Below, piece by piece: positions 1 through 64,000 of a stretch of 64,000 bases of DNA. Origin of the DNA: Candidatus Poribacteria bacterium (GTDB lineage Bacteria > Poribacteria > WGA-4E > WGA-3G). The notes under the pieces are model-generated. The model saw nothing but the letters and a program-made list of their open reading frames with translations, was not told where the DNA came from and did not search any database. The stretch spans positions 2,049,769 through 2,113,768 of the forward strand of contig OZ242349.1 of assembly GCA_965208635.1 (NCBI GenBank), in the 5' to 3' direction. Both the position numbers and the translations under genes were made by a program. How positions within the stretch are numbered: position 1 is the stretch's first letter; the number at the start of each line of letters is the position of its first letter.

Positions 1-28
1 CTAAGGCTTCTGCGTCAAAAACTGGCAT
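1..28 (-). CDS. 5' end of a minus-strand gene that runs off the left edge (9 codons, MPVFDAEAL)
   Basis: ATG at 28..26 with AAGGAG (complement of 35..40) 6 nt upstream. The product cannot be determined from 9 codons. Confidence 0.3.
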
Positions 29-181
29 GAGTCTCTCCTTATCTATCGCTTCAGTTTTGAGGTACTCTGTAAACAGAGAAAGGTCTTGACTACTCAATGT
101 AGTGTTAAGAATACCACAAAAGATTGCGAAAATCAAACTTTTCAACGATAGGCGAGCATCACCCAATATTTAAAAATTTCC

Positions 182-210
182 TTGCAATCGATTGAACCTT
201 GTGCTAAAGT
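182..210 (+). promoter_or_regulatory. possible sigma70-type promoter (TTGCAA-17 nt-TAAAGT) for the oxidoreductase/PhyH gene pair
   Basis: TTGCAA at 182..187, a 17-nt spacer, then TAAAGT at 205..210, about 55 nt upstream of ATG 265. Confidence 0.3.
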
Positions 211-264
211 ACGGATACTCCGACCCAGAAAATTGAGTGAATATTGAGACGAAGGAGCAGCACA

Positions 265-1218
265 ATGCTTAAAGCAGGATTTATCGGTGCAGGGGGACGC
301 AGTCAAGGCGCACATTATCCCAGCGTGAATCGGCTGGAAGATGATGTCGAGATGCTCGGAGCCTGTGAACTCGACGAGGAGAAACTCGCACAGGTTGCCC
401 AGAAATATGAGTTTCCGCACACCTTCACAGACCATAGGAAGATGTTGGATACCTTAGACTTAGATGTCGTTTATTGTGTGATGAACGAGAAGTGGATTTT
501 GCAACCCGCCCTGGATTGCCTGAACGCAGGCAAGCATCTGTTCATCGAAAAACCGCCGGGGGCAAATAGCGACGAAACGCAACAACTTCTTGAGGCGGCA
601 GTCGCCAACGATGTCTATTGTATGGTAGGGTTTCAGCGCAGATATGCCGCTGTTACGCGCGAAGCCATGCGACGCGTCGCAGAAAAGGGACCTGTCACAT
701 TAGCCGTCACCACCTTTAACAAGCAAATGATCGGGCAGAACCGAGAATTTACGACAACGCTTTGGAACGATGTTTGCCACGTCGTCGATTTACTCCGCTA
801 TATGGCAGGTGGTGAGCCAGTGGAAGTCACAGCGCATCGCGACACATTTGCTGCGGAACAACGCAATTTCTACACCGCCTTCGTCCGTTTCGATAACAAC
901 GTCACAGGCGTGCTTTTTGGGAGTCGCGCATCAGGTGGACGCGTCCTGCGTTCCGAATTGCACGGTGTCGGCATCGGCTGCTACATGAAAATCCCAGAAG
1001 AAATCGAAATTCATGAGGACAACAACAAAAGTGTTATGGGAGGTTGGGAAGTTGACGGTGTCGACGAGCGCGACACACCGAACTATGAAGGGGTGCTGAC
1101 CATGCATCGCCATTTCGCCGATTCTGTCCGCAACCGGCAAGTCCCGCTGACAGACCTCCGTGATGTTATACATTCTATTCGTTTTGTTGACCAAATAGAG
1201 GGCCCGCTACCGGATTAA
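265..1218 (+). CDS. Gfo/Idh/MocA family NAD(P)-dependent oxidoreductase
   Basis: N-terminal Rossmann motif MLKAGFIGAGGRS and an FIEKPPG motif. A GAAGGAG SD lies just upstream of ATG 265. The track ORF starts at an upstream TTG at 244. Confidence 0.8.
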   Translation: MLKAGFIGAGGRSQGAHYPSVNRLEDDVEMLGACELDEEKLAQVAQKYEFPHTFTDHRKMLDTLDLDVVYCVMNEKWILQPALDCLNAGKHLFIEKPPGANSDETQQLLEAAVANDVYCMVGFQRRYAAVTREAMRRVAEKGPVTLAVTTFNKQMIGQNREFTTTLWNDVCHVVDLLRYMAGGEPVEVTAHRDTFAAEQRNFYTAFVRFDNNVTGVLFGSRASGGRVLRSELHGVGIGCYMKIPEEIEIHEDNNKSVMGGWEVDGVDERDTPNYEGVLTMHRHFADSVRNRQVPLTDLRDVIHSIRFVDQIEGPLPD

Positions 1219-1263
1219 CAGATTCGTGTCCTTGGATAAACATCACACATTGGAGATTAACCT

Positions 1264-2127
1264 ATGCTTGACGAACGCCATCTACAACACCAGATTACTG
1301 ACGAGCAACTCCGCGAGCTAAACGAAAACGGGCATTTTACCGTTGAAGGTGCGCTTCCGCCAGATCTCGTCGAACGGCTTGAAACAAAGGTAGACTCCAT
1401 CTACCAGAACCATCTTGACGCTGGCTACGATCCATATAGCAAGAATCAACTCACTGAGCATAACAACTTCTTCTATCCGAATTTTCTCGGCACAGACCAA
1501 GTTTTCGTGAATATTTTAGATTGGTATAAAACGTTCCCGAAGGTCTGGGGAATCTTGGGATGGAATATCTACTCCTACCACAGCCATTTCATTATCACGC
1601 CACCGCGACCCGATGAGGTACGCGGTAAACCTGCCCCACTCGGTTGGCATCAGGATAGTGGACGCGTTAACTTTGAGATCGAAAGTTCACCGCGACCCCG
1701 CTTGTCCATAAAAGTCGTTTATTGGTTATCCGATTGCTCCGAAGTAGGGCGCGGGAATTTCTACGTCATACCGGGAAGCCATCTCTGGGATAAACTCGAT
1801 CGACCAGAAGACGGTGCGATGCCGGAGGGTGCAACGCCAGTTTGTTGCAAACCCGGTGACGCAGTCTTTTTCGACCGACGGATATGGCACGCCCGTAGCG
1901 AAAACGATTCAGACATCACCCGAAAGGGACTTTTTTACGGATACGGCTACCGGTGGCTACGGAGTAAGGACGACATGACCATACCCGCAGAGATGTTTGA
2001 GCGGAACGATCCGATTCGACAGCAGTTGCTCGGTGGTGGTACCAACGCAAACGGGCATTTTACACCCAAAGATGCAGATGTGCCGCTGAAGGTATGGCTT
2101 GAAGAAAAAGGCATCATTTCTAACTGA
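1264..2127 (+). CDS. phytanoyl-CoA dioxygenase (PhyH) family Fe(II)/2-oxoglutarate oxygenase
   Basis: LGWHQDSG (HxD), VIPGSHLW and RRIWHARS motifs. A GGAG SD lies upstream of the ATG. Confidence 0.75.
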   Translation: MLDERHLQHQITDEQLRELNENGHFTVEGALPPDLVERLETKVDSIYQNHLDAGYDPYSKNQLTEHNNFFYPNFLGTDQVFVNILDWYKTFPKVWGILGWNIYSYHSHFIITPPRPDEVRGKPAPLGWHQDSGRVNFEIESSPRPRLSIKVVYWLSDCSEVGRGNFYVIPGSHLWDKLDRPEDGAMPEGATPVCCKPGDAVFFDRRIWHARSENDSDITRKGLFYGYGYRWLRSKDDMTIPAEMFERNDPIRQQLLGGGTNANGHFTPKDADVPLKVWLEEKGIISN

Positions 2128-2179
2128 AATCACGAGGTTACTGAAACACAAAACGGTGCGATGCTAAACGCAAATTTAC

Positions 2180-2208
2180 TTGACACCTATAGCAAAATAG
2201 CGTATAAT
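2180..2208 (+). promoter_or_regulatory. consensus sigma70 promoter (TTGACA-17 nt-TATAAT) upstream of the tandem peroxiredoxin gene
   Basis: TTGACA at 2180..2185, exactly 17 nt of spacer, then TATAAT at 2203..2208, 36 nt upstream of ATG 2244. Confidence 0.55.
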
Positions 2209-2243
2209 TTCATTAACAACGTATCTAACGGAGGCATAACGCG

Positions 2244-3245
2244 ATGTTTCAAACGCGACTGAATGCAAGCGTCTGGGCTGTTATCCTCATAACAGCGATT
2301 TTGATTCCAGCAGCTTCAGGGGAGGAAGCAGTGACAACGCCAAACACACTAAAAGTCGGCATGGTCGCCCCCGATTTCACACTGAAAGACGAAGAAGGCA
2401 CCGAGCGAAGCCTTAGCGACTATTTAGGGAAAAAGAATATCGTTCTCGCTTTCTATCCAAAAGATTTTACAGGCGGATGAACGACTGAACTTTGCTCGCT
2501 CCGGGATAATTTGAGCGAGATAGAAGCCACCGAGAGTGTCCTTTTCGGTGTCAGTGTTGATTCCGTCGAATCGCATAAGCGGTTCCGGACAGAACAGAAA
2601 TTCGGATTCTCACTCTTAGCCGACACCGAATTTCAGGTGAGCAACCAGTACAGTGGTATCATTGAAAGCTTTAACGCCTCAAAACGGACAACTTTCATCA
2701 TCGATAAAGCCGGGTACATCCGTGCCATTGATACAGATGTCAATGTCAAAACGCACGGTGAAGATGTCGCTGTATTGCTTAAGGAAGTCCTACCAAAGAT
2801 AGAGGTCGGGCAACCCGCTCCAGATTTTATTGCGACCGATGGAACCGGTGAAACGCATCAACTCAGCGAATTGCATCAGGAAAAGAACGTCGTATTGGCA
2901 TTTTACCCACGCGATTTTGGGCGTGGCTGAACGGCTCAAGTTTGCTCACTCCGTGATGAGTCGAGTCATTTTGCGAAATACGATGCCCAAGTTTTTGGGA
3001 TTACAGCGAATGATGCGGATTCGCACCAAAAATTTTCGGAAGAAAATCAGTTGAACTTCCCGCTTTTGGTAGACACCGGACGCAATCTCGCACTCCTCTT
3101 CGGTGCGACGAATGCCCCAGATGGAAAAATCCAACGGTTAGCCGTTATTATTGATAAAACAGGGAAGATTCTTGAAATTGATAAAGAGGTTAACGCAAGC
3201 ACACACGGTGCAGACTTAGTTGATTTCTTCAAAACTCTCGATTAA
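2244..3245 (+). CDS. bcp: secreted tandem (two-domain) BCP/PrxQ-type peroxiredoxin with two in-frame UGA codons (2478..2480 and 2928..2930) at the peroxidatic-Cys positions; putative double selenoprotein
   Basis: Track ORFs 2244..2480, 2511..2930 and 3051..3245 share one frame and are separated only by the two TGAs. Read-through gives FYPKDFTGG-U-TTELCSLRD and FYPRDFGRG-U-TAQVCSLRD, which match the Bcp active site FYPKAMTPG-C-TVQACGLRD. The N-terminus looks like a signal peptide (MFQTRLNASVWAVILITAILIPAASG). A GGAGG SD is present. Confidence 0.8.
2495..2519 (+). promoter_or_regulatory. bacterial SECIS-like hairpin after UGA 2478
   Basis: 7-bp stem ctcgctc/gagcgag (2495..2501 / 2513..2519) with loop cgggataattt. 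The loop starts 21 nt after the UGA and has G at loop position 2. Confidence 0.55.
2944..2966 (+). promoter_or_regulatory. bacterial SECIS-like hairpin after UGA 2928
   Basis: gctc+actc (2944..2951) pairs with gagt+(c bulge)+gagt (2958..2966), loop cgtgat. The loop again starts 21 nt after the UGA with G at position 2. Confidence 0.45.
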
Positions 3246-3348
3246 AAAACCAAAGGACCCTGAAAATCCCAGGTCCCGTATAGAATTAACCAGAAACCTG
3301 CCCGAAACGTAGTGGAGGGCAGCCCAGGTTCAATCGTTTAAAAAATTG

Positions 3349-3963
3349 ATGGAGCATAGCGACTTATCGACAATTCCGGCTCGCATCGCGTGGGGCACCT
3401 CCGTTCTCTTCAGCCCATTTTTGGTCCCAATCGCAACCGCTGTTGGTGTCATCCAAAAACATGCGGCTCCCCAAGACGCACTCCGCTGGCTGGTAATTGT
3501 TGTCCTATTTGTTACCGTGCTACCGGTACTCTCGATTGCAGCGATGGTCCGGTATGCTAAAGTCAGCGATCTGCACTTGCATAACAGGGAAGAACGACTC
3601 TTACCTCTATGCTGTACACTTGTCAGTATGATTGTAGGGACCGTCCTATTGCACCAACTCGGTGCGGCACGGGAAATCGTGTGGGCAGGTATCGCTTACA
3701 TTGTAAACAGCCTTATTTTTTCTGCAATTACCCCGATGTGGAAAATAAGTTTTCACAGCAGTGTCGCCACTGGATGTGTTACCGTCCTTGTCATGCTTGT
3801 CAATCCACAATTCGGTTGGCTATTTCTGCTGATCCCACTGATTGTTTGGGCGCGAGTTTACCGAAAACGACACACACTTCTCCAAACCATCGTCGGCGCA
3901 GTGCTCGCTGTTGGCAATACGGTATTTATTTTGAATATGGCGAAACTGGGGGGACACAGTTAA
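3349..3963 (+). CDS. polytopic membrane protein with distant PAP2-like motifs
   Basis: About 6 hydrophobic helices. KISFHSS and ARVYRKRHTLLQ loosely resemble PAP2 motifs 2 and 3, but the final Asp is not conserved. Confidence 0.35.
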   Translation: MEHSDLSTIPARIAWGTSVLFSPFLVPIATAVGVIQKHAAPQDALRWLVIVVLFVTVLPVLSIAAMVRYAKVSDLHLHNREERLLPLCCTLVSMIVGTVLLHQLGAAREIVWAGIAYIVNSLIFSAITPMWKISFHSSVATGCVTVLVMLVNPQFGWLFLLIPLIVWARVYRKRHTLLQTIVGAVLAVGNTVFILNMAKLGGHS

Positions 3964-3998
3964 AGGATAAGAACGTTCATCTTTACTGCTTCATTAAT

Positions 3999-4073
3999 CA
4001 TCAGCAGTTAGCAGTTAGCAATCAGCAAAGAGGTTTCGTTTAAAGATTTCCTCTTTACCGACCGCTGAAAGGA
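3999..4073 (+). repeat. interspersed repeat family B copy (heptamer array plus hairpin core)
   Basis: Heptamers cagttag cagttag caatcag caaagag are followed by the hairpin aaagagg(4027..4033)/cctcttt(4050..4056) and then accgaccgctgaaagg. The architecture matches 7341..7415 and 36391..36456. Confidence 0.6.
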
Positions 4074-4090
4074 CTTTTGAAAAAATCTAA

Positions 4091-4114
4091 GGGAAATACC
4101 CAAGCAAAAACACC
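4091..4114 (-). repeat. short interspersed motif C (GGTGTTTTTGCTTGGGTRTTTCCC), reverse orientation
   Basis: gggaaatacccaagcaaaaacacc is the reverse complement of the motif at 45890..45914. A variant lies at 5857..5880 and a partial copy at 10748..10762. Confidence 0.55.
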
Positions 4115-4124
4115 TAACCGCCAT

Positions 4125-4907
4125 TTATCGTGGATGTTTCAGGGGTGGTAGGTTATCCCAATCACACTCAAGGCAGAAAATGCCTTCTCTACCGAGTTGG
4201 CGTACACGCCCGCCACACTCAGGACATTTTACAAGACGAACGGAGTTCGCTTCTTCGGTACTCGGTGGAAACATGAGCAATTGCTCTATCGGCAAAGCCT
4301 GTCCGCGTTCTCCCACGAGCTCCAATTGCACATTTTCAATTATATCACGGGTATCCAGTTTAAACGGCGGCGGTGAATTTCGAGTGAGATTGATAAAATC
4401 GCTACGGTAGACCCGAATTGTGTCATCCTCCCGCACCTGTCGTATAAAAAGCGTATATTTATCCGGTGCTACCAAATAAGCCGCGGTGTCTAAAATGTAT
4501 CTGCGCGGTTTGATGGCTATCTCATAGCCTCCGTAGTGCAGGATAGAAGGACTCGTATCGGGTTGCATCTGACAGATTTCAAAGAGCTCATGAGAACGGG
4601 ACGCAGAGAGAATCAATGCATATTGTCGACAAGGATGTTCAGAGAGGCGTTCAAACGGCAGAAAAGCCTCCGACTCCGCATTATCCCGGAGGAACGTAAT
4701 AAATGTCGTATAAGCGTTCTCAGTGGCTTCTTGCAAGATTAACTGGCTTAACCGCCGAGGTTGCGCTGTCCGTTCCATATCGGTGCCGCCAATTTCCCGC
4801 GAGTAAAGCTCCACTTGCACATCAACATCAATAGGTTGATTTTCATCATTGATACGCTGTAAACGCTCTACGGGTTGGTCTGCGATTTTCAGAATAAAAG
4901 GTAACAT
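4125..4907 (-). CDS. hypothetical protein with C-terminal zinc-ribbon (CPECGG...CLEC)
   Basis: 260-aa ORF with a C-terminal CxxC-x13-CxxC motif. I recognise no other domain. Confidence 0.5.
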   Translation of the reverse strand: MLPFILKIADQPVERLQRINDENQPIDVDVQVELYSREIGGTDMERTAQPRRLSQLILQEATENAYTTFITFLRDNAESEAFLPFERLSEHPCRQYALILSASRSHELFEICQMQPDTSPSILHYGGYEIAIKPRRYILDTAAYLVAPDKYTLFIRQVREDDTIRVYRSDFINLTRNSPPPFKLDTRDIIENVQLELVGERGQALPIEQLLMFPPSTEEANSVRLVKCPECGGRVRQLGREGIFCLECDWDNLPPLKHPR

Positions 4908-5072
4908 AGCAACCTACATAAACTCCTTAACCGAAGAATGTAATAAGTTTAGCACAGATTTCGTGTTTTGTCCAATTTTTTTTCAAAACCGTAACACCAT
5001 ACACAGCATAGATTTTAGTTTCATCTTTTTCCATCTTATGCTATATTAATTAAATCAGAAAGGATACACACC

Positions 5073-5819
5073 ATGTCAGGACACTCCAAGTGGTCAACAA
5101 TTAAACACAAAAAAGCCGCAAACGATTCCAGACGGGGCAAACTCTTCTCAAAACTGGTGAAAGAGATTACCGCATCAGCACGCGGCGGCGGCGGCGATGT
5201 GGACATGAATCCAAGACTCCGCACTGCAATTGCAGCAGCAAAATCAAGCAACGTCCCTAACGATAACATTGAGAAAGCCATCCTTCGAGGCACCGGTGAA
5301 CTTGAGGGTGAAACCTACGAGGAAATCCTTTATGAGGGCTACGGACCCGGGGGTGTCGCAGTAATGATAGAAGTTCTGACCGATAACCGCAATCGGGCAG
5401 TTGCGGAGATTCGACACACGTTCACCAAACATGAAGGAAGAATCGGAGAGCGTGGATGCGTCGCATGGGGCTTTGATAAATGCGGATTGATCGTCGTTAC
5501 GCCTGATAGCATCGATGAAGAAGAACTGTTCCTCATCGCGGTCGAAGTCGGTGCGGAAGATGTAACCGCTTCCGAAACAGGTATGGAAATCGTTACACCC
5601 TTTGAGATGTTTGATAGTGTTTTAACGGCAGTTCAAGAAACATCCGCTGAAATCCAACTCGCTGAAATCAGTATGATTCCACAAAACACCGTTAAACTTG
5701 ATGGAAAAGAAGCCGAACGGATGCTCCGCCTCATGGATGCCCTCGACGAACTCGATGATGTACAGAAAGTCTACGCCAATTTCGATATTCCCGATAACCT
5801 TTTAGAAGCCGCAGCTTAA
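5073..5819 (+). CDS. yebC: YebC/PmpR family DNA-binding transcriptional regulator
   Basis: Diagnostic N-terminus [28 protein letters not shown]. Sits in the conserved position upstream of ruvC. Confidence 0.9.
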
Positions 5820-5856
5820 TTACCGCATCTAAATCGTAGCCTGTAACAACGACGCA

Positions 5857-5880
5857 GGGTTTTTGCTGGGGTGTTTCCCC
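5857..5880 (+). repeat. motif C variant fused to a family A-like stem (gcctgtaacaacgacgcaggg)
   Basis: gggtttttgctggggtgtttcccc lies directly after gcctgtaacaacgacgcagg, in the yebC-ruvC spacer. Confidence 0.45.
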
Positions 5881-5899
5881 CAGATATACGGGAAAGTAC

Positions 5900-6451
5900 A
5901 TGAAGCTCCCAACTCACCTGACCGAACCGCAACGGATAAGTAAAAGAATAATTCTTGGCATTGATCCGGGCATTGCGAATACTGGATACGGCGTGGTTGA
6001 AGCGCACGCGAATCGTCTCATTTCGCGGGGCTTCGGAAACATCAGAACCAGCCCAAAAACAGCACCAGAGGTACGGTTGAAACAAATTTACGATGCCGTA
6101 ACCGATCTGATTGCCAAATTCACTATCGAGAGTATAGTGCTTGAAGATATTTTCTTTAGTAAAAATATAAGCAGTGCGTTCGCTGTAGGTGAAGTTAAAG
6201 GTATTGTGAAACTCGCGGCGGCGAATGCGGATCGTCCCGTTACTGTGTATACACCGACCCAAGTCAAACAGGCAGTTGTTGGTTACGGAAAAGCCACGAA
6301 ATCCCAGATGCAGAAGATGACACAAGCACTGCTTAAACTCAAGGAACCACCTCGCCCTGATCACGCAGCAGATGCCCTTGCGCTCGCGCTCTGCCATGCC
6401 CGCTCCTACAAAGTCCTTCAACTCCGTGAAAAATACACTCGTCGCAATTGA
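5900..6451 (+). CDS. ruvC: crossover junction endodeoxyribonuclease RuvC
   Basis: ILGIDPGIANTGYGVVE and a C-terminal DAADALALALCH motif. Part of the ruvCAB synteny. Confidence 0.9.
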   Translation: MKLPTHLTEPQRISKRIILGIDPGIANTGYGVVEAHANRLISRGFGNIRTSPKTAPEVRLKQIYDAVTDLIAKFTIESIVLEDIFFSKNISSAFAVGEVKGIVKLAAANADRPVTVYTPTQVKQAVVGYGKATKSQMQKMTQALLKLKEPPRPDHAADALALALCHARSYKVLQLREKYTRRN

Positions 6452-6496
6452 TTACATTTGCCCAAAGAAAACCAGAAGGAAAATTAAAATACGGCT

Positions 6497-6531
6497 GTCA
6501 GCCGTCAGTCGTCAGCAATCAGCAAAGAGAG
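6497..6531 (+). repeat. heptanucleotide tandem array (family B, truncated)
   Basis: The array reads gtcagcc gtcagtc gtcagca atcagca aagagag. Confidence 0.6.
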
Positions 6532-6552
6532 AGTATTAAACCCAAACCCGTA

Positions 6553-6636
6553 GCCTGCAACAATACACAGACGGATTTGAGGAACGCACGTAAAAGTTGA
6601 GATGTCCGTTGTTCCTCCGCAAGGGAAAATTAAAAA
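6553..6636 (+). repeat. interspersed repeat family A copy that ends exactly at the ruvA start codon
   Basis: gcctgcaacaa...ccgcaagggaaaattaaaaa is followed immediately by ATG 6637. Shares both ends with 10725..10831, 32921..33005, 40026..40111(-) and 50250..50420. Confidence 0.7.
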
Positions 6637-7239
6637 ATGATTTCTTATATCAAAGGGGTTCTCGCAGATAAGGAAACCACACAGATCATTGTAGACGTAA
6701 ATGGTATTGGATATACGATCGACGTGTCACCGAGAACTGTAACGGATTTACCCCCTATCGGCGATACTGTTACGCTTTACACCTACTATCATCAAAACCG
6801 AGACAACAAAATTACGCTCTACGGGTTCACCTCAAAGGACGGACGCAAAGTTTTTGAATTGGCTCTGACGGTCTCCGGTGTAGGACCCGCCCTTGCACAA
6901 AACATCGTCGCGCGGCTATCACCTTCACAATTCCAACGCGCTGTCCATCGCGGAGACGCAACGACCCTCATGCGGGTGCCTCGTTTAGGCAAAGACATCG
7001 CCCAAGTCATCATCACCAAACTCAAAAAGAACATTATGAAATTGAAACTCGAAGGTGATGTCGATCTCGGAAAACCCGCTGGGGTGCCAGCTGCAGAGGC
7101 AATCCAAATTCTCGTCAATACCCTCGGGGCATCGGAACTTGAAGCAGAGCAAGCCATCGATAAGGCACAACAAGTTCTCGGGGAGTCTGCGCAACGAGAA
7201 AACCTCATCGCGCAAGCCCTCCGATATATCCGAAATTAG
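6637..7239 (+). CDS. ruvA: Holliday junction branch migration complex subunit RuvA
   Basis: MISYIKGVL N-terminus, an HhH region (GVGPALAQNIV, VPRLGKDIAQ), and ruvCAB synteny. Confidence 0.9.
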   Translation: MISYIKGVLADKETTQIIVDVNGIGYTIDVSPRTVTDLPPIGDTVTLYTYYHQNRDNKITLYGFTSKDGRKVFELALTVSGVGPALAQNIVARLSPSQFQRAVHRGDATTLMRVPRLGKDIAQVIITKLKKNIMKLKLEGDVDLGKPAGVPAAEAIQILVNTLGASELEAEQAIDKAQQVLGESAQRENLIAQALRYIRN

Positions 7240-7340
7240 TTTTTAACTATGGTTGTCGGGGCGGGTTTCTACGCAACCCTTTCAGTTTAAACCATCAACT
7301 CGCCTCAGTTATAAATGTTAAAGCACGAGTTGATGATTAA

Positions 7341-7415
7341 AGTTTTCGGTCACAAGAGAGTTCTACTCAACGCGAACCTCTTAACTGAAAACCGATCACT
7401 GACAACTGATAACTG
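7341..7415 (+). repeat. interspersed repeat family B copy (core plus heptamers), upstream of ruvB
   Basis: agttttcggtcacaagagag...cctcttaactgaaaaccgatcactg acaactg ataactg. The inverted partner lies at 8461..8556. Confidence 0.65.
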
Positions 7416-7434
7416 TCCGTGTTAGGACACCAAA

Positions 7435-8460
7435 ATGGATAATCACGAAATACAAGATTTCGACCGGATGCAAGATTTGGCGGAAGAAGATGACGACTTT
7501 GGATACAGCCTCCGTCCGGAAACGCTCAGCGAATTCATCGGACAGGAAAAAGCAAAAGAGCAGCTTCGTATCCATATTGAAGCCGCCAAAAAGCGCGGGG
7601 ACGCACTTGAGCATGTGCTGCTTGTGGGTCCACCGGGGCTTGGGAAGACCACACTTGCACGTATCATCGCCAATGAAATTCAGAGCAGCTATAAACAGGC
7701 GATCGGTCCCGTTATGGAGAAACTCGACCTCGCCTCAACCTTGATGAACCTCGACCAAGGGGATATTCTGTTTATTGACGAAATCCATCGGATGAAAGGA
7801 TATGTTCAGGAACTGCTCTACCCTGCGATGGAGGATTATCAATTAGATTTAGCCATCGGTCAAGGTCCCGCATCGGATGTTGTGCAAATGCCCCTTAAGC
7901 AATTCACACTCGTTGGTGCGACAACACGTGAAGGTTTGCTTACGGGACCCTTTCGCGACAGGTTCGGCATCCGTATCCATCTCGATTACTATGAACCAGA
8001 AGACATCCAACAAGCGATTCGCATTAACAGCGCAAAACTTAACATCAATATCGATGAACATGCGGAATACACATTAGCGTGCCGCTCGCGTGGCACGATG
8101 CGGATCGCGAACAAACTGCTCGCTAACGTTAGAGACTACGCCCAAGTCGAAGCAGACGGTGCTCTCTCACTTGAGGTTGTGGAAGAGGCACTCAAATTCT
8201 TTGACATTGATGAACGTGGATTAAACGCACAAGACTACGCTTATTTTCAGACACTTATTGAAAAATTCAATGGACGTGCGGGGCTCAAGGCACTCGCTGT
8301 CGCCCTGAGTGAAGATGAACGCACTATTGCAGAGGTTTACGAACCCTACTACATTAAAGAGGGATTTTTGATGCTAACACCCGGCGGACGTGTCGCAACC
8401 GACGCCGCCCATGAGTACTTCGACTATCCTGTAGGGTCTCAACAATCACTGTTCTATTAA
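7435..8460 (+). CDS. ruvB: Holliday junction branch migration DNA helicase RuvB
   Basis: Walker A GPPGLGKTT, Walker B ILFIDEIH, and full-length AAA+ RuvB-like sequence. Confidence 0.95.
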   Translation: MDNHEIQDFDRMQDLAEEDDDFGYSLRPETLSEFIGQEKAKEQLRIHIEAAKKRGDALEHVLLVGPPGLGKTTLARIIANEIQSSYKQAIGPVMEKLDLASTLMNLDQGDILFIDEIHRMKGYVQELLYPAMEDYQLDLAIGQGPASDVVQMPLKQFTLVGATTREGLLTGPFRDRFGIRIHLDYYEPEDIQQAIRINSAKLNINIDEHAEYTLACRSRGTMRIANKLLANVRDYAQVEADGALSLEVVEEALKFFDIDERGLNAQDYAYFQTLIEKFNGRAGLKALAVALSEDERTIAEVYEPYYIKEGFLMLTPGGRVATDAAHEYFDYPVGSQQSLFY

Positions 8461-8556
8461 TAGCCTTCGGTTATTAGTCATCGGTTTTCAGTTAAAAGGT
8501 TTTCGTTTGGCAAAACTCTCTTGTGACCGACAACTGAAAACTGAAAACTGAAAACT
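8461..8556 (-). repeat. interspersed repeat family B copy, inverted relative to 7341..7415, downstream of ruvB
   Basis: The reverse complement reads ...cagttgtcggtcacaagagagttttgcc...ttttaactgaaaaccgatgact.... On the plus strand it ends in (aactgaa)x3 at 8532..8552. Confidence 0.65.
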
Positions 8557-8561
8557 ATAAT

Positions 8562-9590
8562 ATGAAACTCACAGATTTTGACTACCATCTACCCGCTGAC
8601 CGGATCGCGCAAAACCCACTTCAACAGCGTGATGGATCACGACTCTTGGTAGTCGATCGCGACACCTGTGCTATCCACCATACGCAGTTTTCAGAGATTG
8701 GGAAATACCTGCCCGACGATGCGTTGTTAGTCCTAAACGATACGAAGGTTATTCCAGCACGGTTAATTGGCAACAAACGCGAAACCGGCGGACAGATTGA
8801 ACTCCTTCTTATCCGCGAAAAAGAGACAGACACATGGGAGGTACTCGCCAAACCGCGGCGGAGTCTCCAAATCGGTACACAGATTGTCTTCGGTGATAGT
8901 GCCTTAACAGCAGAGGTCCTTGCGAAACCGGATGACGGACACTGTATCGTCCGCTTCGACTATATCGGTGAGTTTTCAGTTATTCTTGCAGATATAGGTA
9001 TGATGCCTCTGCCGCCTTATATTCGTCGCCCACCGAACGCTGAAGATAAGGTTCGCTATCAGTCAGTTTATGCCGCCACTGAAGGCGCAATTGCAGCCCC
9101 TACGGCAGGTTTGCACTTTACACAAGAATTATTGGAGGAATTGAAAAACAGCGGGATAGAAACAGCGATGCTAACGCTACATGTTGGACCTGGAACGTTC
9201 CAACCCGTGAAAGTGGAAAATATTACGACGCATAAGATGCATGCCGAATATATCCACCTCACCGAAACAGAAGCGGATCGGATTCACATCGCGCGGGAGG
9301 CAGGAAGAAAAATCGTTGCTATTGGGACCACTGTCGTGCGCGCCTTGGAAACCGCAGGCACGATGGGTACTGTTCATCCTTATAGCGGCTACAGTGAACT
9401 GTTTATCTATCCTGGGCACCGATTTAATGCAGTAGATGCGTTGGTTACCAACTTCCATCTACCCAAATCAACCTTACTTATGCTCGTGAGTGCCTTCGCA
9501 GGAAGGGATTTGATCCAGCAGGCTTATCAAGCGGCACTCCAACATAATTACCGTTTTTACAGCTATGGCGATGCCATGCTGATTCTTTGA
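8562..9590 (+). CDS. queA: tRNA preQ1(34) S-adenosylmethionine ribosyltransferase-isomerase QueA
   Basis: MKLTDFDYHLPADRIAQNPL N-terminus, PPYI motif, and C-terminal FYSYGDAMLI. Confidence 0.95.
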   Translation: MKLTDFDYHLPADRIAQNPLQQRDGSRLLVVDRDTCAIHHTQFSEIGKYLPDDALLVLNDTKVIPARLIGNKRETGGQIELLLIREKETDTWEVLAKPRRSLQIGTQIVFGDSALTAEVLAKPDDGHCIVRFDYIGEFSVILADIGMMPLPPYIRRPPNAEDKVRYQSVYAATEGAIAAPTAGLHFTQELLEELKNSGIETAMLTLHVGPGTFQPVKVENITTHKMHAEYIHLTETEADRIHIAREAGRKIVAIGTTVVRALETAGTMGTVHPYSGYSELFIYPGHRFNAVDALVTNFHLPKSTLLMLVSAFAGRDLIQQAYQAALQHNYRFYSYGDAMLIL

Positions 9591-9646
9591 TTTTTTAACA
9601 TCAAGTTTTGACTTACAAGCTACGTCAAAAGAGAAGGAGAGACTTT

Positions 9647-9949
9647 ATGGACCAGATAACCGGTTTGCTTGTTCCATTCATAGCGATGGGTGCTATTATG
9701 TATTTTTTGTTATGGCGTCCGGAACAAGCTAAACGTAAAAAACATCAGAACATGCTGGAGAATCTAACCAAAGGCGACGAAATCGTAACGAATGGCGGGT
9801 TACACGGCAAAATTCTTGGACTGAGTAACGATAAGAATATTATTCTCATCGCCGTTGGAGAAGTGAACAGTCAAGAGGTAAAGGTTCAAATCTCGCGGAG
9901 TTCTGTCGCTTTTCTCAAGAAGGGTGGCGAACTCATTGAAGGTGAATAG
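9647..9949 (+). CDS. yajC: preprotein translocase subunit YajC
   Basis: One TM helix followed by RPEQAKRKKHQNMLENLTKGDEIVTNGGLHGKI. A GAAGGAGAG SD lies upstream of ATG 9647. The track ORF starts at TTG 9608. Confidence 0.85.
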   Translation: MDQITGLLVPFIAMGAIMYFLLWRPEQAKRKKHQNMLENLTKGDEIVTNGGLHGKILGLSNDKNIILIAVGEVNSQEVKVQISRSSVAFLKKGGELIEGE

Positions 9950-9953
9950 TTTT

Positions 9954-10679
9954 CTAACGATGGGAATCTGGCTGCACCCACAACTGGTAGCCGACTCCCT
10001 CGGAAGTCAATGCCACAATGTTATCCTGTTCCGGAACCGCTAATACATCGTTGTGATACAATTGCACGCGTACCGTTCCCACGGTGCGCGTGATGTCGAA
10101 AGTAGCAAAGCCATCCGCATCTCGGAACCTGTGCAGACAGATTGCTTCCTCTCCCGTAAGCATCACGTGCGCATTCCGTGTACCTACATCTGCCTCCGCC
10201 GATAAGGCACCTTCCCATATCCTGAGGTGCGTCTCACTTTCATCTATTGTCTCCCCTGCCTCTAAAATAATTGCAGCGGATTCGGCATAAGATGGCACTT
10301 TACAAACTGCGATTTCAATTCCGGCTTCGCCTGCAAGGATTTCATAAGTGGTATGATGTGGAATATACGCTACACACGCCTCGCCCTGAAAAACGTCTGG
10401 ACGCTCGCCCAAAACCCCGTTCGCTTTGTTGCCGTTATGTCCCACCAGCAAGGTGCAATGTCCACCTAACGCAATCAACGCGACTTCGGTATCTTCAGAA
10501 TGGTCAAAGAAGGTTGTTTCGGGGGTGAGATTAAGAATTCCGAAATGGAGTTTCGTGATGCCCATTTCGCCGGGCGTTACAATTTCAGTGTAGCCCTCGG
10601 TAAATCTTTTAATTTTACCTGGCGGTTCGGTCAGGTGTGTTGGGTGAATAACGTTCATTTCCGTATATCCGTCCTTCAC
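9954..10679 (-). CDS. cupin-fold protein, KduI/IolB (5-deoxy-glucuronate isomerase)-like
   Basis: The length and bicupin-like sequence resemble IolB. The assignment is from memory of the family, not a search. Confidence 0.45.
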   Translation of the reverse strand: MKDGYTEMNVIHPTHLTEPPGKIKRFTEGYTEIVTPGEMGITKLHFGILNLTPETTFFDHSEDTEVALIALGGHCTLLVGHNGNKANGVLGERPDVFQGEACVAYIPHHTTYEILAGEAGIEIAVCKVPSYAESAAIILEAGETIDESETHLRIWEGALSAEADVGTRNAHVMLTGEEAICLHRFRDADGFATFDITRTVGTVRVQLYHNDVLAVPEQDNIVALTSEGVGYQLWVQPDSHR

Positions 10680-10724
10680 TTCGTTACGGACTATACGCTT
10701 AAGTACAATTAACTTAAGACAGCA

Positions 10725-10831
10725 GCCTGCAACAATACGCAGAAATGCCCAAGCAAAAACACGCAGGCGGATTTAAGGAATGCACGCAAGGGTCTAAACG
10801 CACGTTGTTTCTCCGCAAGGTAAATTAAAAA
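10725..10831 (+). repeat. family A repeat copy (with motif C inserted in its stem-loop) overlapping the 3' end of maf
   Basis: gcctgcaacaatacgcagaaatgcccaagcaaaaacacgcaggcgg...ctccgcaaggtaaattaaaaa. The last ~12 codons of the maf ORF are encoded by its reverse complement. Confidence 0.65.
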
Positions 10832-11414
10832 GGTGTTCAACAAGGCTCGCCAACGGAAGTCCAACGACATTAAAATAACATCCCTCAATACGTCGAACGA
10901 AAACTGCGCCCCGTCCTTGGATTCCGTACGCGCCAGCCTTATCTGATGCTTCGCCACTTGCAATATAGGCATCTATCTCGGTACTCTGTAACTCCCGAAA
11001 GTAAACCTGCGTTGTTTCTGACCAGACGACTTCGCGTTCCGTCTGGGTGTCAACCAAGGCGACACCTGTAACAACTTCGTGGCAGGTGCCACTCAGGTGT
11101 GTCAACATCTTGAACGCGTCTGCATCGTCAGTCGGTTTACCGAGAAGTTCTCCATCCAGCGATACCAAAGTATCCGCACCGATAATTAGAGCATCATCAA
11201 AGTGCTGTGAAACAGCCGCTGCCTTCAATAAGGCAAGTTTTTGTGTTACTTCACTTGCAGGATCATTTGAATATGTGGTGTGTGGTGGTTCAACAATATC
11301 ACTCGGGCGCACCTCGAACGTTAGTCCAATCTGCGATAATAAAGCAGAACGGCGAGGTGACGCAGATGCAAGAACCAATCGCGGGATTTTTAAAGGGGAC
11401 TCGGGCGTTTGCAT
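10794..11414 (-). CDS. maf: Maf family nucleoside triphosphate pyrophosphatase
   Basis: LVLASASPRRSALLSQIGL, GADTLV and AGAYGIQG motifs. Confidence 0.9.
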   Translation of the reverse strand: MQTPESPLKIPRLVLASASPRRSALLSQIGLTFEVRPSDIVEPPHTTYSNDPASEVTQKLALLKAAAVSQHFDDALIIGADTLVSLDGELLGKPTDDADAFKMLTHLSGTCHEVVTGVALVDTQTEREVVWSETTQVYFRELQSTEIDAYIASGEASDKAGAYGIQGRGAVFVRRIEGCYFNVVGLPLASLVEHLFNLPCGETTCV

Positions 11415-11415
11415 G

Positions 11416-11796
11416 CTACTTCAGGTAGTACAACCGTGTACCTTGTTCTGTGCGGATTTGCAATAAATCCACCTGGACCAGCTCTTGCAAAGCGTTCCTA
11501 AGACCCCGCTTAGAAAACCCGATATTCTTAAGACGCTGGTCAGATTCCGGCACGTGAAACCACCCCGGCTTCCCACCAGAACAATATTCCTTTTTAAAAA
11601 CCGCCAACGCGCTATATAAGCGCAAAGTTTTCGGAGGTAGCCCAACAAGGGGATTAATTTTAGCAAAGGATTGAAGTGATCCATTCCGCATTGCTTCAGT
11701 CCATAAAGAAACAGAATTACTCATATTTTGAATAACGCTTTCATTTACGAATCGGTTACAAAAAAATAAACTCATGACATTTTTTTTTAGATACAC
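11416..11796 (-). CDS. hypothetical small protein, possible winged-helix DNA-binding domain
   Basis: ORF abutting maf, with a C-terminal GLRNALQELVQVDLLQI segment. The start is uncertain (internal ATG at 11724). Confidence 0.4.
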   Translation of the reverse strand: MYLKKNVMSLFFCNRFVNESVIQNMSNSVSLWTEAMRNGSLQSFAKINPLVGLPPKTLRLYSALAVFKKEYCSGGKPGWFHVPESDQRLKNIGFSKRGLRNALQELVQVDLLQIRTEQGTRLYYLK

Positions 11797-11841
11797 AAGC
11801 GTTGTAGCCTATTAGGATACAGCAACCTTGTTAAGTTGGAT

Positions 11842-11870
11842 TTGACAAATCCAGGACATCATGATAAAAT
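11842..11870 (+). promoter_or_regulatory. near-consensus sigma70 promoter (TTGACA-17 nt-TAAAAT)
   Basis: TTGACA at 11842..11847, a 17-nt spacer, then TAAAAT at 11865..11870, 31 nt upstream of the TTG start at 11901. Confidence 0.5.
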
Positions 11871-11900
11871 CCATCAAACTTCATAGAGGACAGTGCAATA

Positions 11901-13853
11901 TTGCTTCCTATTAATGAAAATCGTCTCTCAGGACGTTCCTTCCTGCTTGGCACCTGTTTCGTTATCGCTATATGTTGCATCGTCTCCTACGCCGAATTAG
12001 TAATTACCTACATCCAAATCGGGTTTTTACAGTTGCCACCAGCGGTTATCGGGCTATTCTTCTTTCTCGTATTAGGGAATCGGCTGCTTGAAAGACTGAA
12101 CGCCCGTTTTGGGTTGTCGCCTCGCGAATTGATGTGCATCTACTGCATGATGCTCGTTGCTTCAATGATCTCATCGCGCGGCGTCATGGAAAAACTCATC
12201 CCCGCACTTATCGCCGTCAACTACTTTACCAACGAAACCAACAGTTGGGACACCCTCTTTTTCCCACACATCAAACCGTGGTTGATCCCTTTTTCACCTG
12301 AACAAAAAGGACAAGCCGCCATTGCCATCAGTTTCTATGAGGGTATACAAACAGGTGACAGTATTCCGTGGCGCGCATGGATTGAGCCGTTATGCGTCTG
12401 GGGTGTGCTTGTTTTTTTCCTGTTCACTGCTTTCCTCTGCTTAGCAGCAATTCTACGCAAACAGTGGATTGAAAACGAAAAACTTACATTCCCGTTAGTC
12501 TCACTACCACTTGAGTTTGTACACGAGGGGCGCGGCTTCCTTCGGAATCGCCTCATGTGGTTAGGGTTTACCCTGCCTGCCCTCATCTTTACGTTGAATG
12601 GACTTCACGAAATTTGGCCCCAAATCCCGAATCTCCCGTTGCGGTACATACTCAATCAATACTTTACAGAACGACCCTTCAACGCTATGGTTTACACACC
12701 GATTTTCTTGTCCTTCGCGGCGATAGGGTTCTTTTATTTACTCCCCACCCAACTCCTTTTCAGTCTATGGTTCTTTTTTCTCCTCACACGGTTCCAAGAT
12801 GTTGTCGCTGCGGTGTTTGGTTGGCGAGTCAGCACGATGCCGCTCTACCCAACTCGACTCTATATCGGTTATCAAGTTGCTGGGGCTTATATGGTACTCG
12901 TAATTTCGTTTATCTATATGGGGTTCCCACACTTTCGGCAGGTGTTCCGTCGCGCCTTTACTGCGACGAAAGCGGATGACAAGGAGGAACTTTTGTCTTA
13001 CCGCACGGCAGTTTGGGGACTCATCATCAGTTTAATCCTCGCGATAGGGTGGTGCTATACAGCAGGACTGAATTTAGGATTCGCGGCGTTCGAGATACTG
13101 GTTTATGTATGTATTGTTGCTGTGGTGATGGCACGTAGCACAGCGGAAGGTGGGTTGCTGATGACAGAGACATCGTTCCGACCCCTGGATCTCTATCAAC
13201 TCGTCTCAACCAAAGCCGCACTGGGCGCGCAGAGCCTCACTGTGCTGTCACTTCTCGATGCAATCTTCACTCGCGATCAGCGCGGACTCATCCTCACAGG
13301 ATTTTTAGACGGTTTAAAAATTAGGGATCGGGTGGGAATGTCTCACCGTTCGTTGGTAGGGGTGTTCGTGTTAGGCAGTACGCTCGCATTCCTATGTGCG
13401 GCAGCCATCCATCTATGGCTTCCCTATACCCACGGTGCCAATTACATGTATAGTTACACCTACCGCGGCAACCCATTATGGGCATTTCAGGACAATGTTG
13501 CGGCGATGGAAGGGTTAGGGACAGATCTCCGCACAACAGGAGGATTCTTTTTTGGCATTGGGGCATTAGTGACAACAGGTTTAGTCATCTTGAGGATGCT
13601 ATATTGGTGGTGGCCCCTCCATCCACTTGGGTATGCCCTATCAGCCTCGTGGACACTGATTGTATTCTGGTTTCCCGTTTTCATCGCATGGGGTATCAAA
13701 ACGCCGCTCCTCCGTTACAGCGGTATCCGACAATATCAGCGGCTCCGTCCGTTCTTCTTAGGCATGGTTTTCGGAGAATTCAGTATGGCAGTTCTATGGA
13801 CGCTCATCAGTTGGGGTGCGAACGTACCAGCACCCTTCTTTCCGTGGCCCTGA
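11901..13853 (+). CDS. large polytopic membrane protein of unknown function (at least 12 predicted TM helices)
   Basis: 650-aa ORF that is hydrophobic throughout. I recognise no catalytic motif. Confidence 0.6.
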   Translation: MLPINENRLSGRSFLLGTCFVIAICCIVSYAELVITYIQIGFLQLPPAVIGLFFFLVLGNRLLERLNARFGLSPRELMCIYCMMLVASMISSRGVMEKLIPALIAVNYFTNETNSWDTLFFPHIKPWLIPFSPEQKGQAAIAISFYEGIQTGDSIPWRAWIEPLCVWGVLVFFLFTAFLCLAAILRKQWIENEKLTFPLVSLPLEFVHEGRGFLRNRLMWLGFTLPALIFTLNGLHEIWPQIPNLPLRYILNQYFTERPFNAMVYTPIFLSFAAIGFFYLLPTQLLFSLWFFFLLTRFQDVVAAVFGWRVSTMPLYPTRLYIGYQVAGAYMVLVISFIYMGFPHFRQVFRRAFTATKADDKEELLSYRTAVWGLIISLILAIGWCYTAGLNLGFAAFEILVYVCIVAVVMARSTAEGGLLMTETSFRPLDLYQLVSTKAALGAQSLTVLSLLDAIFTRDQRGLILTGFLDGLKIRDRVGMSHRSLVGVFVLGSTLAFLCAAAIHLWLPYTHGANYMYSYTYRGNPLWAFQDNVAAMEGLGTDLRTTGGFFFGIGALVTTGLVILRMLYWWWPLHPLGYALSASWTLIVFWFPVFIAWGIKTPLLRYSGIRQYQRLRPFFLGMVFGEFSMAVLWTLISWGANVPAPFFPWP

Positions 13854-14083
13854 GCGTTCTTTATACTACACTTAGAATTAATGGGAAACGCCGAACCGGC
13901 GAGGTTAGATGCGGTTTAATAAAATATTTCGGTAATTTGATACTTCCCCCAAGTCCGGTAGGTGCGGTTTGTAACCGCACTGGACCTTGTTAGAAAATTA
14001 CCGAATTAAATTCTTAATCTTCATGAAACCTCGCCTACCAGGGGAAGTGCAAACGTCTATCTATTTTTCAGTTTAAGGTAAAA

Positions 14084-15190
14084 TTAAAAAGTTCGATTAC
14101 GCGCCGTGACCTCCCATGTCCCCCGACAATACCCATCGGCATCTACAAGATAATAAAAAGGGTGTAGCGCAACACACGGACAGATATGTGTCGGACAGAC
14201 ATAAATCTCTTGTCCGATGTGCATCGGCGAACTGTCAGGGACGTTAACCGCCCAATGTTCCTCATGCTGCGTGGTCACTTCAGCACCGTCAACATCCAAA
14301 ACGATCCCGCGCACACCCTCAGGATCTGCAGCGATGGCTTTGTGCCCCAAATCAAGGGTAATCCTATGCGGCGTAGGAATACTAATCACACGGCTCAGAA
14401 GCAGTGCCGCGGGAGTAAAACCGAGATCGGGATAGCGGGTCGAGTAACCGTAATCATGAAAAACGAAAGTGCCAGGGGATGCCTCCACACCCGGAGTTTT
14501 CGCATAAATAGGGAAGGTCGGTGTACCACCCATCACGATCAAGGGCACCTCAAGCCCTTTAGCAGCAAGCCTGTCCTTCATCTCTTCTACCTGCACGAGA
14601 CTCTTATCACAGGATGCCTTCCGCTCAGCGACATCTTCATCGTGGATATGTCCATCGTAGACGTGCAGTCCCCACGGTTGCAATCCATCTGCCGCTTCAA
14701 TCTGCGCATAGACATCCACAGCGGTATCACCGACGGGTACACCTGTGCGGTGCATCCCGACATCCAAATCCAGCATGACTTTGACGCTCAAGCCGTACTT
14801 TGCTACCGCTGATGAGAGTGCCGTTACCGCCTCTTGATGATCGACGACGACCTTGAAATCAGCCTCTGGATACTTCAACTGTAGCGATGCGAAACGGCTG
14901 ACGTTAGGTCCTACCATCTGATAGGCAATCAAAATATCCTCTATACCGTTCTGTGCCAGCATCTCTGCTTCCCGTAATGTCGCGCATTTGTGCTTAAGGA
15001 TACCAGCATCACGTTCCATCGCGATAATTTCAGCGGTTTTATGCGTTTTCGCATGCGGTCTGAGTTTCGAGACATCTCCGTCGACAGTCGCAATCGCATG
15101 GTCAATGTTATATTGAACCTGTGCGAGATAGACTACCAGCGATGGACTCGGTATCGTTTCAACGTTCTGAACACGGTATTTCTTATCCAT
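14084..15190 (-). CDS. D-threonine aldolase/D-serine dehydratase-like (DSD1 family) PLP-dependent enzyme
   Basis: LRPHAKTHK PLP-lysine motif and an alanine-racemase-N-like fold, followed by a C-terminal beta domain. Confidence 0.65.
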   Translation of the reverse strand: MDKKYRVQNVETIPSPSLVVYLAQVQYNIDHAIATVDGDVSKLRPHAKTHKTAEIIAMERDAGILKHKCATLREAEMLAQNGIEDILIAYQMVGPNVSRFASLQLKYPEADFKVVVDHQEAVTALSSAVAKYGLSVKVMLDLDVGMHRTGVPVGDTAVDVYAQIEAADGLQPWGLHVYDGHIHDEDVAERKASCDKSLVQVEEMKDRLAAKGLEVPLIVMGGTPTFPIYAKTPGVEASPGTFVFHDYGYSTRYPDLGFTPAALLLSRVISIPTPHRITLDLGHKAIAADPEGVRGIVLDVDGAEVTTQHEEHWAVNVPDSSPMHIGQEIYVCPTHICPCVALHPFYYLVDADGYCRGTWEVTARNRTF

Positions 15191-15251
15191 AACCTCACCT
15201 CTTTCAGCGTTAAAATACTAGGGCATTTCTTAACATTTACCACATCAGTGA

Positions 15252-16673
15252 TTAGGTCAACGTTGCAGTCCGCAGGATAATCCGATCCTTTGTCCAATTA
15301 TCGCGATACCACGTACACGCTTCAAAGGTATCGTTAATCGCATTCATGCGCTGCTGCAAGAGAATTCGGAATTGATCTCGGAGTCCGGGCGATTCGGGTT
15401 CATCAATCAGATTCCGGGTTTGGAACGGGTCATCAACATTATCGAAGAGTTTCTCACTTCGATCCGGACGATGGATGGCGTAAGTATATCGTTTCGTACG
15501 GAGGGCGCGCCACTCATACCCGTCCTCCCACTTGGCAGTACATCCCATTCCTTGCATGAACGCCGCATCCGGTTCATCAGCGGGTTGGTGAAATGGGGTG
15601 TTGCTGAGATCCCTCCCTTCAACCTCTCCCGGAATCGGAAGACCCATCATCGACAACAGCGTCGGCATGATGTCTGGCGTGTTCAAGCATGCATCTGATA
15701 CATGACCTTTCGGAATCTGATCCTGCCACCGAACCAGAAACGGCACGCGCACCGCCTCTTCATAAAAGATATTCTTTGCACGACGACCTTGCGCACCAAA
15801 CATCTCACCGTGATCGGAGGTAAACACAAAGATCGTATTATCACGCAATCCGAGGTCATCAACGGCTTGCAGCAACCGCCCTATATTCCGATCCAGATTT
15901 GCAGTCATGGCGTAATAGACGCGCATCCACTCAGGGAGCGCAGCGCGTTCGGCGGGGGACATAACTGCCCATGTGTCGCTATAAGGATCGTTTTCGTCTC
16001 GATAGTTCGGCGGACGTGGGAAGTAAACGTCCTTGAACATCTCATAATCAGTGGCTGGAACGTTGTCCTGTGTCCACGGATCGTGCGGTGTCCCGATTGA
16101 GAGGAAAAGCGCGAACGGATCATCGCTCGTTGATGCCCGCTGCAGGTAATCGATTGCCATATCGGTTTGACCGTCCGGTTCATAACCCGGAATCACGATC
16201 TTTTCAGGCGAGTCTTTGTGATAATATGTGTCAAAGTACAGGTGATGAAAATTGTAAGCCGACCATTCCCCATCGAAACCGAGCCGATGTTGTCCCGGCG
16301 GAATGTAAGAATTCTCCGGATCGTTGTGTCTCCCTAATTGATTTGCCCACAGATGCCATTTCCCGATGTAGCTTGTCTGGTAACCGTTACGATGTAAAAC
16401 ATGACCGAAACAGTCATGATTCGGGTTCATGCGAAGCTCATTAATCGCCATACCGGTGCTACTGGCGTATTTACCGGTGAAGAGTGAGGCACGATAGGGG
16501 GCACACATCGGGCTACCGGAGACAGCGTTGCAGAAATTCGTACCCTCTGTCGCAAGCCGATCGATATTAGGGGTCCGTGCGCGGGTATCGCCAGCATAGC
16601 CACACGACTGGTAGCGGAGCTGATCGGCGAAAACATAAACGAGGTTCGGTTGCCGAGTTGTTGAATGAGACAT
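15252..16673 (-). CDS. Cys-type sulfatase (arylsulfatase family)
   Basis: LVYVFADQ, the formylglycine motif MCAPYRASLFTGKY (CxPxR) and FTSDHGE. ATG 16673 has a GGAG SD. The track ORF starts at TTG 16691. Confidence 0.9.
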   Translation of the reverse strand: MSHSTTRQPNLVYVFADQLRYQSCGYAGDTRARTPNIDRLATEGTNFCNAVSGSPMCAPYRASLFTGKYASSTGMAINELRMNPNHDCFGHVLHRNGYQTSYIGKWHLWANQLGRHNDPENSYIPPGQHRLGFDGEWSAYNFHHLYFDTYYHKDSPEKIVIPGYEPDGQTDMAIDYLQRASTSDDPFALFLSIGTPHDPWTQDNVPATDYEMFKDVYFPRPPNYRDENDPYSDTWAVMSPAERAALPEWMRVYYAMTANLDRNIGRLLQAVDDLGLRDNTIFVFTSDHGEMFGAQGRRAKNIFYEEAVRVPFLVRWQDQIPKGHVSDACLNTPDIMPTLLSMMGLPIPGEVEGRDLSNTPFHQPADEPDAAFMQGMGCTAKWEDGYEWRALRTKRYTYAIHRPDRSEKLFDNVDDPFQTRNLIDEPESPGLRDQFRILLQQRMNAINDTFEACTWYRDNWTKDRIILRTATLT

Positions 16674-16981
16674 CAAAGGACTCCGATGCAAAAATTGTTA
16701 TGACTTATGATACCTGTAGCATAGCATATTCCAGCAAATCGTTCAAGAAAAAATTGATACCGAGACTGCACACAACAGTAAAGAAAGTGTATTATTTTTA
16801 GTTATATTCAGGCTTTGTAACTTTTAATTTGAAAAATAATTATAATCCACCTATTATAACCAATACGGGTTGATAGTGTGTAGCAGAAGTGAAATAACCC
16901 GCGCCAGTAGCACAGAAGATTTAAACACGAGTCAAAAAACGCTACAAATTTGATTAATAAATTAATAAGGAGTATTTTTTG

Positions 16982-19873
16982 ATGCAGAAGAAGGAACCTT
17001 TCGTTCCGAATGTTATAGGGCTGAAAGCCCACATTACAAAAATAGTTTTCTCAATTTTACTGTTAGGTATTCTCTCACCTGCCTTCTCCCAAAACGAAGA
17101 GGCCCCCTCGTCTAAAATTACACTGCAACTGCTCCACGCAGCAGACATGGAGGGTGGTATTGAGGCACTCGAAAACGCCCCTCGCTTCTCATCAGTACTG
17201 AATGCGCTCAAAGCCGAGGTTGAAAATACAGTCATCATCGGGGCTGGCGATAGCTACATTCCCGGTCCGTTTTTCGCAGCTGCCAATAACGGGAGTCTTC
17301 GTGAAGTATTGGGAAGAGAAGGTTCAGGACGCGCCGACATTCTGATGCTCAACGCGATGGGCTTCATGGCAGGCGCACTTGGAAACCATGAATTTGACGC
17401 AGGGACTGGTACGCTTGCTGGACTGATTAAAGTAGATAGAGACTATGTTGGCACAGCCTTCCCATTCTTGAGTGCGAACTTAGATTTCAGTCCTGATAGC
17501 AATCTCGCGCCTTTAGTTGTTGACTCTGGCCAAGAAGCGAGCACAATCCCGAACAGTATCACCAAAAGCGTGGTCATCACGACCCCTTCAGGCGAAAAAG
17601 TGGGCGTTGTCGGCATGACGACACCGTTGCTCGGAAGCCTTTCTTTATCTGGAAACGTCGGAATTGCCCCCGCACACCCAAACGATATGGCAGCATTGGC
17701 AACTATCATTCAAGAATCCGTTGACGCATTGACAGCAACCGGCATTCATAAGATTATTCTTACCGGACACCTTCAACAAATTAGCCTTGATGAAACGATC
17801 GCAATGCATCTGAAAGATGTTGACATTATCATTGCTGGAGGTTCAAATACTCTACTCGCCGATGGAACAGATCGCCTCCATCCTGGGGATACTGCGGAAC
17901 GTCCCTATCCGATTTTGACCCAATCCTCTACGAATGAACCGATTGCAATCGTGGGGACAGATGGAAATTACCGATACGTTGGGCGGTTAGTCGTCGATTT
18001 TGACGCAGCAGGTGTCTTAATTCCTGAATCGATTGACGCTACAGTTAGCGGTGCTTTCGTTACCGACGAACAGGGTGTTGCGGATACCGGCAATGCGGAA
18101 CCCGCAGCACCTGTCGTTGAGATTACAGAGGCGGTCCGGAATGTTGTGATCGCAAAGGACGGCAACCTCTTTGGACAAACAAGCGTCTATCTGAACGGTA
18201 ACCGTGGCTCCGTCCGTACGGAAGAAACAAACATCGGTAACCTAATCGCCGAGGCAAACCTCGCCGCGGGGCAACAGGTTGACCCGAATGTAGTTGTGTC
18301 TTTGAAAAATGGCGGAGGCATCCGCGCCCCGATCGGTGTCACTATAGGCAGCGACCTGTTCCCACCCCCTGCAAACGCTTTAGTTGGTAAAGCGATGGGT
18401 CAGATTTCACAGATCGACATCGAAAATACACTCCGATTCAACAACGGATTGACGCTTTTGACCTTGAGCGCAGCGGAACTGCTCGAAGTCATCGAACACA
18501 CAGTTGCCGCCTCCGGTGGCGGCTCAACGCCCGGGCGTTTCCCCCAAATCGCAGGAATGGCGTTCAGTTTTGATAACTCGCTGCCGGAGGGTTCAAGGGT
18601 TCAGTCGCTTATCATCACCGACGCAGATGGAAATCTGACGGACACAATTGCCCAGAATGGTGAAATCGTGGGGGATGCAACTCGCACTTTCCGAATGGTC
18701 ACAATCACTTTCCTTGTCGATGGCGGAGACGACTATCCGTATGCTAATTTCCCGAATACCAATCGCGTTGACCTTACTGAAGTGATGACGGAGGAACAAT
18801 CTGGTGGGCAAGCCACCTTTGCCGACCCCGGCACGGAGCAAGATGCACTCGCGGAATACCTCGTAGCGAACTTCTCTGAGACACCGTTTGCGATTGCGGA
18901 TGTTGGTCCCGAAAGCGATGAACGTATACAGAATCTCACATTCCGTGCCGACAGCCTGATTATGCCGATGACAGGCGAGAACCTATTTAATATAGAACTC
19001 AGCGCGGGTTTGAACATGATCGGTCTACCCTTGATGCCGAGCGAACCTTACGCAGCACGTTCCCTCATGGAAAAAATCGGAGCCACCACCGTCATCGAAT
19101 ACAATTCAGCGACTGGACGTTACATCGGGTTCACGGCAAATTCTGACGGCAACGGATTCCCGATTGAAGGTGGAAAGGGCTATATTGTCAATGTTACCGC
19201 ACCGAAAAATGTCAGTTTCATAGGCAGTGGATGGAAGAACACAGCACCAGCAGCACCAGCGGCACCGACACAGAGATTAACTCAGCAGGTGTGGGCATTT
19301 GTCCTACGTGCGCAGCTTGAAGGAATCAGCGGTGTGGAACTAACCGTCTACAACAGGCACACCAGAGTTGCTGAAGCGGTTGACACTAACAATTTCCACG
19401 CCGTCTGGGCAGATATGAACCGCCAGGTCTCCGTTGTTTCTGCCGGTGATATACTGACGATTGAAGTCCGGGACACAACAGACAACCTGATCCGTACACT
19501 CCAGCACGAAATCAGTGTGGCAGACATCCACCGAGCGTTCACCGAAGTTCGGCTCACACCCGCTGACCTCATCCCGAAATCGACAGTTCTCCTTGCGAAT
19601 TATCCGAACCCTTTCAATCCAGAAACGTGGTTGCCCTATCAACTCGCAAATGACGCTGAGGTTACCATTCGTATCTATTCATCCGCGGGACACCTCGTTC
19701 GGCATCTGGACCTCGGATTCCAGCAGGCGGGTTATTACATCGGCAAGTCGCGTGCCGCTTATTGGAACGGGCGCAATGATTTGGGGGAAAGACTCGCTTC
19801 GGGCGTTTATTTTTACCAACTGAGCACCGGTGAGTTGCCGAAAACTATTCGAAAAATGGTTATAAGGAAATAA
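16982..19873 (+). CDS. secreted bifunctional metallophosphatase/5'-nucleotidase-like protein with extra beta domains and a C-terminal T9SS/FlgD-Ig-like sorting domain
   Basis: Signal peptide. Metallophosphoesterase motifs HAADMEGG, GAGDSYIPG and GNHEFD. A 5'-nucleotidase C-terminal-like region. The last ~98 aa (19577..19870) read ANYPNPFNPETW...GVYFYQL. An AAGGAG SD is present. Confidence 0.8.
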   Translation: MQKKEPFVPNVIGLKAHITKIVFSILLLGILSPAFSQNEEAPSSKITLQLLHAADMEGGIEALENAPRFSSVLNALKAEVENTVIIGAGDSYIPGPFFAAANNGSLREVLGREGSGRADILMLNAMGFMAGALGNHEFDAGTGTLAGLIKVDRDYVGTAFPFLSANLDFSPDSNLAPLVVDSGQEASTIPNSITKSVVITTPSGEKVGVVGMTTPLLGSLSLSGNVGIAPAHPNDMAALATIIQESVDALTATGIHKIILTGHLQQISLDETIAMHLKDVDIIIAGGSNTLLADGTDRLHPGDTAERPYPILTQSSTNEPIAIVGTDGNYRYVGRLVVDFDAAGVLIPESIDATVSGAFVTDEQGVADTGNAEPAAPVVEITEAVRNVVIAKDGNLFGQTSVYLNGNRGSVRTEETNIGNLIAEANLAAGQQVDPNVVVSLKNGGGIRAPIGVTIGSDLFPPPANALVGKAMGQISQIDIENTLRFNNGLTLLTLSAAELLEVIEHTVAASGGGSTPGRFPQIAGMAFSFDNSLPEGSRVQSLIITDADGNLTDTIAQNGEIVGDATRTFRMVTITFLVDGGDDYPYANFPNTNRVDLTEVMTEEQSGGQATFADPGTEQDALAEYLVANFSETPFAIADVGPESDERIQNLTFRADSLIMPMTGENLFNIELSAGLNMIGLPLMPSEPYAARSLMEKIGATTVIEYNSATGRYIGFTANSDGNGFPIEGGKGYIVNVTAPKNVSFIGSGWKNTAPAAPAAPTQRLTQQVWAFVLRAQLEGISGVELTVYNRHTRVAEAVDTNNFHAVWADMNRQVSVVSAGDILTIEVRDTTDNLIRTLQHEISVADIHRAFTEVRLTPADLIPKSTVLLANYPNPFNPETWLPYQLANDAEVTIRIYSSAGHLVRHLDLGFQQAGYYIGKSRAAYWNGRNDLGERLASGVYFYQLSTGELPKTIRKMVIRK

Positions 19874-19947
19874 CAGCCGCCTTACAGCAAAAATTGGAAA
19901 ATTGGAGGGTTGGAAGAACTTGATGAATTCGGAGGATTGAGAGTAAA

Positions 19948-21597
19948 ATGTTCAAACTTACACGAAGACAATTTATAGAAAGAATATCTGCCGCCGGGCT
20001 TGCCATAAGCAGCGGTATTGCACTCCCAGGATGTGATGAGCCTTTCAAAATCATTTCACCACCTTCAACACCGGTAGAACTTGAAGACGACATCCCAGCG
20101 CTGATTATCGGAAGCGGATTTGGGGGTGCGGTGACGGCTTTACGACTCGGGGAAGCCGGTATACGGACAATGGTCTTAGAACAGGGAAGACGCTGGGATA
20201 ACGGATTAGCTCCGTTCAGTCGCTCTTTACCACCCGACGGTCGTTCAACGTGGTTGCGAAGCGAAACCGCTCTGCCGTTCGGCCCCTCATTGCCTATCCG
20301 TAAATACACCGGTGTCTTAGATCGCATAGATTACCCAAACATGCATGTCTATCGAGGCACAGCCGTTGGGGGTGGCTCCATCGTATACGGTGGTATTAGT
20401 GTAAAACCAACGGAAGATCTGTTTTATAAGATTTTCCCAACAGGGATATCCTATCAGGAACTCCTACCCCATTATGAACGCGTCCGCCATATGCTGAATA
20501 TCACAACGGTTCCTGAAGATGTTTACAACAGTCCTCCCTACCATTACGCCCGTGTCTTTGCCAAGCATGCATCCAATGCTGGACTCGAAGTCGTAGATGT
20601 AGAACAAGCCACGGATTGGGACATTATTCGTAGCGAGCTCGCTGGAACGACAGCACCTTCGGCGACCCTCGGAGAATTTTTTTATGGTAATAATAGCCTA
20701 TGTAAAAACACCCTAGATCGCAACTATCTCCCGATGGCAGAAGCGACAGGGTTTGTCTCTATTCATCCGTTGCATCGCGTTATTGGCATCACGAAAGAAA
20801 AGAGTGGAAAATATGCTGTAACGGTTGAACAGATAGATGAAACCGGCAAGGTAATCGAGAGAAAAAAAATTACCACGACCTACCTCTTTTTTGCAGCGGG
20901 CACCGTTGGCACAACGGAGTTACTGGTAAAAGCTCAAGCGCTCGGAAATTTACGAAACCTCAACGAAGAAGTTGGACAAGGTTTTGGAACGAATGGAAAT
21001 ATACTATTCACATCTATTGTGAACGAATTAACCGGAAAGCAGCAAGCCTATCCCGTTATCAAAGGAATAAAAAACTATAAGAATGCAGAGACATTCGCAA
21101 GAATTGAATCTCTCTTCTTTCCTACAGGATTTGAATGTAACTGTTTGTTCTATCTTTTACTCGCTTTAGATACCGAGCGCGGACATTTTTCCTACAATGC
21201 AGGGACTAATACGGTGGAATTGATGTGGCCAGCCGGAGGAAACGAGACTGCCGTCCGGGCAGCAATGGATTTCGCCGAGCGCATGAATGCTGCGAATGAG
21301 GGGTATCTCGGTTTACCAGAAGGCTTTCCCATTCCACTTCCAGAAAAGCTATTAAAAGATCACACCTATCACCCTCTGGGTGGAATGGTGATGGATAAAG
21401 CGTGTGATTTGTATGGACGCGTACACGGCTATTCGCGGATGTATGTTATGGATGGTTCCTTGTTACCAGGGTCGTGTGCAACTGCGAATCCGTCCTGGAC
21501 AATTGCAGCACTCGCTGAGCGAAATATCCAAAGAATCCTATCAGAGGACTTTGAATCTTCGCAGAGAAGTGAACGCGACCCTGAACGTAAACGTTAA
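19948..21597 (+). CDS. GMC family (cholesterol-oxidase-like) FAD oxidoreductase with Tat-type signal
   Basis: TRRQFIERISAAGLA twin-arginine signal and FAD motif LIIGSGFGGAVTALRLGEAG. Confidence 0.8.
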   Translation: MFKLTRRQFIERISAAGLAISSGIALPGCDEPFKIISPPSTPVELEDDIPALIIGSGFGGAVTALRLGEAGIRTMVLEQGRRWDNGLAPFSRSLPPDGRSTWLRSETALPFGPSLPIRKYTGVLDRIDYPNMHVYRGTAVGGGSIVYGGISVKPTEDLFYKIFPTGISYQELLPHYERVRHMLNITTVPEDVYNSPPYHYARVFAKHASNAGLEVVDVEQATDWDIIRSELAGTTAPSATLGEFFYGNNSLCKNTLDRNYLPMAEATGFVSIHPLHRVIGITKEKSGKYAVTVEQIDETGKVIERKKITTTYLFFAAGTVGTTELLVKAQALGNLRNLNEEVGQGFGTNGNILFTSIVNELTGKQQAYPVIKGIKNYKNAETFARIESLFFPTGFECNCLFYLLLALDTERGHFSYNAGTNTVELMWPAGGNETAVRAAMDFAERMNAANEGYLGLPEGFPIPLPEKLLKDHTYHPLGGMVMDKACDLYGRVHGYSRMYVMDGSLLPGSCATANPSWTIAALAERNIQRILSEDFESSQRSERDPERKR

Positions 21598-21848
21598 AAA
21601 TATTCTTGATTCTTTAACCCATATATGTTATAGTTTTTGCTAACTGGCTGCAAACCGAAGATTGGGAGATCTATATTTTTAGAATATATGGTTCGCAGCC
21701 AAGATCTCCTCGCCTCTCTTTCACCCTCTAATGATGTCCTTAAGAGTGCTGCTGTACAGGTTCCTATTCAAGAGTCAGACGATGAATAAAGTAAACACTC
21801 TGCTAAAGTAGGTAAAATTTGTGTCGGACGCCGGCAAGTATTGTTTTT

Positions 21849-22205
21849 TCACTCGCACCCTACATTTTCACCCGCACACGGCGCAGTGAGAGTGTACACT
21901 AATTTCTGAGTTCCATCTGCCCAAGTGACTCTCAACTCAACTTCGCCGACTGTATAGAACGGAGTGACGACAATACGATTCTCAATGACTTCAAAATTAC
22001 CTCTGTTTATAGAGACTTTACTCGGGATACCGTCAAAAGTAATGGTAATCGTAGCAGTTGCACCAATCACCGAGCCGGAGGGTGGAACTGCTGAGAGCAA
22101 ATTGACGGGGATATCTTCTATAACCTCGACCTCGTCTTCGTCAGCACCGCAACCGCTGATGTAAAGTAGCACCAAGACCATAAAGGACGTAAAGACTTTC
22201 GACAT
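21849..22205 (-). CDS. small lipoprotein with Ig-like beta domain
   Basis: Lipobox LLYISGC. The domain pattern ITITFDGIPSKVSI...VTWADG resembles the C-terminal domain of the neighbouring ORF 22340..22810. Confidence 0.55.
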   Translation of the reverse strand: MSKVFTSFMVLVLLYISGCGADEDEVEVIEDIPVNLLSAVPPSGSVIGATATITITFDGIPSKVSINRGNFEVIENRIVVTPFYTVGEVELRVTWADGTQKLVYTLTAPCAGENVGCE

Positions 22206-22339
22206 ATCGTTTCCCCATAGATTTCATAATAAACGTGAAAGGTTAAAAATGCAAACTGAAAATGGTAAACTCAAACCGATTGTCCTAACGCCGTGACACT
22301 CTGTAAACGCGACTACAATTTAGGGTCTCTGACAGATTT

Positions 22340-22810
22340 CTAATCCTTTTCGCCCACCGAGTCTAACTTTAACATATCAGTGTACTCAAACACAAGATCC
22401 ACACGTCCACCTTTCCATTTGACGGTATAGGGCTTTTTATACCGATCTCCGGGAGTGATGTTATTGATCATAACCTTATTACCCGCAATCGTAACATCAC
22501 CGAAAGTCGCACTAACATCTATAGGAGTCTTATCAAAGTAAAGAATGATAGGTTCTTCAGATAAAAACGTTATTTTTTTGGGATAATACTCAAGGAGCTC
22601 GGGGGGTTGGACTTCTTGGGTAACATCCATTTCAATCGCATCCAGCGATTCATGATCATTAAGCCTAAAATCAACAGGTATTCTGATTTCCAGACTTATC
22701 GGTTTTCCACCCTTCATGGCCGGACGAAAAGTACTCTTCCTTAACATCCGAATTGCCGCCTCCTCAAGTCCATATCCGAGACTTGTAAGAGCTGCGATGT
22801 CGCGTGGCAT
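22340..22810 (-). CDS. C-terminal part of a TonB-like protein (truncated TonB_C domain plus Ig-like domain); as called, it starts inside the TonB_C domain
   Basis: GYGLEEAAIRMLRKSTFRPAMKGGKPISLEIRIPVDFRL is a TonB C-terminal signature. The frame stays open upstream to the TGA at 22961..22963 and encodes the missing first strand (EGRVILKATIDENG). Confidence 0.6.
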   Translation of the reverse strand: MPRDIAALTSLGYGLEEAAIRMLRKSTFRPAMKGGKPISLEIRIPVDFRLNDHESLDAIEMDVTQEVQPPELLEYYPKKITFLSEEPIILYFDKTPIDVSATFGDVTIAGNKVMINNITPGDRYKKPYTVKWKGGRVDLVFEYTDMLKLDSVGEKD

Positions 22811-22960
22811 ACCGTTTTCATCAATAGTCGCTTTCAGAATAACCCTGCCTTCTTTCTCTGCTTTCTTGGCAATATCAGGATACTTCTTTTTTGAGAGATA
22901 CTTAATCTTCGGCGCGATGACTCCAGATTCAATCGCATCCAGCGATTCGTGATCATCCGG

Positions 22961-23263
22961 TCATAGCGTGGCATGTTCATATTCGCTAAGAAATTCGTGA
23001 AGTGGATTGTTCTTCGTCATATCAGAAAACTCCGCTCCTCCCACTGAATCGATATCATCAAGCGTCCAAGCCGTCCTTTTCCCTATGGGTCGAAGGGAAC
23101 GCTTCTCAATCTTTACCATTGGCTGTTCTTCAACGACGACTTCTTTTTCGGCATTCTTAGGAGTTGTGCTGGAGGCGGCTACGTTTCCTTCGGTTTTAAC
23201 AGAATCACAGCCGTTGATACAAATAGCAAATACACCAAGCATCAAAAAAACTAAGACTTTCAA
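22961..23263 (-). CDS. lipoprotein-like N-terminal part of the same TonB-like reading frame (ends at in-frame TGA)
   Basis: Lipobox signal MKVLVFLMLGVFAICINGC followed by an E/K/P-rich linker. It is in the same frame as 22340..22960. Confidence 0.55.
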   Translation of the reverse strand: MKVLVFLMLGVFAICINGCDSVKTEGNVAASSTTPKNAEKEVVVEEQPMVKIEKRSLRPIGKRTAWTLDDIDSVGGAEFSDMTKNNPLHEFLSEYEHATL

Positions 23264-23551
23264 CGGTATTCCCTCCTTCTGTAAATCAATGTAACGCGGT
23301 CCGATACTTTCACGTGAACTCCTAAAGTAAGTTGCTACATATAGAACTCTTTTTCAGCATCTTTAAGCACAGACAAGACATCACAGAAGAACGTAAATGG
23401 GGCCTTCAATGTCTTGTCATCCCAGATGATGAGCCTCGTCTGTTCGGTTTGCACCAATCAGGCACCTTCGAAATCGCAGATATTGAATACCAACCCGCAG
23501 ATGTAAATGGTGTCGAACAATCCAAGACGGTATCCTTTTCTTTCCCCGCTT

Positions 23552-24964
23552 TCACTTATCAGGTAGCTCTCTCCACTGTCCCTCAGTGATCTGATCTATC
23601 AGAATACGGGCTTTCTGACTTGCCCGAACCTGCTTTTCAATCTCAACAGGATCCCACTCCGCTAACAGTTGCGCTTCAAGTTCTCGACAAATTACTTGAT
23701 ACGCCTCGTCATTGGCAAGATTCCGAAATTCGTTCGGATCTTCGACAATGTCATAAAGTTCTGGGTCGTCCCCGAGGCTATAGTTGAATTTATATCGTCC
23801 TTTCCGCACCATCGCCATTGGGCGTTCGACACCGTGTGCGAGATATTCGGAGAACGCGAAATCTTTCCAATCGCTTGCGGTATCCTGTATCAAAGGCAAC
23901 AGACTGTCTCCATCCAACTGATTTAAAGGTTCTACTCCGGCAATATCCACAAGCGTCGCCGTTAGGTCCACGAGCGAAACCACTTCCTCAATACGTTTGC
24001 CTGCGGATAATCGGTCAGGAAACATAATCTGTAGCGGCACGCGCGCGGATGCTTCGTAGAAATTCGACTTACGCCACATACCGTGCTCACCGTTCATCTC
24101 ACCGTGGTCACTGGTATAGACAACAACTGTATTCTCTAACTGATCGGTTTCCTCAAGCGTCTTGAGCAAGTTGCCAATTTTCTCATCAAGATAGGTAATC
24201 AATCCATAATAGCCAGCGCGCCCACGGCGAACCAGTTCTTCGGGGAAGTCAACACAACCGAACATACGCCGCATCCGTTGATACACAGGATGTTGGTTTT
24301 CGAGGTGTCCTTCTGGAATATCGGGGAGATCAATTTCATCAAGCGGATAGAGATCCCAAAACCGTTGCGGCACAACGAGCGGAAAATGGGGTGCGATAAA
24401 CGAGACATTGAGTGCCCAGGGTTGTTCCTGCCGTGCTGGATCTCGGAGATACGCCAGAGCCTCTGTCTCTGCGAGGTTGTCCACCTCTATTTCCACCGTC
24501 GTTCCCGGACGTGCCTGTGTGAGACCTTGCCAGGGGCGCGGTGCTGGTGGTGTGCCGTTATCCCAATCTGTAAGTCCGTGCTGTCGTTCTGCGTGCAGAT
24601 CCCGGGCGAGTTGCGCCCGAAACCCGTGAAGTTGGTCCATCCCACCGAAGTGCTGTTTCCCAGAGAGCACGACATCGTAGCCTGCTGCCCGCAAGAGGTG
24701 TGCCCATGTGACAGCATCTGGACGCAAGGGAGCGGCGTTGTCCCACGCGCCGATGTGATGGATGTACTTACCCGTCATGAAGGACATCCGGGACGGCATA
24801 CAGAGCGGTGAATTGCAGTAAGCATTCGTGAAGGTAACACCCTCTTCGGCGAGTCTATCCATGTGAGGGGTTTGGACGAGTGGGTGTCCATAGGGACCAC
24901 TATACATCGGTGCGTGTTCGTCGGACATGATGATGAGGAGATTGGGGTGTTGTTTTGAAGGCAT
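23552..24964 (-). CDS. Cys-type sulfatase
   Basis: NLLIIMSDEH, CMPSRMSFMTGKY (CxPxR) and YTSDHGE. ATG 24964 is preferred over the track start at 25018. Confidence 0.9.
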   Translation of the reverse strand: MPSKQHPNLLIIMSDEHAPMYSGPYGHPLVQTPHMDRLAEEGVTFTNAYCNSPLCMPSRMSFMTGKYIHHIGAWDNAAPLRPDAVTWAHLLRAAGYDVVLSGKQHFGGMDQLHGFRAQLARDLHAERQHGLTDWDNGTPPAPRPWQGLTQARPGTTVEIEVDNLAETEALAYLRDPARQEQPWALNVSFIAPHFPLVVPQRFWDLYPLDEIDLPDIPEGHLENQHPVYQRMRRMFGCVDFPEELVRRGRAGYYGLITYLDEKIGNLLKTLEETDQLENTVVVYTSDHGEMNGEHGMWRKSNFYEASARVPLQIMFPDRLSAGKRIEEVVSLVDLTATLVDIAGVEPLNQLDGDSLLPLIQDTASDWKDFAFSEYLAHGVERPMAMVRKGRYKFNYSLGDDPELYDIVEDPNEFRNLANDEAYQVICRELEAQLLAEWDPVEIEKQVRASQKARILIDQITEGQWRELPDK

Positions 24965-25191
24965 GGTGATCCTAAATTTCAGAGCTTTCAGAGTAAATAC
25001 GAAAGAACAATACGTCAAAAAATGGGCGAAACCTCACGTCAGACGTGGCTTTGTGTGGTTTTGGAATAAATTGGCACTCGGAACTACTCTGAAATTAACG
25101 AAGCATTCGCGATGCCTCAAGTTTCAGAGCGATCATCCCTCTTATTGCTTATCGCTTTCAGCATTCTAATCGGTTACTTTCGCCCAAAATT

Positions 25192-28155
25192 CTAATCTGA
25201 TGCCTCCACTTTGGAAAGTAATTCAAGAAGATGGATTGAAGGAATTACCAAGTTACGATTCTGATGCTGAAGATGTTTCTCTATGAACATTTCCTTTGCT
25301 GCAACACCTATAACTTGTCCTTTCCTGTTCAGTACAGGACACCCGTTACATCCATCAGGAATCGGCGCGGTAATTTCAAAAAAATTCCTTTCATAAAGAC
25401 GACTGATAATACCTTGTGAAAACGTATCCGGGCTACTTGCGACGTAAATGGTATCACCTATTTGAACATCCTCGTTGCTGAGATACAGAGGTTGTACATC
25501 AGTATTCGACACCTTTAGTATCGCTAATTGATCGTCAATAGCAGCTATACCTTCAACTTCAATACAAGGAACTTCATAACTGTCTTTCCGCTGATCGTGG
25601 TACAGTGTCAATGAATCGTCTTTATAAATAATATTATCAATCTTCTGAATAATTGCATTAATCCAACTGGATGCGAATCTCCTGGAGTTGGTCCGTTTCC
25701 ATACGAACGAAGTATTGCTTTCCAGATCGTATAACTTGCCGAATCTTTTTCGCCTGAAGTATCCTGGGGGTGTTGCAAGAAAACGATGTGTAGCAATTAG
25801 ATTCTGTTTAACGAAAAAGCCATTACCGGAAGCATGGTTATATTCTCTGGTATATTCCATAATTCCCAATGTACTCCTGGGTGGGCGTGCTCCTTTTTCC
25901 ACCATTAGTACTATGCTATCCAATACGCGCCGGGCTATCTGCTTAGAAGTTTGTGGTGTTTTCGTAATATCCCATAGAAGAATTGTGCCATCATCACTCC
26001 CACTCGCGAGGGTGCGGCCATCAGGACTGAAGGCTACCCAACTAATATAACCAGTATGCCCTTTGAGAGTGGCCTTGTGGCGACCTGTCGTATTAAACCA
26101 AGTCGGATATATACGTGTATCGTCGTGAGATTGATGGAGGATTCTGTGCACATTCCACAAAGTTACATCCTTACTTCCTACAGCAAGGGCAGAACCATCA
26201 GGACTAAAGGCAACACTTGAAACACCGTCAAGTCTATTAAGGGACGCTTTACATTCTTCACTGACCACATCCCACAAATATACCTCTCCATCTCCCGAAC
26301 TTCTAGCTCCACTGGCGAGAGTCCGCCCATCAGGAGAAAACGCAATGCTAAAAACATATTCCTTCCCATGTCCCGCGAGTGTGGTTTTAAGTTCCCCATT
26401 GGTGGCATCCCACAGATACACCGTGCCATTTCCACTCCCGCCAGCGACAGTAAGACTATCAGGAGAAAACGCCACACTCAAGATAGTTTCATAATGTTCA
26501 GTGGTTAGCGTGGCTTTATTTTTGCAAGTAACGGCATCCCACAATTGAATTGTAGTGTCCTTTGCCAAATCATCTCTACTGCCGGTCGCGAGCGTTTTCC
26601 CATCAGGGGAATAGGCTAATACGAAGCCATCAATAGAATATTCTCGTAATGGTTCACTCGTTTGAACGCCTCTACGCCCTTCAAAAGTGGTAGCTCGAGG
26701 TTTCCCAGATTCCACATCCCAAAGCCGGATGGTACCATCTTCACTCGCACTCGCAAGGGTTTTTCCATCAGGGGAATAGGAGACAGCATCAGCAAACATT
26801 TTGAAGTCGTCTTTTATCCATCGTCCCAAAGGCACCTTGAACGTGCTTTGAAGGCACCCTGATCGCACATTCCAAATGCGAATTATCTTATCACCCACTT
26901 TGCCGTGTCCACTTCCACTAGCGATTGTACTGCCATCAGGATCGAATGATATGGAAGAAACAGATCTTGTATGCCCTGTGATCGTTTGCAAGTGTTCTCC
27001 AGTGACAGCGTTCCATAACCGGATAGTGCTGTCACCACCTATACCTGCAAATGCTCTGCTATCAGGGTTGAAAACAAGGCTATAAACTTCATCAGTATGT
27101 TCAGTGAGGGTTAACTTGTGCTCACCACTAACAGCATTCCACAATCTAATTTTCTTGTCTCGATCTGCAATAGCAAGTGTGCTGCTATCGGGACTGAAGG
27201 CAATAGCATCTGAATATCCTGTAAGTTCTGCCTTGAGTTGGTACGTGGCGGTATCCCACAGAAGAATTTTGTCATCCTTACTCGCACTGACAAAAGAAGC
27301 ACCATTGGGGGAGTATGCTACCGTAAAGACACTGTTTGTATGCTGCTCTGTGAGTGTTTCTTTATGTTCACCTGTGGCAGCATCCCATAATTGAACAGTA
27401 CCCGGCCATAGATCTCTATCAATATTGTTGTCCCAACCTCCAGTAGCGATTGTGTCTCCATCTGGACTGAATGCGATGGAATTGGCGCGAAAATCAGGAT
27501 TCTCAAGGGTAATGTGTTGACCAGTTTCTATATTCCACAATCGAATCATTTCAACATTTTTCATAGGCCCCCCGAAAAAACCACCACTATCTGCACTTGC
27601 GAGCGTTTGACCATCAGGACTGAATACCATCAATTTATATCCACCTGTATGTCCTTTGAGTGTCGCTTTGCGTTTACCGGTAACAACGTCCCACAATCGT
27701 ATCGTTCCGTCTCCACGTGGGTCTACATTTCCACTGGCGAGGATACTACCATCGGGACTGAATTCTACACAGGTTACACGTTCCTCATGCTCACCAAGCG
27801 TTACTTTGTGTTCTCCAGTGTTTGGATCCCACAAGCAAACCGTACCAGCATACAAGGAACCATCGGGGGAATACGCAATCAACTCCGGCCAAACTGCCCC
27901 ACCGCTAGCTAAGGTATGACCATCGGGGGAGTACGCAATCAACTCCGGTCCCTTTATATGTCCTGTGAGAAGATTCAATTCTTTGCCCGTATGGGCATTG
28001 TATATCCATATCCCAATGGAACTACCGACTGCAAGTTGCGTACCATCTGGAGAATACCTGATTTGACCTATTATTCCCTTCCCAAGGCGTGATCTGGGCT
28101 CTTCGGAGACATACCATTCAGCATTGTTTTGGGTAGGGTCATTTGGAAAAAACAT
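25192..28155 (-). CDS. WD40-repeat protein (16 SPDG...LW(D/N) units) fused to a C-terminal chymotrypsin/S1-like domain with a non-canonical active-site motif
   Basis: 16 repeats of the (F/Y)SPDG..LASG....I.LWD type. The C-terminal ~240 aa carry SGNGFFV..NLIATHRF (His), DDQLAILKV (Asp) and DGCNGCPVLN in place of GNSGGPLLN. Confidence 0.8.
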   Translation of the reverse strand: MFFPNDPTQNNAEWYVSEEPRSRLGKGIIGQIRYSPDGTQLAVGSSIGIWIYNAHTGKELNLLTGHIKGPELIAYSPDGHTLASGGAVWPELIAYSPDGSLYAGTVCLWDPNTGEHKVTLGEHEERVTCVEFSPDGSILASGNVDPRGDGTIRLWDVVTGKRKATLKGHTGGYKLMVFSPDGQTLASADSGGFFGGPMKNVEMIRLWNIETGQHITLENPDFRANSIAFSPDGDTIATGGWDNNIDRDLWPGTVQLWDAATGEHKETLTEQHTNSVFTVAYSPNGASFVSASKDDKILLWDTATYQLKAELTGYSDAIAFSPDSSTLAIADRDKKIRLWNAVSGEHKLTLTEHTDEVYSLVFNPDSRAFAGIGGDSTIRLWNAVTGEHLQTITGHTRSVSSISFDPDGSTIASGSGHGKVGDKIIRIWNVRSGCLQSTFKVPLGRWIKDDFKMFADAVSYSPDGKTLASASEDGTIRLWDVESGKPRATTFEGRRGVQTSEPLREYSIDGFVLAYSPDGKTLATGSRDDLAKDTTIQLWDAVTCKNKATLTTEHYETILSVAFSPDSLTVAGGSGNGTVYLWDATNGELKTTLAGHGKEYVFSIAFSPDGRTLASGARSSGDGEVYLWDVVSEECKASLNRLDGVSSVAFSPDGSALAVGSKDVTLWNVHRILHQSHDDTRIYPTWFNTTGRHKATLKGHTGYISWVAFSPDGRTLASGSDDGTILLWDITKTPQTSKQIARRVLDSIVLMVEKGARPPRSTLGIMEYTREYNHASGNGFFVKQNLIATHRFLATPPGYFRRKRFGKLYDLESNTSFVWKRTNSRRFASSWINAIIQKIDNIIYKDDSLTLYHDQRKDSYEVPCIEVEGIAAIDDQLAILKVSNTDVQPLYLSNEDVQIGDTIYVASSPDTFSQGIISRLYERNFFEITAPIPDGCNGCPVLNRKGQVIGVAAKEMFIEKHLQHQNRNLVIPSIHLLELLSKVEASD

Positions 28156-28252
28156 AGTGGCGATTTTCTTTTTAGGTAGCCTTTGGGTAGCATAATCTCA
28201 GCGTATCCAAGTGTTCACACAAATAAATCTGGAGTTAACCCACTTTAACACC

Positions 28253-30457
28253 TTAACTTGCAAATAGGTTGGGTGATGTTTGGCTTGGAGGTTGGAGCAA
28301 GTTAATTGGTATAGATGGTGTTTGGGGTTGCTCTGCCTGTTGTAGAGACATTGCGGTGAAGGTTTCAAGTGAGTAAAGTTCCATTCCACTTTGAAATTCA
28401 GACGGATTTTTCTCTACAGGTGAGGTGTAAATCTGTTCCTTTTTCTCTCTTAATATTGCAGCAATATCTTTTGGCAATTTAACGCCAGCCTTTTTCTCAA
28501 AACCCTCCACGCTTTGATAAGATTTACTAAAAACGGTAGGAATATCTATGCCTTCGTTTGCTGCACTTGTTAAGCTAATTCTGGCTTTCTCCCATTCTTG
28601 CTGGTGCAACCGAGCCATTGCGCGATTGTAATAGGCTGGTGCATAATCGGGATCTAACCTTAGTGCTTTTGTATAGTCTTTAAGGGCTTGATTAAACTCG
28701 TCATTGTTGAAGTAAGCCAGTCCACGATTGTGATAAAATATTGCCTCATCTCGACTCAGGTCTATCGCCTTACTGTAATTTTCAATAGCCTCGTCAAAAT
28801 CGCCGCCGTTACTATAAACGTTGCCAAGGTTATTATAAGCTGCAGCATTGTCTCGTTCCAATTCCAGTGCTTTTTTTAAGTCATCAATTGCTAGACTTAC
28901 CTCGCCAATGTCCCCATAGGCAACACCGCGATTGACATAAGCTCTGACATGCTTGGGATTAAGTTCTATCGTCTCAGTATAGTCCCTTATAGCCAAATCA
29001 AGTTTTCCCACGCTATTGTAACCAATGGCGCGATTGAAATAGATATTCGCATGGTTGAGCCCCAGTTCTATCGCCTTTGTACAGTCATCTAAGGCCTTGT
29101 CAACTTTGCCAATAATACCGTAAGCGGCCCCGCGACTAGCATAGGCTTCTACAGCCTGGGGATCAATTTGTACAACTGTCGTGTAATCGGCAATGGCTGA
29201 GTCAAGATCGCCTTTGAACAAGTAAACATTACCACGATTATGATAAGGTGCGGCAAACTTTGGATCAATTTGTATTGCCATTGTATAATCAGCGATAGCT
29301 TTGTCAAAGCTGCCTTTGTTACTATAAGCAATACCGCGATTGATATAAGATGGAATGTGGTTAGATTGGACCCGAAGCACTTCCGTATAATCCACAATAG
29401 CCCTATCAAATTCACTTCTTGCGCTGTAGGCGATGCCGCGATTAAAATAGCATTCGACGTGACGTGGATTTAGTTCTATCACTTTCGTATAGTCCGTTAT
29501 GGCTCTGTCAAAATCGCCATTGCTACTATAAGCATTGCCTCGTTCATAATACGCGTTGAGATAATCGGGTTGTAGTTTTACTGCTTTTGTGTAACTTTCA
29601 ATTGCCGAATTCACTTCGCCTTTGTTGTCGAAAGCCATACCCAGAATCAGATGCGCATCCGCAGCGTTGGAATTGCGTTCCAACGCTTTTTCACAGTCTG
29701 TAATAGCGGAGTCAAAATCCTCCTTAAGACTATAAGCAGTTGCGCGGGTGATATAAGGATGAGCAGCATTCGGATTGAGTTCTATCACCTTTTGGAAGTC
29801 TGCGATAGCGGAGTCAAAATCCCTTTTAAGTAAGTGAATGTGGCCTCGCATAATATAGACTGGTGGGTAATTCGGTTTCAGTTTTATCGCCCTGCTATAG
29901 TCTGCAATAGCTTTATCACCCTCACCTTTGCTGCTATAAATATTACCACGAATAGCGTAGACTTCAGCAAAATCAGGCTTGATTCGTATCGCTTTGCTAT
30001 AGTCCATAATCGCGAAGTCAAGTTCACTTTTGTCTCCGTAAGCGTTGCCTCGAATGAGATAGGCCTCAGCAACATCAGGATTAAGCTGTATCGCCTTATC
30101 ACAATCTTCAATGGCACGATCGAACTCTTTCTTGCCAACATAAGCATGAGCGCGGTGGTAATAGGCCTCAGCGTAGTCCGGTTGGTATTGGATCGCCTTG
30201 GTGAAGTCTTCAATTGCCTTATCAATTTCACCATTAGCCCCATACGCCATACCGCGCCCGTGATAAGCTCTCGCGGGTTGGCGAGTCCAGAAAACCGCTT
30301 GGGTATAATCGTCAATCGCGAGATCAAACTTGCCCATCTTATGGTAAACTTCGCCTCGGTAAACATAGGGCATAACAAAACCGGGGCTCAGTTCAATAGC
30401 ATTGCTAAAATGCTTGACAGCTTCTTCATAGTGTGCCATCTTCGCTTTGTTAGCCAT
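28253..30457 (-). CDS. tetratricopeptide-repeat protein (about 19 consecutive 34-aa TPR units) with a non-repeat C-terminal tail
   Basis: Highly regular AI.DY..AI.L.P....AY..RG.AY units span nearly the whole ORF. The ATG at 30457 overlaps the upstream FRG gene by 8 nt, with a GGAGA SD. Confidence 0.85.
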   Translation of the reverse strand: MANKAKMAHYEEAVKHFSNAIELSPGFVMPYVYRGEVYHKMGKFDLAIDDYTQAVFWTRQPARAYHGRGMAYGANGEIDKAIEDFTKAIQYQPDYAEAYYHRAHAYVGKKEFDRAIEDCDKAIQLNPDVAEAYLIRGNAYGDKSELDFAIMDYSKAIRIKPDFAEVYAIRGNIYSSKGEGDKAIADYSRAIKLKPNYPPVYIMRGHIHLLKRDFDSAIADFQKVIELNPNAAHPYITRATAYSLKEDFDSAITDCEKALERNSNAADAHLILGMAFDNKGEVNSAIESYTKAVKLQPDYLNAYYERGNAYSSNGDFDRAITDYTKVIELNPRHVECYFNRGIAYSARSEFDRAIVDYTEVLRVQSNHIPSYINRGIAYSNKGSFDKAIADYTMAIQIDPKFAAPYHNRGNVYLFKGDLDSAIADYTTVVQIDPQAVEAYASRGAAYGIIGKVDKALDDCTKAIELGLNHANIYFNRAIGYNSVGKLDLAIRDYTETIELNPKHVRAYVNRGVAYGDIGEVSLAIDDLKKALELERDNAAAYNNLGNVYSNGGDFDEAIENYSKAIDLSRDEAIFYHNRGLAYFNNDEFNQALKDYTKALRLDPDYAPAYYNRAMARLHQQEWEKARISLTSAANEGIDIPTVFSKSYQSVEGFEKKAGVKLPKDIAAILREKKEQIYTSPVEKNPSEFQSGMELYSLETFTAMSLQQAEQPQTPSIPINLLQPPSQTSPNLFAS

Positions 30458-31163
30458 CTTCTGAATCTCCTCTTTGTTTTTCCGCTAAGCCCTTGTAAAT
30501 TGTTTTATAGGTCTCCAATTTAAGACTCTGATGCCTAATAAACCCATGGATGTCATTGTAGATGGTTTCAGCAGATATACCGTGTGCTCTTTCGAGATGC
30601 TCCAGCATCGGCTGCTTGAGATCTGCAGGAACGTTAATAACATCGTCTTCATTAGGCTGAATAAAGCCATCCGGATGCCTAACGAATACACTCTTCTGAG
30701 CAATGATACGATTTAGTGGCTCATAAGCGTCCTTAATGTAAGAGGCTATCAGTTCCTTTTTCTGCATAATAATCCTACCATCTTTACTAAGAGAAGTGTT
30801 ACAAGCCATGAAGAGTGCGACGAGATAGTCTTCCGTGAAATCAATGAGGTTGGTTTTACCCCCGTAGTGTTGAATCTCATCAAGACGCTCAAGTTCAACA
30901 GGTGTTCTTCGGGCAAAAAGTTTAGCTACTTCCAACATTTCTGATTGGACAACTTCTATATCAAAGTGTTCTGTTTCAACGTCAAATTCTTCATCCTCAA
31001 GGAAAACGCGATAGAGATTTGAGGAGACCTTCCCATAATAAGGAGCTTCCTGATAGTGTTCAGGTTCACCGCGATAAAGATACTCTCCAGTATCCGCTTT
31101 TACTTCTATTCTTCGGAGTATTCCATCAACCGAACTTAGATCGTTTTGATTTTCGCTGTTCAT
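30450..31163 (-). CDS. FRG-domain protein
   Basis: YRGEPE, IQHYGGKTNLIDFTEDYLVALFMA and RIIAQKSVFV match the FRG-domain signature (FRGQ / QHYGLPTRLLDWT..ALFFA / R..aQ.G.F). ATG 31163 has an AAGGAAAG SD. The track ORF starts at 31253. Confidence 0.65.
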   Translation of the reverse strand: MNSENQNDLSSVDGILRRIEVKADTGEYLYRGEPEHYQEAPYYGKVSSNLYRVFLEDEEFDVETEHFDIEVVQSEMLEVAKLFARRTPVELERLDEIQHYGGKTNLIDFTEDYLVALFMACNTSLSKDGRIIMQKKELIASYIKDAYEPLNRIIAQKSVFVRHPDGFIQPNEDDVINVPADLKQPMLEHLERAHGISAETIYNDIHGFIRHQSLKLETYKTIYKGLAEKQRGDSEDG

Positions 31164-31315
31164 CCACTTTCCTTTACGATCACAATGCTGTCTACAAGAA
31201 TAACACGTTTGGCACGGGATGTCAACCGAATTTAATCGAAAGATTAGCGGCATTAGTTTTCTGCTATGTTTGTATGAACAGTCGCGATCAGAAGATCGCT
31301 CCTACAGCATCCTTC

Positions 31316-31344
31316 TTGAATAATTCTTTGTAAAGTGATATGCT
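31316..31344 (+). promoter_or_regulatory. possible sigma70-type promoter (TTGAAT-17 nt-TATGCT) for the sulfatase gene
   Basis: TTGAAT at 31316..31321, a 17-nt spacer, then TATGCT at 31339..31344, 36 nt before ATG 31380. Confidence 0.3.
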
Positions 31345-31379
31345 GATTCCATCAACAAATACAAGGTAAAGGAAACAAT

Positions 31380-32891
31380 ATGCCTGAAACCAGACCTAAT
31401 ATCCTACTTATTACGAGCGATCAGCAACATTGGAATACCTTGGGCTGCCTCAACGCTGAAATTCAGACCCCGCACTTAGATGCATTGGCACAGCAAGGCA
31501 CACTTTTCAATAGAGCCTACTGCCCGAACCCGACCTGCACCCCTACACGCGCCTCTATTATTACCGGAAAATATCCGAGCCAACACGGTGCCTGGTCCCT
31601 CGGCACGAAACTCTCTGAAGATGAGCATACCGTCGGTGAAGATTTCACGGATGCGGGGTATCGCACTGCCCTCGTCGGCAAGGCGCATTTTCAACCGCTC
31701 CACGGTACTGAGGAATTCCCGTCTCTCGAATCCTATCCGATCCTCCAAGATTTGGACTTTTGGCGCAGTTTCAATGAACCGTTTTACGGGTTTGAACACG
31801 TTGAACTCGCACGCAACCACGCCGACGAAGCGCACGTTGGACAACACTACGCTATCTGGATGGAGGAAAACGGCTGCCCCAATTGGCGCGACTACTTCGC
31901 GCCGCCGACAGGGAACGCTCGCGGGCAGTATCGGAAATGGCACATTCCAGAAGAATATCATTACGATACATGGATTGCGGAACGCACCAACGCACTCATG
32001 GAAACATATCAGCAGAATGGCGAAAACTTTTTCCTTTGGGCGAGCTTCTTCGATCCACATCCAAAATATCTCGTGCCAGAGCCGTGGGATACGATGTACG
32101 ACCCAACGGCATTGACAGTGCCTTCCGTAACCGAGGGAGAACATGATAACAATCCACCGCATTTTCAGCTAACACAACAAGAAAAGCCTGACTTCTCGGC
32201 TTGGCGTGAAAGTGGAAAGGGTGCCCACGGCTTCAACTCACATTTACGCGATCAAGATGAACTCGCCAAAGACATCGCTGTCTATTACGGGATGGTGACG
32301 CTGATGGACAAATACATCGGGAAAATCTTGGCGAAACTCGATGAACTCGGACTTGCAGAGAACACACTGGTTGTCTTCACATCCGACCACGGACACTTCT
32401 ACGGACAGCACGGACTTGTGGCGAAGGGTGCATTTCACTATGAAGACGTGATCCGAGTGCCGTTTATCGTGCGGCATCCGGGGATCGTACCTGCGGGAAG
32501 ACACTCTGACGCGTTGCAAACATTGGTAGATTTAGCACCTACATTCCTCAGTGCCGCCGGTATCGACGTACCACTACCGATGACGGGTGTCGATCAGATG
32601 CCGGTCTGGTCGGGAGAAGCAGAACAGGCGCGCGACCATATCATCGTTGAAAACCACCATGAACCGACAACAGTACACGTTAAAACCTATGTTAACGATC
32701 GTTATAAACTCACTGTCTACTACAACCGAGAGTATGGGGAATTGTTTGATTTGCAAGAGGATCCGGGAGAGGTCAAGAACTTGTGGGATTCTGCCGAACA
32801 CTCAGCACTAAAGGCGGATCTGGTGATGAAGTTATTGTTCGCAGAGATGGGGAAGGAACCGTTGTGGATGCCGCGAACTTCGGGGGCGTAG
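31380..32891 (+). CDS. Cys-type sulfatase
   Basis: NILLITSDQQ, CTPTRASIITGKY (CxPxR) and FTSDHGH. Confidence 0.9.
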   Translation: MPETRPNILLITSDQQHWNTLGCLNAEIQTPHLDALAQQGTLFNRAYCPNPTCTPTRASIITGKYPSQHGAWSLGTKLSEDEHTVGEDFTDAGYRTALVGKAHFQPLHGTEEFPSLESYPILQDLDFWRSFNEPFYGFEHVELARNHADEAHVGQHYAIWMEENGCPNWRDYFAPPTGNARGQYRKWHIPEEYHYDTWIAERTNALMETYQQNGENFFLWASFFDPHPKYLVPEPWDTMYDPTALTVPSVTEGEHDNNPPHFQLTQQEKPDFSAWRESGKGAHGFNSHLRDQDELAKDIAVYYGMVTLMDKYIGKILAKLDELGLAENTLVVFTSDHGHFYGQHGLVAKGAFHYEDVIRVPFIVRHPGIVPAGRHSDALQTLVDLAPTFLSAAGIDVPLPMTGVDQMPVWSGEAEQARDHIIVENHHEPTTVHVKTYVNDRYKLTVYYNREYGELFDLQEDPGEVKNLWDSAEHSALKADLVMKLLFAEMGKEPLWMPRTSGA

Positions 32892-32920
32892 GAGTCCCAA
32901 AAAATAATCCAAAGCGCGTA

Positions 32921-33005
32921 GCATGCAACAACGGCGCAGGCGGGTTCTCTGAAAGAATTGTAAAGTTTCTGACGACGTTGTGCTTCCGCAAGGAAAATTA
33001 GAAAA
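32921..33005 (+). repeat. family A repeat copy (orphan, not followed by a plus-strand gene)
   Basis: The copy reads gcatgcaacaacggcgcaggcggg...ttccgcaaggaaaattagaaaa. Confidence 0.65.
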
Positions 33006-33824
33006 TCAATACCGTCGTTTCCAGTGCCAACTGTCGCTGCCTGAAATAAGCGGACGGATGTCCTCTGGCAATGTCTCAACAAATTCGGGACTGACCTCGT
33101 TGCCGGGCCATTCGCGCACCATCGGAGGTGTGTAACCGGAGATGAGGATGACACGTTCCTTATCGCTACGGATAGCAGTCGTACTGTGGATCAACGCCTC
33201 GGCAAAAAGAAGGACGGAACCGGCTGACGCTTCGACTTGGTAGATGAGTTTGTCGTCAGAGAGTGCCGCTTCGATCATCTCTTTATGATCCCACGTTAAG
33301 CGATGACTTCCGGGTATAACGCATGTCCCACCGTCGTCTGGACCGACATCGGTGAGGTAGGCGAGCGTCTTCACGAAGATGCAGTGGAACTTATTCTGTT
33401 CGATGTACGTGCCCCATCCGTGTTGCGTCCCACGATGAAACCCCGTCGGGTTATAGCGGCGTTTATAGAGTTCATCCAATTCCATCTCTGGATTCCGACT
33501 ATTAATGATCGCTTCGGTTTCCTCAAGACGTACTGCACCCCCTACCACTTCCTCAACGAGAGGCACCAATTGCGGATGCGCGGCGTATTCCAACAGTGCT
33601 GGATCATACGCAACAAGATTCCCGAAAAGCACATGGTGTTCACTTTTCCCACGGGCATAGACCCGCTTGGCATCCAGATCCTCGTCGGCTTTCATCCTAT
33701 AGAGCGCGCCTTTCATACGCGCAATTTCATCATCGTTCAGGACGTTCTCCAACAACACAAACCCGTAGATGTCGAAGTGGAGTCGTTGCGCTGGTGTCAG
33801 GCAAACCTTTTCACTGTTTTTCAT
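33006..33824 (-). CDS. PhyH-like Fe(II)/2OG dioxygenase superfamily protein
   Basis: LTPAQRLHFDIYGFVLLENVL N-terminus and VIPGSHRL. ATG 33824 has a GGAGA SD. The canonical HxD is not obvious. Confidence 0.55.
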   Translation of the reverse strand: MKNSEKVCLTPAQRLHFDIYGFVLLENVLNDDEIARMKGALYRMKADEDLDAKRVYARGKSEHHVLFGNLVAYDPALLEYAAHPQLVPLVEEVVGGAVRLEETEAIINSRNPEMELDELYKRRYNPTGFHRGTQHGWGTYIEQNKFHCIFVKTLAYLTDVGPDDGGTCVIPGSHRLTWDHKEMIEAALSDDKLIYQVEASAGSVLLFAEALIHSTTAIRSDKERVILISGYTPPMVREWPGNEVSPEFVETLPEDIRPLISGSDSWHWKRRY

Positions 33825-33904
33825 TTTTTTCTCCAAGACCAAGAGATATTCCCTACCTGGCGCAAACTAACAGTTTACGCTACAAATACCGAACCTATGT
33901 TTTC

Positions 33905-34654
33905 TTATAACCCGTGTTTGACCTGTCCCCAGAGTGTCGCGAGTTTTCCGTTCGGATCAACGGCAAGGTCGAGTGGATCTTCCCCTTCATAGACCAGTAA
34001 ATCATCAACGTAACCGGGAGCAGTTATTCCCCATGTATAGAAAGCGACCCACTTGGGGACGGGACCGAGTGCCGCATTCCGAAACGGGAGTCCCTTTTCC
34101 GGCTTGGCACCCAATGCATCGTTTCTGTCGTCTCCTACGTAAAAATCGAATTCGCTTTTATCGACATTGGCAATAATTCGAACGTATTTCCATGTATCGG
34201 TTTCAAAGTCGCCAATAAGTTGCCACGCCGCGCCATCGTAAAGCCGGACAATGCCAGCGTCCCAGTTGATGTAGGTGCACCCGTTGTTTTCGCCAATGCC
34301 ATCAGCAGTAGCGACTTTGAAATTGAAAGACCTACCGCCACTCTCAATGTAAATCCAGAATTCAACCGAAATAATAGGATTCTCGGTTTCTATAGGCACA
34401 CCGAGTCCATCTCCGTCTCCACCGCCCAAAATAGCGAGTGCTTTTTTATCCGTTTTGACAGTGTCGCCAGAAATTTCAAAGTCCCCGCCAATTACCTCCC
34501 AATCTTTGGGCGGATTGCCGACAGCGAATTCCTCAAACCCAGTCTGCACATAAACTTCTTGTGCGATTGTGGTCTTCAGGACAGCGAAACTCAAAACAAT
34601 AACGAGCGTTAGCAAGATATATTGGTAATGGGCAATGCGTTTATCTTCGATCAT
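33905..34654 (-). CDS. secreted concanavalin-A-like/LamG-like beta-sandwich protein
   Basis: N-terminal TM/signal segment. Beta-rich sequence ending in GYVDDLLVYEG, which resembles the LamG/ConA-like C-terminal strand. Confidence 0.45.
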   Translation of the reverse strand: MIEDKRIAHYQYILLTLVIVLSFAVLKTTIAQEVYVQTGFEEFAVGNPPKDWEVIGGDFEISGDTVKTDKKALAILGGGDGDGLGVPIETENPIISVEFWIYIESGGRSFNFKVATADGIGENNGCTYINWDAGIVRLYDGAAWQLIGDFETDTWKYVRIIANVDKSEFDFYVGDDRNDALGAKPEKGLPFRNAALGPVPKWVAFYTWGITAPGYVDDLLVYEGEDPLDLAVDPNGKLATLWGQVKHGL

Positions 34655-34679
34655 CGTTCACGCCTCCATCAAATCTTCA

Positions 34680-35462
34680 TCACGGCATCCAGAGATTCCA
34701 CTCCCCTTTTTTCTCCCATTTGCGACATGCGAGGCATAAGCACATATATCGGATTGCGAAACGCGGGGCAGAACCGACATTCATTGCGCCACAATGCGGC
34801 AATAGGTGGTGGAAAAACAGGACATCTCCCTGTTTGGCAACAACTTCCATCGGTTCGCCTAAATCCATCTTTGGAAAATGTGCACCAACATCACGAACAT
34901 GGTTTGAAAATCCTGGGTTTTTCTTACGGAATTCTCGAATCCGTTGTGTACCCTCGGGCCATATCACAGTCGCTCCGCCGTGCACATTCACGTCCGTGAG
35001 GTAGGTTAAACTGGTTGCTCGGAAGGTCCCAGGATCCAGCCGCAAATCCCGAAAGCCGCCATCCAAGTGAGGGGACGGACATTTCCACTCGGAATCCGAA
35101 ATAGGAAATTGATTGAGTGCCCAGATACCATCCGGATGTTGACTCTTACAATGCGGAATCTCCGGATATCGGGAGGCGAGTTGCTTAATAATGGTGAGAT
35201 ACTCAGGTGTACAACACGCTAAGACATCCAGGTGGGTAACGCCGTAAAGTTCAACACGCCTTCCGTCTGCCATCTTCTCCATATAAAAACCGGCGAGCGG
35301 CGGACGCTTGAAATGTCCCCACGAGTCTGGGTTATCCGCATCCATGCCCATCATCTTCCACATCGCTGCCTCTGCTTTTGTGACAGTCTCCTGCGGAATC
35401 AATCCGGAGAGCAGTAGATAACCCTCTTCTTCAAATTGCGTTAATTGTTCCTTTGAGAGCAT
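34680..35462 (-). CDS. PhyH-like Fe(II)/2OG dioxygenase superfamily protein
   Basis: LSKEQLTQFEEEGYLLLSGLI N-terminus, PHLDGGF (HxD) and a later HHLLPH. An AAGGAG SD is present. Confidence 0.6.
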   Translation of the reverse strand: MLSKEQLTQFEEEGYLLLSGLIPQETVTKAEAAMWKMMGMDADNPDSWGHFKRPPLAGFYMEKMADGRRVELYGVTHLDVLACCTPEYLTIIKQLASRYPEIPHCKSQHPDGIWALNQFPISDSEWKCPSPHLDGGFRDLRLDPGTFRATSLTYLTDVNVHGGATVIWPEGTQRIREFRKKNPGFSNHVRDVGAHFPKMDLGEPMEVVAKQGDVLFFHHLLPHCGAMNVGSAPRFAIRYMCLCLACRKWEKKGEWNLWMP

Positions 35463-35480
35463 TGAATACTCCTTATTGTA

Positions 35481-36293
35481 TCAATCTCCAATCGTGAATT
35501 TGGTAATATCAACAGAAGGTTCGGGATACCTCATGTCCAGTTTTCTGAGCGTCTCAACGATGCATTCCGTGATAACGAGATTCCGATACCACTTCTTATT
35601 CGCAGGGATTACATACCAAGGTGCCCAGTCAGTACTACACTTTTCGAGCATCACCTCGTACGCTTGCATATAATCGTCCCAGTAGGCACGTTCACGAACA
35701 TCGGATTCCTCGACTTTCCAATGTTTCGTCGGATCGCTAATCCGAGATTCAAGACGCGCTTTCTGTTCATCTTTTGAGATATGAAGGAAAAATTTCAGGA
35801 CGATCGTTCCATTTTCAACGAGCATCTTCTCAAAATGGTTAATCTGCTGATAGCGCTGCGACCAGACCTCCTCTGGCACCAGATCATGCACCCGAACAAC
35901 AAGGACATCTTCATAGTGCGAACGGTTAAATATACCGATTTTTCCTTTCTGTGGAACGGCTCTATGCGCACGCCATAAGAAATCGCGGGAAAGCTCATCC
36001 GTAGAAGGAACTTTGAAGCTAACAACATCGCAACCTTGGACGTTGATGCCAGCCATTACCCTCCGAATGGTGCCATCTTTACCGCATGTATCCATGCCTT
36101 GCAGAATGATGAGAAGTGCATGCTGATTTCCAGCATAAAGTAGCTCCTGAAGTTTCAGGAGTTGCTTATGAAGTTTTTTCAGCCTGCGCTTCGTCTGACC
36201 TTTTTTTTCGTAATCCCCAGTGAAATCGGGGGGATAATCGTTCAGACCGACGAGTTCGCCGGGTTTAATAATATTTTTAGTCTCAAGTTCCAT
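35481..36293 (-). CDS. ppk2: polyphosphate kinase 2 (PPK2) family phosphotransferase
   Basis: LLIILQGMDTCGKDGTIRRV (Walker A-like), FLWRAHRAVPQKGKIGIFNRSHYEDVLVVRVH. Confidence 0.9.
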   Translation of the reverse strand: MELETKNIIKPGELVGLNDYPPDFTGDYEKKGQTKRRLKKLHKQLLKLQELLYAGNQHALLIILQGMDTCGKDGTIRRVMAGINVQGCDVVSFKVPSTDELSRDFLWRAHRAVPQKGKIGIFNRSHYEDVLVVRVHDLVPEEVWSQRYQQINHFEKMLVENGTIVLKFFLHISKDEQKARLESRISDPTKHWKVEESDVRERAYWDDYMQAYEVMLEKCSTDWAPWYVIPANKKWYRNLVITECIVETLRKLDMRYPEPSVDITKFTIGD

Positions 36294-36303
36294 ATTTTTA
36301 ATA

Positions 36304-36456
36304 GTTGTCAGTTATCGGTTGTCGGTTATCGGAAGAATAGTTATAGGTCTTCGGTAGAGCGATTGCCGGTTTTAACCATCAACTCGCTTCCGGTTACAGT
36401 TACAAGAGGATTTCGTTAAACGAAAATCTCTTAACTGAAAACCGACTACCGAAAGG
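36304..36456 (+). repeat. family B repeat mosaic (heptamer array, accatcaactcgc module, hairpin core)
   Basis: gttgtca gttatcg gttgtcg gttatcg, then ttaaccatcaactcgc, then cggttacagttacaagaggatttcgttaaacgaaaatctcttaactgaaaaccgactaccgaaaggg. The modules are shared with 7250..7415. Confidence 0.6.
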
Positions 36457-36518
36457 GTTGCGTAGCAACCCCGGTGAATGCCACACGGCATTCATACCGT
36501 TGATTTGCCGAAAACCAC

Positions 36519-39500
36519 TTATTGCGATAAAAACTCGTAGTAATCGTCAACGAGTCTACGGTACTCAGGCGGGACATCCTCCTTTGCGACCTGAGCGAGC
36601 CGTTTCTTCTCCTGTAGCGTGTTAAGCCGCTCTTCAAGTGCGGACTCCAACTTATCAAGGTCTCTAATAACGAATTCGTAGTTAGGAAATGGATTTGAGC
36701 GATTCCCGGGTCGGTAGTCCATTGTATCAAGCATACCGAGCCAGAGTCTATCAATCTCCCTGTTTGACTCCCTGCCCCCAACACGTGCTTCCTGATCTGA
36801 GGGTTCATCGGGATTTCCAGGTTGGTTCCCATCCCGACGCTGCCTCGCCTCTTGTGCGCGCTGCATCTGTTCTTGAATCTGTTGTTGTTGCTGCGCGAGC
36901 TGTTCCCGACGCTGCTGTTGCTCTTCCGTCTGCTCCTGACCTTCCATCGCTTGAAGTTCGCGTTCGATGTCCTGCATCCGTTCCCGAGCTTGTTGGAGTT
37001 GTTCAAGTTCGGCTTCGAGTTGCTCTTCTTCGGTATTCGCCATATTGGCTCGCGCCTGCTGCAGATCCCCTTGTGTCTGCTCCAATGTATCTAAGACCGC
37101 TTGCTGATTCTGGTTAGCGGCTCGGAAACTACGCCATTGTAAGGCACGTTGCGCAGTCGCCATATCTTCCGCAGTCTGCTCTTCAGCGAGACGTCTTGTC
37201 GCCTCTGCTACATTCTGGGCTGCCTCCGGATTGTCCGGAGTGAGTTGCTCCTGAATGTCTCTCAGTGTGCGGTCAAGTGTCTCCAGATTCCGTTGAAGTT
37301 CGCGCTGCTGATTGGCAAGTTCAGACGCCCTTCGGAAATCTTCAGGACGCATCTCTGATGCCTGAGAACGACCCCTGAGTTCCTGTGTCTGCTGCTGAAC
37401 ATCAGATTGCGCTTCTGTCAACTCCTGAAGTTGTTGAGAGGCTCTATCCAGCGCAGCATCTGTGTACTCTGCCGCGACCTTTTCCAACTGCTCAATGGCT
37501 TCCTGAAGTCTCTCCTCCGCCTTTTGTCCCTTGGCGGCACTCAACTGCGGTTCCTCCTGTTGCATGCCCTGCGAGGCTTCTTCCATCTGTTCACTTGCTT
37601 GTTGCATCGCCTCTCCAGCTTGGTTTAGGCGTTGCCCTTGGGTGCCTTGTCCACTCTGTTGCATGGTGCTGAGTTGCTGTGCCATCTGCTGCGCTTGTTG
37701 TGACAACTGCCCCTGTTGCTGGCTGTTCTGTTGCATTTCACTTGGCGAGGGTTGGTTTTCACGTCCTAACTGTTGGCTTTGTTCACTCAACTGCTGCTGT
37801 TCCCCCAGCATCTGACGCGCTTGATCCAACATCTCCTGCGTTTGCTCCTGCATTTCCATGTCGAGTTCGTTCTGCTGATTCTCAAGCTCGCTTTGCAACT
37901 CCTCCATCTCAAGTTCAAGCTCCTCGGCGAGTTGGGGATTACTATTCCGCATCTGCATCAGCACTTTGGGAATCTCAAGGCTAACTTTTATGAGCAATTC
38001 AAGTGCTGCCTGTTCCGGCGGAATTGCTTCATCAGGACGGACAGCGTTTAGACTATCACTCGCTTCACCCATTTTGTCTATTGCGTCCTCAAGGTTCATC
38101 AGAATCTCGGGCGTGACGGCTGATTCCCCTTGCATCGCAGCACTAAATTCATCTACAACCCGTTGCGTCTTATCCTTTAATTCGGTTTGTTTTTCGCCCG
38201 TTTTCCTAACGGCAGCCTGATATTTCTGGGTAACCGCCACAGGTTTCGCACGAATGTGCTTTGATGTCTCTCGGATAATCTCCTTCTGGGAACTAATTAC
38301 ATCCGAAAGTGGATTCGGTTCAGTTGGTCCGGGTTCCCCCTCACTTTCGCCTTCGTGGAAATTCTCATTAAAGGGACGGATTTCAATGAAGTAAAGGTCG
38401 CTACTATCTTCGCCGGGACCGGTGCGTGTGTTATTATCAGTAGCGTGGGCGTAGTAGGAGATAATATCGCCCGGTTCAATGTCAAATTCCTCCAAGTAGA
38501 AGGTATAGGCACCCTCTGCATATTGGCTTTCGGCTGACTGCGACGCAGGTTTCCGCGTACGGGAGTCCTGCGGGACAATGCTGACTGCTTCTTTCGACGA
38601 TTCCATCACAAGTGCCTGTAATTCATCAGATCCGATGCGATACATGAGTTTTAATTCTGCAACGCCGTAGTCATCTGTTGCTTCAGCGATGATCTCCACC
38701 TCATCTAACTTCGTAGCTTTCACATCTCGACCGGGTTCCTTGATAACGACTTCTGGAACAGCATCTGGAATGGCTCTGATCATGTATTCAATCGGTATCT
38801 CGTTGTTAAACCCATCAATACACAACAACTGAATATCATAACTTCCGTCCTCAACAACATCTATAGTGGTCGTAAGCGTATTTCCATCAGAGATAGTCAT
38901 TTGCGTTGAAACAGGTTCTGGGGTCGCACTCAATTCTTGGGCAGTGGAAACCTGTAAGTCGTTCACTACATCAGTTCTATGGGAGAACGTCGCAGTTTGA
39001 ATCGCTTTATTTGTCATAAGCCTTATTTCTGCTTGAGTACCAACGACAGCATGAATATCCCCTGTCCCTGTTTGCACAACAGGCTTAAGACCGGTGTAGT
39101 CAGGGTAAGTGTAAGCGACCGAAATTTCAGTCACTTTTGGCATTTCAAAGACCTCAACAGTATAGCGTTCTGAAGTCGCCTCGTTTGCAACGACAGAGTA
39201 TTCCATATCGGCATCAATGTTGAAAATTTCATACGCAAACCCGCGCTTATCGTCCGGATTTTGCAGCATGTTAATTTGTTGTTCGCCTTTGTTGACATCG
39301 GATGTCGAGAGTTGCTGCACACCAATATCTCTATACGTCAAAACGACCTTATCCGCGGATTTACCGGTGACAGTGATATAAATCGGCAGGCTCTTGCCGC
39401 GGAGGATACGCGCATTTCCCGGCTCAACAGCCAGTTTGGTTGTCAGAATAGGATCTGTTTTCTCCCAAGGGACCAACACCCGGAGGAGGCTCGTATGAAT

Positions 39501-40025
39501 TTCCGTCGGAAACAACAATGAAAGGATAACACACCCGACAACAACCAAAGCAGCAATGCCGACATGCTTACGGGTTCGACTTTGATCGATCGTTGCTTTG
39601 AAATTGATGCCTTTTACCCGCTCAGTGGTATCCTCAAGCAAGCGTTGAAGCATGTGTGTCTCAATCGGATCCGCCGATTCTCGGTTTCCGAATTCAATGG
39701 CACTCACCAACCTATCTTCAAGGTCCGGATGATTGCGTTCAACGTTGAGGGCGACATCACGAAGCGTGAGCGATGCTCGGAGCGGTTGAACGAGATACTT
39801 ATACAACAGGTAACCCATAACACCTGCACCGACCCCTAATAAAGTGATGCGTACAGTGCCAGGGAGCGGCATCAGCCAATCAATGATCGCTTCCCCCACA
39901 AGTAAAGCAATAACACCCGTCAAGACAATAGCAAACCCTGTCCAGAAGAGACTTCGTTTCCAGACCCGCCGTGCTCCTGAAATTCTCGCTTGTAATTCCG
40001 CGTAACCTTCTCTTGTATTCATCAT
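36519..40025 (-). CDS. giant membrane-anchored protein: 2 N-terminal TM helices, DUF4175-like segment, beta-rich middle, ~350-aa Q/E-rich coiled-coil/low-complexity region
   Basis: The TM pair is followed by LRDVALNVERNHPDLEDRLVSAIEF, which I recall as DUF4175-like. The Q/E-rich tract spans roughly 36890..37925. Confidence 0.6.
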   Translation of the reverse strand: MMNTREGYAELQARISGARRVWKRSLFWTGFAIVLTGVIALLVGEAIIDWLMPLPGTVRITLLGVGAGVMGYLLYKYLVQPLRASLTLRDVALNVERNHPDLEDRLVSAIEFGNRESADPIETHMLQRLLEDTTERVKGINFKATIDQSRTRKHVGIAALVVVGCVILSLLFPTEIHTSLLRVLVPWEKTDPILTTKLAVEPGNARILRGKSLPIYITVTGKSADKVVLTYRDIGVQQLSTSDVNKGEQQINMLQNPDDKRGFAYEIFNIDADMEYSVVANEATSERYTVEVFEMPKVTEISVAYTYPDYTGLKPVVQTGTGDIHAVVGTQAEIRLMTNKAIQTATFSHRTDVVNDLQVSTAQELSATPEPVSTQMTISDGNTLTTTIDVVEDGSYDIQLLCIDGFNNEIPIEYMIRAIPDAVPEVVIKEPGRDVKATKLDEVEIIAEATDDYGVAELKLMYRIGSDELQALVMESSKEAVSIVPQDSRTRKPASQSAESQYAEGAYTFYLEEFDIEPGDIISYYAHATDNNTRTGPGEDSSDLYFIEIRPFNENFHEGESEGEPGPTEPNPLSDVISSQKEIIRETSKHIRAKPVAVTQKYQAAVRKTGEKQTELKDKTQRVVDEFSAAMQGESAVTPEILMNLEDAIDKMGEASDSLNAVRPDEAIPPEQAALELLIKVSLEIPKVLMQMRNSNPQLAEELELEMEELQSELENQQNELDMEMQEQTQEMLDQARQMLGEQQQLSEQSQQLGRENQPSPSEMQQNSQQQGQLSQQAQQMAQQLSTMQQSGQGTQGQRLNQAGEAMQQASEQMEEASQGMQQEEPQLSAAKGQKAEERLQEAIEQLEKVAAEYTDAALDRASQQLQELTEAQSDVQQQTQELRGRSQASEMRPEDFRRASELANQQRELQRNLETLDRTLRDIQEQLTPDNPEAAQNVAEATRRLAEEQTAEDMATAQRALQWRSFRAANQNQQAVLDTLEQTQGDLQQARANMANTEEEQLEAELEQLQQARERMQDIERELQAMEGQEQTEEQQQRREQLAQQQQQIQEQMQRAQEARQRRDGNQPGNPDEPSDQEARVGGRESNREIDRLWLGMLDTMDYRPGNRSNPFPNYEFVIRDLDKLESALEERLNTLQEKKRLAQVAKEDVPPEYRRLVDDYYEFLSQ

Positions 40026-40111
40026 TTTTTTAATTTTCCTTGCGGTTCGGTCAGAGGAATTGGGTCCATCGTGTCATTCTGCGTAGACCCGCCTGCGCCG
40101 TTGTTGCAGGC
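40026..40111 (-). repeat. family A repeat copy that ends exactly at the start codon of the giant gene
   Basis: The reverse complement reads gcctgcaacaacggcgcaggcggg...ccgcaaggaaaattaaaaaa, followed by the ATG at 40025. Confidence 0.7.
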
Positions 40112-40158
40112 TATATCCTTTGGATCTTTAAAAGAGCCATCGGAGGAATAGCATATTT

Positions 40159-40845
40159 CTAAGAAGAAGAACCCACTTGGAATAAAGTATCAACACCGAT
40201 TCTTAATAGCCAAATGATGACTGCCGTAAGACATGCTTTTGTTCTACTGACTTCCGCGAGTGTAGAAATCGCCACAGTTAAAACAAAGATAATCCATATA
40301 CCCAAGATATCTATATAACTGAAAAAAAACAGAAGATACAGATTTTCGACAGATGGCACCAACATGTGGACCGCGGGAATAATTCTCATATCAACAACTG
40401 TTTCAATATCCTCAAGCCGTTTAAAAACTGGAAGAAATGCGATATTGATAAAAAATGTCACTGGATTAATCAAGATAGTGTGCCACCAAGCCGCGAAGAT
40501 GTGTTTAAATTTGAGTGCCTCATTTACCTTGAAAACTCGCGATGCCACGGTGAGTGCAACACTAAACACAACAGCACAGAGAATCCCAAGGATAATCCCA
40601 CCCATCGCAACAAACACCATAGATGCCGCTTTGGTAGATCCAAACAACTCAATACCGGCGAAACTACCCACATATTGTGGATTAATGAACTTCTGCGTAA
40701 ACGGGAAAACTATCCATGCCAATACTACGACGAGAAAACAGAAGACACCGAACGCAACTCCCCATTTTGGTTTAGATTGCAGCCGCGTAAATGTAGCTTT
40801 CGGGTTCGCAACGAGATCAATGAGATTTTGCCAACTCTCTCTCAT
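40159..40845 (-). CDS. Yip1-domain family membrane protein
   Basis: MRESWQNLIDLVANPKATF parallels the N-terminus of the upstream paralog, with 5 TM helices. The track start at 40902 probably over-extends. Confidence 0.55.
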   Translation of the reverse strand: MRESWQNLIDLVANPKATFTRLQSKPKWGVAFGVFCFLVVVLAWIVFPFTQKFINPQYVGSFAGIELFGSTKAASMVFVAMGGIILGILCAVVFSVALTVASRVFKVNEALKFKHIFAAWWHTILINPVTFFINIAFLPVFKRLEDIETVVDMRIIPAVHMLVPSVENLYLLFFFSYIDILGIWIIFVLTVAISTLAEVSRTKACLTAVIIWLLRIGVDTLFQVGSSS

Positions 40846-40879
40846 AATTCCGAACGAGTAGCCATAAGACCTACCTCCC

Positions 40880-41563
40880 TTAGGAGGCAAAGACAACCTC
40901 AATCAGAATACTGATTCCCCACAGGATGACCGCTGCCACACGAGCCCTATTTTTTTCTAAATCGGCAAGCACCGCGATTGCTATTGCTATCACTGCGATT
41001 AGCCATAGACTCAGCGGATTAATGTGACTGAGGAACACCAGTAACTTAGCGTTTGCCCCAGAATCAACCAGCATGTGTAGCCCCGGAATCATTTTGAAGT
41101 CCGCCGTGCTTTTGACATCGCCTGCGTCTCTAAAAACGAGCAAAAGCGCGGTGTTGACGAGCTGTATGAGGCAATTAATCAGCCAAATATGGATAACAGC
41201 GGCGTAGATATGCTTAAATCTTAACGTATCGTTCTTCACCAGAAACCGGGCCGCTAATCGGAGGAGCGCACTGCCAATGATAAATCCCAAAATCGCAAAG
41301 ATAGGAAAGAGAAAGATACCAATGTTCTTGAAAATCTGAGCGATATTTTCCGCAGCTTCAAGTTGTTCTGCCTGTAAATCGTTTTCCTGAAGTTGTACCT
41401 CTATGAGTGCTTCAGTGTATGGCATGACAGCCCAGCCGATAAGAACAGAGAACAGATAGAACACAATAAACGCTATTCCTGACCTCGGTTGCAATTTGAG
41501 CTGCGAAAACGCCGCACTCGGCTCAGCGATGATGTTACCAATGTTCTGAAAACTCTCTTTCAT
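40880..41563 (-). CDS. Yip1-domain family membrane protein (paralog)
   Basis: MKESFQNIGNIIAEPSAAF, 5 TM helices, and a shared LRFKHIYAA/LKFKHIFAA motif. Confidence 0.55.
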   Translation of the reverse strand: MKESFQNIGNIIAEPSAAFSQLKLQPRSGIAFIVFYLFSVLIGWAVMPYTEALIEVQLQENDLQAEQLEAAENIAQIFKNIGIFLFPIFAILGFIIGSALLRLAARFLVKNDTLRFKHIYAAVIHIWLINCLIQLVNTALLLVFRDAGDVKSTADFKMIPGLHMLVDSGANAKLLVFLSHINPLSLWLIAVIAIAIAVLADLEKNRARVAAVILWGISILIEVVFAS

Positions 41564-41713
41564 TTCTCTTTCCTCTTAGACCCAATTCTCTTGGAATAGT
41601 TCTTTAAAGAAGTGTCAGGTTGATGTGAACGTTAGACACCACTCGTTCAAGCGTCCGGATAGCATAGCAAACTCGATACAAAATAGTGAAACATCGCAAT
41701 TTGGAAATCGTCC

Positions 41714-42880
41714 CTACTGCTTCGTTTTTTCTTTCTCAAGCTGTGACTTCTGCCAACCGTAATCAACGCCACCCTCGTAGAATTTGTCCGGATGCTCCAC
41801 TGCCCAAATTTGTTTATGGATAATCCAGTTCTGCGGGTCTAATGCCAAAGCCTTCCGCCATTCTGCCATTGCTTCCTCTTTTTTACCGACCTCCAATAAG
41901 ACCAAGCCAAGTTGAAAACGCGCAGAGGCTTCGGTGGTAACCTGAGCGTTTACCGCATTCAAGAGTTTCACATCACGAAGCAATTTCACATTATAATCGG
42001 GGTCCGATACCCACTTTTCAAGCATCGTGAGGGTTTTCTGATCCGCAACATTGATGTTGAAAGGTCCTTTTACCAACCGTCCTGCCTCATCAATCATAAC
42101 GCCATAGGGAATAGCTTTGAGGTCATAGCGGGTACCGAATGTATTTTGTGAATCAACGAGCGTGACAAAATCGGCATCTGCCGCATCATGCCAAGGACGC
42201 ACGACGGATGCGCCTTGTGCATCAAGTGCAATGGAGACAAGGTTTAACTTCTCCCAGTGTTTAGCATAAAACGCCTGCCAGCCTGGCAGCTGTTCACGAC
42301 ACCCTCACCACGAACCCCAAACATAGAGTAGTGTCTTTTTCCCTCTGAAATCTTGTAAGTGTCTGGGTGTCCCTTCAAGGTCGGGAAGTGTGAATTCGGG
42401 TGCGAGATGCATAGGTTGAATAATCTCTAATCGGTTTACTGATACTTCGTAGATTTCAAAGCCGAAGGGTTCTGTAACCAGCACCGGTTGGACATAAGTT
42501 ACGCCATCAATATCAACAACACCCTTGTGCGAGCCTATAGAGGAGCCCTGTGGGGCAATATCTTGGAATTCGAGAGGTACACACAATTCTGATGCCCCAC
42601 CACAGAGAACCGCCATCTTCGCACCTTCTGGGTACTCGACTTTTAAGCCGAGCTGTTTGGCGAAAGGTTCCAAAGGCACGAACCATTTATCCTCTCTGAG
42701 AATAGGAGGTGCGGCAAATGTGACACGTTGTGCCTCTATCGTAATCTGCAGATCCTCTCTACTCATATTCTCCTCTTCGGCTAACCCTACCCGTAAGTCC
42801 ACTGCACAGAACAGAGCCGTTGTCAACATTATGAACCCCACTATACGCCCCAGTCTGCGAACTGATATTGCGAGAATCAT
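41714..42880 (-). CDS. exported thioredoxin-fold (TlpA/ResA-like redoxin) protein with N-terminal copper-amine-oxidase-N1-like domain and C-terminal TPR, read through an in-frame UGA (42305..42307) at the active-site Cys position; putative selenoprotein
   Basis: Track ORFs 42305..42880 and 41714..42202 share a frame, and the 34 codons between them contain no stop. Read-through gives APEFTLPDLEGTPRHLQDFRGKKTLLYVWGSW-U-GCREQLPGWQAFYAKH..., where TlpA/ResA proteins have FWASWCGPCR. Confidence 0.75.
42275..42289 (-). promoter_or_regulatory. bacterial SECIS-like hairpin after UGA 42307..42305
   Basis: On the minus strand, cugcca-ggc-uggcag forms a 6-bp stem. The loop starts 21 nt after the UGA and its first base is G. 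Confidence 0.45.
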
Positions 42881-43245
42881 TGTGTACCCTTCTCCCTGTG
42901 TTCTGAATCATAAATCAGGAATTTAATAATCTTTTCCGTGGTCTTGAGATTAAGCCCCGAACCCGGTTTCCGCATCATCTTATAGACATACTTTCGCCAT
43001 TCCTCTGCGTTAAAAGTAGAATTAATCGGGCGTGCAACGGTATGGCACCGGCTACATTTACGGGTAAAAAGTTCGTAAGCCTCCTGCATCTCAGGTGAAT
43101 AGGTGGTAACATCAATAAAGTTAGGTCCTTTATCTGCTGGATAGGTTTTAGGGACCGCACGCGGGGCGCGCAAGGCGTAGATCATCCCAATCCCAACGAG
43201 AAAAATAACACCCAGGACAGCAATCCAAACAATAGGTTGTTTCAT
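42877..43245 (-). CDS. membrane-anchored small protein with a single CxxCH (c-type heme-binding-like) motif
   Basis: N-terminal TM helix and a CSRCH motif. Its stop overlaps the start of the downstream gene (ATGA, 42877..42880). Confidence 0.5.
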   Translation of the reverse strand: MKQPIVWIAVLGVIFLVGIGMIYALRAPRAVPKTYPADKGPNFIDVTTYSPEMQEAYELFTRKCSRCHTVARPINSTFNAEEWRKYVYKMMRKPGSGLNLKTTEKIIKFLIYDSEHREKGTQ

Positions 43246-43282
43246 CTGTTAGTGAGCTTAGATCCCCGCAACATCACCTGAA

Positions 43283-43651
43283 TTAGGGCATCGCGTTAAT
43301 ACTTACATCACCGCCGTTTATAACATCCAATATCACGCGACTTCCATAAAGCAAAGACATTCCGACCAAGGGACCACCGTCTGTTTGCAGAGTGGACACG
43401 TTGTGTTCTTCGCCATGCCACAGGACGGACAAGAGGTACTTCTCTAAAACTACCTCAGTTCCATCCCCAAGAATTACCGCTTGATTATCAATCTGTCGGA
43501 GTTTGAGCAGGTTGATTAAATCGCCTGGCAAAGCCAAATAGCCAGAAAAGCCTGTATCAACGACAGCCTCAATTTTTTCACGCCTATTTAATCCTATGAC
43601 AACCAATTCGATGACCACTTCCAGATCGGTTGTAACTTTTCCTATAATCAT
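43283..43651 (-). CDS. retropepsin-like (clan AA) aspartic protease, single domain
   Basis: VVDTGFSGYLALP (D-T-G catalytic motif) in a ~120-aa protein, as in the AF_0612-type bacterial/archaeal family. Confidence 0.7.
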   Translation of the reverse strand: MIIGKVTTDLEVVIELVVIGLNRREKIEAVVDTGFSGYLALPGDLINLLKLRQIDNQAVILGDGTEVVLEKYLLSVLWHGEEHNVSTLQTDGGPLVGMSLLYGSRVILDVINGGDVSINAMP

Positions 43652-43923
43652 TATTTTTGTGCTGAAAATTTAAAGCCAATTCGATGGGCAGCTCGATACC
43701 CGATGCGTAAACTATAAATAAGAGCTTCAGGTCTCTTAGCAAGGAGACGCATAGACGGAGATAAATCGTCGGTGTCAACTTCATAATCCCCTGTTTCGAT
43801 GTCAACAGACAAAAACTTGCCTTTATGCTGTGGTTCAACCTTTTCACGTATTTGCTGTTGATATATCTCTTTGCCGCGAGCAGCAATAACTTCGGGAGTA
43901 TAATTAGGACGTGGCATAGTCAA
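43651..43923 (-). CDS. small partner protein of the retropepsin-like protease (function unknown)
   Basis: 90-aa ORF whose stop overlaps the protease start by 1 nt. Confidence 0.5.
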   Translation of the reverse strand: MTMPRPNYTPEVIAARGKEIYQQQIREKVEPQHKGKFLSVDIETGDYEVDTDDLSPSMRLLAKRPEALIYSLRIGYRAAHRIGFKFSAQK

Positions 43924-43954
43924 TTTCCTTTAGTTTTAAACCCCACCCAAGGCT

Positions 43955-45790
43955 TCAACTGACGCGCTTCACCTGCTGAATAATAGCATTTGCGCTAATG
44001 CCGTGATGTTCCAAGAGTTCCTCCGGTTTCCCAGACCTTGGCACTCCTGTAACAGCAAGTTTATGGACACAGACCCCTTTCGTTGCCACAGCCTCAAGGA
44101 CAGCATCACCCAGACCGCCCTCAGGATAATGATCTTCGACGGTGATTAAGGTATTGTTCGTCTCGGATGCCGCCTTTTGGAGTGCCTCTTTATCAATCGG
44201 CTTGACGGAATACAGATCAATAATCCTGACAGCAATCCCTTCTTTAGCGAGTATTTCGTATGCTTTCAACGCCTCGTGAAGGGCAACACCTGCGGCGACA
44301 ATGGTTACTTTATCTTCACGACTTTCCCGAATAACTTTACATCCACCGATTGGAAAACGCTCGTCAGCATCGTAGAGAATAGGGGTTTTTGGACGTGAGG
44401 TGCGGAGATAAACGATACCTTCATAAGCAGCGGCTTCCACGACAAGCCGTTCGGCGGCGACTGCATCGCTTGGATACAGCACGACTGCACCCGGAATTGC
44501 ACGGAACATCGCGATGTCTTCTAAACCCATCTGTGAGGGACCGTCTTCGCCAATTGAGACCCCACAGTGTGAACCTGCATATTTGATGTTCGCCTGTGAG
44601 ATCGCGGACATCCGAATCTGATCATAGGCACGCGATAAAAACGCCGCAAATGTCGAGACAAACGGAATCTTCCCGCGTTTTGCCAAGCCGATGCCAGCAC
44701 CGACCAAATTTTGCTCCGCGATGAACATCTCGAAATAGCGGTTCGGATGGAGCGTCATAAATTCCTCAGCGTAAGTGGAGTTTTTAGTGTCTCCATCCAA
44801 TGCAACAACATTGGGATTCACGCTGCCGAGTTTCGCAAGCCCCTCGCCGTAGCCACTACGCGTCGCGATCTCTTCGTCCGCCGGATAGTCAGGAGGTTCA
44901 CATTTAGTCACGGCAGGACGATCGGCACTCCCATTTACAGCGTTTGGCGATTTAATCTGAATCGGGACATCTAACTGTAACGGTCCAAGTTCAGCCAAAG
45001 CCTTATCAAGTTCCTCGCCTTGTTCAAGTGCCTTTCCGTGCCAGTTGTCGGCGTTCTCAAGAAACGAAATCCCTTTTCCCTTAAAAGTTTTCGCGACTAT
45101 CATCGTCGGTTTCTCGTCCGAAGCCTTCGCTTGGTCGAGGGCAGGAAGGATTTCATCAAAATCGTGCCCATCAATGCCGATGGCTTGCCAACCAAACGCT
45201 TCAAAACGCTGACAATATGTATCAACATCGAAAGCATACATCGTTCGCTGGCTCTGTCCAAGCGCGTTGACATCCACGATCCCAATCAAATTATTAAGCT
45301 TGTAGTGTGACGCCAAAGCCGCCGCCTCCCAGACCCCACCTTCGGCTGTTTCGCCATCGCCAAGCAGGACATAGACACGGTAGTCAGAATCGTCTAAGTA
45401 TTTACCGTTGAGAGCCATGCCGAGTCCAAGCGATAAACCCTGCCCAAGTGAACCCGTTGCGACCTCTGTCCATTCAAATCGAGGGGTCGGATGTCCCTCC
45501 AAGATGCTGTCAATTTGTCGCAGTGTACGTAGTTTCTCGATTGGGATAATGCCTGCTTCCGCATAAGCAGCATAAAGAAGCGGTGCCGCATGTCCCTTGG
45601 ACAAGATGAATCTATCGTTATTCGGGTTCTGAGCATCGGTCGTGTCATAACGCATGGCGTGAAAGAAAAGTGCCGAGACGATATCCGCCGCCGAAAGACA
45701 CGTGGTCGGATGCCCAGAACCTGCCTCCGATGTGGAGATAACCGAATGAATGCGTAGGTTCGTCGCTTTCTGTTTGAGAAAATCTTTCAT
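43955..45790 (-). CDS. tkt: transketolase
   Basis: SGHPTTCLSAADI, the ThDP motif GDGETAEG, and full-length similarity to transketolases. Confidence 0.9.
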   Translation of the reverse strand: MKDFLKQKATNLRIHSVISTSEAGSGHPTTCLSAADIVSALFFHAMRYDTTDAQNPNNDRFILSKGHAAPLLYAAYAEAGIIPIEKLRTLRQIDSILEGHPTPRFEWTEVATGSLGQGLSLGLGMALNGKYLDDSDYRVYVLLGDGETAEGGVWEAAALASHYKLNNLIGIVDVNALGQSQRTMYAFDVDTYCQRFEAFGWQAIGIDGHDFDEILPALDQAKASDEKPTMIVAKTFKGKGISFLENADNWHGKALEQGEELDKALAELGPLQLDVPIQIKSPNAVNGSADRPAVTKCEPPDYPADEEIATRSGYGEGLAKLGSVNPNVVALDGDTKNSTYAEEFMTLHPNRYFEMFIAEQNLVGAGIGLAKRGKIPFVSTFAAFLSRAYDQIRMSAISQANIKYAGSHCGVSIGEDGPSQMGLEDIAMFRAIPGAVVLYPSDAVAAERLVVEAAAYEGIVYLRTSRPKTPILYDADERFPIGGCKVIRESREDKVTIVAAGVALHEALKAYEILAKEGIAVRIIDLYSVKPIDKEALQKAASETNNTLITVEDHYPEGGLGDAVLEAVATKGVCVHKLAVTGVPRSGKPEELLEHHGISANAIIQQVKRVS

Positions 45791-45889
45791 GTTTTTAATT
45801 GTTGCCTCCTGGCAATCGCTCCACTGCCCATAATTAAGAAAGCAGCGCGAAGGCTAATTATCTAACGCCAGTTTGAAAATAAATCTGTA

Positions 45890-45914
45890 GGTGTTTTTGC
45901 TTGGGTGTTTCCCC
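45890..45914 (+). repeat. motif C copy
   Basis: ggtgtttttgcttgggtgtttcccc, upstream of tkt. Confidence 0.5.
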
Positions 45915-46043
45915 AGGTAGAGCGGTAAATACACCGAAAAAATCGCTGAATGTAGAGAGGTCTGACGCTTTTCAAGACCCTTTCTGTGTCAATAACGGTA
46001 GCGAAACCCAACTTGACACTTTTATCAAACTCACGTTAATTAT

Positions 46044-46751
46044 CTAAGAATCTTCTGGGTTCAACTGAGCTGTTCTCCGCTCTGCGGCTAACGAAAGATA
46101 ATGTTCTCGATGAGACTGGATGAGACTCTCAAAAGTTACAACGGCTTGCGGAATGTCTTGCAGTTTGACGTACGCTTCTGCTTGCCAGTACATCGCCTTC
46201 GCCACAATCGAATTGGAATCTGTCACGCTTCCGTCGATCTGCTGGACTTCGTTTTCTATAGCCTCTCCAAATTTTTCGATTGCACGTTGATAATCTTTGT
46301 CCTCATGGTAGGCTGTCACAGCATCTGCATAAGCGAGATTGCCTTGCTCTTGTGGTCGGAAAAACTCAACTTCCAACGAAGATACTTCCAACGGGGGGAC
46401 AACTACTTCTAAATCTTCTGCCTCCGGCAATGCCTCTACTGCTTCAGCAAGTCGTTGCTCGTATGCTTCAGTGTCAGCGTCATCTGCTTTTTCCGCACTG
46501 TCCTCTTTATCTTCTTCGTCTTCTTCATCTTCTTCATCTTCTTCGTCTTCTTCGTCTTCTTCGTCTTCTTCGACTGTCTCAACTGCTACAGCTTCACGAA
46601 ATGCCTGAGAAAGAGCAGTATCAGTATCCTCCAAATCATCTTCTAAATCAACGGAATCGTCATCTTCTTCACCCAGAAATGAATCTTGTGGTTCATCATC
46701 AAAATCGTCTGTTTCGTCAAAGTCATCTGTTTCGTCATAACTAAATTTCAT
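46044..46751 (-). CDS. highly acidic low-complexity protein with C-terminal TPR-like (YbgF/BamD-like) helical region
   Basis: The N-terminal 110 aa are D/E-rich and include (EED)n. The C-terminal part reads YQRAIEKFGEAI...AMYWQAEAYVKLQD. Confidence 0.55.
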   Translation of the reverse strand: MKFSYDETDDFDETDDFDDEPQDSFLGEEDDDSVDLEDDLEDTDTALSQAFREAVAVETVEEDEEDEEDEEDEEDEEDEEDKEDSAEKADDADTEAYEQRLAEAVEALPEAEDLEVVVPPLEVSSLEVEFFRPQEQGNLAYADAVTAYHEDKDYQRAIEKFGEAIENEVQQIDGSVTDSNSIVAKAMYWQAEAYVKLQDIPQAVVTFESLIQSHREHYLSLAAERRTAQLNPEDS

Positions 46752-46854
46752 TGATTCCTCCGCATTTCTGTTTCTTATGAATATGCTTCGTAGTGAGAAC
46801 GGCAGCCAGCAAGAAAATCGCTTTACTGACTGCCGAGAGTGGAAGCCACTCCGC

Positions 46855-47679
46855 TTAGTACTTGATTTTCACCTCTGCCCAAGTGGTCGCCATCTTGTCA
46901 GCAGGATCAACCCCTAAGGCTGCATGCATACCGTCCAACATCGTTTCAATGTCGGCTTGCTCCAAAGCGACATCGAAGATTACAACCTCGTCAATAGTCG
47001 CTGCACCAAAGCGTGCGCCACCGCAGCAGTCATCAAATCCGATATTGACGGGACCGCTATCGGCATCAAGAGGATTTTTGGCGATATCCATTGTGCTCGC
47101 CTCTTCTGCATCAATATAGATGGCCCACTTACCGGTCTTACTATCAAAAGTAGTCGTGTACATGTGCCACTTAGTAATATCTTTGGTACCAACATTACCG
47201 TCATTCCAACCGCCAGGTTTATTCCAGCAGCCTCCGTTGCAGATGGGCCAAGCAATATTTTTCGTTCCTTGGTTGGGATGGATGATATAAGCGTTCCGTT
47301 TTTCAACCATCCAGCCGTGTTGGTTCCAAGTATCACCTGCGCTCTTCGCCCAAGCTGAGACCGTGATTGCTTTCGTTGGGTTATCATGCTCGGCGATCCG
47401 AACGAAAGCACCTTTCCCATCAAACTCAAGTGCTTGCCCAAACTGCCCCTTAACCCATTTCGGTTTACCTTCAAACTCACCGTCCAGTCCACCGCCGGTC
47501 TCGTCGGTAGCGACATTTCCTTTGCCTTCATCAAAAAGCCACATCCCCATAATAGTATCAGGGTCGATTTCGGCAGGGGCGGTGGAGACACACAATACAC
47601 CCACTCCAAAAAGACTGAAACACACGAGGACGAAGCTCACAAGCAAAAACTTGCTGCCAGAAATAATACTGAAATTCAT
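46855..47679 (-). CDS. secreted LamG-domain (concanavalin-A-like lectin) protein
   Basis: Signal/TM segment and the typical LamG C-terminus IDEVVIFDVALEQADIETML. Confidence 0.7.
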   Translation of the reverse strand: MNFSIISGSKFLLVSFVLVCFSLFGVGVLCVSTAPAEIDPDTIMGMWLFDEGKGNVATDETGGGLDGEFEGKPKWVKGQFGQALEFDGKGAFVRIAEHDNPTKAITVSAWAKSAGDTWNQHGWMVEKRNAYIIHPNQGTKNIAWPICNGGCWNKPGGWNDGNVGTKDITKWHMYTTTFDSKTGKWAIYIDAEEASTMDIAKNPLDADSGPVNIGFDDCCGGARFGAATIDEVVIFDVALEQADIETMLDGMHAALGVDPADKMATTWAEVKIKY

Positions 47680-48016
47680 TTTTACCTCCTGCTCAATACT
47701 ACGAATTCAAGGACTTTATATACAGAACCGTACGACTTATACGGACACCACAACTGTGCATAAGCATAAATCGCTGCTAAAACATCACATACATTTATCG
47801 TATCAAATTCACAGGCGCATGTCAAGGAAAAATTGAATTTCAAGGCGACTTTAATTTCTCTAAAAAGGTTCTACGCACGATTGATGTCACCATGGGTCAG
47901 TTCTTCTCTCATACGAAAATTATGAACTCAATCTAAGCGGTGGACTCATGCGGCAGGCACTGATCCGAAGAGGTCATGTCAGTTCATTGACGCGAGGAAC
48001 TACATTAAAAAAACCG

Positions 48017-48045
48017 TTGACACGAAAGGAATCTTCATCTATAAT
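48017..48045 (+). promoter_or_regulatory. consensus sigma70 promoter (TTGACA-17 nt-TATAAT)
   Basis: TTGACA at 48017..48022, a 17-nt spacer, then TATAAT at 48040..48045, 40 nt upstream of ATG 48085. Confidence 0.55.
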
Positions 48046-48084
48046 GTTTTTATACATCCATCTCAATGTGAAGCGTAGGAAAGT

Positions 48085-49173
48085 ATGAAGGGAATAGGAT
48101 TCATTTTTTTACTCTTGGTCTTTGGTATTCCGCCCGTCTCTGGGCAGATCTCAAATAACACCCTGCAAGCTTTAGACTCGCAACAACCCCATTTTAAACA
48201 TGGAAAACCAGCGAGAAGTGTTCTTATTGCACAAGCCGTAACAGCACAGAATTTGGAAGCGGAAACCTCTGAGGTATCTACAAAGCAAAGTGATGTTGTC
48301 GATTCGGAGAACGGGGAAGAAACCACCGGAGACGGACTCGCTCAGTCGGAAAAGACACGGCGGATATTCAAGATTATTAACGACTATCAGTTAGCAGAGG
48401 ATGAGGTGCTAACAACACTCGTTATCATTGCGGCAGACGCAAAATTACAAGGGCGCGTAGCCGGCAACGCATTGGTCATCGGCGGAGACGTTCAACTGTC
48501 GCCAGAGGCGCAAGTGAACGGAACGCTTCACATCATCGGCGGACAGATTGCGGGGAATACACAAGGCGTAACCAACCTTCAAGTAAGCAACGACTGGCAA
48601 ATGGTACCCGCTGCGGTACATCTTGTAATGTCTCCACACGCTTTCTGGGGGTCTTTCACGAATCTTCGCCTAACACTCGTCAAGTTTGGCATCTCCCTTT
48701 TGATGTATCTGTTGATAGCAGCCGTGCTTTCAAAGCCGATAAACGAGGTAAGTGCCCTTTTCGCGAGGAGACCTATCGGTAGTATACTCTTTGGCATCCT
48801 GATGTTAATCATGATACCGCTTCTCCTTACGCTGCTGACCTTGTCAATCATCGGTGTGCCGTTCATGCTATTGATCCTTTCGCTCTTGGTTCCCTTGGCA
48901 ATCTGTGGTAAGGCAGCGATCTTCCTGACACTCGGTAGTACCCTCTTTTCAGGACGATGGAGACCGCTCGCAGTTATATTTGGGTATATCCTCTATTTCA
49001 TGGCAACATCCCTGCCGTATATTGACTGGGTGGCGTTCCTCCTTGTTAACAACATTGCTATTGGACTCTGCTTGCTAAGCAGCATCAGTATGATACGTTC
49101 GCAAGAACCGCGTAGAAACATCACCCCCTTCCCTGTAACGGGTGGGGACCCCGGTCAGAAAGGATATAGTTAG
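48085..49173 (+). CDS. membrane protein with N-terminal signal, bactofilin-like beta-helical segment and C-terminal multi-TM region
   Basis: GRVAGNALVIGGDVQLSPEAQVNGTLHIIGGQIAGN resembles polymer-forming/bactofilin repeats. About 5 TM helices lie at the C-terminus. Confidence 0.4.
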   Translation: MKGIGFIFLLLVFGIPPVSGQISNNTLQALDSQQPHFKHGKPARSVLIAQAVTAQNLEAETSEVSTKQSDVVDSENGEETTGDGLAQSEKTRRIFKIINDYQLAEDEVLTTLVIIAADAKLQGRVAGNALVIGGDVQLSPEAQVNGTLHIIGGQIAGNTQGVTNLQVSNDWQMVPAAVHLVMSPHAFWGSFTNLRLTLVKFGISLLMYLLIAAVLSKPINEVSALFARRPIGSILFGILMLIMIPLLLTLLTLSIIGVPFMLLILSLLVPLAICGKAAIFLTLGSTLFSGRWRPLAVIFGYILYFMATSLPYIDWVAFLLVNNIAIGLCLLSSISMIRSQEPRRNITPFPVTGGDPGQKGYS

Positions 49174-49174
49174 C

Positions 49175-50194
49175 ATGCAGTTAGCGTCCCCTCTCTTCCT
49201 TAGTTTGTTCATCGTAGTCCCACTACTGATAATCGCTTTGCGGTGGCTCCGTGGACAGACAAGTGTTCCGGTCGTGCGTTTCTCTGACTTCAAACACGGA
49301 TTCGCCGCGGGTATTCAGCAGATGCAGGATACACTTTCGGTAAAAGCACTGCCGATACTCAGAATAACCCGATTTACTGTTCTTGCGCTCCTCATTGTCA
49401 CCCTTGCCCGTCCGCAACTCTCCCAAAGCCGTGAACATAAATTCACCGAAGGCATTGATATTCTCTTAGTACTCGACATCTCGGAAAGCATGCGGGCAGA
49501 GGATTTTGAAGGGTCTAATCGCATCCAAACCGCTAAATCAGTCGTTAACGCCATGCTTGAAAAAAGACTGACGCACCGCCAAAATGATCGCATCGGTTTA
49601 GTTGTTTTTGCCGGTGAAAGTTTTACGCTCTGTCCTCTAACGTCGGATTATTCGGTGTTAGTCGAATTGCTCCGCGATATAGAGATCGGGCAGTTGGAGG
49701 ATGGCACGGCTATCGGCGATGCGCTTGCAACTGCTACCCATCGGTTACGCACCTCGGAATCGAAAACGAAGATTGTTATTCTCTTAACCGACGGTGAAAA
49801 TAACGCCGGTAGCATTGAACCCGGAACTGCGGCTTCCTTTGCACAATCCTTCGAGATTAAGGTCTACACTATCGGTATGGGAAAAGAAGGCGGTGCACGC
49901 ATTCCTTACGCCGATACAACCTTTGGCAAACGCTATCGCGAGGTTCTAACCTACCTCGACGAAGATACCCTAAAACAGATTGCCAACATAACAGGAGGTC
50001 GCTATTTTCGCGCCACAGACACGCAATCCCTGAAACAAATCTACGCAGAAATTGATCGTTTTGAAAAGACGGAATTTGAGACCATCAACGTCGTTGCCCA
50101 CAAGGAGTTGATGGCATACTTCCTCATACCCGCAGTGCTCCTACTGGGAACCGAGATCTTATTGAGCAATACGGTGTTACGGAAAATCCCTTAG
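49175..50194 (+). CDS. batA: VWA-domain protein, BatA-like (aerotolerance-operon type) with N-terminal double TM
   Basis: MQLASPLFLSLFIVVPLL..., the MIDAS motif VLDISESM, LLTDGENNAG, and a C-terminal TM. ATG 49175 lies 1 nt after the upstream stop. Confidence 0.75.
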   Translation: MQLASPLFLSLFIVVPLLIIALRWLRGQTSVPVVRFSDFKHGFAAGIQQMQDTLSVKALPILRITRFTVLALLIVTLARPQLSQSREHKFTEGIDILLVLDISESMRAEDFEGSNRIQTAKSVVNAMLEKRLTHRQNDRIGLVVFAGESFTLCPLTSDYSVLVELLRDIEIGQLEDGTAIGDALATATHRLRTSESKTKIVILLTDGENNAGSIEPGTAASFAQSFEIKVYTIGMGKEGGARIPYADTTFGKRYREVLTYLDEDTLKQIANITGGRYFRATDTQSLKQIYAEIDRFEKTEFETINVVAHKELMAYFLIPAVLLLGTEILLSNTVLRKIP

Positions 50195-50249
50195 AAGGAT
50201 TATTGGTTAACGGTAAAAGTTTTCGTTAAAAAGAATAACAGTGATGTAA

Positions 50250-50335
50250 GCCTGCAACAACGGCGCAGGCGGATATACGGATAGAAACATTACTTAACCA
50301 ATTCAACTGAACGAACCGCAAGGAAAATTTAAAAA
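50250..50335 (+). repeat. family A repeat, first unit of a tandem pair
   Basis: gcctgcaacaacggcgcaggcggatatacggatagaaacattacttaaccaattcaactgaacgaaccgcaaggaaaatttaaaaa. Confidence 0.8.
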
Positions 50336-50420
50336 CCTGCAACAACGGCGCAGGCGGGTATACGGATAGAAACATTACTTAACCAATTCAACTGAACGAA
50401 CCGCAAGGTAAAATTAAAAA
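50336..50420 (+). repeat. family A repeat, second unit, ending exactly at ATG 50421
   Basis: Nearly identical to 50250..50335 and followed directly by the isomerase start codon. Confidence 0.8.
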
Positions 50421-51182
50421 ATGGAAAATATTATTGCTTGTAATTTGGGAAGCTACCGACAGTTTCATGCTGGAGCGTATGCCCACTTAGCGGAAATCGG
50501 TTTGACGAACGTGGAAATCGGTGTGCCTGCACCTGAATCTGTCGATTCCCTTCGTGCGGAATTGAACGCACACGGACTCACTGCTACCAGTCTGCTCGGC
50601 AGTTGTGATGTCCAGTCCGAAACGGTCGTATCAGATTTCCAGACGACACTGGACACTGCCGACAAGATGGGTGTAAAGGTCATTTTTGCGAGTGTGCACG
50701 CGGGGGACACCGACCTGAACGCCGTCTATGATCGACTTCGCGCCATCGGCGAAAATGCGGCACCCGCAGGTATCAAAGTATGTCTGGAAACACACCCAGA
50801 CATGGCACATAACGGCGATATCGCACTTAAAACGATGCAAGCCGTGAATCATCCGAATATATGCATCAACTTCGACACCGGCAACGTTTACTATTATAAT
50901 CACAATGTGACGGCTGTTACGGAAATTCAGAAGGTCCTCGGACATGTCGGTGCTGTCCATTTGAAGGATACAAACGGCGGCTATCGAACATGGAATTTCC
51001 CGGCACTCGGTGAGGGTGTGGTCGATTTTAAAGCAGTATTTCAGACCGTGAACGATGCGGGTTTTTACGGTCCCTTCACAATGGAATTGGAAGGCATCGA
51101 GGGCGAAAACCTTGATGAAGTAGGTGCCAAGGCACGGGTCGCAGATTCGCTGCAACACCTAAAAAATATTGGTGTTTTGTAG
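50421..51182 (+). CDS. sugar phosphate isomerase/epimerase (xylose-isomerase-like TIM barrel)
   Basis: Length and motifs (VCLETHP, INFDTGN, HLKD) are typical of the AP endonuclease 2/xylose isomerase-like family. Confidence 0.7.
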   Translation: MENIIACNLGSYRQFHAGAYAHLAEIGLTNVEIGVPAPESVDSLRAELNAHGLTATSLLGSCDVQSETVVSDFQTTLDTADKMGVKVIFASVHAGDTDLNAVYDRLRAIGENAAPAGIKVCLETHPDMAHNGDIALKTMQAVNHPNICINFDTGNVYYYNHNVTAVTEIQKVLGHVGAVHLKDTNGGYRTWNFPALGEGVVDFKAVFQTVNDAGFYGPFTMELEGIEGENLDEVGAKARVADSLQHLKNIGVL

Positions 51183-51271
51183 CGTAAACTTTCAGTTTGC
51201 GCACGGATACGCACAATCTAAAAGATTATGCTACAAACTGGCAACTTGCGTTAGCATAGGAGTATCAGAAC

Positions 51272-51649
51272 ATGGATACGAATCTTTGTGTTATTCGACT
51301 CAGTGAAGGGGAACGCATCGGCGATGTGCTGGGAAAAGTCTTGGGGACCCCAGACATGACAACGATTGGGGCTTTCGCTGTCTCAAAGGAAAACCCCACC
51401 GAACTTCACTTTCACGATTTCGACGAGTACTGGTATTTCACGGAAGGCATGACGACTGTGACGCTCCGAACTCCCGATGGACAGTCCGAGTTCTACCGCA
51501 TCGGTCCTGGAGATCTGGTCGTCACTCCCAAAGGGGTCGAGCATGGACACACCCCAGACGATGTTGTTAAAGGGGTACAGTGGGTGAGCGTAATCCCCTC
51601 TGATGCCCGCCGTGGACATTTGCACCGCGATTTTCCAGAGGAGAATTAA
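51272..51649 (+). CDS. cupin domain protein
   Basis: HFHDFDEYWYFTEG ... GVEHGH, the cupin two-motif pattern. Confidence 0.65.
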   Translation: MDTNLCVIRLSEGERIGDVLGKVLGTPDMTTIGAFAVSKENPTELHFHDFDEYWYFTEGMTTVTLRTPDGQSEFYRIGPGDLVVTPKGVEHGHTPDDVVKGVQWVSVIPSDARRGHLHRDFPEEN

Positions 51650-51651
51650 TC

Positions 51652-52554
51652 ATGTCAACAAATCAAAACGTTTTACCGCGCAGACGTTTAGGGAGGACAG
51701 AATTAGAGGTTACATGCCTCGGTATGGGAGGCGCAGGTGTCGGTAGAGGTGATGTTACCGATGATGAAGCAATTGAAGCGGTACACCGAGCCATCGACTT
51801 AGGGATAAACTACCTTGACACCGCACCACTCTACGGTGAGAGTGAAAGACGGGTGGGACTCGCACTCGCCGACGGCTGGCGTGAGAAAATTTATCTCGCC
51901 ACGAAGATAGGAACGCACCCCGAATGGCGCGGCGATTTTAGTGCTTCGGGGACCCGCCGAAGTGTCGAAAATAGTATGCGTCTACTCGGCACCGATTGTC
52001 TCGATGTCTGCTTAGTGCACGATCCAGACAGCATGGATCCCGTCGTGGCAAAAGACGGGGCATTCGACGAACTCCAACGGATGCGCGAGGAGGGATTGCT
52101 TAAGTTTATCGGACTCGGGATTCGACAGCACGAATTTCACAAAATCGCCATCGAAACAGGTGTCGTCGACGTGATTTTAACATATTTGGATTACACGCTC
52201 CTGAGTCAAACCGCAAACGATTGGCTGTTACCGCTTGCCGCTGAAAATGACATCGGGATTATCAACGGAAGTCCCATCGCAATGGGATTGCTTTCAGGGA
52301 TTGAACCGGATATATCCGTCGAAAGGATGCACTTAGACACATCCGATGCTGAAAAGGCACATCGACTCTATCAGTGGGCAACCGACAATAATCTGAATGT
52401 CCTGAATCTTGCCATTCAATTCTGTTTTCGTCAACCTCGCATCGCTATGAGTCTAACGGGTTCTAAGAATGCGGCAGAAGTAGAGCAGAATTTCGCCGCC
52501 GCCACGACCCCGGTCCCCGACGATGTATGGGAACAACTACAAGCACTGTTATAG
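51652..52554 (+). CDS. aldo/keto reductase
   Basis: LGMGGAG, INYLDTAPLYGESE, CLVHDPD. Confidence 0.8.
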   Translation: MSTNQNVLPRRRLGRTELEVTCLGMGGAGVGRGDVTDDEAIEAVHRAIDLGINYLDTAPLYGESERRVGLALADGWREKIYLATKIGTHPEWRGDFSASGTRRSVENSMRLLGTDCLDVCLVHDPDSMDPVVAKDGAFDELQRMREEGLLKFIGLGIRQHEFHKIAIETGVVDVILTYLDYTLLSQTANDWLLPLAAENDIGIINGSPIAMGLLSGIEPDISVERMHLDTSDAEKAHRLYQWATDNNLNVLNLAIQFCFRQPRIAMSLTGSKNAAEVEQNFAAATTPVPDDVWEQLQALL

Positions 52555-52598
52555 GAAACCAGATCAAAACTCGATAGTAGGGAGGTTCATTAACACTG

Positions 52599-53348
52599 AT
52601 GAGATTTCAGGGAAGGGTCGCATTGGTAACCGGCGCAAGCCGTGGGATCGGAAAGGCAACCGCAATCAAACTTGCCAGTGAAGGTGCGACTGTCGCTGTC
52701 CACTATTCTCGCGCCGTTGAGAAAGCCGAAACCGTCTGTGATCAGATTCGTGCTTTAGGACAAAAAGCAATCCCTGTCCAAGCCGATATCGCAGATAGAA
52801 ACGCTGTGAACAGTATGGTCACGACGGTGACAGAAGAACTTGGGACAATCGAATTGCTTATAAATAACGCCGGGGATGTCGGCGATATGGTGTTTGACGA
52901 ACTCGCGCCCGAACACTGGGACCGGATTATCGCGATCAACCTAACAGGTCCCTTCAATGTGTTATGGGCAATCAAACCCGGGATGGTTGCACAACAGTTT
53001 GGACGTATTGTTAACGTGTCATCCATCGCGGCGTTGGCAGTCCGTCCGAACCAGTTACCCTACGCCGCAGCGAAAGCCGGTGTCATTGCGCTGACGAAAT
53101 CGTGCTGTGGACCGCTTGCACCGCACAACATCCGTATCAATTCGGTTGCACCCGGGGCAATTGCGACAGATATGTTAGGTGAAGTCTCAGCAGAGATGGT
53201 GGAACAACTTCGGTCTACGACACCCCTCGGCAGGCTCGGCGAACCGGAAGAGATGGCAGATGTGATAGCGTTCCTTTTAAGCGAGGAATCGAGTTTTATG
53301 ACGGGTTCTACGGTAATTGCCAGTGGGGGCAGGATTCTCATTCCGTAA
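52599..53348 (+). CDS. SDR family oxidoreductase (FabG-like)
   Basis: TGASRGIGKA, NNAG, and YAAAKAG (YxxxK). Confidence 0.85.
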   Translation: MRFQGRVALVTGASRGIGKATAIKLASEGATVAVHYSRAVEKAETVCDQIRALGQKAIPVQADIADRNAVNSMVTTVTEELGTIELLINNAGDVGDMVFDELAPEHWDRIIAINLTGPFNVLWAIKPGMVAQQFGRIVNVSSIAALAVRPNQLPYAAAKAGVIALTKSCCGPLAPHNIRINSVAPGAIATDMLGEVSAEMVEQLRSTTPLGRLGEPEEMADVIAFLLSEESSFMTGSTVIASGGRILIP

Positions 53349-54603
53349 CCGAAAGAATTGTGTTGCCGACCTCTAAATCGAACGCAACGAAGGTCTGTTT
53401 TCCTTCAATGAGAAATGTATCTCTTTGAAAATCGCGTCGGGAATAAACTTCGCGGAGGTCCCACCCGTTAACCTGAACGTGGCGTATCGGTGTATCAAGA
53501 GCCAGTGTAAAGTTTGCTGTTGGGAATTGGGTAGATAGGTGGATCTCGTGCTGTTCCTCCATCACGGTAATCTCGGTAAGTTCACGCGCCATCCAGTAGT
53601 GACCAATCTCCGAATTCTTCATCCAGAGCGTTCTCGTACCATCCGGGTCATAAGCGTCGAGCCGTGACTTGACGGTTTTTAGTATATCAAACCCAGATTT
53701 TTCACCGTTGAAATAGAACCCGGGCCAATGCCCGACGAGGACACAGGGAAGCTCTTTTTCGAGAATCGGTGGCAAGCGACCCCCCTGTAAATCTTCTGTA
53801 ATGAACCGGTCAGCATCTCCCAAATCGTAGCCTGTCCAGCCACCGAACCAGTCACCCGCACACGAGACAATACTGGCAATCGCAACCCCTTTCTCCTTCT
53901 CAGGATACCAGATGGGCACATCCGGCAGTTCATCATGCTTGAGCCAGAGGAAGTAGAACGGACGCGGGTTGTTATTGACGTGCTGAGAAGCGGTGAGCAC
54001 GGCTTTCGCATACGCCGCCTCTTGACGTTTTCCAAAAGCACCGGGACTCGTCACGCCCTCACACGGAATGCCGACATTATCCAGCATTTCCATCGCTGTG
54101 ATGATGTAGTCCGTGAGCCTGTTATCAACAGGAGGATCCACCCATTCCACCTGTTCCCATGCTTCGGTGAGTGTGAATGTGTCCAGATCAACGACAGCGG
54201 TATGCGTGAGCATCTCTGGTGTCAAGTCGAAACTCGGCCAAATCAGCTCCCTGTAGATGCGCAGCCACACCTGATATTCGTGTGTTGGAAACTCCGGAAA
54301 CCCTTCGTCGACGCGTCCGACACCTGCCGGGTAGGGAATCAAGCTAAATTTGCCTTTCACACCGTTCTCCCAGCACCATTCTGCCCACTCCCACGCGAAA
54401 TCTGAGGGGATTGTAGGCGGTATTTTTTTAAGTTGAATGGCATTGCCTTCCCAACGTTCTGGGGCGATATTCGGCTGATGTCGTGCTTTCCACGCGTGCC
54501 GCTGATGTATCCAGTAGTAGGTGAGATTGACCACCGGACACGAATCGTCAACGATCAGTGACAAAGGGGTTCTTAACAATGGGTTGCAGACAGTAACATT
54601 CAT
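53338..54603 (-). CDS. hypothetical protein (421 aa, Trp-rich, soluble)
   Basis: Long ORF with coding-like composition and no motif I recognise. Its 3' end overlaps the convergent SDR gene by 11 nt. Confidence 0.5.
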   Translation of the reverse strand: MNVTVCNPLLRTPLSLIVDDSCPVVNLTYYWIHQRHAWKARHQPNIAPERWEGNAIQLKKIPPTIPSDFAWEWAEWCWENGVKGKFSLIPYPAGVGRVDEGFPEFPTHEYQVWLRIYRELIWPSFDLTPEMLTHTAVVDLDTFTLTEAWEQVEWVDPPVDNRLTDYIITAMEMLDNVGIPCEGVTSPGAFGKRQEAAYAKAVLTASQHVNNNPRPFYFLWLKHDELPDVPIWYPEKEKGVAIASIVSCAGDWFGGWTGYDLGDADRFITEDLQGGRLPPILEKELPCVLVGHWPGFYFNGEKSGFDILKTVKSRLDAYDPDGTRTLWMKNSEIGHYWMARELTEITVMEEQHEIHLSTQFPTANFTLALDTPIRHVQVNGWDLREVYSRRDFQRDTFLIEGKQTFVAFDLEVGNTILSVTE

Positions 54604-54795
54604 AAGTAGTCTGAACTATGATTTATGTGATTCAATGATTTACTATGATTGTCAGAGACCTTATCATCAGAGGAATCATCATAACCATAAGAATCTTGGT
54701 TTAACCTTAACACATTCTCCGCAAAACAGCAAGGCAAATTAGAAGTTAACAGTAAGTTTTCATGGAATATTACTGACAACAGACAACTATCTCTG

Positions 54796-56262
54796 CTACT
54801 TAACCTCGCTCATCAGGAACGAGACCTGCGCCATAATGAAGAACAGTAGATTAAATAGCACCAATAAACCGACTTGGGATAATACACTGCGGTAGGAAAT
54901 CTGCTCCGAAAATACCGGCACAGCGTCAGGATCCACAGATTTTTGGGACAATCCCTCTTTCACAGGATAGATATGGAGACTCTCTGGATCACTCTGATCT
55001 TCCGCCTTGATGAAGTCTATGAACGTTTGTCGATAGCGGCGTGCCTGTTTGACAAAATTCATATAACTGACGATACCTGTATTCGCAAGTCCTTCCATCG
55101 CATATTGAAAAGTCGCTATTGGAGAGATTTGGGTGAGATCGCGTGCGAGTTGCACCTGCCTAAACTGCTGATCGATGTGTTCATCAATACTTTTTGTTTC
55201 TATTCCTTTCTGCGTTGTAAAGTATGTTGCCCACCGTCGCGTCGCCGATGGATTTTCAGTGGAGGGTGCTTGGTTCAACTTACTCGATGGTTCACCAGAT
55301 GCGCCCCAAGGCTGAAATTGATCGCTAATTTGCTCTAATTGTGCCATTCTCCCTAATGAGACCTCGTCAACCGATGGAATTGGGTTCAGGTTGCCGACAA
55401 AGATCCCGAGTAAGTTCGGAAAGACGAACGCCAGGAAAACCCAAGTGAGTAAGAGCCATACTAAACTCGTAATCGGGTTTGAAACGCGACTTGAAAAAAA
55501 GAATCCAAGAAAAATAAAGATAGAAACGAGCAGCCCAAAAAGTCCGACCATCCCCAGAATTCTGAGAGAGGTCCCCGAATCAAAGGAAAGACTCCCCGAA
55601 AGTTGGATAACCAATAGATTCATCAGAATGCCAATTATGAGTGGCACCATGAGCGTCAAAAACGCACCGAGGTATTTCCCCAACAACACCTGACTGCGCG
55701 AGACCGTGTTCGACATTATCAGGCTTAGCGTGCCACGCGACCGTTCCCCAGCGATGGCATCGAAAGTGAATAAAATCGCGAAAAAACTCATTAGCATACC
55801 GATGAAAACCCAATCTATTTTGATACGACGGGTTGCATTTCCTTCATCAAAACTATTCAACGGATACCTTAACGTCCAAGGTCCCTTCCACGCATAAGCT
55901 TCAAATTGACCAGATCTACCACTGCGACTGACAGTGCCGTATTCCTGCATGATGACAGAACGCGGTATCACTTCATCAGCACCATTAGCGCAGAATTTCA
56001 GAGGACTCGGACGCTTCGGCATATCCCCAGGGCCCATTACCGCCAATTCTCCTAAACCCTGAGCGGCATACGTTTCAACATGAGATAACTTTTTTTCTAT
56101 TTGCCTATTGTAAGCATTGACCTGTGTTACGTATCCATCATCCCCATAACCGTATATCAACGCGTTCGCTATCATCAAAAGAGGTAGCAGAATTATCATC
56201 AACGCAAACCGGAGCGTTGTGAGATTGTGATGAATCTCTTTCTTCGCAATCTGCAAAATCAT
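54796..56262 (-). CDS. ABC-2 type transporter permease-like membrane protein (copy 1 of type B)
   Basis: N-terminal TM, a large external loop, a 5-TM ABC-2 core (GERSRGTLSLIMSNTVSR), and a C-terminal soluble region plus TM. Paralog of 59186..60631. Confidence 0.65.
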   Translation of the reverse strand: MILQIAKKEIHHNLTTLRFALMIILLPLLMIANALIYGYGDDGYVTQVNAYNRQIEKKLSHVETYAAQGLGELAVMGPGDMPKRPSPLKFCANGADEVIPRSVIMQEYGTVSRSGRSGQFEAYAWKGPWTLRYPLNSFDEGNATRRIKIDWVFIGMLMSFFAILFTFDAIAGERSRGTLSLIMSNTVSRSQVLLGKYLGAFLTLMVPLIIGILMNLLVIQLSGSLSFDSGTSLRILGMVGLFGLLVSIFIFLGFFFSSRVSNPITSLVWLLLTWVFLAFVFPNLLGIFVGNLNPIPSVDEVSLGRMAQLEQISDQFQPWGASGEPSSKLNQAPSTENPSATRRWATYFTTQKGIETKSIDEHIDQQFRQVQLARDLTQISPIATFQYAMEGLANTGIVSYMNFVKQARRYRQTFIDFIKAEDQSDPESLHIYPVKEGLSQKSVDPDAVPVFSEQISYRSVLSQVGLLVLFNLLFFIMAQVSFLMSEVK

Positions 56263-56275
56263 CTGTTTCTCCTTT

Positions 56276-57817
56276 TCAACTCATCTCATATCTCAGAAAA
56301 GACACATAAGCCAACATAAATAGAACAATATTCCACGCCAACAAGATCAGAATATCCACCGAAGCGCGTGAGAAACTTTCTGAGAGGGAGAGCCGCTGCT
56401 GTCGATAAACCGGCAGATCCGCTAAATCCGCAGTACCCTGGTCATCGGAAAACCATGCTCGCGAAGAAAATGCTTTTTTATCTTTCAAATATTCAACGAC
56501 CTCACGCTTATAGGCTCTGGAACTCTCAAGAAAAGCACTATAGCTTTCGCTGTCGGTCCCCGCTATTGCACCGACAGCGAAGTGATACACGTCTGCAAAC
56601 GAGATACGGGAGAGAAGGTCTGCGAACTTCACGTTCCGCTCTCGATCATCCGCAGGTTTTCTGAGAATTTCTTCCGCCCTATCCGTATACGCAATCCGAA
56701 GTGGTTCCTGATAACTTAAAAATTCCTGGAGAACAGAAACGTCGGCGTACTTCATATTTCCAATGCGATAACTCTCCGTAACAAACCATTCCGCAGACAT
56801 AGAGAAAGTGCCAGCAGATCCACGACGTTTTCTACCTTTTTCATCGCGCCGCCAAGAGACCGTCTCCGTTGGACTCTCGTAGCCCCTCTTTTTTAGATAA
56901 TCGTCGCGTTCCTTTCTGAAATCGTTCCAGAGTTGAATAGTCTGTTGAAAAACTTTTTTTTCCGAGTCGGGTTTATGTGGCGAAAATTTCGTCACCGCAA
57001 ATGTCGCCACGTTCGCATGAACACTTGTCAGAACTACCCAAAGAAACATTGAAAGAATCAATGTGGTTGCTGCCTCTTTCGTCCAGACAGACAAGAGCAG
57101 TCCCAAAAGATACCACGTTGACACGTACAACAGCGAAACAGCGAATATCAGGACGATATGGGCAATATCGCTTCCATCAAAGCCAGTAACTGGAGAAGAG
57201 ACAGCGATTAAAAGTGCTACGATTAGACTCACCACAACAATCGGGAACAGCGATAACATACCACCGAGGTATTTCCCCAAAACGACTGTGTCCCTCGGTA
57301 TCGAATTGGATAACACGAGCTTCAGTGTGCCATCCTCTCTTTCGCCCGAAATTGTGTTGTAAGCAAACAGAATCGCTAACGCACTGAGTACGATCTTAAA
57401 GATGAAAACCACATCAACGGAGAGAAACATCGCGAGAAAAGGGTTGTCTGCTCCCATCTTTTGAGTCGTTTCGCCCCAACCGGGGGAACGACTATCCCGT
57501 ATCCAAATCGGTTTATCAGGCTCAACAACGACCGTATTTACACCAGAGGTTTCCATCCCGATGTCAAAAATGCCGAGCGGATTCGGTTTTCTGTGCACCT
57601 TTGCACTAATATCGGTGTAGAGTTTCCAATTTTTGGGTTCTGCTTGGGATTCTCGGATAGCCGTGTTATATCCGACCAACCGCTTTTCGTGATCATCCAC
57701 CTGAACGAAAACGGCGACAGCCGTTGAAAGCAGACACACGATAAACCCGATCATGAATCGGGAGGTTAGCACATTTGAGACGAATTCTCGTTGGATAACA
57801 AGCCAAAGCGTATGCAT
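56276..57817 (-). CDS. ABC-2 type transporter permease-like membrane protein (copy 1 of type A)
   Basis: Same topology with the motif GEREDGTLKLVLSN. Paralog of 60645..62168. Confidence 0.65.
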   Translation of the reverse strand: MHTLWLVIQREFVSNVLTSRFMIGFIVCLLSTAVAVFVQVDDHEKRLVGYNTAIRESQAEPKNWKLYTDISAKVHRKPNPLGIFDIGMETSGVNTVVVEPDKPIWIRDSRSPGWGETTQKMGADNPFLAMFLSVDVVFIFKIVLSALAILFAYNTISGEREDGTLKLVLSNSIPRDTVVLGKYLGGMLSLFPIVVVSLIVALLIAVSSPVTGFDGSDIAHIVLIFAVSLLYVSTWYLLGLLLSVWTKEAATTLILSMFLWVVLTSVHANVATFAVTKFSPHKPDSEKKVFQQTIQLWNDFRKERDDYLKKRGYESPTETVSWRRDEKGRKRRGSAGTFSMSAEWFVTESYRIGNMKYADVSVLQEFLSYQEPLRIAYTDRAEEILRKPADDRERNVKFADLLSRISFADVYHFAVGAIAGTDSESYSAFLESSRAYKREVVEYLKDKKAFSSRAWFSDDQGTADLADLPVYRQQRLSLSESFSRASVDILILLAWNIVLFMLAYVSFLRYEMS

Positions 57818-57923
57818 TTAATACACCTCATTCGCAGAATGACATCTGCAGCGGTTTCCTAAAGACAGCGCATCATGAAATATTGCCATTCTGATACTTG
57901 ATTGGCGATAGCTGGAAAGTTAT

Positions 57924-58781
57924 CTATCTGCCTTTAGAATCAGTAGATTTGACTTCATACCTCTTTAATTCAAGGGCTTTAACCGTGGTTGAAGCCTTAA
58001 CTTGAGAGTGCGTTATAATTGTCAGAAGGATATCCTCCGCTTCTTGGTGAAATTTGACAATTCCGACGTTGGGGGCTACCCACAGCGTTGCAACGGATTC
58101 GCCGGACGGATTTGGCACCTCACTCGGAGGGGACACTTCCACTTCTGTCTTTGTCTGATATACAATTTTCAAACAATCTTCAAAAGTGCCGGCGGACGTT
58201 TCAACACTTTCCGTGCCTAGGACTTTGCCTGTTTCAACAATAGTGAACTCAGATATGATTTCTTCAGGATCTTGCGGCGGATCAGGTGTCATCGTGACTT
58301 TGGCTTTTATCTGTGCTGCGTCCCACTCTTCGTTGAAGGTAACAGACCTTGGAAGCACATAGAACGAGTCTGCCGCCTCCACTTCGATCTCGTAAAGGAG
58401 ATCGAAATTCGCCTCATGTATTTTGCCGAAGGCCTCCACCTCTTTGGTAAGACGCGCCTTGACCGCTTTCTCTACATCATCACCGACCCAGAACGTAACC
58501 CGCTCTTCACCAATTTGATAGAGATGCGGGTGGATGTGATAGTCATAATCTGCCCAATCCTCTAAAGCAGGTTCATAACTGAAGGCATGATACGTCTCTC
58601 CGTCGATATCTTTGTTTTTAATGACACGACGTGTTAATTCGTTTCCATCTTGATCTTCGTAAACCCAGTAGCTTCCCAGCGCGTGTGGGAAATAGGTGTC
58701 TGCCTCTTCTTTCCCGACCAGCGTTACACTAAAGCCGAAAATGAGTAACAAACTCAAAACGACACGAAATATTTTCAACAT
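57924..58781 (-). CDS. hypothetical exported protein
   Basis: N-terminal signal-like segment. It sits between the two permease pairs. No motif recognised. Confidence 0.5.
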   Translation of the reverse strand: MLKIFRVVLSLLLIFGFSVTLVGKEEADTYFPHALGSYWVYEDQDGNELTRRVIKNKDIDGETYHAFSYEPALEDWADYDYHIHPHLYQIGEERVTFWVGDDVEKAVKARLTKEVEAFGKIHEANFDLLYEIEVEAADSFYVLPRSVTFNEEWDAAQIKAKVTMTPDPPQDPEEIISEFTIVETGKVLGTESVETSAGTFEDCLKIVYQTKTEVEVSPPSEVPNPSGESVATLWVAPNVGIVKFHQEAEDILLTIITHSQVKASTTVKALELKRYEVKSTDSKGR

Positions 58782-59015
58782 GATAGATTCCTCGAATTTT
58801 TCGTTTTTTTAATCTAACCTATAGGAGCGATCTTCAAGCGTGTTTCCTGAAATGAATTGCTCCAATCCTCTCCGCGCATTTTGAGGTTGTTGTTACTACA
58901 AACGAGTTTCAAAAAAGTTGCATTTTATTCTCAAATTTTCAGAGAGGTTCGGTTAGAAGGAGAAATTTTTCTTTCACTATCAATTTGACTTAAATAGGAT
59001 TATTGATAGGCAATG

Positions 59016-59057
59016 AATCGCCCTACTACAAACGGGGCTGCTTGTAGTAGGGCGATT
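59016..59057. repeat. perfect 16-bp inverted repeat (hairpin) with 10-nt loop
   Basis: aatcgccctactacaa (59016..59031) / ttgtagtagggcgatt (59042..59057). No flanking T-tract on either strand. Confidence 0.8.
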
Positions 59058-59185
59058 TATCGTAAGTTCGGAAATTACTACTCAATGAAATCTCACTAAC
59101 GAACGTCTCTCCATGTTTTTGGACTTTATGATAACCTGCGTCTAACCGTACCGAAAACACACAAACCCGCTAAGTTGTAAACGTA

Positions 59186-60631
59186 TCACTTAACCTCGCT
59201 CATTAAAAACGAGACCTGCGCCATAATGAAGAAGAGTAGGTTAAACAACACCAATAAACCGACTTGAGATAACACACTGCGATAGGAAATCTGCTCCGAA
59301 AACACGGGAACAGCATTCGGATCTACAGGTTTCTGAGACAATCCCTCTTTCACAGGATAGATATGGAGGCTCTCTGGATCACTCTGGTCTTCCGTTTGAA
59401 CGAAGTCTATAAACGTCTGCCGATAGCGGCGTGCCTGCTTGACAAAATTCATATAACCGACGATACTCGTGTTCGCAAGTCCTTCCATTGCATATTGAAA
59501 AGTCGCTATTGGAGAAATTTGGGTGAGATCACGGGCGAGTTGTACCTGTTGAAGTTGCTGGTCGATGTGTCCATCGGCGATCTGGGTCTCCGTGTCACTG
59601 ATTTCGGTGAAGTATGTCGCCCAGAGGCGCGCCACGGCTGGTCTTTCAATGGCAGGTGATTTTCTTAACTTCTTTTTCGGCTCCCGTTGCCATTGGTCCT
59701 CGATTTGGTCCAATTGTGCCCGTCTTCGCATGGAAACCTCATCAACAGATGGAATCGGATTCAGATTACCGACAAAGATCCCGAGCAGACTCGGAAACAC
59801 AAACGCCAAAAAAACCCAAGTGAGTAAGAGCCACACTAAACTTGTAATGGCATTTGAGACGCGACTTGAGAAAAAAAGCCCGAGAAAAATAAAAATAGAA
59901 ACGAGCAACGCAAACAATCCAACCATCCCCAAAATGCACAGCCAATCACTTCCGTCAAATGGAATACCTCCAATGAGGAGAACGACTAAGAGGTTCATGA
60001 GAACACCCATAACAAGCGGCAGAAAGACTGTTACAAATGCACCGAGATATTTACCTAACAATACCTGTCCGCGCGAGACCGTGTTCGACATTATCAGACT
60101 TAGCGTCCCGCGCATCCGTTCCCCAGCGATAGTGTCAAATGTGAACAAGATCGCAAAGAAACTCATCAGGACACCAATGAAGACCCAGTTGATTTTGACG
60201 CGTCCCGTTGAATTGCTGCCAGAACTGACAACCTCATACTCCAATCTCAATGGATGTCGCCACGCGTAATCCTCATCCTCAATACCGCTACTTCGACTAA
60301 TATTGTAATCGCTTTTCAATTTAATAGAACGCGACACGACTTCATTAACACCACCGGCACAGAATATCAGACGGCTCGGACGTTTCGGGATATCTCCAGG
60401 TCCCCTCAGTGCTAACTCCGCTAAACTTACGCTCGCCTGCTCTGTAATATGATCCCGATTCTGTGTCACCTGTTGGTTATAGGCATTAATCTGCGTGGTA
60501 TAACCATTATCGCCAAGGCTATAGATTAGCGCATTCGCCACAAACAAAACGGGTAGTAGGATTATCATCAACGCAAACCGGAGTGTCGTGAGATTGTGAT
60601 GAATTTCTTTTTTTGCAATGTGTAATATCAT
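59186..60631 (-). CDS. ABC-2 type transporter permease-like membrane protein (copy 2 of type B)
   Basis: Paralog of 54796..56262. The last 40 aa are identical (PVFSEQISYRSVLSQVGLLVLFNLLFFIMAQVSFLMSEVK). Confidence 0.65.
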   Translation of the reverse strand: MILHIAKKEIHHNLTTLRFALMIILLPVLFVANALIYSLGDNGYTTQINAYNQQVTQNRDHITEQASVSLAELALRGPGDIPKRPSRLIFCAGGVNEVVSRSIKLKSDYNISRSSGIEDEDYAWRHPLRLEYEVVSSGSNSTGRVKINWVFIGVLMSFFAILFTFDTIAGERMRGTLSLIMSNTVSRGQVLLGKYLGAFVTVFLPLVMGVLMNLLVVLLIGGIPFDGSDWLCILGMVGLFALLVSIFIFLGLFFSSRVSNAITSLVWLLLTWVFLAFVFPSLLGIFVGNLNPIPSVDEVSMRRRAQLDQIEDQWQREPKKKLRKSPAIERPAVARLWATYFTEISDTETQIADGHIDQQLQQVQLARDLTQISPIATFQYAMEGLANTSIVGYMNFVKQARRYRQTFIDFVQTEDQSDPESLHIYPVKEGLSQKPVDPNAVPVFSEQISYRSVLSQVGLLVLFNLLFFIMAQVSFLMSEVK

Positions 60632-60644
60632 TTTCCACCCCTTT

Positions 60645-62168
60645 TCAACTCATATCGTATCGAAGGAACGACACATAAGCCGTCATGAATAGAAGAATAT
60701 TCCACGCGAATAAAATCAAAATATCCACCGACGCACGGGCGAAACTTTCTGAGAGAGAAAGCCTTTTATGCTTAAAAACAGGCAGATCTGCCAAATCCGC
60801 AGTCCCCTTATCCGTGGAGAACCACGCCCGCGATGAAAACGCTCCCTTATCCTTCAGATATTCAACAATCTCACGTTTATAGGCTCTGGAGCCTTCAATA
60901 AAGTCATTATAACTTTGCCGGTCAGTCCCGGCTATCGTCCCGACAGCGAAGTGATATACGTCCGCGAAGGAGATACGGGAGAGGGCGTCTGCGAACTTGG
61001 CATCCTTTTCGCGCGCTTCCGCAGGTTTGTTAAGAATTTCTTCTGCTTTACCCGCATATTCACTCCGAAGCCGTTCTTGATACCCTAAAAGTTCTTGGAA
61101 GATAGTGGTATCTGCCTTGTCAACACTTGTAACGCTATAACGCCTTATTCTGAAATAGCCTCCAGTATAGGAATGCGAGCCTAACCCTGTTGAACTCGTC
61201 TCAGGTTCCCAAGTAATTGACGCTTGCAAATCGTCGTAGCCTCTCTGTTTGAAGTAGGCATCCCGTTCCCTTTTGTACTCGTCCCAGACATCGAAGGCAG
61301 GTTGGAGAAATGTCCCTTCAGATTGCGACTGATAGGGCGAGAATTTATCCACCGCAAAAGTTACGACATTTGCGTGAACACTCGTCAGAACCACCCAGAC
61401 GAACATCGAAAGGATTAGCGTCGTCGCGGCTTCCCTTGTCCAAACTGACAAGAGCAGTCCCAGAAGATACCACGTTGACACGTACAACAATGAGACTCCA
61501 AATATCAGGACGATGTGGGCAATATCGTTCCCATCAAAGCCAGTGACCGGAGAGGAAACAGCGATTAGCAGTGCCACAATTAAACTCACCACAACAATCG
61601 GGAACAGCGACAGCATCCCGCCGAGATATTTTCCTAAAACGACTGTGTCTCTCGGTATCGCATTGGACAACACAAGTTTCAGCGTGCCATCTTCCCTCTC
61701 TCCTGAAATAGTATTGTAAGCGAATAGAATCGCTAACGCACTCAGCACGATTTTGAAAATAAAAACCACATCAACGGAAAGAAACATCGCAAGGAAAGGG
61801 TTGTCTGAACCTCGCTTCTGCGTCGGTGCTGCCCACATAGGGGAGGAGAATTCAAAGATAGGCATTCCCAACTGGACGGTGACCGTATTCGCACCGTCAT
61901 TCTCCGTTCCGACGTTAAAGATACTCAAAGGATTCGGTTTTCGGTGCGCTTGCGGCTTGATGTCGACATAGAGATCCCACTCCCCTGCTTCCGCCTCCGC
62001 CTCCCGGACGGCAGTATTATACCCCGACAAACGCTTCTCATAATCATCCACTTGAACAAAAACGGCAACGGCGGTTGAAAGCACACACACGATAAACCCA
62101 ATCATAAACCGGGATGTTAACACATTTGAAACGAATTCGCGTTGGATAACGAGCCATAGTGTCCGCAT
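60645..62168 (-). CDS. ABC-2 type transporter permease-like membrane protein (copy 2 of type A)
   Basis: Paralog of 56276..57817. The N-terminal ~45 aa are nearly identical. Confidence 0.65.
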   Translation of the reverse strand: MRTLWLVIQREFVSNVLTSRFMIGFIVCVLSTAVAVFVQVDDYEKRLSGYNTAVREAEAEAGEWDLYVDIKPQAHRKPNPLSIFNVGTENDGANTVTVQLGMPIFEFSSPMWAAPTQKRGSDNPFLAMFLSVDVVFIFKIVLSALAILFAYNTISGEREDGTLKLVLSNAIPRDTVVLGKYLGGMLSLFPIVVVSLIVALLIAVSSPVTGFDGNDIAHIVLIFGVSLLYVSTWYLLGLLLSVWTREAATTLILSMFVWVVLTSVHANVVTFAVDKFSPYQSQSEGTFLQPAFDVWDEYKRERDAYFKQRGYDDLQASITWEPETSSTGLGSHSYTGGYFRIRRYSVTSVDKADTTIFQELLGYQERLRSEYAGKAEEILNKPAEAREKDAKFADALSRISFADVYHFAVGTIAGTDRQSYNDFIEGSRAYKREIVEYLKDKGAFSSRAWFSTDKGTADLADLPVFKHKRLSLSESFARASVDILILFAWNILLFMTAYVSFLRYDMS

Positions 62169-62228
62169 AAACTTATCTTATCCCATAGTAGTAGGCACGC
62201 TCCGTCGTGCCGTAACAATATTGTCCTT

Positions 62229-62888
62229 CTACCTGTTTTCCAAAGGTTTATCAAGGCGATCAACCTCTTTTTCAAGGAGTGCAATGCCAACACCTTGCAA
62301 ACTCTCAGGTGTCCCGATACGCCATTTCCCATCTATCATGCTCACAAATACGCGCGCATCCCGAGTCGTGGCCAATCCCCGAAGTGCCCAGTTGGTGTAG
62401 GTAACTGGTTCTCCACTCGTCCACTGCCATTCGGTCTGATTTTCCAGACGCGTCAGTCCAATCAAAAACGGATCCCGTCCGAATACCTCCACGAGCCACT
62501 TCTGCTCCGCTTCATTGTTAATCGACACGAGATGTGCTTCTTCAGCAACCGCCATTGCGCGGGCATCCTTCCACGTCTTACATTGAATCCTTTTGTAAGC
62601 ATGTCCGTTGGTAGGATTCACCACCCACGTCCCTATCGAGTCAGGCATCCGTGGGACTGGCGGGGCTTGAACCTCTTTTGGTATAGATGGGGCTGATGGC
62701 GGTACTTGGACATCCTTCAGAGGTGGCGTTGGCGCATCCGGAACAGGCGGCATTGAAGCCTTGCTCAATTGGAAAACCAAATCATGACGGCGTTGTCCCT
62801 CCCCGATCTTAAACGTTTCCCCCATTGCCGTGTCCCCTTGATATTCTATAGATACTGTGCAAAACGCGGGCAAATTCATATACATCAC
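62229..62888 (-). CDS. C-type lectin-like domain (CTLD) protein with Pro-rich linker; start uncertain, no signal peptide as called
   Basis: GHAYKRIQCKTWKDARAMAVAEEAHLVSINNEAEQKWLVEVF...LIGLTRLENQTEWQWTSGEPVTYTNW matches the eukaryote-type CTLD pattern (W.eA...C...ga.LvsI.s.eE..fl / WIGL / W.WsdG). Confidence 0.6.
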   Translation of the reverse strand: MMYMNLPAFCTVSIEYQGDTAMGETFKIGEGQRRHDLVFQLSKASMPPVPDAPTPPLKDVQVPPSAPSIPKEVQAPPVPRMPDSIGTWVVNPTNGHAYKRIQCKTWKDARAMAVAEEAHLVSINNEAEQKWLVEVFGRDPFLIGLTRLENQTEWQWTSGEPVTYTNWALRGLATTRDARVFVSMIDGKWRIGTPESLQGVGIALLEKEVDRLDKPLENR

Positions 62889-63562
62889 AATGTAGCCATC
62901 CGAATCTGTATAGGTTGGACTTCTGCTGCCCTCCCGCTATTCACACCATCTAAACTCCGATAGTTTAGGTGCAACGTTACGGCTGCGTCGGTTAACGGTG
63001 TTCCATCCGCCAAAAGGACTCGACAGCGGACGCGCATTCGGGGACGCACCGTTACGGTTATGTCTTTGATAGCCATCCCTGACTTGATGTAAAGCGGGAT
63101 GCCACCGATGGTTGACACTTTCTTCGGTTCGACTTCAAAAGTAGAAAGGAACCTAATACGCTGCTCATGCGATATCTGGAAATTAGGATGGTCAATTGGC
63201 AAGAAACGCAAGCCTCCAATCTCAATAGCGTGAATCTCTTTATCGGATTCAAAGGTTCCTGTTTTTGGGACCACCACCAATTTCGCGCGTCCCGGAACGA
63301 TGTCGTTGATTCGGAAGTTCCCCGCTGCATCGGTCCGTGATTGTTGCATTGGTGTGGGCATCTGCCACATTTCACCCTCAATCATGTCAATCGGCTGAAT
63401 TCCCAACGTGAGCTCGGAAACGGGATGTCCCTCCATATCGACAACGTGTCCGGAGAGAGTGCTCGCGTTCTCCTCAGCACCACTGGACAAGGATGCAACA
63501 AGTAAAAGTGCCAAAACCCCAACGAAAGCCATAAGCGGGTGTTTGAAGTTTGGAAATCTCAT
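62885..63562 (-). CDS. secreted carboxypeptidase-regulatory-like (CarboxypepD_reg) beta-sandwich protein
   Basis: Signal peptide, then LSGHVVDMEGHPV and TDAAGNFRINDIVPG, the typical G.V.D..G.P..gA.V...TD..G.F.l..l..G pattern. Confidence 0.6.
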   Translation of the reverse strand: MRFPNFKHPLMAFVGVLALLLVASLSSGAEENASTLSGHVVDMEGHPVSELTLGIQPIDMIEGEMWQMPTPMQQSRTDAAGNFRINDIVPGRAKLVVVPKTGTFESDKEIHAIEIGGLRFLPIDHPNFQISHEQRIRFLSTFEVEPKKVSTIGGIPLYIKSGMAIKDITVTVRPRMRVRCRVLLADGTPLTDAAVTLHLNYRSLDGVNSGRAAEVQPIQIRMATL

Positions 63563-63593
63563 GATTGTTTTCTCCCCTTGAAAGATTTTAGTA

Positions 63594-64000
63594 TCAATTC
63601 TCCCATACCGAACGCTTTATAGCACCCCAAGCGGTGGTAACTTTGTCTTTGGGTAAAACCGCGAGAAAACTTTTCATCGCCTCTTCAATTTCGGCTTGGG
63701 TGAGAGCGCGTCGCCAGAGACCAATTTGGTCAATCGAACCGTTCTTGAAGGTATACTGCGGATGAGCCTTGGCACACCCAATGCGAAGGTCCAGATCATT
63801 AGTTCCAGAGAACTCAAATACCGCGTCAACTTTGGAGCGGATTTTGCCATCCAAGTAGATTTTTGCAGTCTCACCATCGTAGGTCCCAGCGATATGATGC
63901 CACCTCTTATCTACCATTGGGCCCGAAGTAGTGAAGCTCCACACACCTTGGATTCCGCCTAATAACATGCTGATATTTGGGCCCTTGAATGCCCCAACAT
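63594..64000 (-). CDS. LamG-domain protein, C-terminal part (frame stays open to the right window edge)
   Basis: WHHIAGTYDG...IYLDG and IDQIGLWRRALTQAEIEEAM are LamG signatures. There is no stop between 63968 and 64000 in this frame. Confidence 0.65.
   Translation of the reverse strand, partial: VGAFKGPNISMLLGGIQGVWSFTTSGPMVDKRWHHIAGTYDGETAKIYLDGKIRSKVDAVFEFSGTNDLDLRIGCAKAHPQYTFKNGSIDQIGLWRRALTQAEIEEAMKSFLAVLPKDKVTTAWGAIKRSVWEN

Follow-up and report, generated by a model that had tools for sequence, protein, structure and literature searches.

Can a reading frame that is interrupted twice by TGA, each time where a peroxiredoxin should carry its peroxidatic cysteine, be a single gene whose product contains two selenocysteine (Sec) residues? 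The case comes from Poribacteria, which are prominent, uncultivated symbionts of sponges. In the window (the whole 64-kb stretch of poribacterial DNA that was analysed), positions 2244..3245 of the plus strand form one frame of 333 codons followed by TAA, and translation reveals only two internal stops. These are TGA at 2478-2480 (codon 79, preceded by FYPKDFTGG and followed by TTELCSLRD) and TGA at 2928-2930 (codon 229, between FYPRDFGRG and TAQVCSLRD), which lie 450 nt apart. This bears out the initial annotation, which had joined three open reading frames, separated by these two TGAs alone, into one with the same two contexts and had expected standard gene callers to fragment the gene. Mechanical calling does yield three ORFs (2244..2480, 2511..2930 and 3051..3245), and homologues are broken up or mistranslated in databases. 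The only strong promoter-like site within 2050..3450 stands upstream of the first ORF fragment, with no comparable site before the second or third in this interval; the locus is one gene, and is probably strongly expressed. Its main features are as follows.

2180..2208, plus strand: sigma-70-type promoter, TTGACA-17 nt-TATAAT, consensus at 12/12 positions, with the start codon 36 nt downstream (sequence scan)
2230..2234, plus strand: ribosome-binding site GGAGG, 9 nt 5' of the ATG at 2244 (read from the sequence)
2244..3245, plus strand: coding sequence of a tandem PrxQ/BCP peroxiredoxin with predicted U79 and U229 (frame, Pfam, NF006960, AlphaFold2)
2244..2318, plus strand: probable signal peptide of the Sec type, MFQTRLNASVWAVILITAILIPAAS, with a basic n-region, a 15-residue hydrophobic core and an A-A-S cleavage-like motif (sequence features)
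2349..2792, plus strand: peroxiredoxin domain 1, residues ~36-183, with P72-x-x-x-T76-x-x-U79, Cys84 at U+5 and catalytic Arg148 (Pfam, alignment)
2478..2480, plus strand: UGA 1, codon 79, peroxidatic position of domain 1, predicted selenocysteine (TGA in 23/23 sequences)
2793..3242, plus strand: peroxiredoxin domain 2, residues ~184-333, with P222-x-x-x-G226-x-x-U229, Cys234 at U+5 and Arg298 (Pfam, alignment)
2928..2930, plus strand: UGA 2, codon 229, peroxidatic position of domain 2, predicted selenocysteine (TGA in 23/23 sequences)

Both halves of the translated product are complete peroxiredoxin domains, as had been proposed. Pfam places AhpC-TSA/Redoxin domains at residues 38-161 (profile positions 1-123 of 124) and ~188-318 (E 5.4e-70), with PF00578 scoring 233.5 bits over the two stretches against a cut-off of 26, and the NCBIfam thiol peroxidase model NF006960 scores 181 bits against a cut-off of 140. 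The two domains are 39% identical (E 2e-37). As the boundary between them falls at about residue 183/184 and not at either TGA, each of the three called ORFs is a mere fragment of a domain. The AlphaFold2 model (pLDDT 86, pTM 0.83; residues 1-33 of low confidence) superimposes each half on Bcp/AhpE structures with TM scores of 0.83-0.89 at 30-41% identity, the best sequence and structure matches per half being E. coli Bcp, Sulfolobus Bcp1 (3drn) and M. tuberculosis AhpE (1xvw). None of the structure matches is a solved chain covering both domains (query-normalised TM ≤0.42). The UGA columns coincide with the active-site position of the solved Bcp/AhpE structures and are occupied by Cys in Cys-type homologues, and a Cys at U+5 fits the atypical 2-Cys arrangement of the Bcp type. 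However, Bcp, Bcp1 and AhpE are all Cys enzymes, single-domain and cytoplasmic. The poribacterial protein is probably exported, judging from its N-terminus, where homologues share a hydrophobic segment that ends in an A-x-A-like motif.

The active-site motif PxxxT/SxxC(U) reads PKDFTGGU in domain 1, and PRDFGRGU in domain 2 of the window and of loci L004-L014 (PRDFGTGU in L010). Gly thus takes the place of the usual motif Thr in domain 2 of the window's clade, whereas deeper-branching relatives have PKDFTGGU or PMDMTPGU. The catalytic Arg, about 70 residues past the reactive residue, is invariant in domain 1 (R148) and nearly invariant in domain 2 (R298). Both resolving Cys residues at U+5 are present in the window (C84 and C234); C234 is nearly invariant among homologues, whereas C84 gives way to Q, N, K or R in the majority of the other members, which leaves domain 1 mostly 1-Cys-like across the family.

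The gene was compared with 22 relatives, comprising 20 Candidatus Poribacteria species genomes and the metagenome contigs L001 and L002, which gives 23 sequences with the window. In tblastn the genomes show identities between 53% and 93%, with L004 the highest, and the L002/L003 protein P0014 is ~51% identical. The expectation that homologues would carry either Cys or TGA at the reactive positions proved correct, in that TGA stands at both sites in 22/22 relatives, which contain no other stops or frameshifts, and the codons flanking UGA 2 (GGC and ACG) are invariant. As far as seen, the double-UGA family is confined to Poribacteria.

Downstream of each UGA lies a hairpin resembling the bacterial selenocysteine insertion element (SECIS).

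2495..2519, plus strand: SECIS-like hairpin 1, 7-bp stem 2495-2501 / 2513-2519, loop CGGGAUAAUUU (folding, comparison)
2944..2966, plus strand: SECIS-like hairpin 2, stem 2944-2951 / 2958-2966 of 8 bp with one bulged C, 6-nt loop CGUGAU (comparison)

The two hairpins lie where the initial annotation had placed them, with the loop starting 21 nt past the UGA and G at loop position 2 in each, and its claim of a fit to the published bacterial geometry holds for spacing, stem lengths (7 and 8 bp) and loop G. The bSECIS criteria call for a stem of 4-16 bp, a loop of 3-9 nt with G in its first two positions, a distance of 16-37 nt from the UGA and a minimum free energy ≤ -7.5 kcal/mol (PMC13188914). 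Two values are borderline: the loop of hairpin 1 measures 11 nt, longer than the 3-9 nt model allows, and shrinks to 5-6 nt (-9.3 kcal/mol) only if two inner G-U pairs are made, and bare hairpin 2, at -7.4 kcal/mol, is 0.1 short of the limit; bare hairpin 1 reaches -10.3 kcal/mol. Single-sequence folding gives z-scores of -2.2 at site 1 and -0.7 at site 2, where the minimum-free-energy fold is a structure other than hairpin 2 and is no better than shuffles. No Rfam SECIS family matches the whole window at the gathering threshold or 2200..3300 at E up to 10; the sole match in these scans is a chance snoRNA on the opposite strand. An extended lower stem flanking hairpin 2 (GGCAGAAG...UUUGCC), predicted in several genomes, was not taken as established, since it changes register between clades and joins A-rich to U-rich codons.

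It is comparison across genomes, with thermodynamics unimpressive, that indicates the hairpins exceed chance. Hairpin 2 is paired in 184/184 alignment cells against 25-39% in slid controls (16-57% for slid controls overall), RNAalifold recovers the same helix, and two of its pairs show compensatory double changes (C-G to U-A, and A-U/G-U to U-A). Hairpin 1 is 97.8% paired in clade A, the window's clade of 13 sequences, where one pair has double changes (the closing C-G becoming G-C in two sequences), and 97.5% paired in clade B, where three pairs do; for both hairpins most helix positions are invariant, so that the covariation comes from few pairs in few sequences, and a large part of the 5' arm also codes for a conserved peptide, C-S-L-R-D. 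Over codons +4 to +13 synonymous-codon entropy is down to 0.27 after site 1 and 0.22 after site 2, where the remainder of the gene gives 0.75 and 0.72 (permutation p ≤ 5e-5 for each); at site 1, for example, Leu is CTC in 23/23 sequences and Ser is TCG in 21/23. A bSECIS-like scanner written for this analysis was applied to 46 Sec sites and to 61 active-site codons of Cys-type PrxQ. At 46/46 Sec sites the best hairpin lies 21-24 nt past the UGA, with median energies of -9.1 and -9.3 kcal/mol at the two sites and 78-87% at or below -7.5 kcal/mol, whereas the Cys-type controls have a median of -0.2 kcal/mol and 6.6% of them reach -7.5. In L022, the genome that diverges most, hairpin 1 is weak (-2.8 kcal/mol). 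In loci L086 and L087 domain 1 has UCA (Ser) in place of its UGA and no longer forms the family hairpin (+3.9 kcal/mol); this dead domain also lacks its catalytic Thr and its Arg, a residue missing only here (L086), while domain 2 retains both UGA and hairpin. The two SECIS elements are the product of duplication followed by divergence, with the register of site 1 shifted in one clade.

Sec decoding requires dedicated machinery, and SelA, SelB and SelD COGs are recorded in all three poribacterial genomes analysed by Slaby et al. (bin70, bin44 and WGA-3G; Slaby et al. 2017 Table S4). WGA-3G is the genome of locus L009, which bears an orthologous double-TGA gene. Sec-type hydrogenases have also been reported from Poribacteria (2026 hydrogenase study). 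Within the 64-kb window and 20 poribacterial flanks of ~20 kb each (~400 kb), selA, selB, selD and tRNA-Sec are absent: ARAGORN detects no tRNA of any kind in the window or the 20 loci, and tblastn with E. coli SelA, SelB and SelD finds nothing relevant in the window or the collected loci. The sole match to these queries is a weak GTPase similarity in a non-poribacterial locus.

The fragmentation of the gene by mechanical calling and the lack of an Rfam SECIS match would also fit pseudogene decay, a mistake in sequencing or assembly, or three small genes (2244..2480, 2511..2930 and 3051..3245). Such explanations are scarcely credible given that both TGAs recur, with no other stop or frameshift, in 23 independent assemblies at ~51-93% identity; these include complete long chromosomes, which excludes sequencing error. 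Three separate genes, the outcome that would have overturned the first interpretation, are excluded, since homologues retain the single frame, the ORF boundaries cut through folds, the stretches from either TGA to the next potential start (10 and 40 codons) are conserved and belong to the fold, and the sole promoter and ribosome-binding site precede ORF 1. The probability is similarly negligible that the code is reassigned, with UGA read as Trp (table 4) or Gly (table 25), although 17 database homologues (P0001-P0017) do show W at both positions. When the short contigs of P0002 and P0014 are re-translated, these W positions prove to be TGA, in products that are untranslatable under table 11; the relative P0018, on a 94-kb contig, has been called as terminating at the domain-2 TGA; and 13 of the window's 43 long ORFs terminate with TGA and have lengths in keeping with their Pfam domains, as expected of an ordinary stop. 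With Trp or Gly as the peroxidatic residue the enzyme would moreover be dead, yet the remaining active site is conserved.

Bacterial Sec insertion competes with RF2, and two serial UGAs would be expected to multiply its inefficiency, on which reasoning UGA 1, UGA 2 or both could serve mainly for regulated termination, making the gene a selenium-gated switch as much as an enzyme, with the consensus promoter and ribosome-binding site offsetting a low yield. This is very improbable as the chief function of the UGAs, and it would add to double Sec insertion and not replace it; the truncated products (78 or 228 residues) would lack a complete active domain, and nothing suggests that they function. 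Somewhat less remote, though still unlikely, is recoding of the UGAs to Cys, either by a SECIS- and SelB-dependent allo-tRNA of the tRNA(ReC) type or by tRNA(Sec) charged with Cys or Ser under selenium limitation, which would give a protein with two Cys-type PrxQ domains. tRNA(ReC)-like tRNAs occur in some Sec-using genomes, where either anticodon type can recode UGA with a SECIS (2026 hydrogenase study), and the sequence data used here leave Sec and Cys undistinguished at the protein level. However, tRNA(ReC) is unsupported by the tRNA search of the window and 20 poribacterial loci, and SelA and SelD, which synthesize Sec, accompany SelB in the poribacterial COG tables. UGA and a costly hairpin have been kept in >20 species even though one change to UGY would give Cys, and their retention despite this single-step route argues that Sec itself is selected.

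The locus is thus a single gene for a probably exported tandem PrxQ/BCP peroxiredoxin, into which Sec is very probably inserted at both UGAs. SelB with Sec-tRNA(Sec) would be recruited at each UGA by the hairpin within the coding sequence, whose loop begins 21 nt downstream, and would put Sec at both peroxidatic positions, so that two independent recoding events on one mRNA would yield the complete chain of 333 residues. By analogy with PrxQ chemistry, each selenolate would reduce H2O2 or an organic hydroperoxide and become a selenenic acid; the U+5 Cys would resolve this to a selenenylsulfide in domain 2 and, in the window's clade, also in domain 1; and a thioredoxin-fold reductant would then reduce the selenenylsulfide. 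Sec in place of Cys would bring higher reactivity and resistance to irreversible over-oxidation, and may explain the tolerated loss of the activating Thr of PxxxTxxC in domain 2 of the window's clade.

Sec-containing peroxiredoxins are themselves known. Those catalogued (COG1225/Bcp, PF00578) have the motif TxxU and one Sec (PMC9312934, PMC13188914), and the member characterised by experiment, PrxU, comes from Eubacterium acidaminophilum (Sohling et al. 2001, as cited in the PMC9312934/PMC13188914 catalogues). The poribacterial protein shares with them the Bcp/PrxQ fold, a predicted Sec in place of the peroxidatic Cys in PxxxTxxU (P-K-D-F-T-G-G-U in domain 1) and a SECIS-like hairpin within the coding sequence directly downstream. 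It differs in having two fused domains with two UGAs and two SECIS-like elements, an N-terminal signal-like peptide, and, in the window's clade, Gly for the motif Thr in domain 2. Against the PrxU equivalog NF040737 it scores 111 bits where the cut-off is 270, which indicates that it is not a PrxU orthologue and that the kinship lies at superfamily level only. Bacterial proteins with more than one UGA-encoded Sec per chain, including fusions in which each domain has its own Sec, are likewise catalogued: examples are the methyltransferase/UXPK-star double selenoprotein, MbdU, UxxU proteins and an arsenite methyltransferase/AhpD-domain selenoprotein with three Sec (PMC13188914). In these, however, the fused domains differ in kind, or the Sec residues lie close together and may share one SECIS, whereas the poribacterial gene is an internal duplication of paralogous domains whose UGAs each have a paralogous SECIS, in the same register in deeper-branching members. 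The papers found on Poribacteria and selenocysteine contain no description of this gene, and searches under tandem or double peroxiredoxin found nothing. The double-Sec peroxiredoxin had been called unusual at the outset; this needs qualifying, since Sec Bcp-type peroxiredoxins and double selenoproteins are both known and the mechanism is not new.

The family offers a clean example, borne out by comparison, of SECIS-dependent recoding that takes place twice and independently, 450 nt apart, on one bacterial mRNA, and it lends itself to work on the evolution of bacterial SECIS elements whose nucleotides must at the same time encode protein. It would add a phylum-wide selenoenzyme to Poribacteria and suggests that their biology includes a selenium-dependent defence against peroxides, probably sited in the cell envelope. 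It also exposes an annotation artefact, in which the gene is fragmented or, on short contigs read with genetic code 4, its catalytic Sec is shown as Trp.

If the protein is exported, its reductant could be a TlpA/ResA-type envelope protein, as for PprX of the Caulobacter crescentus cell envelope, which is reduced by TlpA, itself reduced by the membrane electron transporter ScsB (Cho et al. 2012, PMC3322552). PprX provides a precedent for an extracytoplasmic peroxiredoxin fed by a protein of this type, and the window too encodes a membrane-anchored ResA-like protein. However, PprX is a single-domain Cys enzyme, and neither a ScsB/DsbD/CcdA gene nor a functional link was identified here, leaving the choice of reductant speculative. 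The two domains might also divide the labour, domain 1 acting as the peroxide-reactive Sec peroxidase and domain 2 as a built-in resolving and relay module that, through an inter-domain selenenylsulfide or diselenide, passes oxidising equivalents to an envelope reductase; this is a tentative and rather improbable elaboration, which if true would mean that a sponge symbiont detoxifies peroxides outside its cytoplasm through a selenium-based relay. Domain 1 of most members has the full P..T..U/Arg site without the resolving Cys, and domain 2 always has U..C, with the activating Thr gone in the window's clade. The envelope reductase of such a relay might be, for example, the ResA-like candidate selenoprotein encoded 39 kb away.

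41714..42880, minus strand: ResA/TlpA-like candidate selenoprotein, ..VWGSW-U-GC.., TGA at 42305-42307 (motif, NCBIfam, hairpin)

A further frame with an internal TGA, the TonB_C ORF at 22340..23353 on the minus strand, was rejected as a third selenoprotein because its TGA has no Cys-like context. The product of 41714..42880 has an N-terminal membrane anchor or signal and a TPR-like C-terminus, and its best NCBIfam match is NF041054 ('ResA-like WAxxUGC motif-containing protein'; E 2.4e-42, below the cut-off of that model). Its homologues read WASW-C-GC, and the candidate hairpin, with loop GGC, starts that loop 21 nt past the UGA, the same spacing as at the two peroxiredoxin sites.

The peroxiredoxin gene at 2244..3245 on the forward strand is a single frame of 333 codons followed by TAA, and its only internal stops are TGA 2478-2480 (codon 79, site 1; between FYPKDFTGG and TTELCSLRD) and TGA 2928-2930 (codon 229, site 2; between FYPRDFGRG and TAQVCSLRD). 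Translation of this region confirms the single frame interrupted by two TGA codons alone, which the initial annotation had proposed to encode a double selenoprotein. On comparative sequence evidence, both UGAs very probably encode selenocysteine (Sec).

Each half also proved to be a complete peroxiredoxin domain, as had been proposed. In profile searches with Cys placed at both stop positions, Pfam recognized two AhpC-TSA/Redoxin domains (E 5.4e-70), the first at residues 38-161 (profile positions 1-123 of 124) and the second at approximately residues 188-318. In NCBIfam the protein scored 181 bits (cut-off 140) with NF006960, the Bcp-type 'thioredoxin-dependent thiol peroxidase' family; its score lay below the cut-off of the PrxU model NF040737, and no NCBIfam model specific to a two-domain Sec peroxiredoxin was found. 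The closest solved relatives are Sulfolobus Bcp1 and Mycobacterium tuberculosis AhpE. The AlphaFold2 model (pLDDT 86, pTM 0.83) shows two complete Bcp-type folds predicted in one protein, each half matching Bcp/AhpE structures with TM 0.83-0.89, and none of its structure matches was a solved chain covering both domains. The domains are 39% identical and meet at about residue 183/184, midway through the second of the three fragments produced by ORF calling (2244..2480, 2511..2930 and 3051..3245). These mechanical ORFs are therefore pieces of folds rather than genes, and standard ORF calling does fragment the gene, as anticipated. The region 2244..3245 forms one transcription and translation unit, with the following signals upstream:

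2180..2208, forward strand: sigma-70 consensus promoter TTGACA-17-TATAAT (12/12 matches), before the first fragment only
9 nt before ATG 2244, forward strand: GGAGG site, before the first fragment only

The 12-of-12 promoter is unusually strong, and its strength might make up for the inefficiency of inserting Sec twice in series. Directly 3' of the gene lies a PAP2-like integral membrane protein gene (3346..3963, forward strand), a position kept in closer relatives (L004-L011) and not in deeper-branching ones; no functional link between the two genes is evident.

Protein searches recovered full-length two-domain relatives with 50-86% identity carrying 'W' at both positions. The contigs encoding two of these database proteins (P0002 and P0014) were fetched, and the W positions are TGA; translation with table 11 fails to give the database protein. 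Both entries seem to stem from genes called with code 4 on short contigs. Proteins P0001-P0017 in public collections (from contigs such as L001, L002 and L003) have Trp at both catalytic positions; such an artefact conceals selenoproteins and could misdirect the analysis of active sites.

When one genome per species was scanned, 20 Candidatus Poribacteria genomes (loci L004-L022 and L026) proved to carry the gene, at tblastn identities to the window protein of between 93% and 53%; the window thus belongs to a poribacterium, with OZ246979.1 as its closest relative. Comparison of homologues at both positions, which the initial annotation had suggested, gave TGA in all 22 relatives (20/20 genomes plus contigs L001 and L002), with no other stop or frameshift. 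A sequencing error is excluded by this recurrence, as is a pseudogene, given the same TGA pair in an otherwise open frame throughout, and three separate genes are excluded by the single frame in which both TGAs are kept. Nor is TGA a sense codon here, since 13/43 long ORFs of the window terminate in TGA at lengths consistent with their Pfam domains, and the gene call for the homologue P0018, on a 94-kb contig, stops precisely at the domain-2 TGA. The best matches outside Poribacteria are single-domain Cys PrxQ proteins, neighbouring but unfused Cys genes (Ignavibacteriales L023/L024), or fusions of PrxQ with another kind of thioredoxin-like domain. The gene is conserved across Poribacteria and apparently restricted to them.

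Downstream of each UGA a SECIS-like hairpin lies where the initial annotation had placed it, with the loop beginning 21 nt past the UGA and G at loop position 2:

2495-2501 / 2513-2519, forward strand: stem of hairpin 1, 7 bp
2944-2951 / 2958-2966, forward strand: stem of hairpin 2, 8 bp with one bulged nucleotide

Single-sequence folding is weak (z -2.2 at site 1, -0.7 at site 2), the minimum-free-energy fold at site 2 is another structure, and the bare hairpins have energies of -10.3 (site 1) and -7.4 kcal/mol (site 2). Across 23 sequences (the window and its 22 relatives), the 8-bp helix at site 2 is paired in 184/184 cells, with compensatory double changes in two pairs (C-G to U-A in L022; A-U or G-U to U-A in L002). 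Pairing drops to 25-39% when the 3' partners are slid by 1-3 columns, and RNAalifold independently finds the same helix. At site 1, the register of the hairpin differs between two poribacterial clades (alignments A3-A5). The window's clade (13 sequences) has a 7-bp stem and 11-nt loop, 97.8% paired, with a closing pair that is mostly C-G and is G-C in L011 and L014. The deeper-branching clade (10 sequences) shares the register and loop of site 2 (8-bp bulged stem, 6-nt loop), 97.5% paired with double changes in three pairs. The two registers together suggest a joint duplication of UGA, SECIS and domain, followed by remodelling of site 1. The most divergent genome, L022, keeps the UGA with a weak site 1 hairpin (-2.8 kcal/mol).

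Synonymous codon use is constrained over the same region. The analysed block ran from codon -30 to codon +39 relative to each UGA. Codons +4 to +13 have a normalised synonymous-codon entropy of 0.27 at site 1 and 0.22 at site 2, against 0.75 and 0.72 for the block's other conserved columns (permutation p <= 5e-5). Leu is CTC in 23/23 sequences at both sites, while Leu columns elsewhere use 5-6 codons; Ser is TCG and Arg CGG in 21/23 each at site 1; site 2 uses TCG for Ser +6 in 17/23 and both CGT and CGG for Arg.

A simple scanner was built on published bSECIS constraints (loop of 3-9 nt, G in the first two loop positions, spacing of 16-37 nt, energy <= -7.5 kcal/mol; PMC13188914). It placed the best hairpin 21-24 nt past the UGA at 46/46 Sec sites, with median energies of -9.3 and -9.1 kcal/mol and 78-87% at or below -7.5. 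Cys-type PrxQ active-site codons from non-poribacterial loci (n=61) gave a median of -0.2 kcal/mol; 6.6% reach -7.5, and only 1/61 does so at the Sec-site spacing, so the hairpins are not a side effect of encoding the C-S-L-R-D peptide. In a related lineage (L086 4001..4999 and L087 990 onwards; P0018-P0020), domain 1 has UCA (Ser) in place of the UGA, the family hairpin is abolished (+3.9 kcal/mol in the family register), the motif Thr and catalytic Arg of domain 1 are lost and the signal peptide is absent. Domain 1 of this variant is predicted to be catalytically dead; domain 2 keeps its UGA, hairpin and intact site, and gene callers terminate P0018-P0020 at its TGA. This joint loss indicates that the UGA goes together with the catalytic residues as well as with the hairpin.

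No selA, selB, selD or tRNA-Sec was found in the window or in approximately 400 kb of poribacterial flanks. Indirect evidence for Sec-decoding capacity in Poribacteria is good: COG1921 SelA, COG3276 SelB and COG0709 SelD counts are 2/1/1 in poribacterial bin70, 4/1/2 in bin44 and 2/1/1 in Ca. Poribacteria WGA-3G (Slaby et al. 2017 Table S4, PMC5649159), whose genome (locus L009) bears a double-TGA orthologue of 81% identity. A 2026 survey also reports Sec-containing group 4 [NiFeSe] hydrogenases in Poribacteria (PMC13582414). The window holds a second candidate:

41714..42880, reverse strand: candidate selenoprotein gene (VWGSW-U-GCREQ), in-frame TGA 42305-42307

This UGA falls at a recognised selenoprotein motif, where homologues have WASW-C-GC, and is followed by a 6-bp hairpin with a GGC loop that begins 21 nt downstream. 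The predicted product is a membrane-anchored ResA/TlpA-like thioredoxin-fold protein with a TPR-like C-terminus, best matched in NCBIfam by 'ResA-like WAxxUGC motif-containing protein' (E 2.4e-42, short of the equivalog threshold); ORF callers divide the gene into 42305..42880 and 41714..42202.

In the proposed working of the peroxiredoxin, each UGA would be decoded through its own SECIS by SelB carrying Sec-tRNA(Sec), and the N-terminal MFQTRLNASVWAVILITAILIPAAS segment, whose signal-like features are kept in homologues, would act as a Sec-type signal peptide. Each selenolate would reduce a peroxide, the Cys at U+5 would resolve the selenenic acid, and a thioredoxin-fold protein would recycle the enzyme. 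The U+5 Cys is nearly invariant in domain 2 and in domain 1 occurs only in the window's sub-clade. Peroxiredoxins almost universally have an activating Thr in the PxxxTxxC/U motif; in domain 2 this position is Gly (PRDFGRGU; 2907..2927, codons 222-228), as also in L004-L014, while deeper-branching orthologues retain Thr (PKDFTGGU, PMDMTPGU). Sec has a low pKa and high nucleophilicity, a reactivity that may make this Thr dispensable; alternatively, domain 2 may have changed role. The TlpA to PprX system of Caulobacter (PMC3322552) offers a precedent for an envelope location, and the ResA-like candidate as reductant partner is speculative.

Bcp-type Sec peroxiredoxins (COG1225/PF00578, motif TxxU, one Sec) are an established selenoprotein family (PMC9312934, PMC13188914), and several bacterial selenoproteins with two or three Sec residues have been catalogued as well (PMC13188914). 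The poribacterial protein differs in its internal duplication into two paralogous Sec-Prx domains, with two well-separated UGA/SECIS modules and a signal-like N-terminus. No description of a tandem two-Sec peroxiredoxin was found in the literature searched; what is new is the architecture and lineage, and the mechanism is no surprise. To a selenoprotein specialist the case would be tidy and well supported, with a lesson for annotation.

Elsewhere in the window, a TonB C-terminal-domain ORF (22340..23353, reverse strand) has one in-frame TGA (first base 22963) with no Cys-like context, preceded in frame by 130 codons including a lipoprotein-like signal (FAICINGC); the locus could represent a pseudogene, a pair of genes or a case of read-through. 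The window's sulfatases (15252..16691, 23552..25018, 31380..32891), large eukaryote-like WD40 (25192..28155, 987 aa) and TPR (28253..30457, 734 aa) proteins and PhyH (phytanoyl-CoA dioxygenase) paralogues (1264..2127, 33006..33842) fit Poribacteria, and WD40-repeat counts are high in the poribacterial genomes of the COG table of Slaby et al. 2017 (PMC5649159).

Follow-up and report, generated by a model that had tools for sequence, protein, structure and literature searches.

The window analysed here is a stretch of 64,000 nucleotides from Candidatus Poribacteria. Three co-directional minus-strand genes, encoding an FRG-domain protein, a TPR protein and a WD40 protein, lie in it with a sulfatase gene on each side and PhyH genes beyond both sulfatases. 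The open reading frames were found where a sequence-only reading of the same DNA had placed them, and profile searches confirmed the flanking genes. The features of the locus, in window positions, are:

31197..31225, minus strand: promoter-like site ahead of the FRG start codon (TTGACA, 17-nt spacer, TG-TATTCT); consensus match only
30450..31163, minus strand: FRG-domain protein, 237 aa, predicted ART-like enzymatic head (Pfam FRG, E = 2e-9)
28253..30457, minus strand: TPR protein, 734 aa, with 18 contiguous 34-aa repeats, a C-terminal cap motif and a variable P/Q-rich tail
25192..28155, minus strand: WD40 protein (15 repeats) with a C-terminal dead trypsin-fold (S1, Trypsin_2-like) domain; optional accessory gene
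25099..25119, minus strand: terminator-like hairpin (8-bp stem, then a T-rich tail) that follows the WD40 gene; consensus match only
24978..31163, no strand: extent of the divergent, exchangeable cassette, from DNA identity to L009, the closest sampled genome

The FRG and TPR reading frames share 8 nt where one stops and the other starts (ATGGCTAA), and 97 nt separate the TPR gene from the WD40 gene, both as first read. The FRG reading frame could extend to 31253. More than 100 homologues have lengths of 232-247 aa and start at the methionine equivalent to position 31163, and the promoter-like site (10/12 consensus matches, extended -10 TG) falls inside the longer frame 30450..31253; the originally proposed start at 31163 was therefore retained. 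GC3 was 0.37 in FRG, 0.40 in TPR and 0.37 in WD40. The mean of the window is 0.49 (sd 0.05), which gives z values of -2.4, -1.8 and -2.3, and the three genes rank second to fourth lowest among the 43 window ORFs. In 1-kb windows the difference was modest (cassette GC 0.41-0.47 vs. approximately 0.475). Windowed GC and codon-position counts thus bear out the AT-richer block that had been noticed by eye.

The other neighbours at the locus are metabolic (sulfatases, PhyH, PPK2, transketolase) and no tRNA or integrase was found among the flanking ORFs scanned, so that the locus is not a defence island. As the sequence-only reading had it, no NTPase domain was detected in any of the three proteins by Pfam, NCBIfam and PADLOC profiles or by a Walker A pattern, the sole pattern match ('AYSPDGKT') sitting within a WD40 repeat. 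Signal peptides, transmembrane anchors and Por-type C-terminal sorting domains (Por_Secre_tail) were likewise absent from all three, with a maximum 19-residue hydropathy of ≤1.18 and no N-terminal hydrophobic segment. Elsewhere in the window, a 5'-nucleotidase gave a weak, sub-threshold Por_Secre_tail match.

The three proteins

The first protein belongs to the Pfam FRG family (PF08867; 38.6 bits vs. a cutoff of 25). Its Y30-R31-G32 is the (F/Y)RG motif. R31 and G32 do not vary across 51 diverse relatives, and neither do E33, S48, R52, Q98, T104, N105, I107, F109, G129, R130, R152, Q156, G166, K183, L190, Y202, N203, D204 and G207. FRG is under purifying selection (omega 0.1-0.2). A Foldseek search of the PDB with the AF2 model (pLDDT 86.6) gave 44 matches, 18 of them ART-fold enzymes (TreTu toxin, cholera toxin A1, Arr, DarT1, PARPs, Tpt1 and NarE), including 8 of the top 10; none was significant (best E = 0.41, TM 0.25-0.46). 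The top match was the TreTu toxin complexed with its immunity protein. PDB profile searches with FRG returned nothing, and no catalytic Glu was evident in the FRG 'AQKS' strand. Since no Foldseek match is significant, the ART assignment rests on the enrichment of the list together with a published prediction: PMC9503650, citing Burroughs & Aravind 2020, describes the Frg domain as a predicted antiviral effector or NADase of the ART superfamily, and our fold list agrees with it. FRG is predicted to be a divergent, ADP-ribosyltransferase-like enzyme that would use NAD+, and the invariant R31, S48 and Q156 and the 'QHYG' motif are candidates for the NAD+-binding and catalytic set (R-S-E or H-Y-E type) of such enzymes.

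The TPR protein matches TPR_1 with E = 3e-161. Approximately 19 repeats had been counted by eye; the long array resolved into 18 repeats of 34 aa without gaps, beginning at residue 19, with partial caps and then a 104-aa non-TPR tail. Pfam TPR-S (PF20308) reached E = 4e-9 over the whole protein with no individually significant stretch, was swamped by TPR_1 and touched only 16 of 100 relatives. Repeat positions 14, 15 and 18 lie on the side of helix A presumed to face the ligand. They vary among repeats and are conserved among orthologues, a pattern that favours a constant ligand over an arms race there. Asn recurs at position 15 in the C-terminal half of the array.

Among the nearest 100 family representatives (50% identity), FRG was present in all and TPR followed in the same polypeptide in 91, which makes FRG and TPR two halves of one protein (FRG-TPRn). 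A cap motif at approximately residues 619-660 of the window TPR protein ('EWEKA..DLT.A...G.DI...F...Y.SV..FE...G..LP.DIAA.L') is common to the fused proteins of loci L037, L038, L043, L044 and L055. In approximately 40 loci the two genes are separate and adjacent, with overlapping stop and start. By this comparison of architectures FRG and TPR are the core of the cassette, one functional unit split into two genes.

The WD40 protein has 15 WD-type repeat ends, one fewer than the 16 repeats first counted, and the C-terminal protease-like domain that had been read there matches Trypsin_2 (E = 3e-10). In an active S1 protease the His-Asp-Ser triad lies in TNxH, DLAxLK and GxSGGP motifs. In the window protein the His column holds F, the Asp column Q or a gap, with the Asp before LAILKV lost, and the Ser column N, GSSGGP having become GCNGCP. 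In 8/8 full copies examined the catalytic Asp was lost and the Ser position held Asn or Asp; His was retained in only three of them. The domain therefore cannot be an effector, and the proposal that the protease plays this part was abandoned. Close homologues are rare (8 clusters) and known from this locus only; each lies just downstream of FRG-TPR wherever upstream DNA is on the contig, L047 having none. The trio had been taken as a three-gene module. It does co-occur elsewhere, but WD40 is optional, being present at approximately 8 of approximately 38 orthologous loci.

Distribution and exchange of the cassette

In approximately 35 Poribacteria species the cassette stands at one and the same site, flanked by the same pair of sulfatase genes, and GC3 is low in every one of them. 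Nearly all Poribacteria species sampled have the cassette, and its low GC3 is maintained in approximately 40 species. An AT-rich cassette at one site in so many species is not a recent arrival. The discreteness of the unit, as first described, was upheld by sharp boundaries; its acquisition as a unit in a recent event was not, and exchange of alleles is the better account.

DNA identity between the window and L009 is 0.90-0.96 in the flanks, including intergenic positions 31205..31405, drops to approximately 0.7 from the FRG start, is broken by large indels within TPR, and returns to 0.93 from approximately 24977; the L009 cassette is without the WD40 gene. Synonymous divergence between the two was 0.27-0.34 in the flanks and 1.59 in FRG. 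The reverse holds among L009, L013 and L015 (FRG dS 0.18-0.20 vs. flank dS 0.7-1.3), where the cassette alleles are mosaic. Over 136 pairs, FRG dN and flank dN were uncorrelated (Spearman rho = -0.07). Gene content also varies, through tandem duplication and presence or absence of WD40, and the TPR protein ranges from 346 to 771 aa among loci. This uncoupling of cassette divergence from the flanks is explained by exchange of alleles between species, probably by recombination in the conserved sulfatase flanks. Some loci come from metagenome-assembled genomes, in which chimeric assembly at conserved flanks could mimic exchange; many of the sampled loci are single-contig chromosomes. Sharp boundaries, allele exchange, variation in length and content and a persistently low GC3 are typical of the evolutionary behaviour of conflict loci. 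The FRG-TPR family had no match among 72,556 plasmid records and is nearly absent from phages.

Relatives and known systems

The window FRG matched 13 PADLOC PDC-S15 models, the best (E = 2e-16) aligning residues 26-243 of the 267-aa ORF translation (30450..31253) to model positions 35-267 of 276. PADLOC profiles thus placed FRG in this candidate family and found no NTPase in the three proteins. Fused FRG-TPR relatives match the same models, and all six of those sampled (6/6) are surrounded by defence genes of the restriction-modification, TIR and ATPase kinds; their neighbours comprise GmrSD, BsaWI, Type ISP or Eco57I restriction-modification, TIR, DndB, HEC-01A, AAA_15 ATPases and HsdR. At locus L055 a TIR-TPR fusion with TPR repeats of the same style lies directly upstream of FRG-TPR, an arrangement suggesting that NAD-type heads may be swapped on one kind of repeat array. 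The window cassette is not set in such an island. PDC-S15 is a computational candidate, and no anti-phage activity data for PDC-S15 or FRG members were found in the literature.

Compared with single-gene PDC-S15, the window FRG is paired with a 734-aa TPR protein and an optional WD40 gene, and it stands at a fixed, non-island chromosomal site. The best-matching PDC-S15 models span 254-300 positions and seem to represent an FRG that has no long repeat array. The cassette is best read as a new variant of this candidate, distinguished by the split of FRG and TPR and by the optional WD40 gene. The Frg domain of the Aravind laboratory (PMC9503650) is of the same Pfam family, and ART enzymes are enriched in the fold list of our model, although the window FRG lacks a significant structural match. 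The locus, earlier called undescribed, is therefore not wholly so, FRG itself being a PADLOC candidate and a predicted ART antiviral effector (PMC9503650).

BcTir/BcTpr and TPR-S proteins share with FRG-TPR an N-terminal NAD-type enzyme, a C-terminal TPR array and a one- or two-gene operon, and the BcTpr architecture often comes with a TIR gene, comparable to the TIR-TPR adjoining FRG-TPR at L055 (bioRxiv 10.1101/2023.05.26.542521). The BcTpr head is MilB/DrHyd-like, not FRG (same preprint), and its TPR region is short (approximately 225 aa) against 18 canonical repeats here. STAND/Avs systems resemble the locus in combining repeat arrays with an enzymatic effector, and FRG-TPR relatives stand in a conflict-type context; they differ in their NTPase, as no NACHT, NB-ARC, AAA or P-loop module occurs in the window proteins, where the protease-fold domain is dead and the enzyme would be the ART-like head. 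S1C proteases (HtrA/DegP-like, Trypsin_2) resemble the last 250 residues of the WD40 protein, secreted Trypsin_2 proteins aligning at 36-52% identity over about half of the domain. Unlike them, the WD40 protein is without Ser and Asp, has an insertion of approximately 60 aa after the His region and carries the 15-repeat array in place of their signal peptide.

Readings of the locus

A role in conflict, as the sequence-only reading proposed, is the reading best supported by the PDC-S15 matches and the defence-gene setting of the fused relatives. We consider it about equally probable that it holds or fails that the locus is an NTPase-independent sensor-effector conflict module, most likely anti-phage. 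The domains, the split and fused architectures, the triad loss, the synteny, the composition, the allele exchange and the defence-island context of the relatives were observed in this analysis. BcTpr, which joins an NAD+ glycosidase head to a C-terminal TPR, is reported to act against phage, its TPR part tuning the activity of the enzyme (bioRxiv 10.1101/2023.05.26.542521), and we count it in support as a functional analogue. The separate FRG and TPR proteins would associate as in the fused versions, the TPR superhelix keeping the FRG head inactive or untargeted. On binding of a specific ligand (a peptide, a protein or a modified self component) to the concave TPR surface, the head would hydrolyse NAD+ or ADP-ribosylate a target, and the activated FRG would then halt infection or growth. 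The WD40 and dead-protease protein may be an optional accessory that contributes to ligand capture or adjusts it, and a protease fold that binds and does not cut could serve as adaptor, bait or brake. Against this reading stand the metabolic neighbours without a defence island, a near-universal presence in Poribacteria that is unusual for defence genes, the purifying selection on FRG and the conservation of ligand-facing TPR residues among orthologues.

Several of these same observations would suit host-interaction factors, eukaryote-like TPR and WD40 proteins that bind sponge host proteins while FRG modifies a host target. TPR and WD40 domains are reported to be strongly expanded in Candidatus Poribacteria, the source of the window, and have been proposed as mediators of host interaction (Kamke et al. 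2014, PMC3909097); the cassette is in nearly all species sampled; the presumed concave-face residues are kept among orthologues, as would be expected if the ligand were constant, for instance a host protein; and, judged by apparent environment, the fused relatives come largely from samples resembling sponge or coral holobiont metagenomes, one of which also has a Poribacteria contig, and TARA records appear. The window proteins are of the same phylum and repeat classes as those of Kamke et al., but they are without secretion or sorting signals and are tied to an FRG with defence-island relatives. The fused relatives lie in restriction/TIR islands, not near secretion genes, the signal peptide of canonical protease relatives has given way to the WD40 array, and the model predicts neither allele exchange nor persistent AT-richness. 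Host manipulation, offered as the alternative in the sequence-only reading, is consequently less supported than the conflict role and in our view unlikely.

An endogenous protein-modifying enzyme following the logic of O-GlcNAc transferase we hold to be improbable to a like degree. FRG would here modify the cell's own proteins or nucleic acids in regulation or stress, TPR would pick substrates, and WD40 with its dead protease would be adaptor or substrate. The conserved position among metabolic genes in approximately 35 species, the low omega and the long uninterrupted array, with its repeat-specific helix-A residues conserved among orthologues and Asn at position 15, agree with such an enzyme. 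A cassette phylogeny uncoupled from the flanks, mosaic alleles, variable TPR length and gene content, the defence-island context of all six sampled relatives and the match of the window FRG to PADLOC candidate models do not.

A toxin-antitoxin-like selfish cassette, in which an FRG toxin neutralised by TPR, WD40 or both persists and spreads by addiction rather than by benefiting the host, is still less likely: FRG and TPR are translationally coupled, alleles move horizontally, GC3 is low, and toxins of ART fold that have immunity partners are known, one of them being the top fold match, yet "toxin" and "antitoxin" would be one polypeptide in 91/100 relatives, a misfit with classical two-component addiction, and the family is essentially absent from plasmids and nearly so from phages.

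Within the conflict reading, a further version is conceivable, though we think it distinctly improbable: an NTPase-free three-part immune locus of a type not recognised before, with an ART-like FRG effector under the control of the 18-repeat TPR scaffold, a WD40 dead-protease bait or decoy, and exchangeable alleles at one site phylum-wide. The dead protease would capture, for example, phage protease inhibitors or protease substrates, comparable to plant guard/decoy immunity. If true, the locus would resemble a trans-species polymorphic immune locus across a phylum of uncultivated sponge symbionts.

The cassette and its setting

The sequence-only reading had described three co-directional genes of low GC content, and its coordinates, domains, overlap and spacer were borne out almost to the letter. 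The features called in the window are listed here.

Features of the cassette
25192..31163, minus strand: three-ORF cassette (ORF calls)
31225..31197, minus strand: promoter-like TTGACA-17-TATTCT (consensus match)
31163, minus strand: start Met of the FRG gene, whose ORF is readable back to 31253 (Pfam FRG, E = 2e-9)
3' of the WD40 gene, minus strand: terminator-like hairpin (sequence pattern)

More than 100 FRG homologues, 232-247 aa long, start at the Met equivalent to 31163. The FRG stop and the TPR start overlap by 8 nt (ATGGCTAA), and a 97-nt spacer separates the TPR gene from the WD40 gene. In the TPR protein, 18 repeats of 34 residues follow one another in perfect phase from residue 19, along with partial capping helices and a tail of 104 residues outside the TPRs. 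In the WD40 protein, 15 WD-type repeats precede a C-terminal region of 250 residues that matches Trypsin_2 (E = 3e-10). Both arrays had been recognized earlier, at slightly higher counts (about 19 and 16). Recent amplification of the repeats was rejected because Tandem Repeats Finder saw no DNA-level homogenisation in the TPR or the WD40 gene. A hidden NTPase was likewise ruled out, in line with the earlier reading: profile, PADLOC-model and motif scans of the three proteins returned no NTPase domain and no Walker A motif.

Candidatus Poribacteria is an uncultivated sponge symbiont, and the two arrays could be read as eukaryote-like repeat proteins serving host interaction. No signal peptide or transmembrane segment was found in any of the three cassette proteins, and we consider this reading unlikely.

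The cassette is flanked by sulfatases and then by PhyH, PPK2, GMC oxidoreductase and similar genes. The window contains no tRNA gene, and the scan of flanking ORFs revealed no integrase. GC3 was 0.37 (FRG), 0.40 (TPR) and 0.37 (WD40) with a window mean of 0.49 (sd 0.05), placing the three genes second to fourth lowest among 43 window ORFs. The lowest (GC3 0.347, z = -2.7) belongs to a 235-aa TPR protein at 46044..46751 on the minus strand (TPR_6, E = 1e-6), which resembles the cassette in composition, yet lies 15 kb away. Three further observations were made in the window. A stretch at 37001..38000 with very strong AT skew (-0.366; GC 0.53) sits within a 1168-aa ORF (36519..40025, weak DUF4175 match) and probably stems from a biased composition of the encoded protein region. 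A 964-aa 5'-nucleotidase-domain protein (16979..19873, plus strand) has a FlgD_ig domain at its end, where a match of the Por_Secre_tail type is weak and sub-threshold; many Poribacteria repeat proteins are reported to carry this sorting domain, which the three cassette proteins lack. Finally, a 650-aa protein (11901..13853, plus strand) matches DUF6785 (E = 3e-152) and DUF6784, families of unknown function, very strongly.

The WD40-linked protease domain

Canonical relatives of the protease domain belong to Trypsin_2, begin with a hydrophobic stretch resembling a signal peptide and carry the motifs TN[YL]H, DLA[IL]LK and GSSGGP. We compared these with the eight WD40-linked copies extracted in full, all from Poribacteria (the window and seven genome loci). 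The Ser position was Asn or Asp in all eight (GCNGCP, GCNGSP, GCDGSP, GSNGCP), the Asp position was Q, G, N or a gap, and the His position was F, Y or P in all but 3/8, which still have His. Shorter database fragments carried the same substitutions. Because the triad is lost yet the domain is conserved (42-92% identity), it is a maintained pseudoenzyme. The tempting annotation as a WD40-protease effector is hereby corrected.

The gene is also optional. A search of 5.8 billion proteins gave just 8 clusters of close homologues, which makes them very rare, and an exact database look-up of the window protein gave no record. Every copy with upstream DNA on its contig lies immediately 3' of FRG-TPR (8 genome loci and the metagenome loci L046 and L048). 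The FRG-TPR pair itself is nearly constant across loci, but only about 8 of ~38 orthologous FRG-TPR loci carry the WD40/dead-protease gene, so it is an accessory and not the effector. At one locus (L010) the whole WD40 array is deleted in frame; the resulting 266-aa protein (13012..13812) joins a window-type N-terminus (MFFPNEPT...) directly to the dead-protease domain. A contig that ends upstream of the gene (L047) has a DDE transposase gene (DDE_5/DDE_Tnp_1, 3553..4551) inserted between the WD40/dead-protease gene, here called in three pieces, and the downstream sulfatase.

A fixed site with exchanged alleles

The gene order PhyH, ORF, PhyH, sulfatase, FRG, TPR, (WD40), sulfatase is kept in about 35 Poribacteria species. 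In each of these ~35 species FRG had a low GC3 (0.23-0.48) compared with the flanking genes (0.35-0.58). The AT-richness noticed earlier is real but does not point to recent arrival: the conserved site and the low GC3 throughout reject a recent insertion into this genome, and with it a recent acquisition as a unit.

The history of the cassette is uncoupled from that of its flanks, and alleles have been exchanged between species. Between the window and the closest sampled genome (L009), flank dS was 0.27-0.34 vs. 1.59 for FRG (dN 0.21). DNA identity was 0.90-0.96 through the upstream intergenic region, fell to ~0.7 exactly from the FRG start and was 0.93 at the downstream sulfatase; relative to the window, L009 lacks the entire WD40 gene and a stretch of TPR sequence equal to five repeats. 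The comparison of L009 with a further locus, L013, gave the mirror image, with flanks 0.81-0.88 identical, FRG and the first third of TPR 0.90-0.97 identical, and the remainder of TPR a mosaic (0.70-0.91). L009, L013 and a third locus, L015, share FRG alleles (dS 0.18-0.20) even though flank dS is 0.7-1.3. FRG dN showed no correlation with flank dN across 136 genome pairs (Spearman rho = -0.07, p = 0.39). Chimeric assembly could contribute to the discordance, since some of the genomes are metagenome-assembled, but many are single-contig chromosomes. The TPR protein varied from 346 to 771 aa across loci. At one locus (L002, 14228..15916) a second FRG (219 aa) and TPR (334 aa) follow the first pair in tandem, ahead of the downstream sulfatase gene.

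A conflict-type cassette would have kept one chromosomal address for as long as the symbiont lineage has existed, its alleles meanwhile passing between species; such a pattern is little documented in uncultivated symbionts.

Selection on FRG was purifying but relaxed (omega 0.1-0.2 vs. 0.02-0.09 for flanks). Helix-A positions 14, 15 and 18 of the TPRs, presumed to face the ligand, had entropies of 2.6-2.9 bits between repeats and 0.4-0.5 bits between orthologues, and orthologue variation was concentrated at repeat positions 31, 24, 11 and 1. Since the helix-A positions vary between repeats and not between orthologues, diversifying selection on the binding face was rejected; the pattern argues for a constant ligand over an arms race at this presumed face. 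An endogenous modifying enzyme guided by its TPR array is an alternative that we regard as improbable, given the defence surroundings of the relatives described below.

FRG-TPR and its relatives

FRG-domain proteins are common: a HMMER search run exhaustively over 1.84 billion representative proteins yielded 1,524 representative clusters at E <= 0.001, including 235 at E <= 1e-30. They are flagged as defence candidates, and the window FRG, when checked against PADLOC, matched 13 models of the candidate single-gene system PDC-S15 (best E = 2e-16). Poribacteria are the source of the named FRG homologues and of 43 of the 45 related loci, taken from species-representative genomes, that form our synteny sample.

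Sequence-profile searches of the PDB with a shallow and with a diverse FRG alignment gave nothing credible. With 36 close orthologues AlphaFold2 reached a pLDDT of 58.7, at which fold matches are meaningless; a diverse 51-sequence alignment that included 40-55% identical relatives gave a confident model (pLDDT 86.6, pTM 0.81). Foldseek found no significant match for it in the PDB (best E 0.41, TM 0.25-0.46). Among the 44 matches listed, none significant, ADP-ribosyltransferase (ART) folds made up 18 and 8 of the top 10 (Rhs toxin TreTu, cholera toxin A1, rifampin ART Arr, DarT1, PARP10/12/4/2, Tpt1 and NarE). This enrichment around a predicted model agrees with the published assignment of Frg to the ART superfamily as a predicted antiviral effector and possible NADase (Iyer et al. 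2022, PMC9503650), which cites Burroughs & Aravind 2020 as its primary source. Residues invariant across the 51 relatives include R31-G32-E33, S48, R52, Q98, T104-N105, R130, R152 and Q156.

In nearly all of the 45 loci with intact downstream DNA a TPR gene lies directly 3' of FRG, usually overlapping it by 8 or about 32 nt. Four more distant loci (L037, L038, L043 and L044, the last a gammaproteobacterial metagenome-assembled genome) encode a single polypeptide of FRG, 3 to 14 TPRs and a C-terminal motif. This motif, EWEKAK.DLT.A...G.DI...F...Y.SV.DFE...G..LP.DIAA.L, is common to the fused proteins and the end of the window TPR array; it was traced via the fused proteins, a homologue search with the tail (126 aa) having returned three close matches only. 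Pfam scans, used for TPR counts in relatives since a crude regular-expression count was far too low, found FRG in 100/100 nearest representatives (36-57% identity) and TPR in the same chain in 91/100. Fusion is therefore the usual state, and in the Poribacteria locus the protein has been split into two translationally coupled genes. As FRG is normally welded to a TPR array, FRG-TPR is probably a self-contained sensor-effector with ART-like chemistry.

Six fused relatives were sampled for context, and all six lie among defence genes.

Genes around six fused FRG-TPR relatives
L050: FRG-TPR fused to a TaqI_C-like target-recognition domain, then AAA_15/23 ATPase
L051: GmrSD_N and RE_BsaWI beside FRG-TPR
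L052: GmrSD/HNH, TIR_2 and DndB upstream; HEC-01A ATPase (E = 9e-123) downstream
L053: Type ISP restriction-modification enzyme beside FRG-TPR
L054: IS3, methyltransferase, AAA_15, ResIII/REase and HsdR around FRG-TPR
L055: PLD-helicase, Eco57I-type restriction-modification gene, TIR-TPR directly upstream, three further FRG genes, Fic

A functional analogue reported in the literature is BcTpr, which joins an NAD+-glycosidase head to C-terminal TPRs and cooperates with a TIR protein; an anti-phage role is described for it, in which the enzyme is tuned by the TPR (bioRxiv 10.1101/2023.05.26.542521).

The idea that the subfamily is mainly plasmid- or phage-borne was rejected, because it had no match on 72,556 plasmids, one weak match among GenBank phages and one locus among 2.9 million IMG/VR viral contigs. 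A toxin-antitoxin-like selfish cassette is very unlikely.

We give roughly even chances to the reading that the locus is an NTPase-free sensor-effector conflict module, with an ART-like FRG, a TPR sensor or regulator and an optional WD40/dead-protease protein, held at a fixed site with exchanged alleles. FRG would be the ART-like head, a predicted enzyme that may act on NAD+; the TPR array with its conserved cap would sense a ligand and trigger the head, or otherwise regulate it; and the WD40/dead-protease protein would be an optional accessory. Alleles may be swapped by recombination through the conserved flanks while the cassette keeps its place. FRG was already known as a defence candidate and predicted ART, and we found no experiment in the literature on any FRG-domain protein. 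What is new, as far as we found, is that FRG-TPR occurs in split form, that a WD40 pseudoprotease is linked exclusively to it, and that the locus keeps a fixed site with exchanged alleles throughout a symbiont phylum. The locus gives a concrete, testable picture of FRG proteins; if the defence role is true, an NTPase-free repeat-sensor design would join the catalogue of bacterial immunity, and the locus would inform on phage pressure inside sponges.

Several minor observations concern the relatives. The L055 region (1..17185) is defence-island-like, its three added FRG or FRG-TPR genes and the Fic gene lying after the FRG-TPR gene, and its TIR-TPR repeats are of the same flavour as the window TPR (KAIELKPDFA.AY.NRG.AY). 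In both L050 (8001..13769) and L052 (8001..11260) an AAA_15-type ATPase gene lies directly 3' of the fused gene; in L050 the TaqI_C-like domain is of the Type IIG target-recognition type, and a squalene-cyclase-like gene is found 3' of the ATPase. The IMG/VR contig (L049, 2969..7842) encodes a 659-aa FRG-containing protein, presumably FRG-TPR, with phrog_7590 over residues 279-418, an integrase gene ~2 kb away and a ParA-like gene ~3.5 kb away.

Follow-up and report, generated by a model that had tools for sequence, protein, structure and literature searches.

A divergent Poribacterial member of the UGC-containing TlpA-like family with an in-frame UGA that almost certainly encodes selenocysteine

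Gene Organization and Domain Structure

The locus lies on the minus strand of a 64-kb window, the whole stretch of DNA that was analyzed. Two open reading frames, 42305..42880 and 41714..42202, share one frame, and the sole stop between them is a TGA at 42305..42307. In the translation of the minus strand, the 34 codons 3' of this TGA are open. This arrangement, from which the original prediction started, can be seen directly in the sequence. Reading through the TGA gives the product ...KKTLLYVWGSW-U-GCREQLPGWQAFYAKH..., and the features of the combined gene are collected in Table 1.

Table 1. Features of the predicted selenoprotein gene and of the gene upstream of it (coordinates in the window).
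Feature	Coordinates	Strand	Details
CxxCH protein gene, 122 aa, N-terminal TM helix	42877..43245	-	CxxCH C64-H68 at 43042..43056; weak haem-binding Pfam match, E 0.0017
Predicted selenoprotein gene, complete	41714..42880	-	388 codons with Sec counted; start ATG 42880; stop TAG 41714..41716
N-terminal leader, with hydrophobic segment IVGFIMLTTALFCAV after a basic stretch	42779..42880	-	Read from sequence
Cu_amine_oxidN1-like N-terminal domain, residues 48-144	42449..42739	-	Pfam 33.3 bits vs. cutoff 24.2
Conserved Cys pair in the N-domain, C93 and C100	42602..42604 and 42581..42583	-	Within ...VLCGGASELCVPLEF
TlpA/ResA-like thioredoxin-fold (redoxin) domain, residues 159-271	42068..42406	-	Pfam AhpC-TSA E 2.9e-15, Redoxin E 1.4e-12
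In-frame TGA, predicted selenocysteine U192	42305..42307	-	Cys homologues (WASW-C-G-C-R) have their first Cys at this column
U-G-C redox motif, codons TGA GGG TGT	42299..42307	-	TGA is the first residue
Upper stem-loop CUGCCA-GGC-UGGCAG	42275..42289	-	Codons of Leu-Pro-Gly-Trp-Gln; -8.5 kcal/mol
Extended stem-loop, lower stem CGUGAA / UUUUAUG flanking the upper hairpin	42265..42298	-	Positions 10-43 from the U of UGA; MFE -11.8 kcal/mol
C-terminal helical/TPR-like repeat (residues 318-355) and family motif NWIIHKQIWAVEHPDKFY (residues 351-368)	41777..41929	-	TPR_2 E 9e-6, 25.9 bits, under cutoff 27

The N-terminal leader probably serves for export or anchors the protein in the membrane; in the orthologue of MAG L038, it has the form of a classical signal, ...SFAVGLQA/APV. 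The domain order of leader, Cu_amine_oxidN1, redoxin, and TPR, which had been proposed from the letters alone, was matched by Pfam, the TPR-like repeat falling just under the Pfam cutoff. Within the N-domain, the Cys pair corresponds to a pattern Cx(2-8)C[VILFA][PLA], usually C-x3-C-[VI]-P, that is found in 97 of the 98 complete Sec forms of the family. The N-domain of the window protein also aligns to that of the "long" family members (hhalign). The closest solved structures are Etrx and ResA, with E-values of 5e-13 to 1e-9 among the PDB matches, and up to 3e-7 across the whole set of ResA, TlpA, CcmG, StoA, and Etrx. The C-terminal motif NWIIHKQIWAVEHPDKFY is kept in Cys and Sec homologues of every subfamily.

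The TGA stop of the upstream CxxCH gene overlaps the ATG of the redoxin gene (ATGA). The gene order tkt, CxxCH, redoxin, Yip1, DUF4175 is kept in the four Poribacteria orthologues and in the metagenome contig L001, and the CxxCH gene lies immediately upstream in four other loci (L001, L038, L085, and L090). When the flanking ORFs of 187 loci were clustered and scanned for CxxCH, no neighbor common to the whole family was found. The clusters obtained from these flanking ORFs consisted only of overlapping spurious ORFs. The link to the CxxCH protein, a putative cytochrome, is specific to Poribacteria, and it may be incidental.

Distribution of the Family and Spacing of the U-G-C Motif

A scan of species-representative genomes for the DNA pattern W[AG]xW-TGA-GGN-TGY-CGN returned at least 120 loci, and at least 117 of them, in species-representative MAGs, are true members of the family, the TGA being flanked by long ORFs on both sides. 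These genomes read WASW-TGA-GGN-TGY-CGN, i.e., WASWUGCR, at the same columns. Among the matches listed, the phyla with a Sec form are Acidobacteriota, Chloroflexota, Actinomycetota, Proteobacteria, Rokubacteria, Hydrogenedentota, and Poribacteria. The TGA is kept in five loci of the Poribacteria type: the MAGs L038, L044, L085, and L090 and a noisy long-read metagenome contig, L001.

The active site of the window protein reads VWGSW-U-GCR; that of all full-length Cys homologues reads WASW-C-G-C-R, and the matching columns of the Cys homologues give the pattern W[AG]SW-C-G-C-R..LP.WQ. The proposal that the UGA occupies the position of the N-terminal active-site Cys of a TlpA/ResA-like redoxin is borne out by these homologues, 76 distinct CGC genes, which carry their Cys exactly there. 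The U/C-x-C spacing is kept in 111 distinct Sec genes as well as in the 76 Cys genes, and in the alignment to three solved structures (2yp6, 4hqz, and 4nmu), a gap of one residue falls at the Pro of CGPC. As judged from these alignments, the U-G-C motif is one residue shorter than CxxC in every family member. The short spacing is thus genuine, being shared by the Cys homologues, and amounts to the loss of the Pro in C-G-P-C relative to the solved ResA/Etrx structures. An indel that would restore CxxC is ruled out, as the spacing is kept in all homologues. The motif had also been called unusual: this holds relative to CxxC redoxins only, since UGC defines a selenoprotein family that has already been described.

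Two other family assignments were rejected. The protein scores under the NCBIfam cutoffs for ResA and TlpA and is not a classical CxxC member of the TlpA/ResA/CcmG group. It is not a peroxiredoxin (AhpC/PrxQ) either: there is no P-x-x-x-T/S-x-x-C context, W-G-S-W-U-G-C is of the TlpA type, and the Pfam match to AhpC-TSA results from the shared fold only.

Relationship to Known Redox Proteins

The UGC-containing family has been catalogued since Zhang & Gladyshev (2008) and is also represented by the NCBIfam model NF041054. A search of full-text literature gave no match for the name "WAxxUGC"; the family appears there as "UGC-containing". The text of Peng et al. (2016) mentions neither UGC nor TlpA nor Poribacteria. 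Sequence comparison places the window protein in a divergent Poribacterial subfamily of this already catalogued "UGC-containing TlpA-like / WAxxUGC" selenoprotein family. It carries the W-A/G-x-x-U-G-C signature, with the UGA at the first redox position. The alignment of the Poribacteria type matches the "long" alignment over 283 columns (residues 63-371) with a probability of 100% and an E-value of 6.7e-46 in hhalign. Against NF041054, the window protein reaches 145.5 bits (E 2.4e-42, best stretch residues 160-285), under the cutoff of 300, and must therefore be regarded as a homologue from a sister subfamily, not as an equivalog. The Poribacterial orthologue L090 obtains 160 bits against the same model; Actinomycetota and Dehalococcoidia members obtain 504-530 bits (for example, 530 for L005 and 504 for L011). 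Because they score below the NF041054 cutoff, the window gene and its orthologues from Poribacteria will be split or truncated by annotation pipelines.

The window protein has in common with the UGC family the motif W-[AG]-x-W-U-G-C-R..L-P-x-W-Q, the TlpA/ResA fold, the same SECIS hairpin, an N-terminal domain with a Cys pair, and a C-terminal helical region with NW..[KR]Q.W. The Poribacterial form differs by having WGSW instead of WASW, an enlarged N-domain (Cu_amine_oxidN1 in Pfam), a shorter linker, a leader peptide, and the coupled CxxCH gene. With ResA, TlpA, CcmG, StoA, and Etrx (1st9, 1jfu, 2yp6, and 4nmu), it shares the fold, a nucleophile that follows W-x-x-W where helix 1 begins, and, by prediction, the extracytoplasmic setting. 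Unlike these proteins, it has U-G-C instead of C-x-x-C, predicted Sec in place of Cys, and additional domains at both termini. The closed ring would be 11-membered, compared to 14-membered in CxxC, so the redox properties should differ.

Two more distant likenesses concern the short spacing. SELENOF (Sep15) is a eukaryotic thioredoxin-like selenoprotein with a CXU motif (PMC9304195). It resembles the window protein in its thioredoxin-like fold, in the two-residue spacing of the Cys/Sec pair, and in its secretory location, which for the window protein is probably extracytoplasmic. However, the order is reversed (C-G-U vs. U-G-C), the eukaryotic SECIS lies in the 3'-UTR, and no sequence homology was detected between the two, which makes this an analogy only. 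The CGC active site of MauE supports disulfide formation in E. coli (preprint 10.64898/2026.03.05.709764). MauE and the CGC/CXC mimics of PDI have a Cys-Gly-Cys pair as redox-active disulfide, but MauE is a membrane protein of unrelated fold and has no Sec, and its relevance is limited to the likely oxidizing character of a CxC/UxC ring. CXC peptides from the Raines laboratory reportedly have PDI-like potentials.

A SECIS-Type Hairpin 3' of the UGA Codon

A hairpin of 15 nt starts 14-15 nt 3' of the TGA, and its loop begins 21 nt after the A of the UGA. The published bSECIS model calls for a loop of 3-9 nt, an upper stem of 4-16 bp, a loop of the form N1-G-[G/U]-N-N2 with G in its first two positions, a distance of 16-37 nt between UGA and loop, and an MFE <= -7.5 kcal/mol (PMC13188914). 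The window element can be drawn with 6 bp and a 3-nt loop or with 5 bp and a 5-nt loop. It has the loop G (A-GGC-U), the distance of 21 nt lies within the allowed range, and the energies of both the hairpin and the extended structure (Table 1) are below the limit. The lower stem, which also forms in the Poribacterial locus L044 with a change from G-U to G-C, is supported less well than the upper hairpin.

Across the family, it was only for the Sec set that RNAalifold predicted a consensus hairpin, with 6 bp and a loop of 5 nt. In the Sec genes, 97% of the cells are paired and all six pairs are present in 92 of 111 genes, compared to 73% and 15 of 76 in the Cys genes. Two pairs covary: pair 18-34 (CG 60, UA 23, GC 8) and pair 19-33 (CG 96, UG 8, UA 7). 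The covariation score was reached by none of 500 shuffles, a statistic that is inflated by sequence kinship. Synonymous changes, UUG/CAA and GAU/A.., are compensatory. For Leu, 109 of the 111 Sec genes use CUG or UUG vs. 45 of the 76 Cys genes, a bias that favors pairing, and a loop codon of the form G[GU]N is present in all 111 Sec genes vs. about 41 of the 76 Cys genes. A covariance model of the family element recovered two loci that had been kept out of it, L003 at 37 bits and L001 at 35 bits.

Since the stem is encoded by a conserved peptide, the conservation of the hairpin is partly at the protein level. Its folding energy is not distinguished from that of shuffled sequences (z -0.6), and the evidence for it is, for this reason, comparative and not thermodynamic. 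A search of the window against Rfam gave no family matches. The hairpin, which had been put forward as a candidate SECIS, agrees with what is expected of a bSECIS in stem and loop, in the loop G, in spacing and energy, and in a covariation specific to the UGA-containing members. By this comparison, it is a SECIS-type element, conserved with covariation in the Sec forms and relaxed in the Cys forms. In line with the bSECIS model, of which E. coli fdhF is the prototype, it is a stem-loop within the coding region directly 3' of the UGA; its own loop is 3-5 nt, (A)GGC(U). It differs in that its sequence is family-specific and matches no Rfam model, the SECIS role being predicted.

The window contains a second gene of this kind, 2244..3245, a PrxQ with two in-frame TGAs at the peroxidatic Cys (it reads FYPKDFTGG-U-T). 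Each of these UGAs is followed by a hairpin with a loop starting 21-24 nt after it. The original prediction had likened the three hairpins to each other. The likeness holds for the generic SECIS geometry but not for the sequence: at neither peroxiredoxin UGA did the covariance model built from the family hairpin find a match with E <= 10, and a single RNA family for the three was rejected.

Decoding of the UGA Codon

The TGA of 41714..42880 is almost certainly a selenocysteine codon, and the product a redox protein of the TlpA/ResA-like type. The four MAG orthologues (L038, L044, L085, and L090) are 72-83% identical to the window protein downstream of the TGA, with a dN/dS of 0.05-0.10 at dS > 1. 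Over the 34 codons that separate the TGA from the earliest possible restart, these four orthologues have a pN of 0.06-0.12 vs. a pS of 0.60-0.70; the 34 codons are also kept in L001. Such values indicate strong purifying selection on the frame beyond the TGA. Together with the recurrence of the same TGA and motif in at least 117 other genomes, this selection points to far more than chance.

No selA, selB, selD, or tRNA-Sec gene was found in the 64-kb window (20 largest ORFs by Pfam; tRNA search), nor any other tRNA or a tmRNA gene. Sec use is supported indirectly by the second candidate selenoprotein gene of the window, 2244..3245, and by the literature: Poribacteria are listed among the phyla with Sec-type hydrogenases in a hydrogenase paper, and SelA and SelB are common in bins of sponge symbionts.

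Among the other readings of the UGA, the one that survives best, itself very unlikely, is that the codon is recoded through the same SECIS-type hairpin but receives Cys, either from a tRNA-ReC/selC*-type tRNA or by near-cognate Trp/Cys read-through, the product being a CGC redoxin by recoding. tRNA-ReC-like tRNAs, which read a SECIS-associated UGA as Cys, have been described from several Sec-using phyla. Cys is functional at this site, as the many plain CGC members of the family show, and the decoder is unseen, as there is no tRNA gene of any kind in the window. The published text also states, however, that tRNA-ReC is enriched mainly in UXXU contexts. Moreover, a UGA state held in at least 117 species across many phyla, with a SECIS matching the SelB-type consensus, is the standard signature of Sec, and a simple change from TGA to TGY, which the Cys lineages have taken, was available.

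That the TGA is a true stop, in a pseudogene, through an assembly error, or between two genes of 191 and 162 aa, the second restarting at GTG 42202, is highly improbable. Gene callers do split such genes, and several C-terminal fragments in the database begin just after the TGA (P0009, P0120, P0153, and P0112). The nearest database relative, P0001, is a gene call with a frameshift, made on a noisy contig. But a stop here would truncate the thioredoxin fold partway through its active-site motif, and the 34 codons ahead of the earliest possible start show protein-level conservation. The two checks suggested at the outset gave clear answers: homologues continue past the TGA, and the TGA is not an assembly error, as it recurs in at least 117 independent assemblies, with a spacing that equals that of the Cys homologues without an indel.

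An alternative genetic code, with UGA as a sense codon (Trp or Gly) genome-wide, has a negligible probability: such codes exist in some uncultured bacterial lineages and the window does hold three in-frame TGAs across two genes, but TGA ends 14 of the 43 long ORFs of the window, on a par with TAA and TAG, which contradicts this code, and all three in-frame TGAs fall exactly at catalytic Cys positions of redox proteins, each followed by a hairpin.

Putative Function

With selenocysteine as the decoded residue, 41714..42880 very probably encodes one 388-residue selenoprotein, probably exported, from a divergent subfamily of the UGC family typical of Candidatus Poribacteria. SelB and tRNA-Sec would insert selenocysteine at the TGA. 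Sec192 would then attack a substrate disulfide or another oxidized sulfur, and Cys194 would resolve the intermediate as a strained intramolecular selenenylsulfide. The enzyme would act as an extracytoplasmic thiol-disulfide oxidoreductase, in which the short U-x-C ring probably shifts the chemistry toward that of an oxidase or isomerase.

A more specific role is speculative: in Poribacteria, the enzyme could work on or with the translationally coupled membrane-anchored CxxCH protein, and C93 and C100 could be a second redox site, although we consider this rather doubtful. In a further scheme, which is improbable, C93, C100, U192, and C194 would form an intramolecular relay or a metal/selenosulfide site, and the protein would be a dedicated module that exchanges electrons with, or matures, a monohaem CxxCH protein, not a generic thiol-disulfide reductase. 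If true, this would be an undescribed Sec-dependent link from the respiratory chain to periplasmic thiol chemistry and would provide the first functional handle on the UGC family.

Conclusions

The original prediction, made by reading the raw sequence alone, correctly picked out a bacterial selenoprotein gene with its Sec codon and its SECIS. The find is correct but fairly ordinary, and current understanding is not overturned. What is newly seen here is modest: a lineage-specific coupling to a CxxCH gene and a conserved Cys pair in the N-domain. A subfamily model would mend the annotation of these Poribacterial genes. For the family as a whole, at least 117 species-level genomes, from phyla of soil, groundwater, and the sea, have a Sec form, and the comparison of Sec and Cys forms offers a clean example of a SECIS stem that constrains a peptide motif, LP[GV]WQ, and is relaxed after conversion to Cys. 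The CxxCH operon and the Cys pair of the N-domain are concrete, testable leads.

Gene Architecture

The minus-strand gene 41714..42880 is identified by its sequence as a selenoprotein gene, and both the observation and the interpretation of the original prediction were correct. Its two ORFs (42305..42880 and 41714..42202) share a single frame; between them, the TGA at 42305..42307 is the sole stop, followed by 34 open codons, all as predicted and read directly from the minus strand. Read-through gives a product of 388 residues (...RGKKTLLYVWGSW-U-GCREQLPGWQAFYAKH...). Pfam recovered the predicted order of leader, Cu_amine_oxidN1, redoxin and TPR, the last just under cutoff. The orthologue in Poribacteria MAG locus L038 begins with a classical signal. 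A Cys pair in the N-domain, usually C-x3-C-[VI]-P, is carried by 97 of the 98 complete Sec forms (TGA at the motif) among the family loci listed (L004-L123), and possibly represents a second redox or metal site beside U-G-C.

Features of the redoxin gene, its surroundings and the rest of the window
Feature	Position	Strand	Remarks
Hydrophobic leader	N-terminus of redoxin protein	-	read from sequence
Cu_amine_oxidN1 domain	residues 48-144	-	Pfam 33 bits, above cutoff
AhpC-TSA/Redoxin domain	residues 159-271	-	Pfam E 3e-15
TPR-like repeat, one copy	residues 318-355	-	Pfam E 9e-6, slightly below cutoff
N-domain Cys pair VLC93GGASELC100VPLEF	42581..42604	-	C93-x6-C100-VP
Hairpin CUGCCA-GGC-UGGCAG	42275..42289	-	loop starts 21 nt after UGA
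CxxCH protein gene, 122 aa	42877..43245	-	N-terminal TM helix, single CxxCH C64-H68
Two small overlapping ORFs, 122 and 90 aa	43283..43651, 43651..43923	-	between transketolase and CxxCH gene
Two tandem overlapping Yip1-domain membrane protein genes	40159..41563	-	directly downstream of selenoprotein gene
Tandem two-domain PrxQ/BCP-type peroxiredoxin with signal peptide	2244..3245	+	Pfam AhpC-TSA twice, E 5e-70
In-frame TGAs of PrxQ gene	2478..2480, 2928..2930	+	FYPKDFTGG-U-TTELC, FYPRDFGRG-U-TAQVC
Three sulfatase genes	15252..16691, 23552..25018, 31380..32891		
Very large WD40 protein	25192..28155		
Very large TPR protein	28253..30457		
Four tandem paralogous ABC-2 type permease genes, 481-513 aa	54796..62168	-	54796..56262 and 59186..60631 also match DUF3526

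Recoding of the TGA

Sec decoding in the source lineage is supported indirectly. The tandem PrxQ gene has a TGA at both peroxidatic Cys positions and is, as predicted from its sequence, the second selenoprotein gene of the window, with two Sec residues. Poribacteria are among the phyla with Sec-type group 4 hydrogenases, the genomes of which mostly carry selABCD (hydrogenase paper), and SelA and SelB are found together in most bins of sponge symbionts. No tRNA gene and no Rfam match was found in the 64-kb window, nor any sel gene (Pfam) among its 20 largest ORFs. A minor rival is the decoding of the UGA as Cys: according to the same hydrogenase literature, tRNA-ReC is able to read a SECIS-linked UGA in this way.

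One genome per bacterial species was scanned with the pattern TGG-GSN-NNN-TGG-TGA-GGN-TGY-CGN-N6-YT, which gave at least 120 loci. Of the 120 matches listed, 117 are true members of the family (WASW-U-GCRxDLPxWQ), in which a long open frame lies to either side of the TGA. In at least 117 loci, the homologues continue past this position rather than ending there. The Sec-form MAGs among them belong to Acidobacteriota, Chloroflexota/Dehalococcoidia, Actinomycetota, Alpha- and Deltaproteobacteria, Rokubacteria, Binatia, Hydrogenedentota and Candidatus Poribacteria. The closest relatives listed are the Poribacteria loci L038 (complete chromosome OZ244889), L044, L085 and L090; L001, a locus on a noisy metagenome contig from long reads, is close as well. 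3' of the TGA, the four MAG loci share 72-83% identity with the window protein; dN/dS is 0.05-0.10 downstream and 0.17-0.23 upstream of the TGA (dS > 1). Over the 34 codons before any possible restart, pN is 0.06-0.12 vs. a pS of 0.60-0.70. The sequence 3' of the TGA is thus evidently translated and under purifying selection, which, together with the conserved TGA, excludes a pseudogene, an assembly error and two separate genes. An alternative code with UGA as a sense codon is rejected: TGA terminates 14 of the 43 long ORFs of the window, so the genetic code is standard and the TGA at 42305..42307 must be recoded.

A SECIS-Type Hairpin

The predicted hairpin is present. It was compared between 111 distinct Sec genes and 76 distinct genuine Cys genes (same pattern with TGY), with positions counted from the U of UGA. 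RNAalifold predicts a consensus hairpin (18-23/29-34, 5-nt loop) in the Sec but not in the Cys genes: 97% vs. 73% of the cells are paired, and all six pairs form in 92/111 vs. 15/76 genes. The peptide over the stem is LP[VG]WQ in 97/111 Sec genes and variable in the Cys genes (LAGWQ, LGGWQ, LSGWR, LGALQ...). The Leu codon is CUG/UUG, which pairs with CAG/CAA, in 109/111 Sec vs. 45/76 Cys genes (CUC in 27 Cys), and the loop codon is G[GU]N in 111/111 vs. about 41/76. Pairs 18-34 (CG 60, UA 23, GC 8) and 19-33 (CG 96, UG 8, UA 7) covary in the Sec set, UA at the latter combining synonymous UUG with synonymous CAA. The observed covariation was reached by 0/500 shuffles, and slid registers all scored much lower, although shared ancestry inflates such statistics. 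Despite this, a constraint at the RNA level is indicated by synonymous changes that compensate each other and by the difference from the Cys forms.

The published bSECIS model (PMC13188914) allows 3-9 nt in the loop, 4-16 bp in the stem and a spacing of 16-37 nt, and it asks for an MFE <=-7.5 kcal/mol and a G at the first two positions of the loop (N1-G-[G/U]-N-N2). The window element agrees with all of these (loop A-GGC-U, spacing 21 nt, MFE -8.5 kcal/mol); the MFE falls to -11.8 kcal/mol when the lower stem CGUGAA/UUUUAUG is included, a stem that L044 forms too. For the held-out loci L003 and L001, a family covariance model gave 37 and 35 bits, the additional base of L001 being modelled as an insertion, which fits a long-read error; L002, a variant without Sec and without Cys, reached only 14 bits. 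The element is, by these sequence measures, a bona fide SECIS-type element and a putative SelB target. Each of the two peroxiredoxin UGA sites is followed by a separate hairpin, whose loop begins 21-24 nt after the UGA. The common spacing noted originally thus holds, but a single RNA family for the three hairpins is rejected, as the covariance model matches neither peroxiredoxin site; the spacing is generic SECIS geometry.

The U-G-C Family

A protein search returned 21 homologues, and all full-length ones have W[AG]SW-C-G-C-R..LP.WQ in the matching columns. Against the solved structures of ResA, StoA and pneumococcal Etrx, which have C-G-P-C, the protein aligns with a one-residue gap precisely at the Pro. 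Since the Cys homologues share the short spacing, an indel restoring CxxC is rejected, and the motif is a family trait, not an error. The original prediction called U-G-C unusual; the motif is real, but it defines an NCBI-curated family described in 2008. It appears in Zhang & Gladyshev (2008) as "Prx-like (UGC-containing)" (pfam00578, motif UGC); in the GOS data they counted 46 sequences with Sec and 855 homologues with Cys, and the family was commoner in non-marine samples.

The top NCBIfam match is NF041054, "ResA-like WAxxUGC motif-containing protein (WAxxUGC_long)", at 145 bits (E 2e-42), below the cutoff of 300 that equivalogs reach. Actinomycetota and Dehalococcoidia members (L011, L005) score 504-530 bits, Deltaproteobacterial L010 329, acidobacterial, alphaproteobacterial and Hydrogenedentota members 271-295, and Poribacterial and short Chloroflexota forms about 160, mainly over the redoxin domain. 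When the Poribacteria-type alignment was compared, profile against profile, with 88 Sec proteins of the long type, residues 63-371 of the window protein aligned with a probability of 100% (E 6.7e-46); this stretch includes the N-domain Cys pair and the C-terminal NW..[KR]Q.W motif. By sequence homology, the gene is a divergent subfamily of the known UGC family, below the equivalog cutoff and homologous end to end.

Motif variants (L002, L003; database proteins P0009, P0105, P0120, P0127, P0153) include WATW-U-M-C-R, with Met for Gly between Sec and Cys (L003:99-152 (+) and fragments beginning MCR...), and apparently redox-dead E-L-C, S-G-S and D-V-S forms; L002:470-520 has lost the hairpin as well as the LPxWQ peptide. 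Because gene callers stop at the UGA, many of the 180-240-residue proteins in the databases are C-terminal fragments. P0001, the closest "protein" in the databases, arose as an artefact of L001 (ENA ctg492510l, 10440-10500): with one nucleotide inserted immediately after TGG-TGA-GGG and another frameshift upstream, the gene was called in the wrong frame. The transketolase on this contig is broken into three pieces.

Gene Neighborhood and Possible Function

The redoxin start codon overlaps the stop of the CxxCH gene (ATGA), the product of which has a weak haem-binding Pfam match (E 0.0017). This gene lies upstream of the redoxin in every Poribacteria locus long enough (L001, L038, L085, L090) and is conserved there in Poribacteria only; the order transketolase - CxxCH - redoxin - Yip1 - DUF4175 is kept in L001, L038, L044, L085 and L090. 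The Yip1 pair is followed by a 1168-aa DUF4175 protein, an order kept in Poribacteria L044, L085 and L090. Neither small ORF between the transketolase and CxxCH genes has a Pfam match; the 90-aa one has a counterpart in L038, the 122-aa one has none, and the pair, missing from L085 and L090, may be a small inserted module. The 122-aa ORF contains VVDTGFSGYLALP, like a retropepsin-type aspartic protease motif. The sulfatase, WD40, TPR and permease gene content of the window is typical of Poribacteria, and the sulfatases and giant WD40 and TPR proteins fit this phylum.

In the sequence alignment, Sec sits at the nucleophile position of the TlpA/ResA fold, with the partner Cys two residues off. 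SelB would bring Sec-tRNA to the UGA, guided by the LPGWQ-encoded hairpin. Sec192 would attack a substrate disulfide, and Cys194 would then resolve the mixed selenenylsulfide by closing an 11-membered U-G-C ring, short and presumably strained. CXC peptides are mimics of PDI. As CxC is linked with oxidising, PDI- or DsbB-like chemistry, for example at the CGC site of MauE (preprint 10.64898/2026.03.05.709764), the enzyme may be an oxidase/isomerase rather than a ResA-like reductase. More speculatively, the CxxCH protein could be its redox partner or its substrate; as a substrate, it would bind to the TPR-like region and have its apocytochrome thiols reduced, in the manner of ResA/CcmG. C93/C100 could be a second redox site. 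A family-wide CxxCH link is disfavoured, because no gene neighbor is conserved across the 187 loci examined. The U-G-C motif has been known since 2008; only the architecture of the Poribacterial subfamily and its cytochrome-like neighbor are new.
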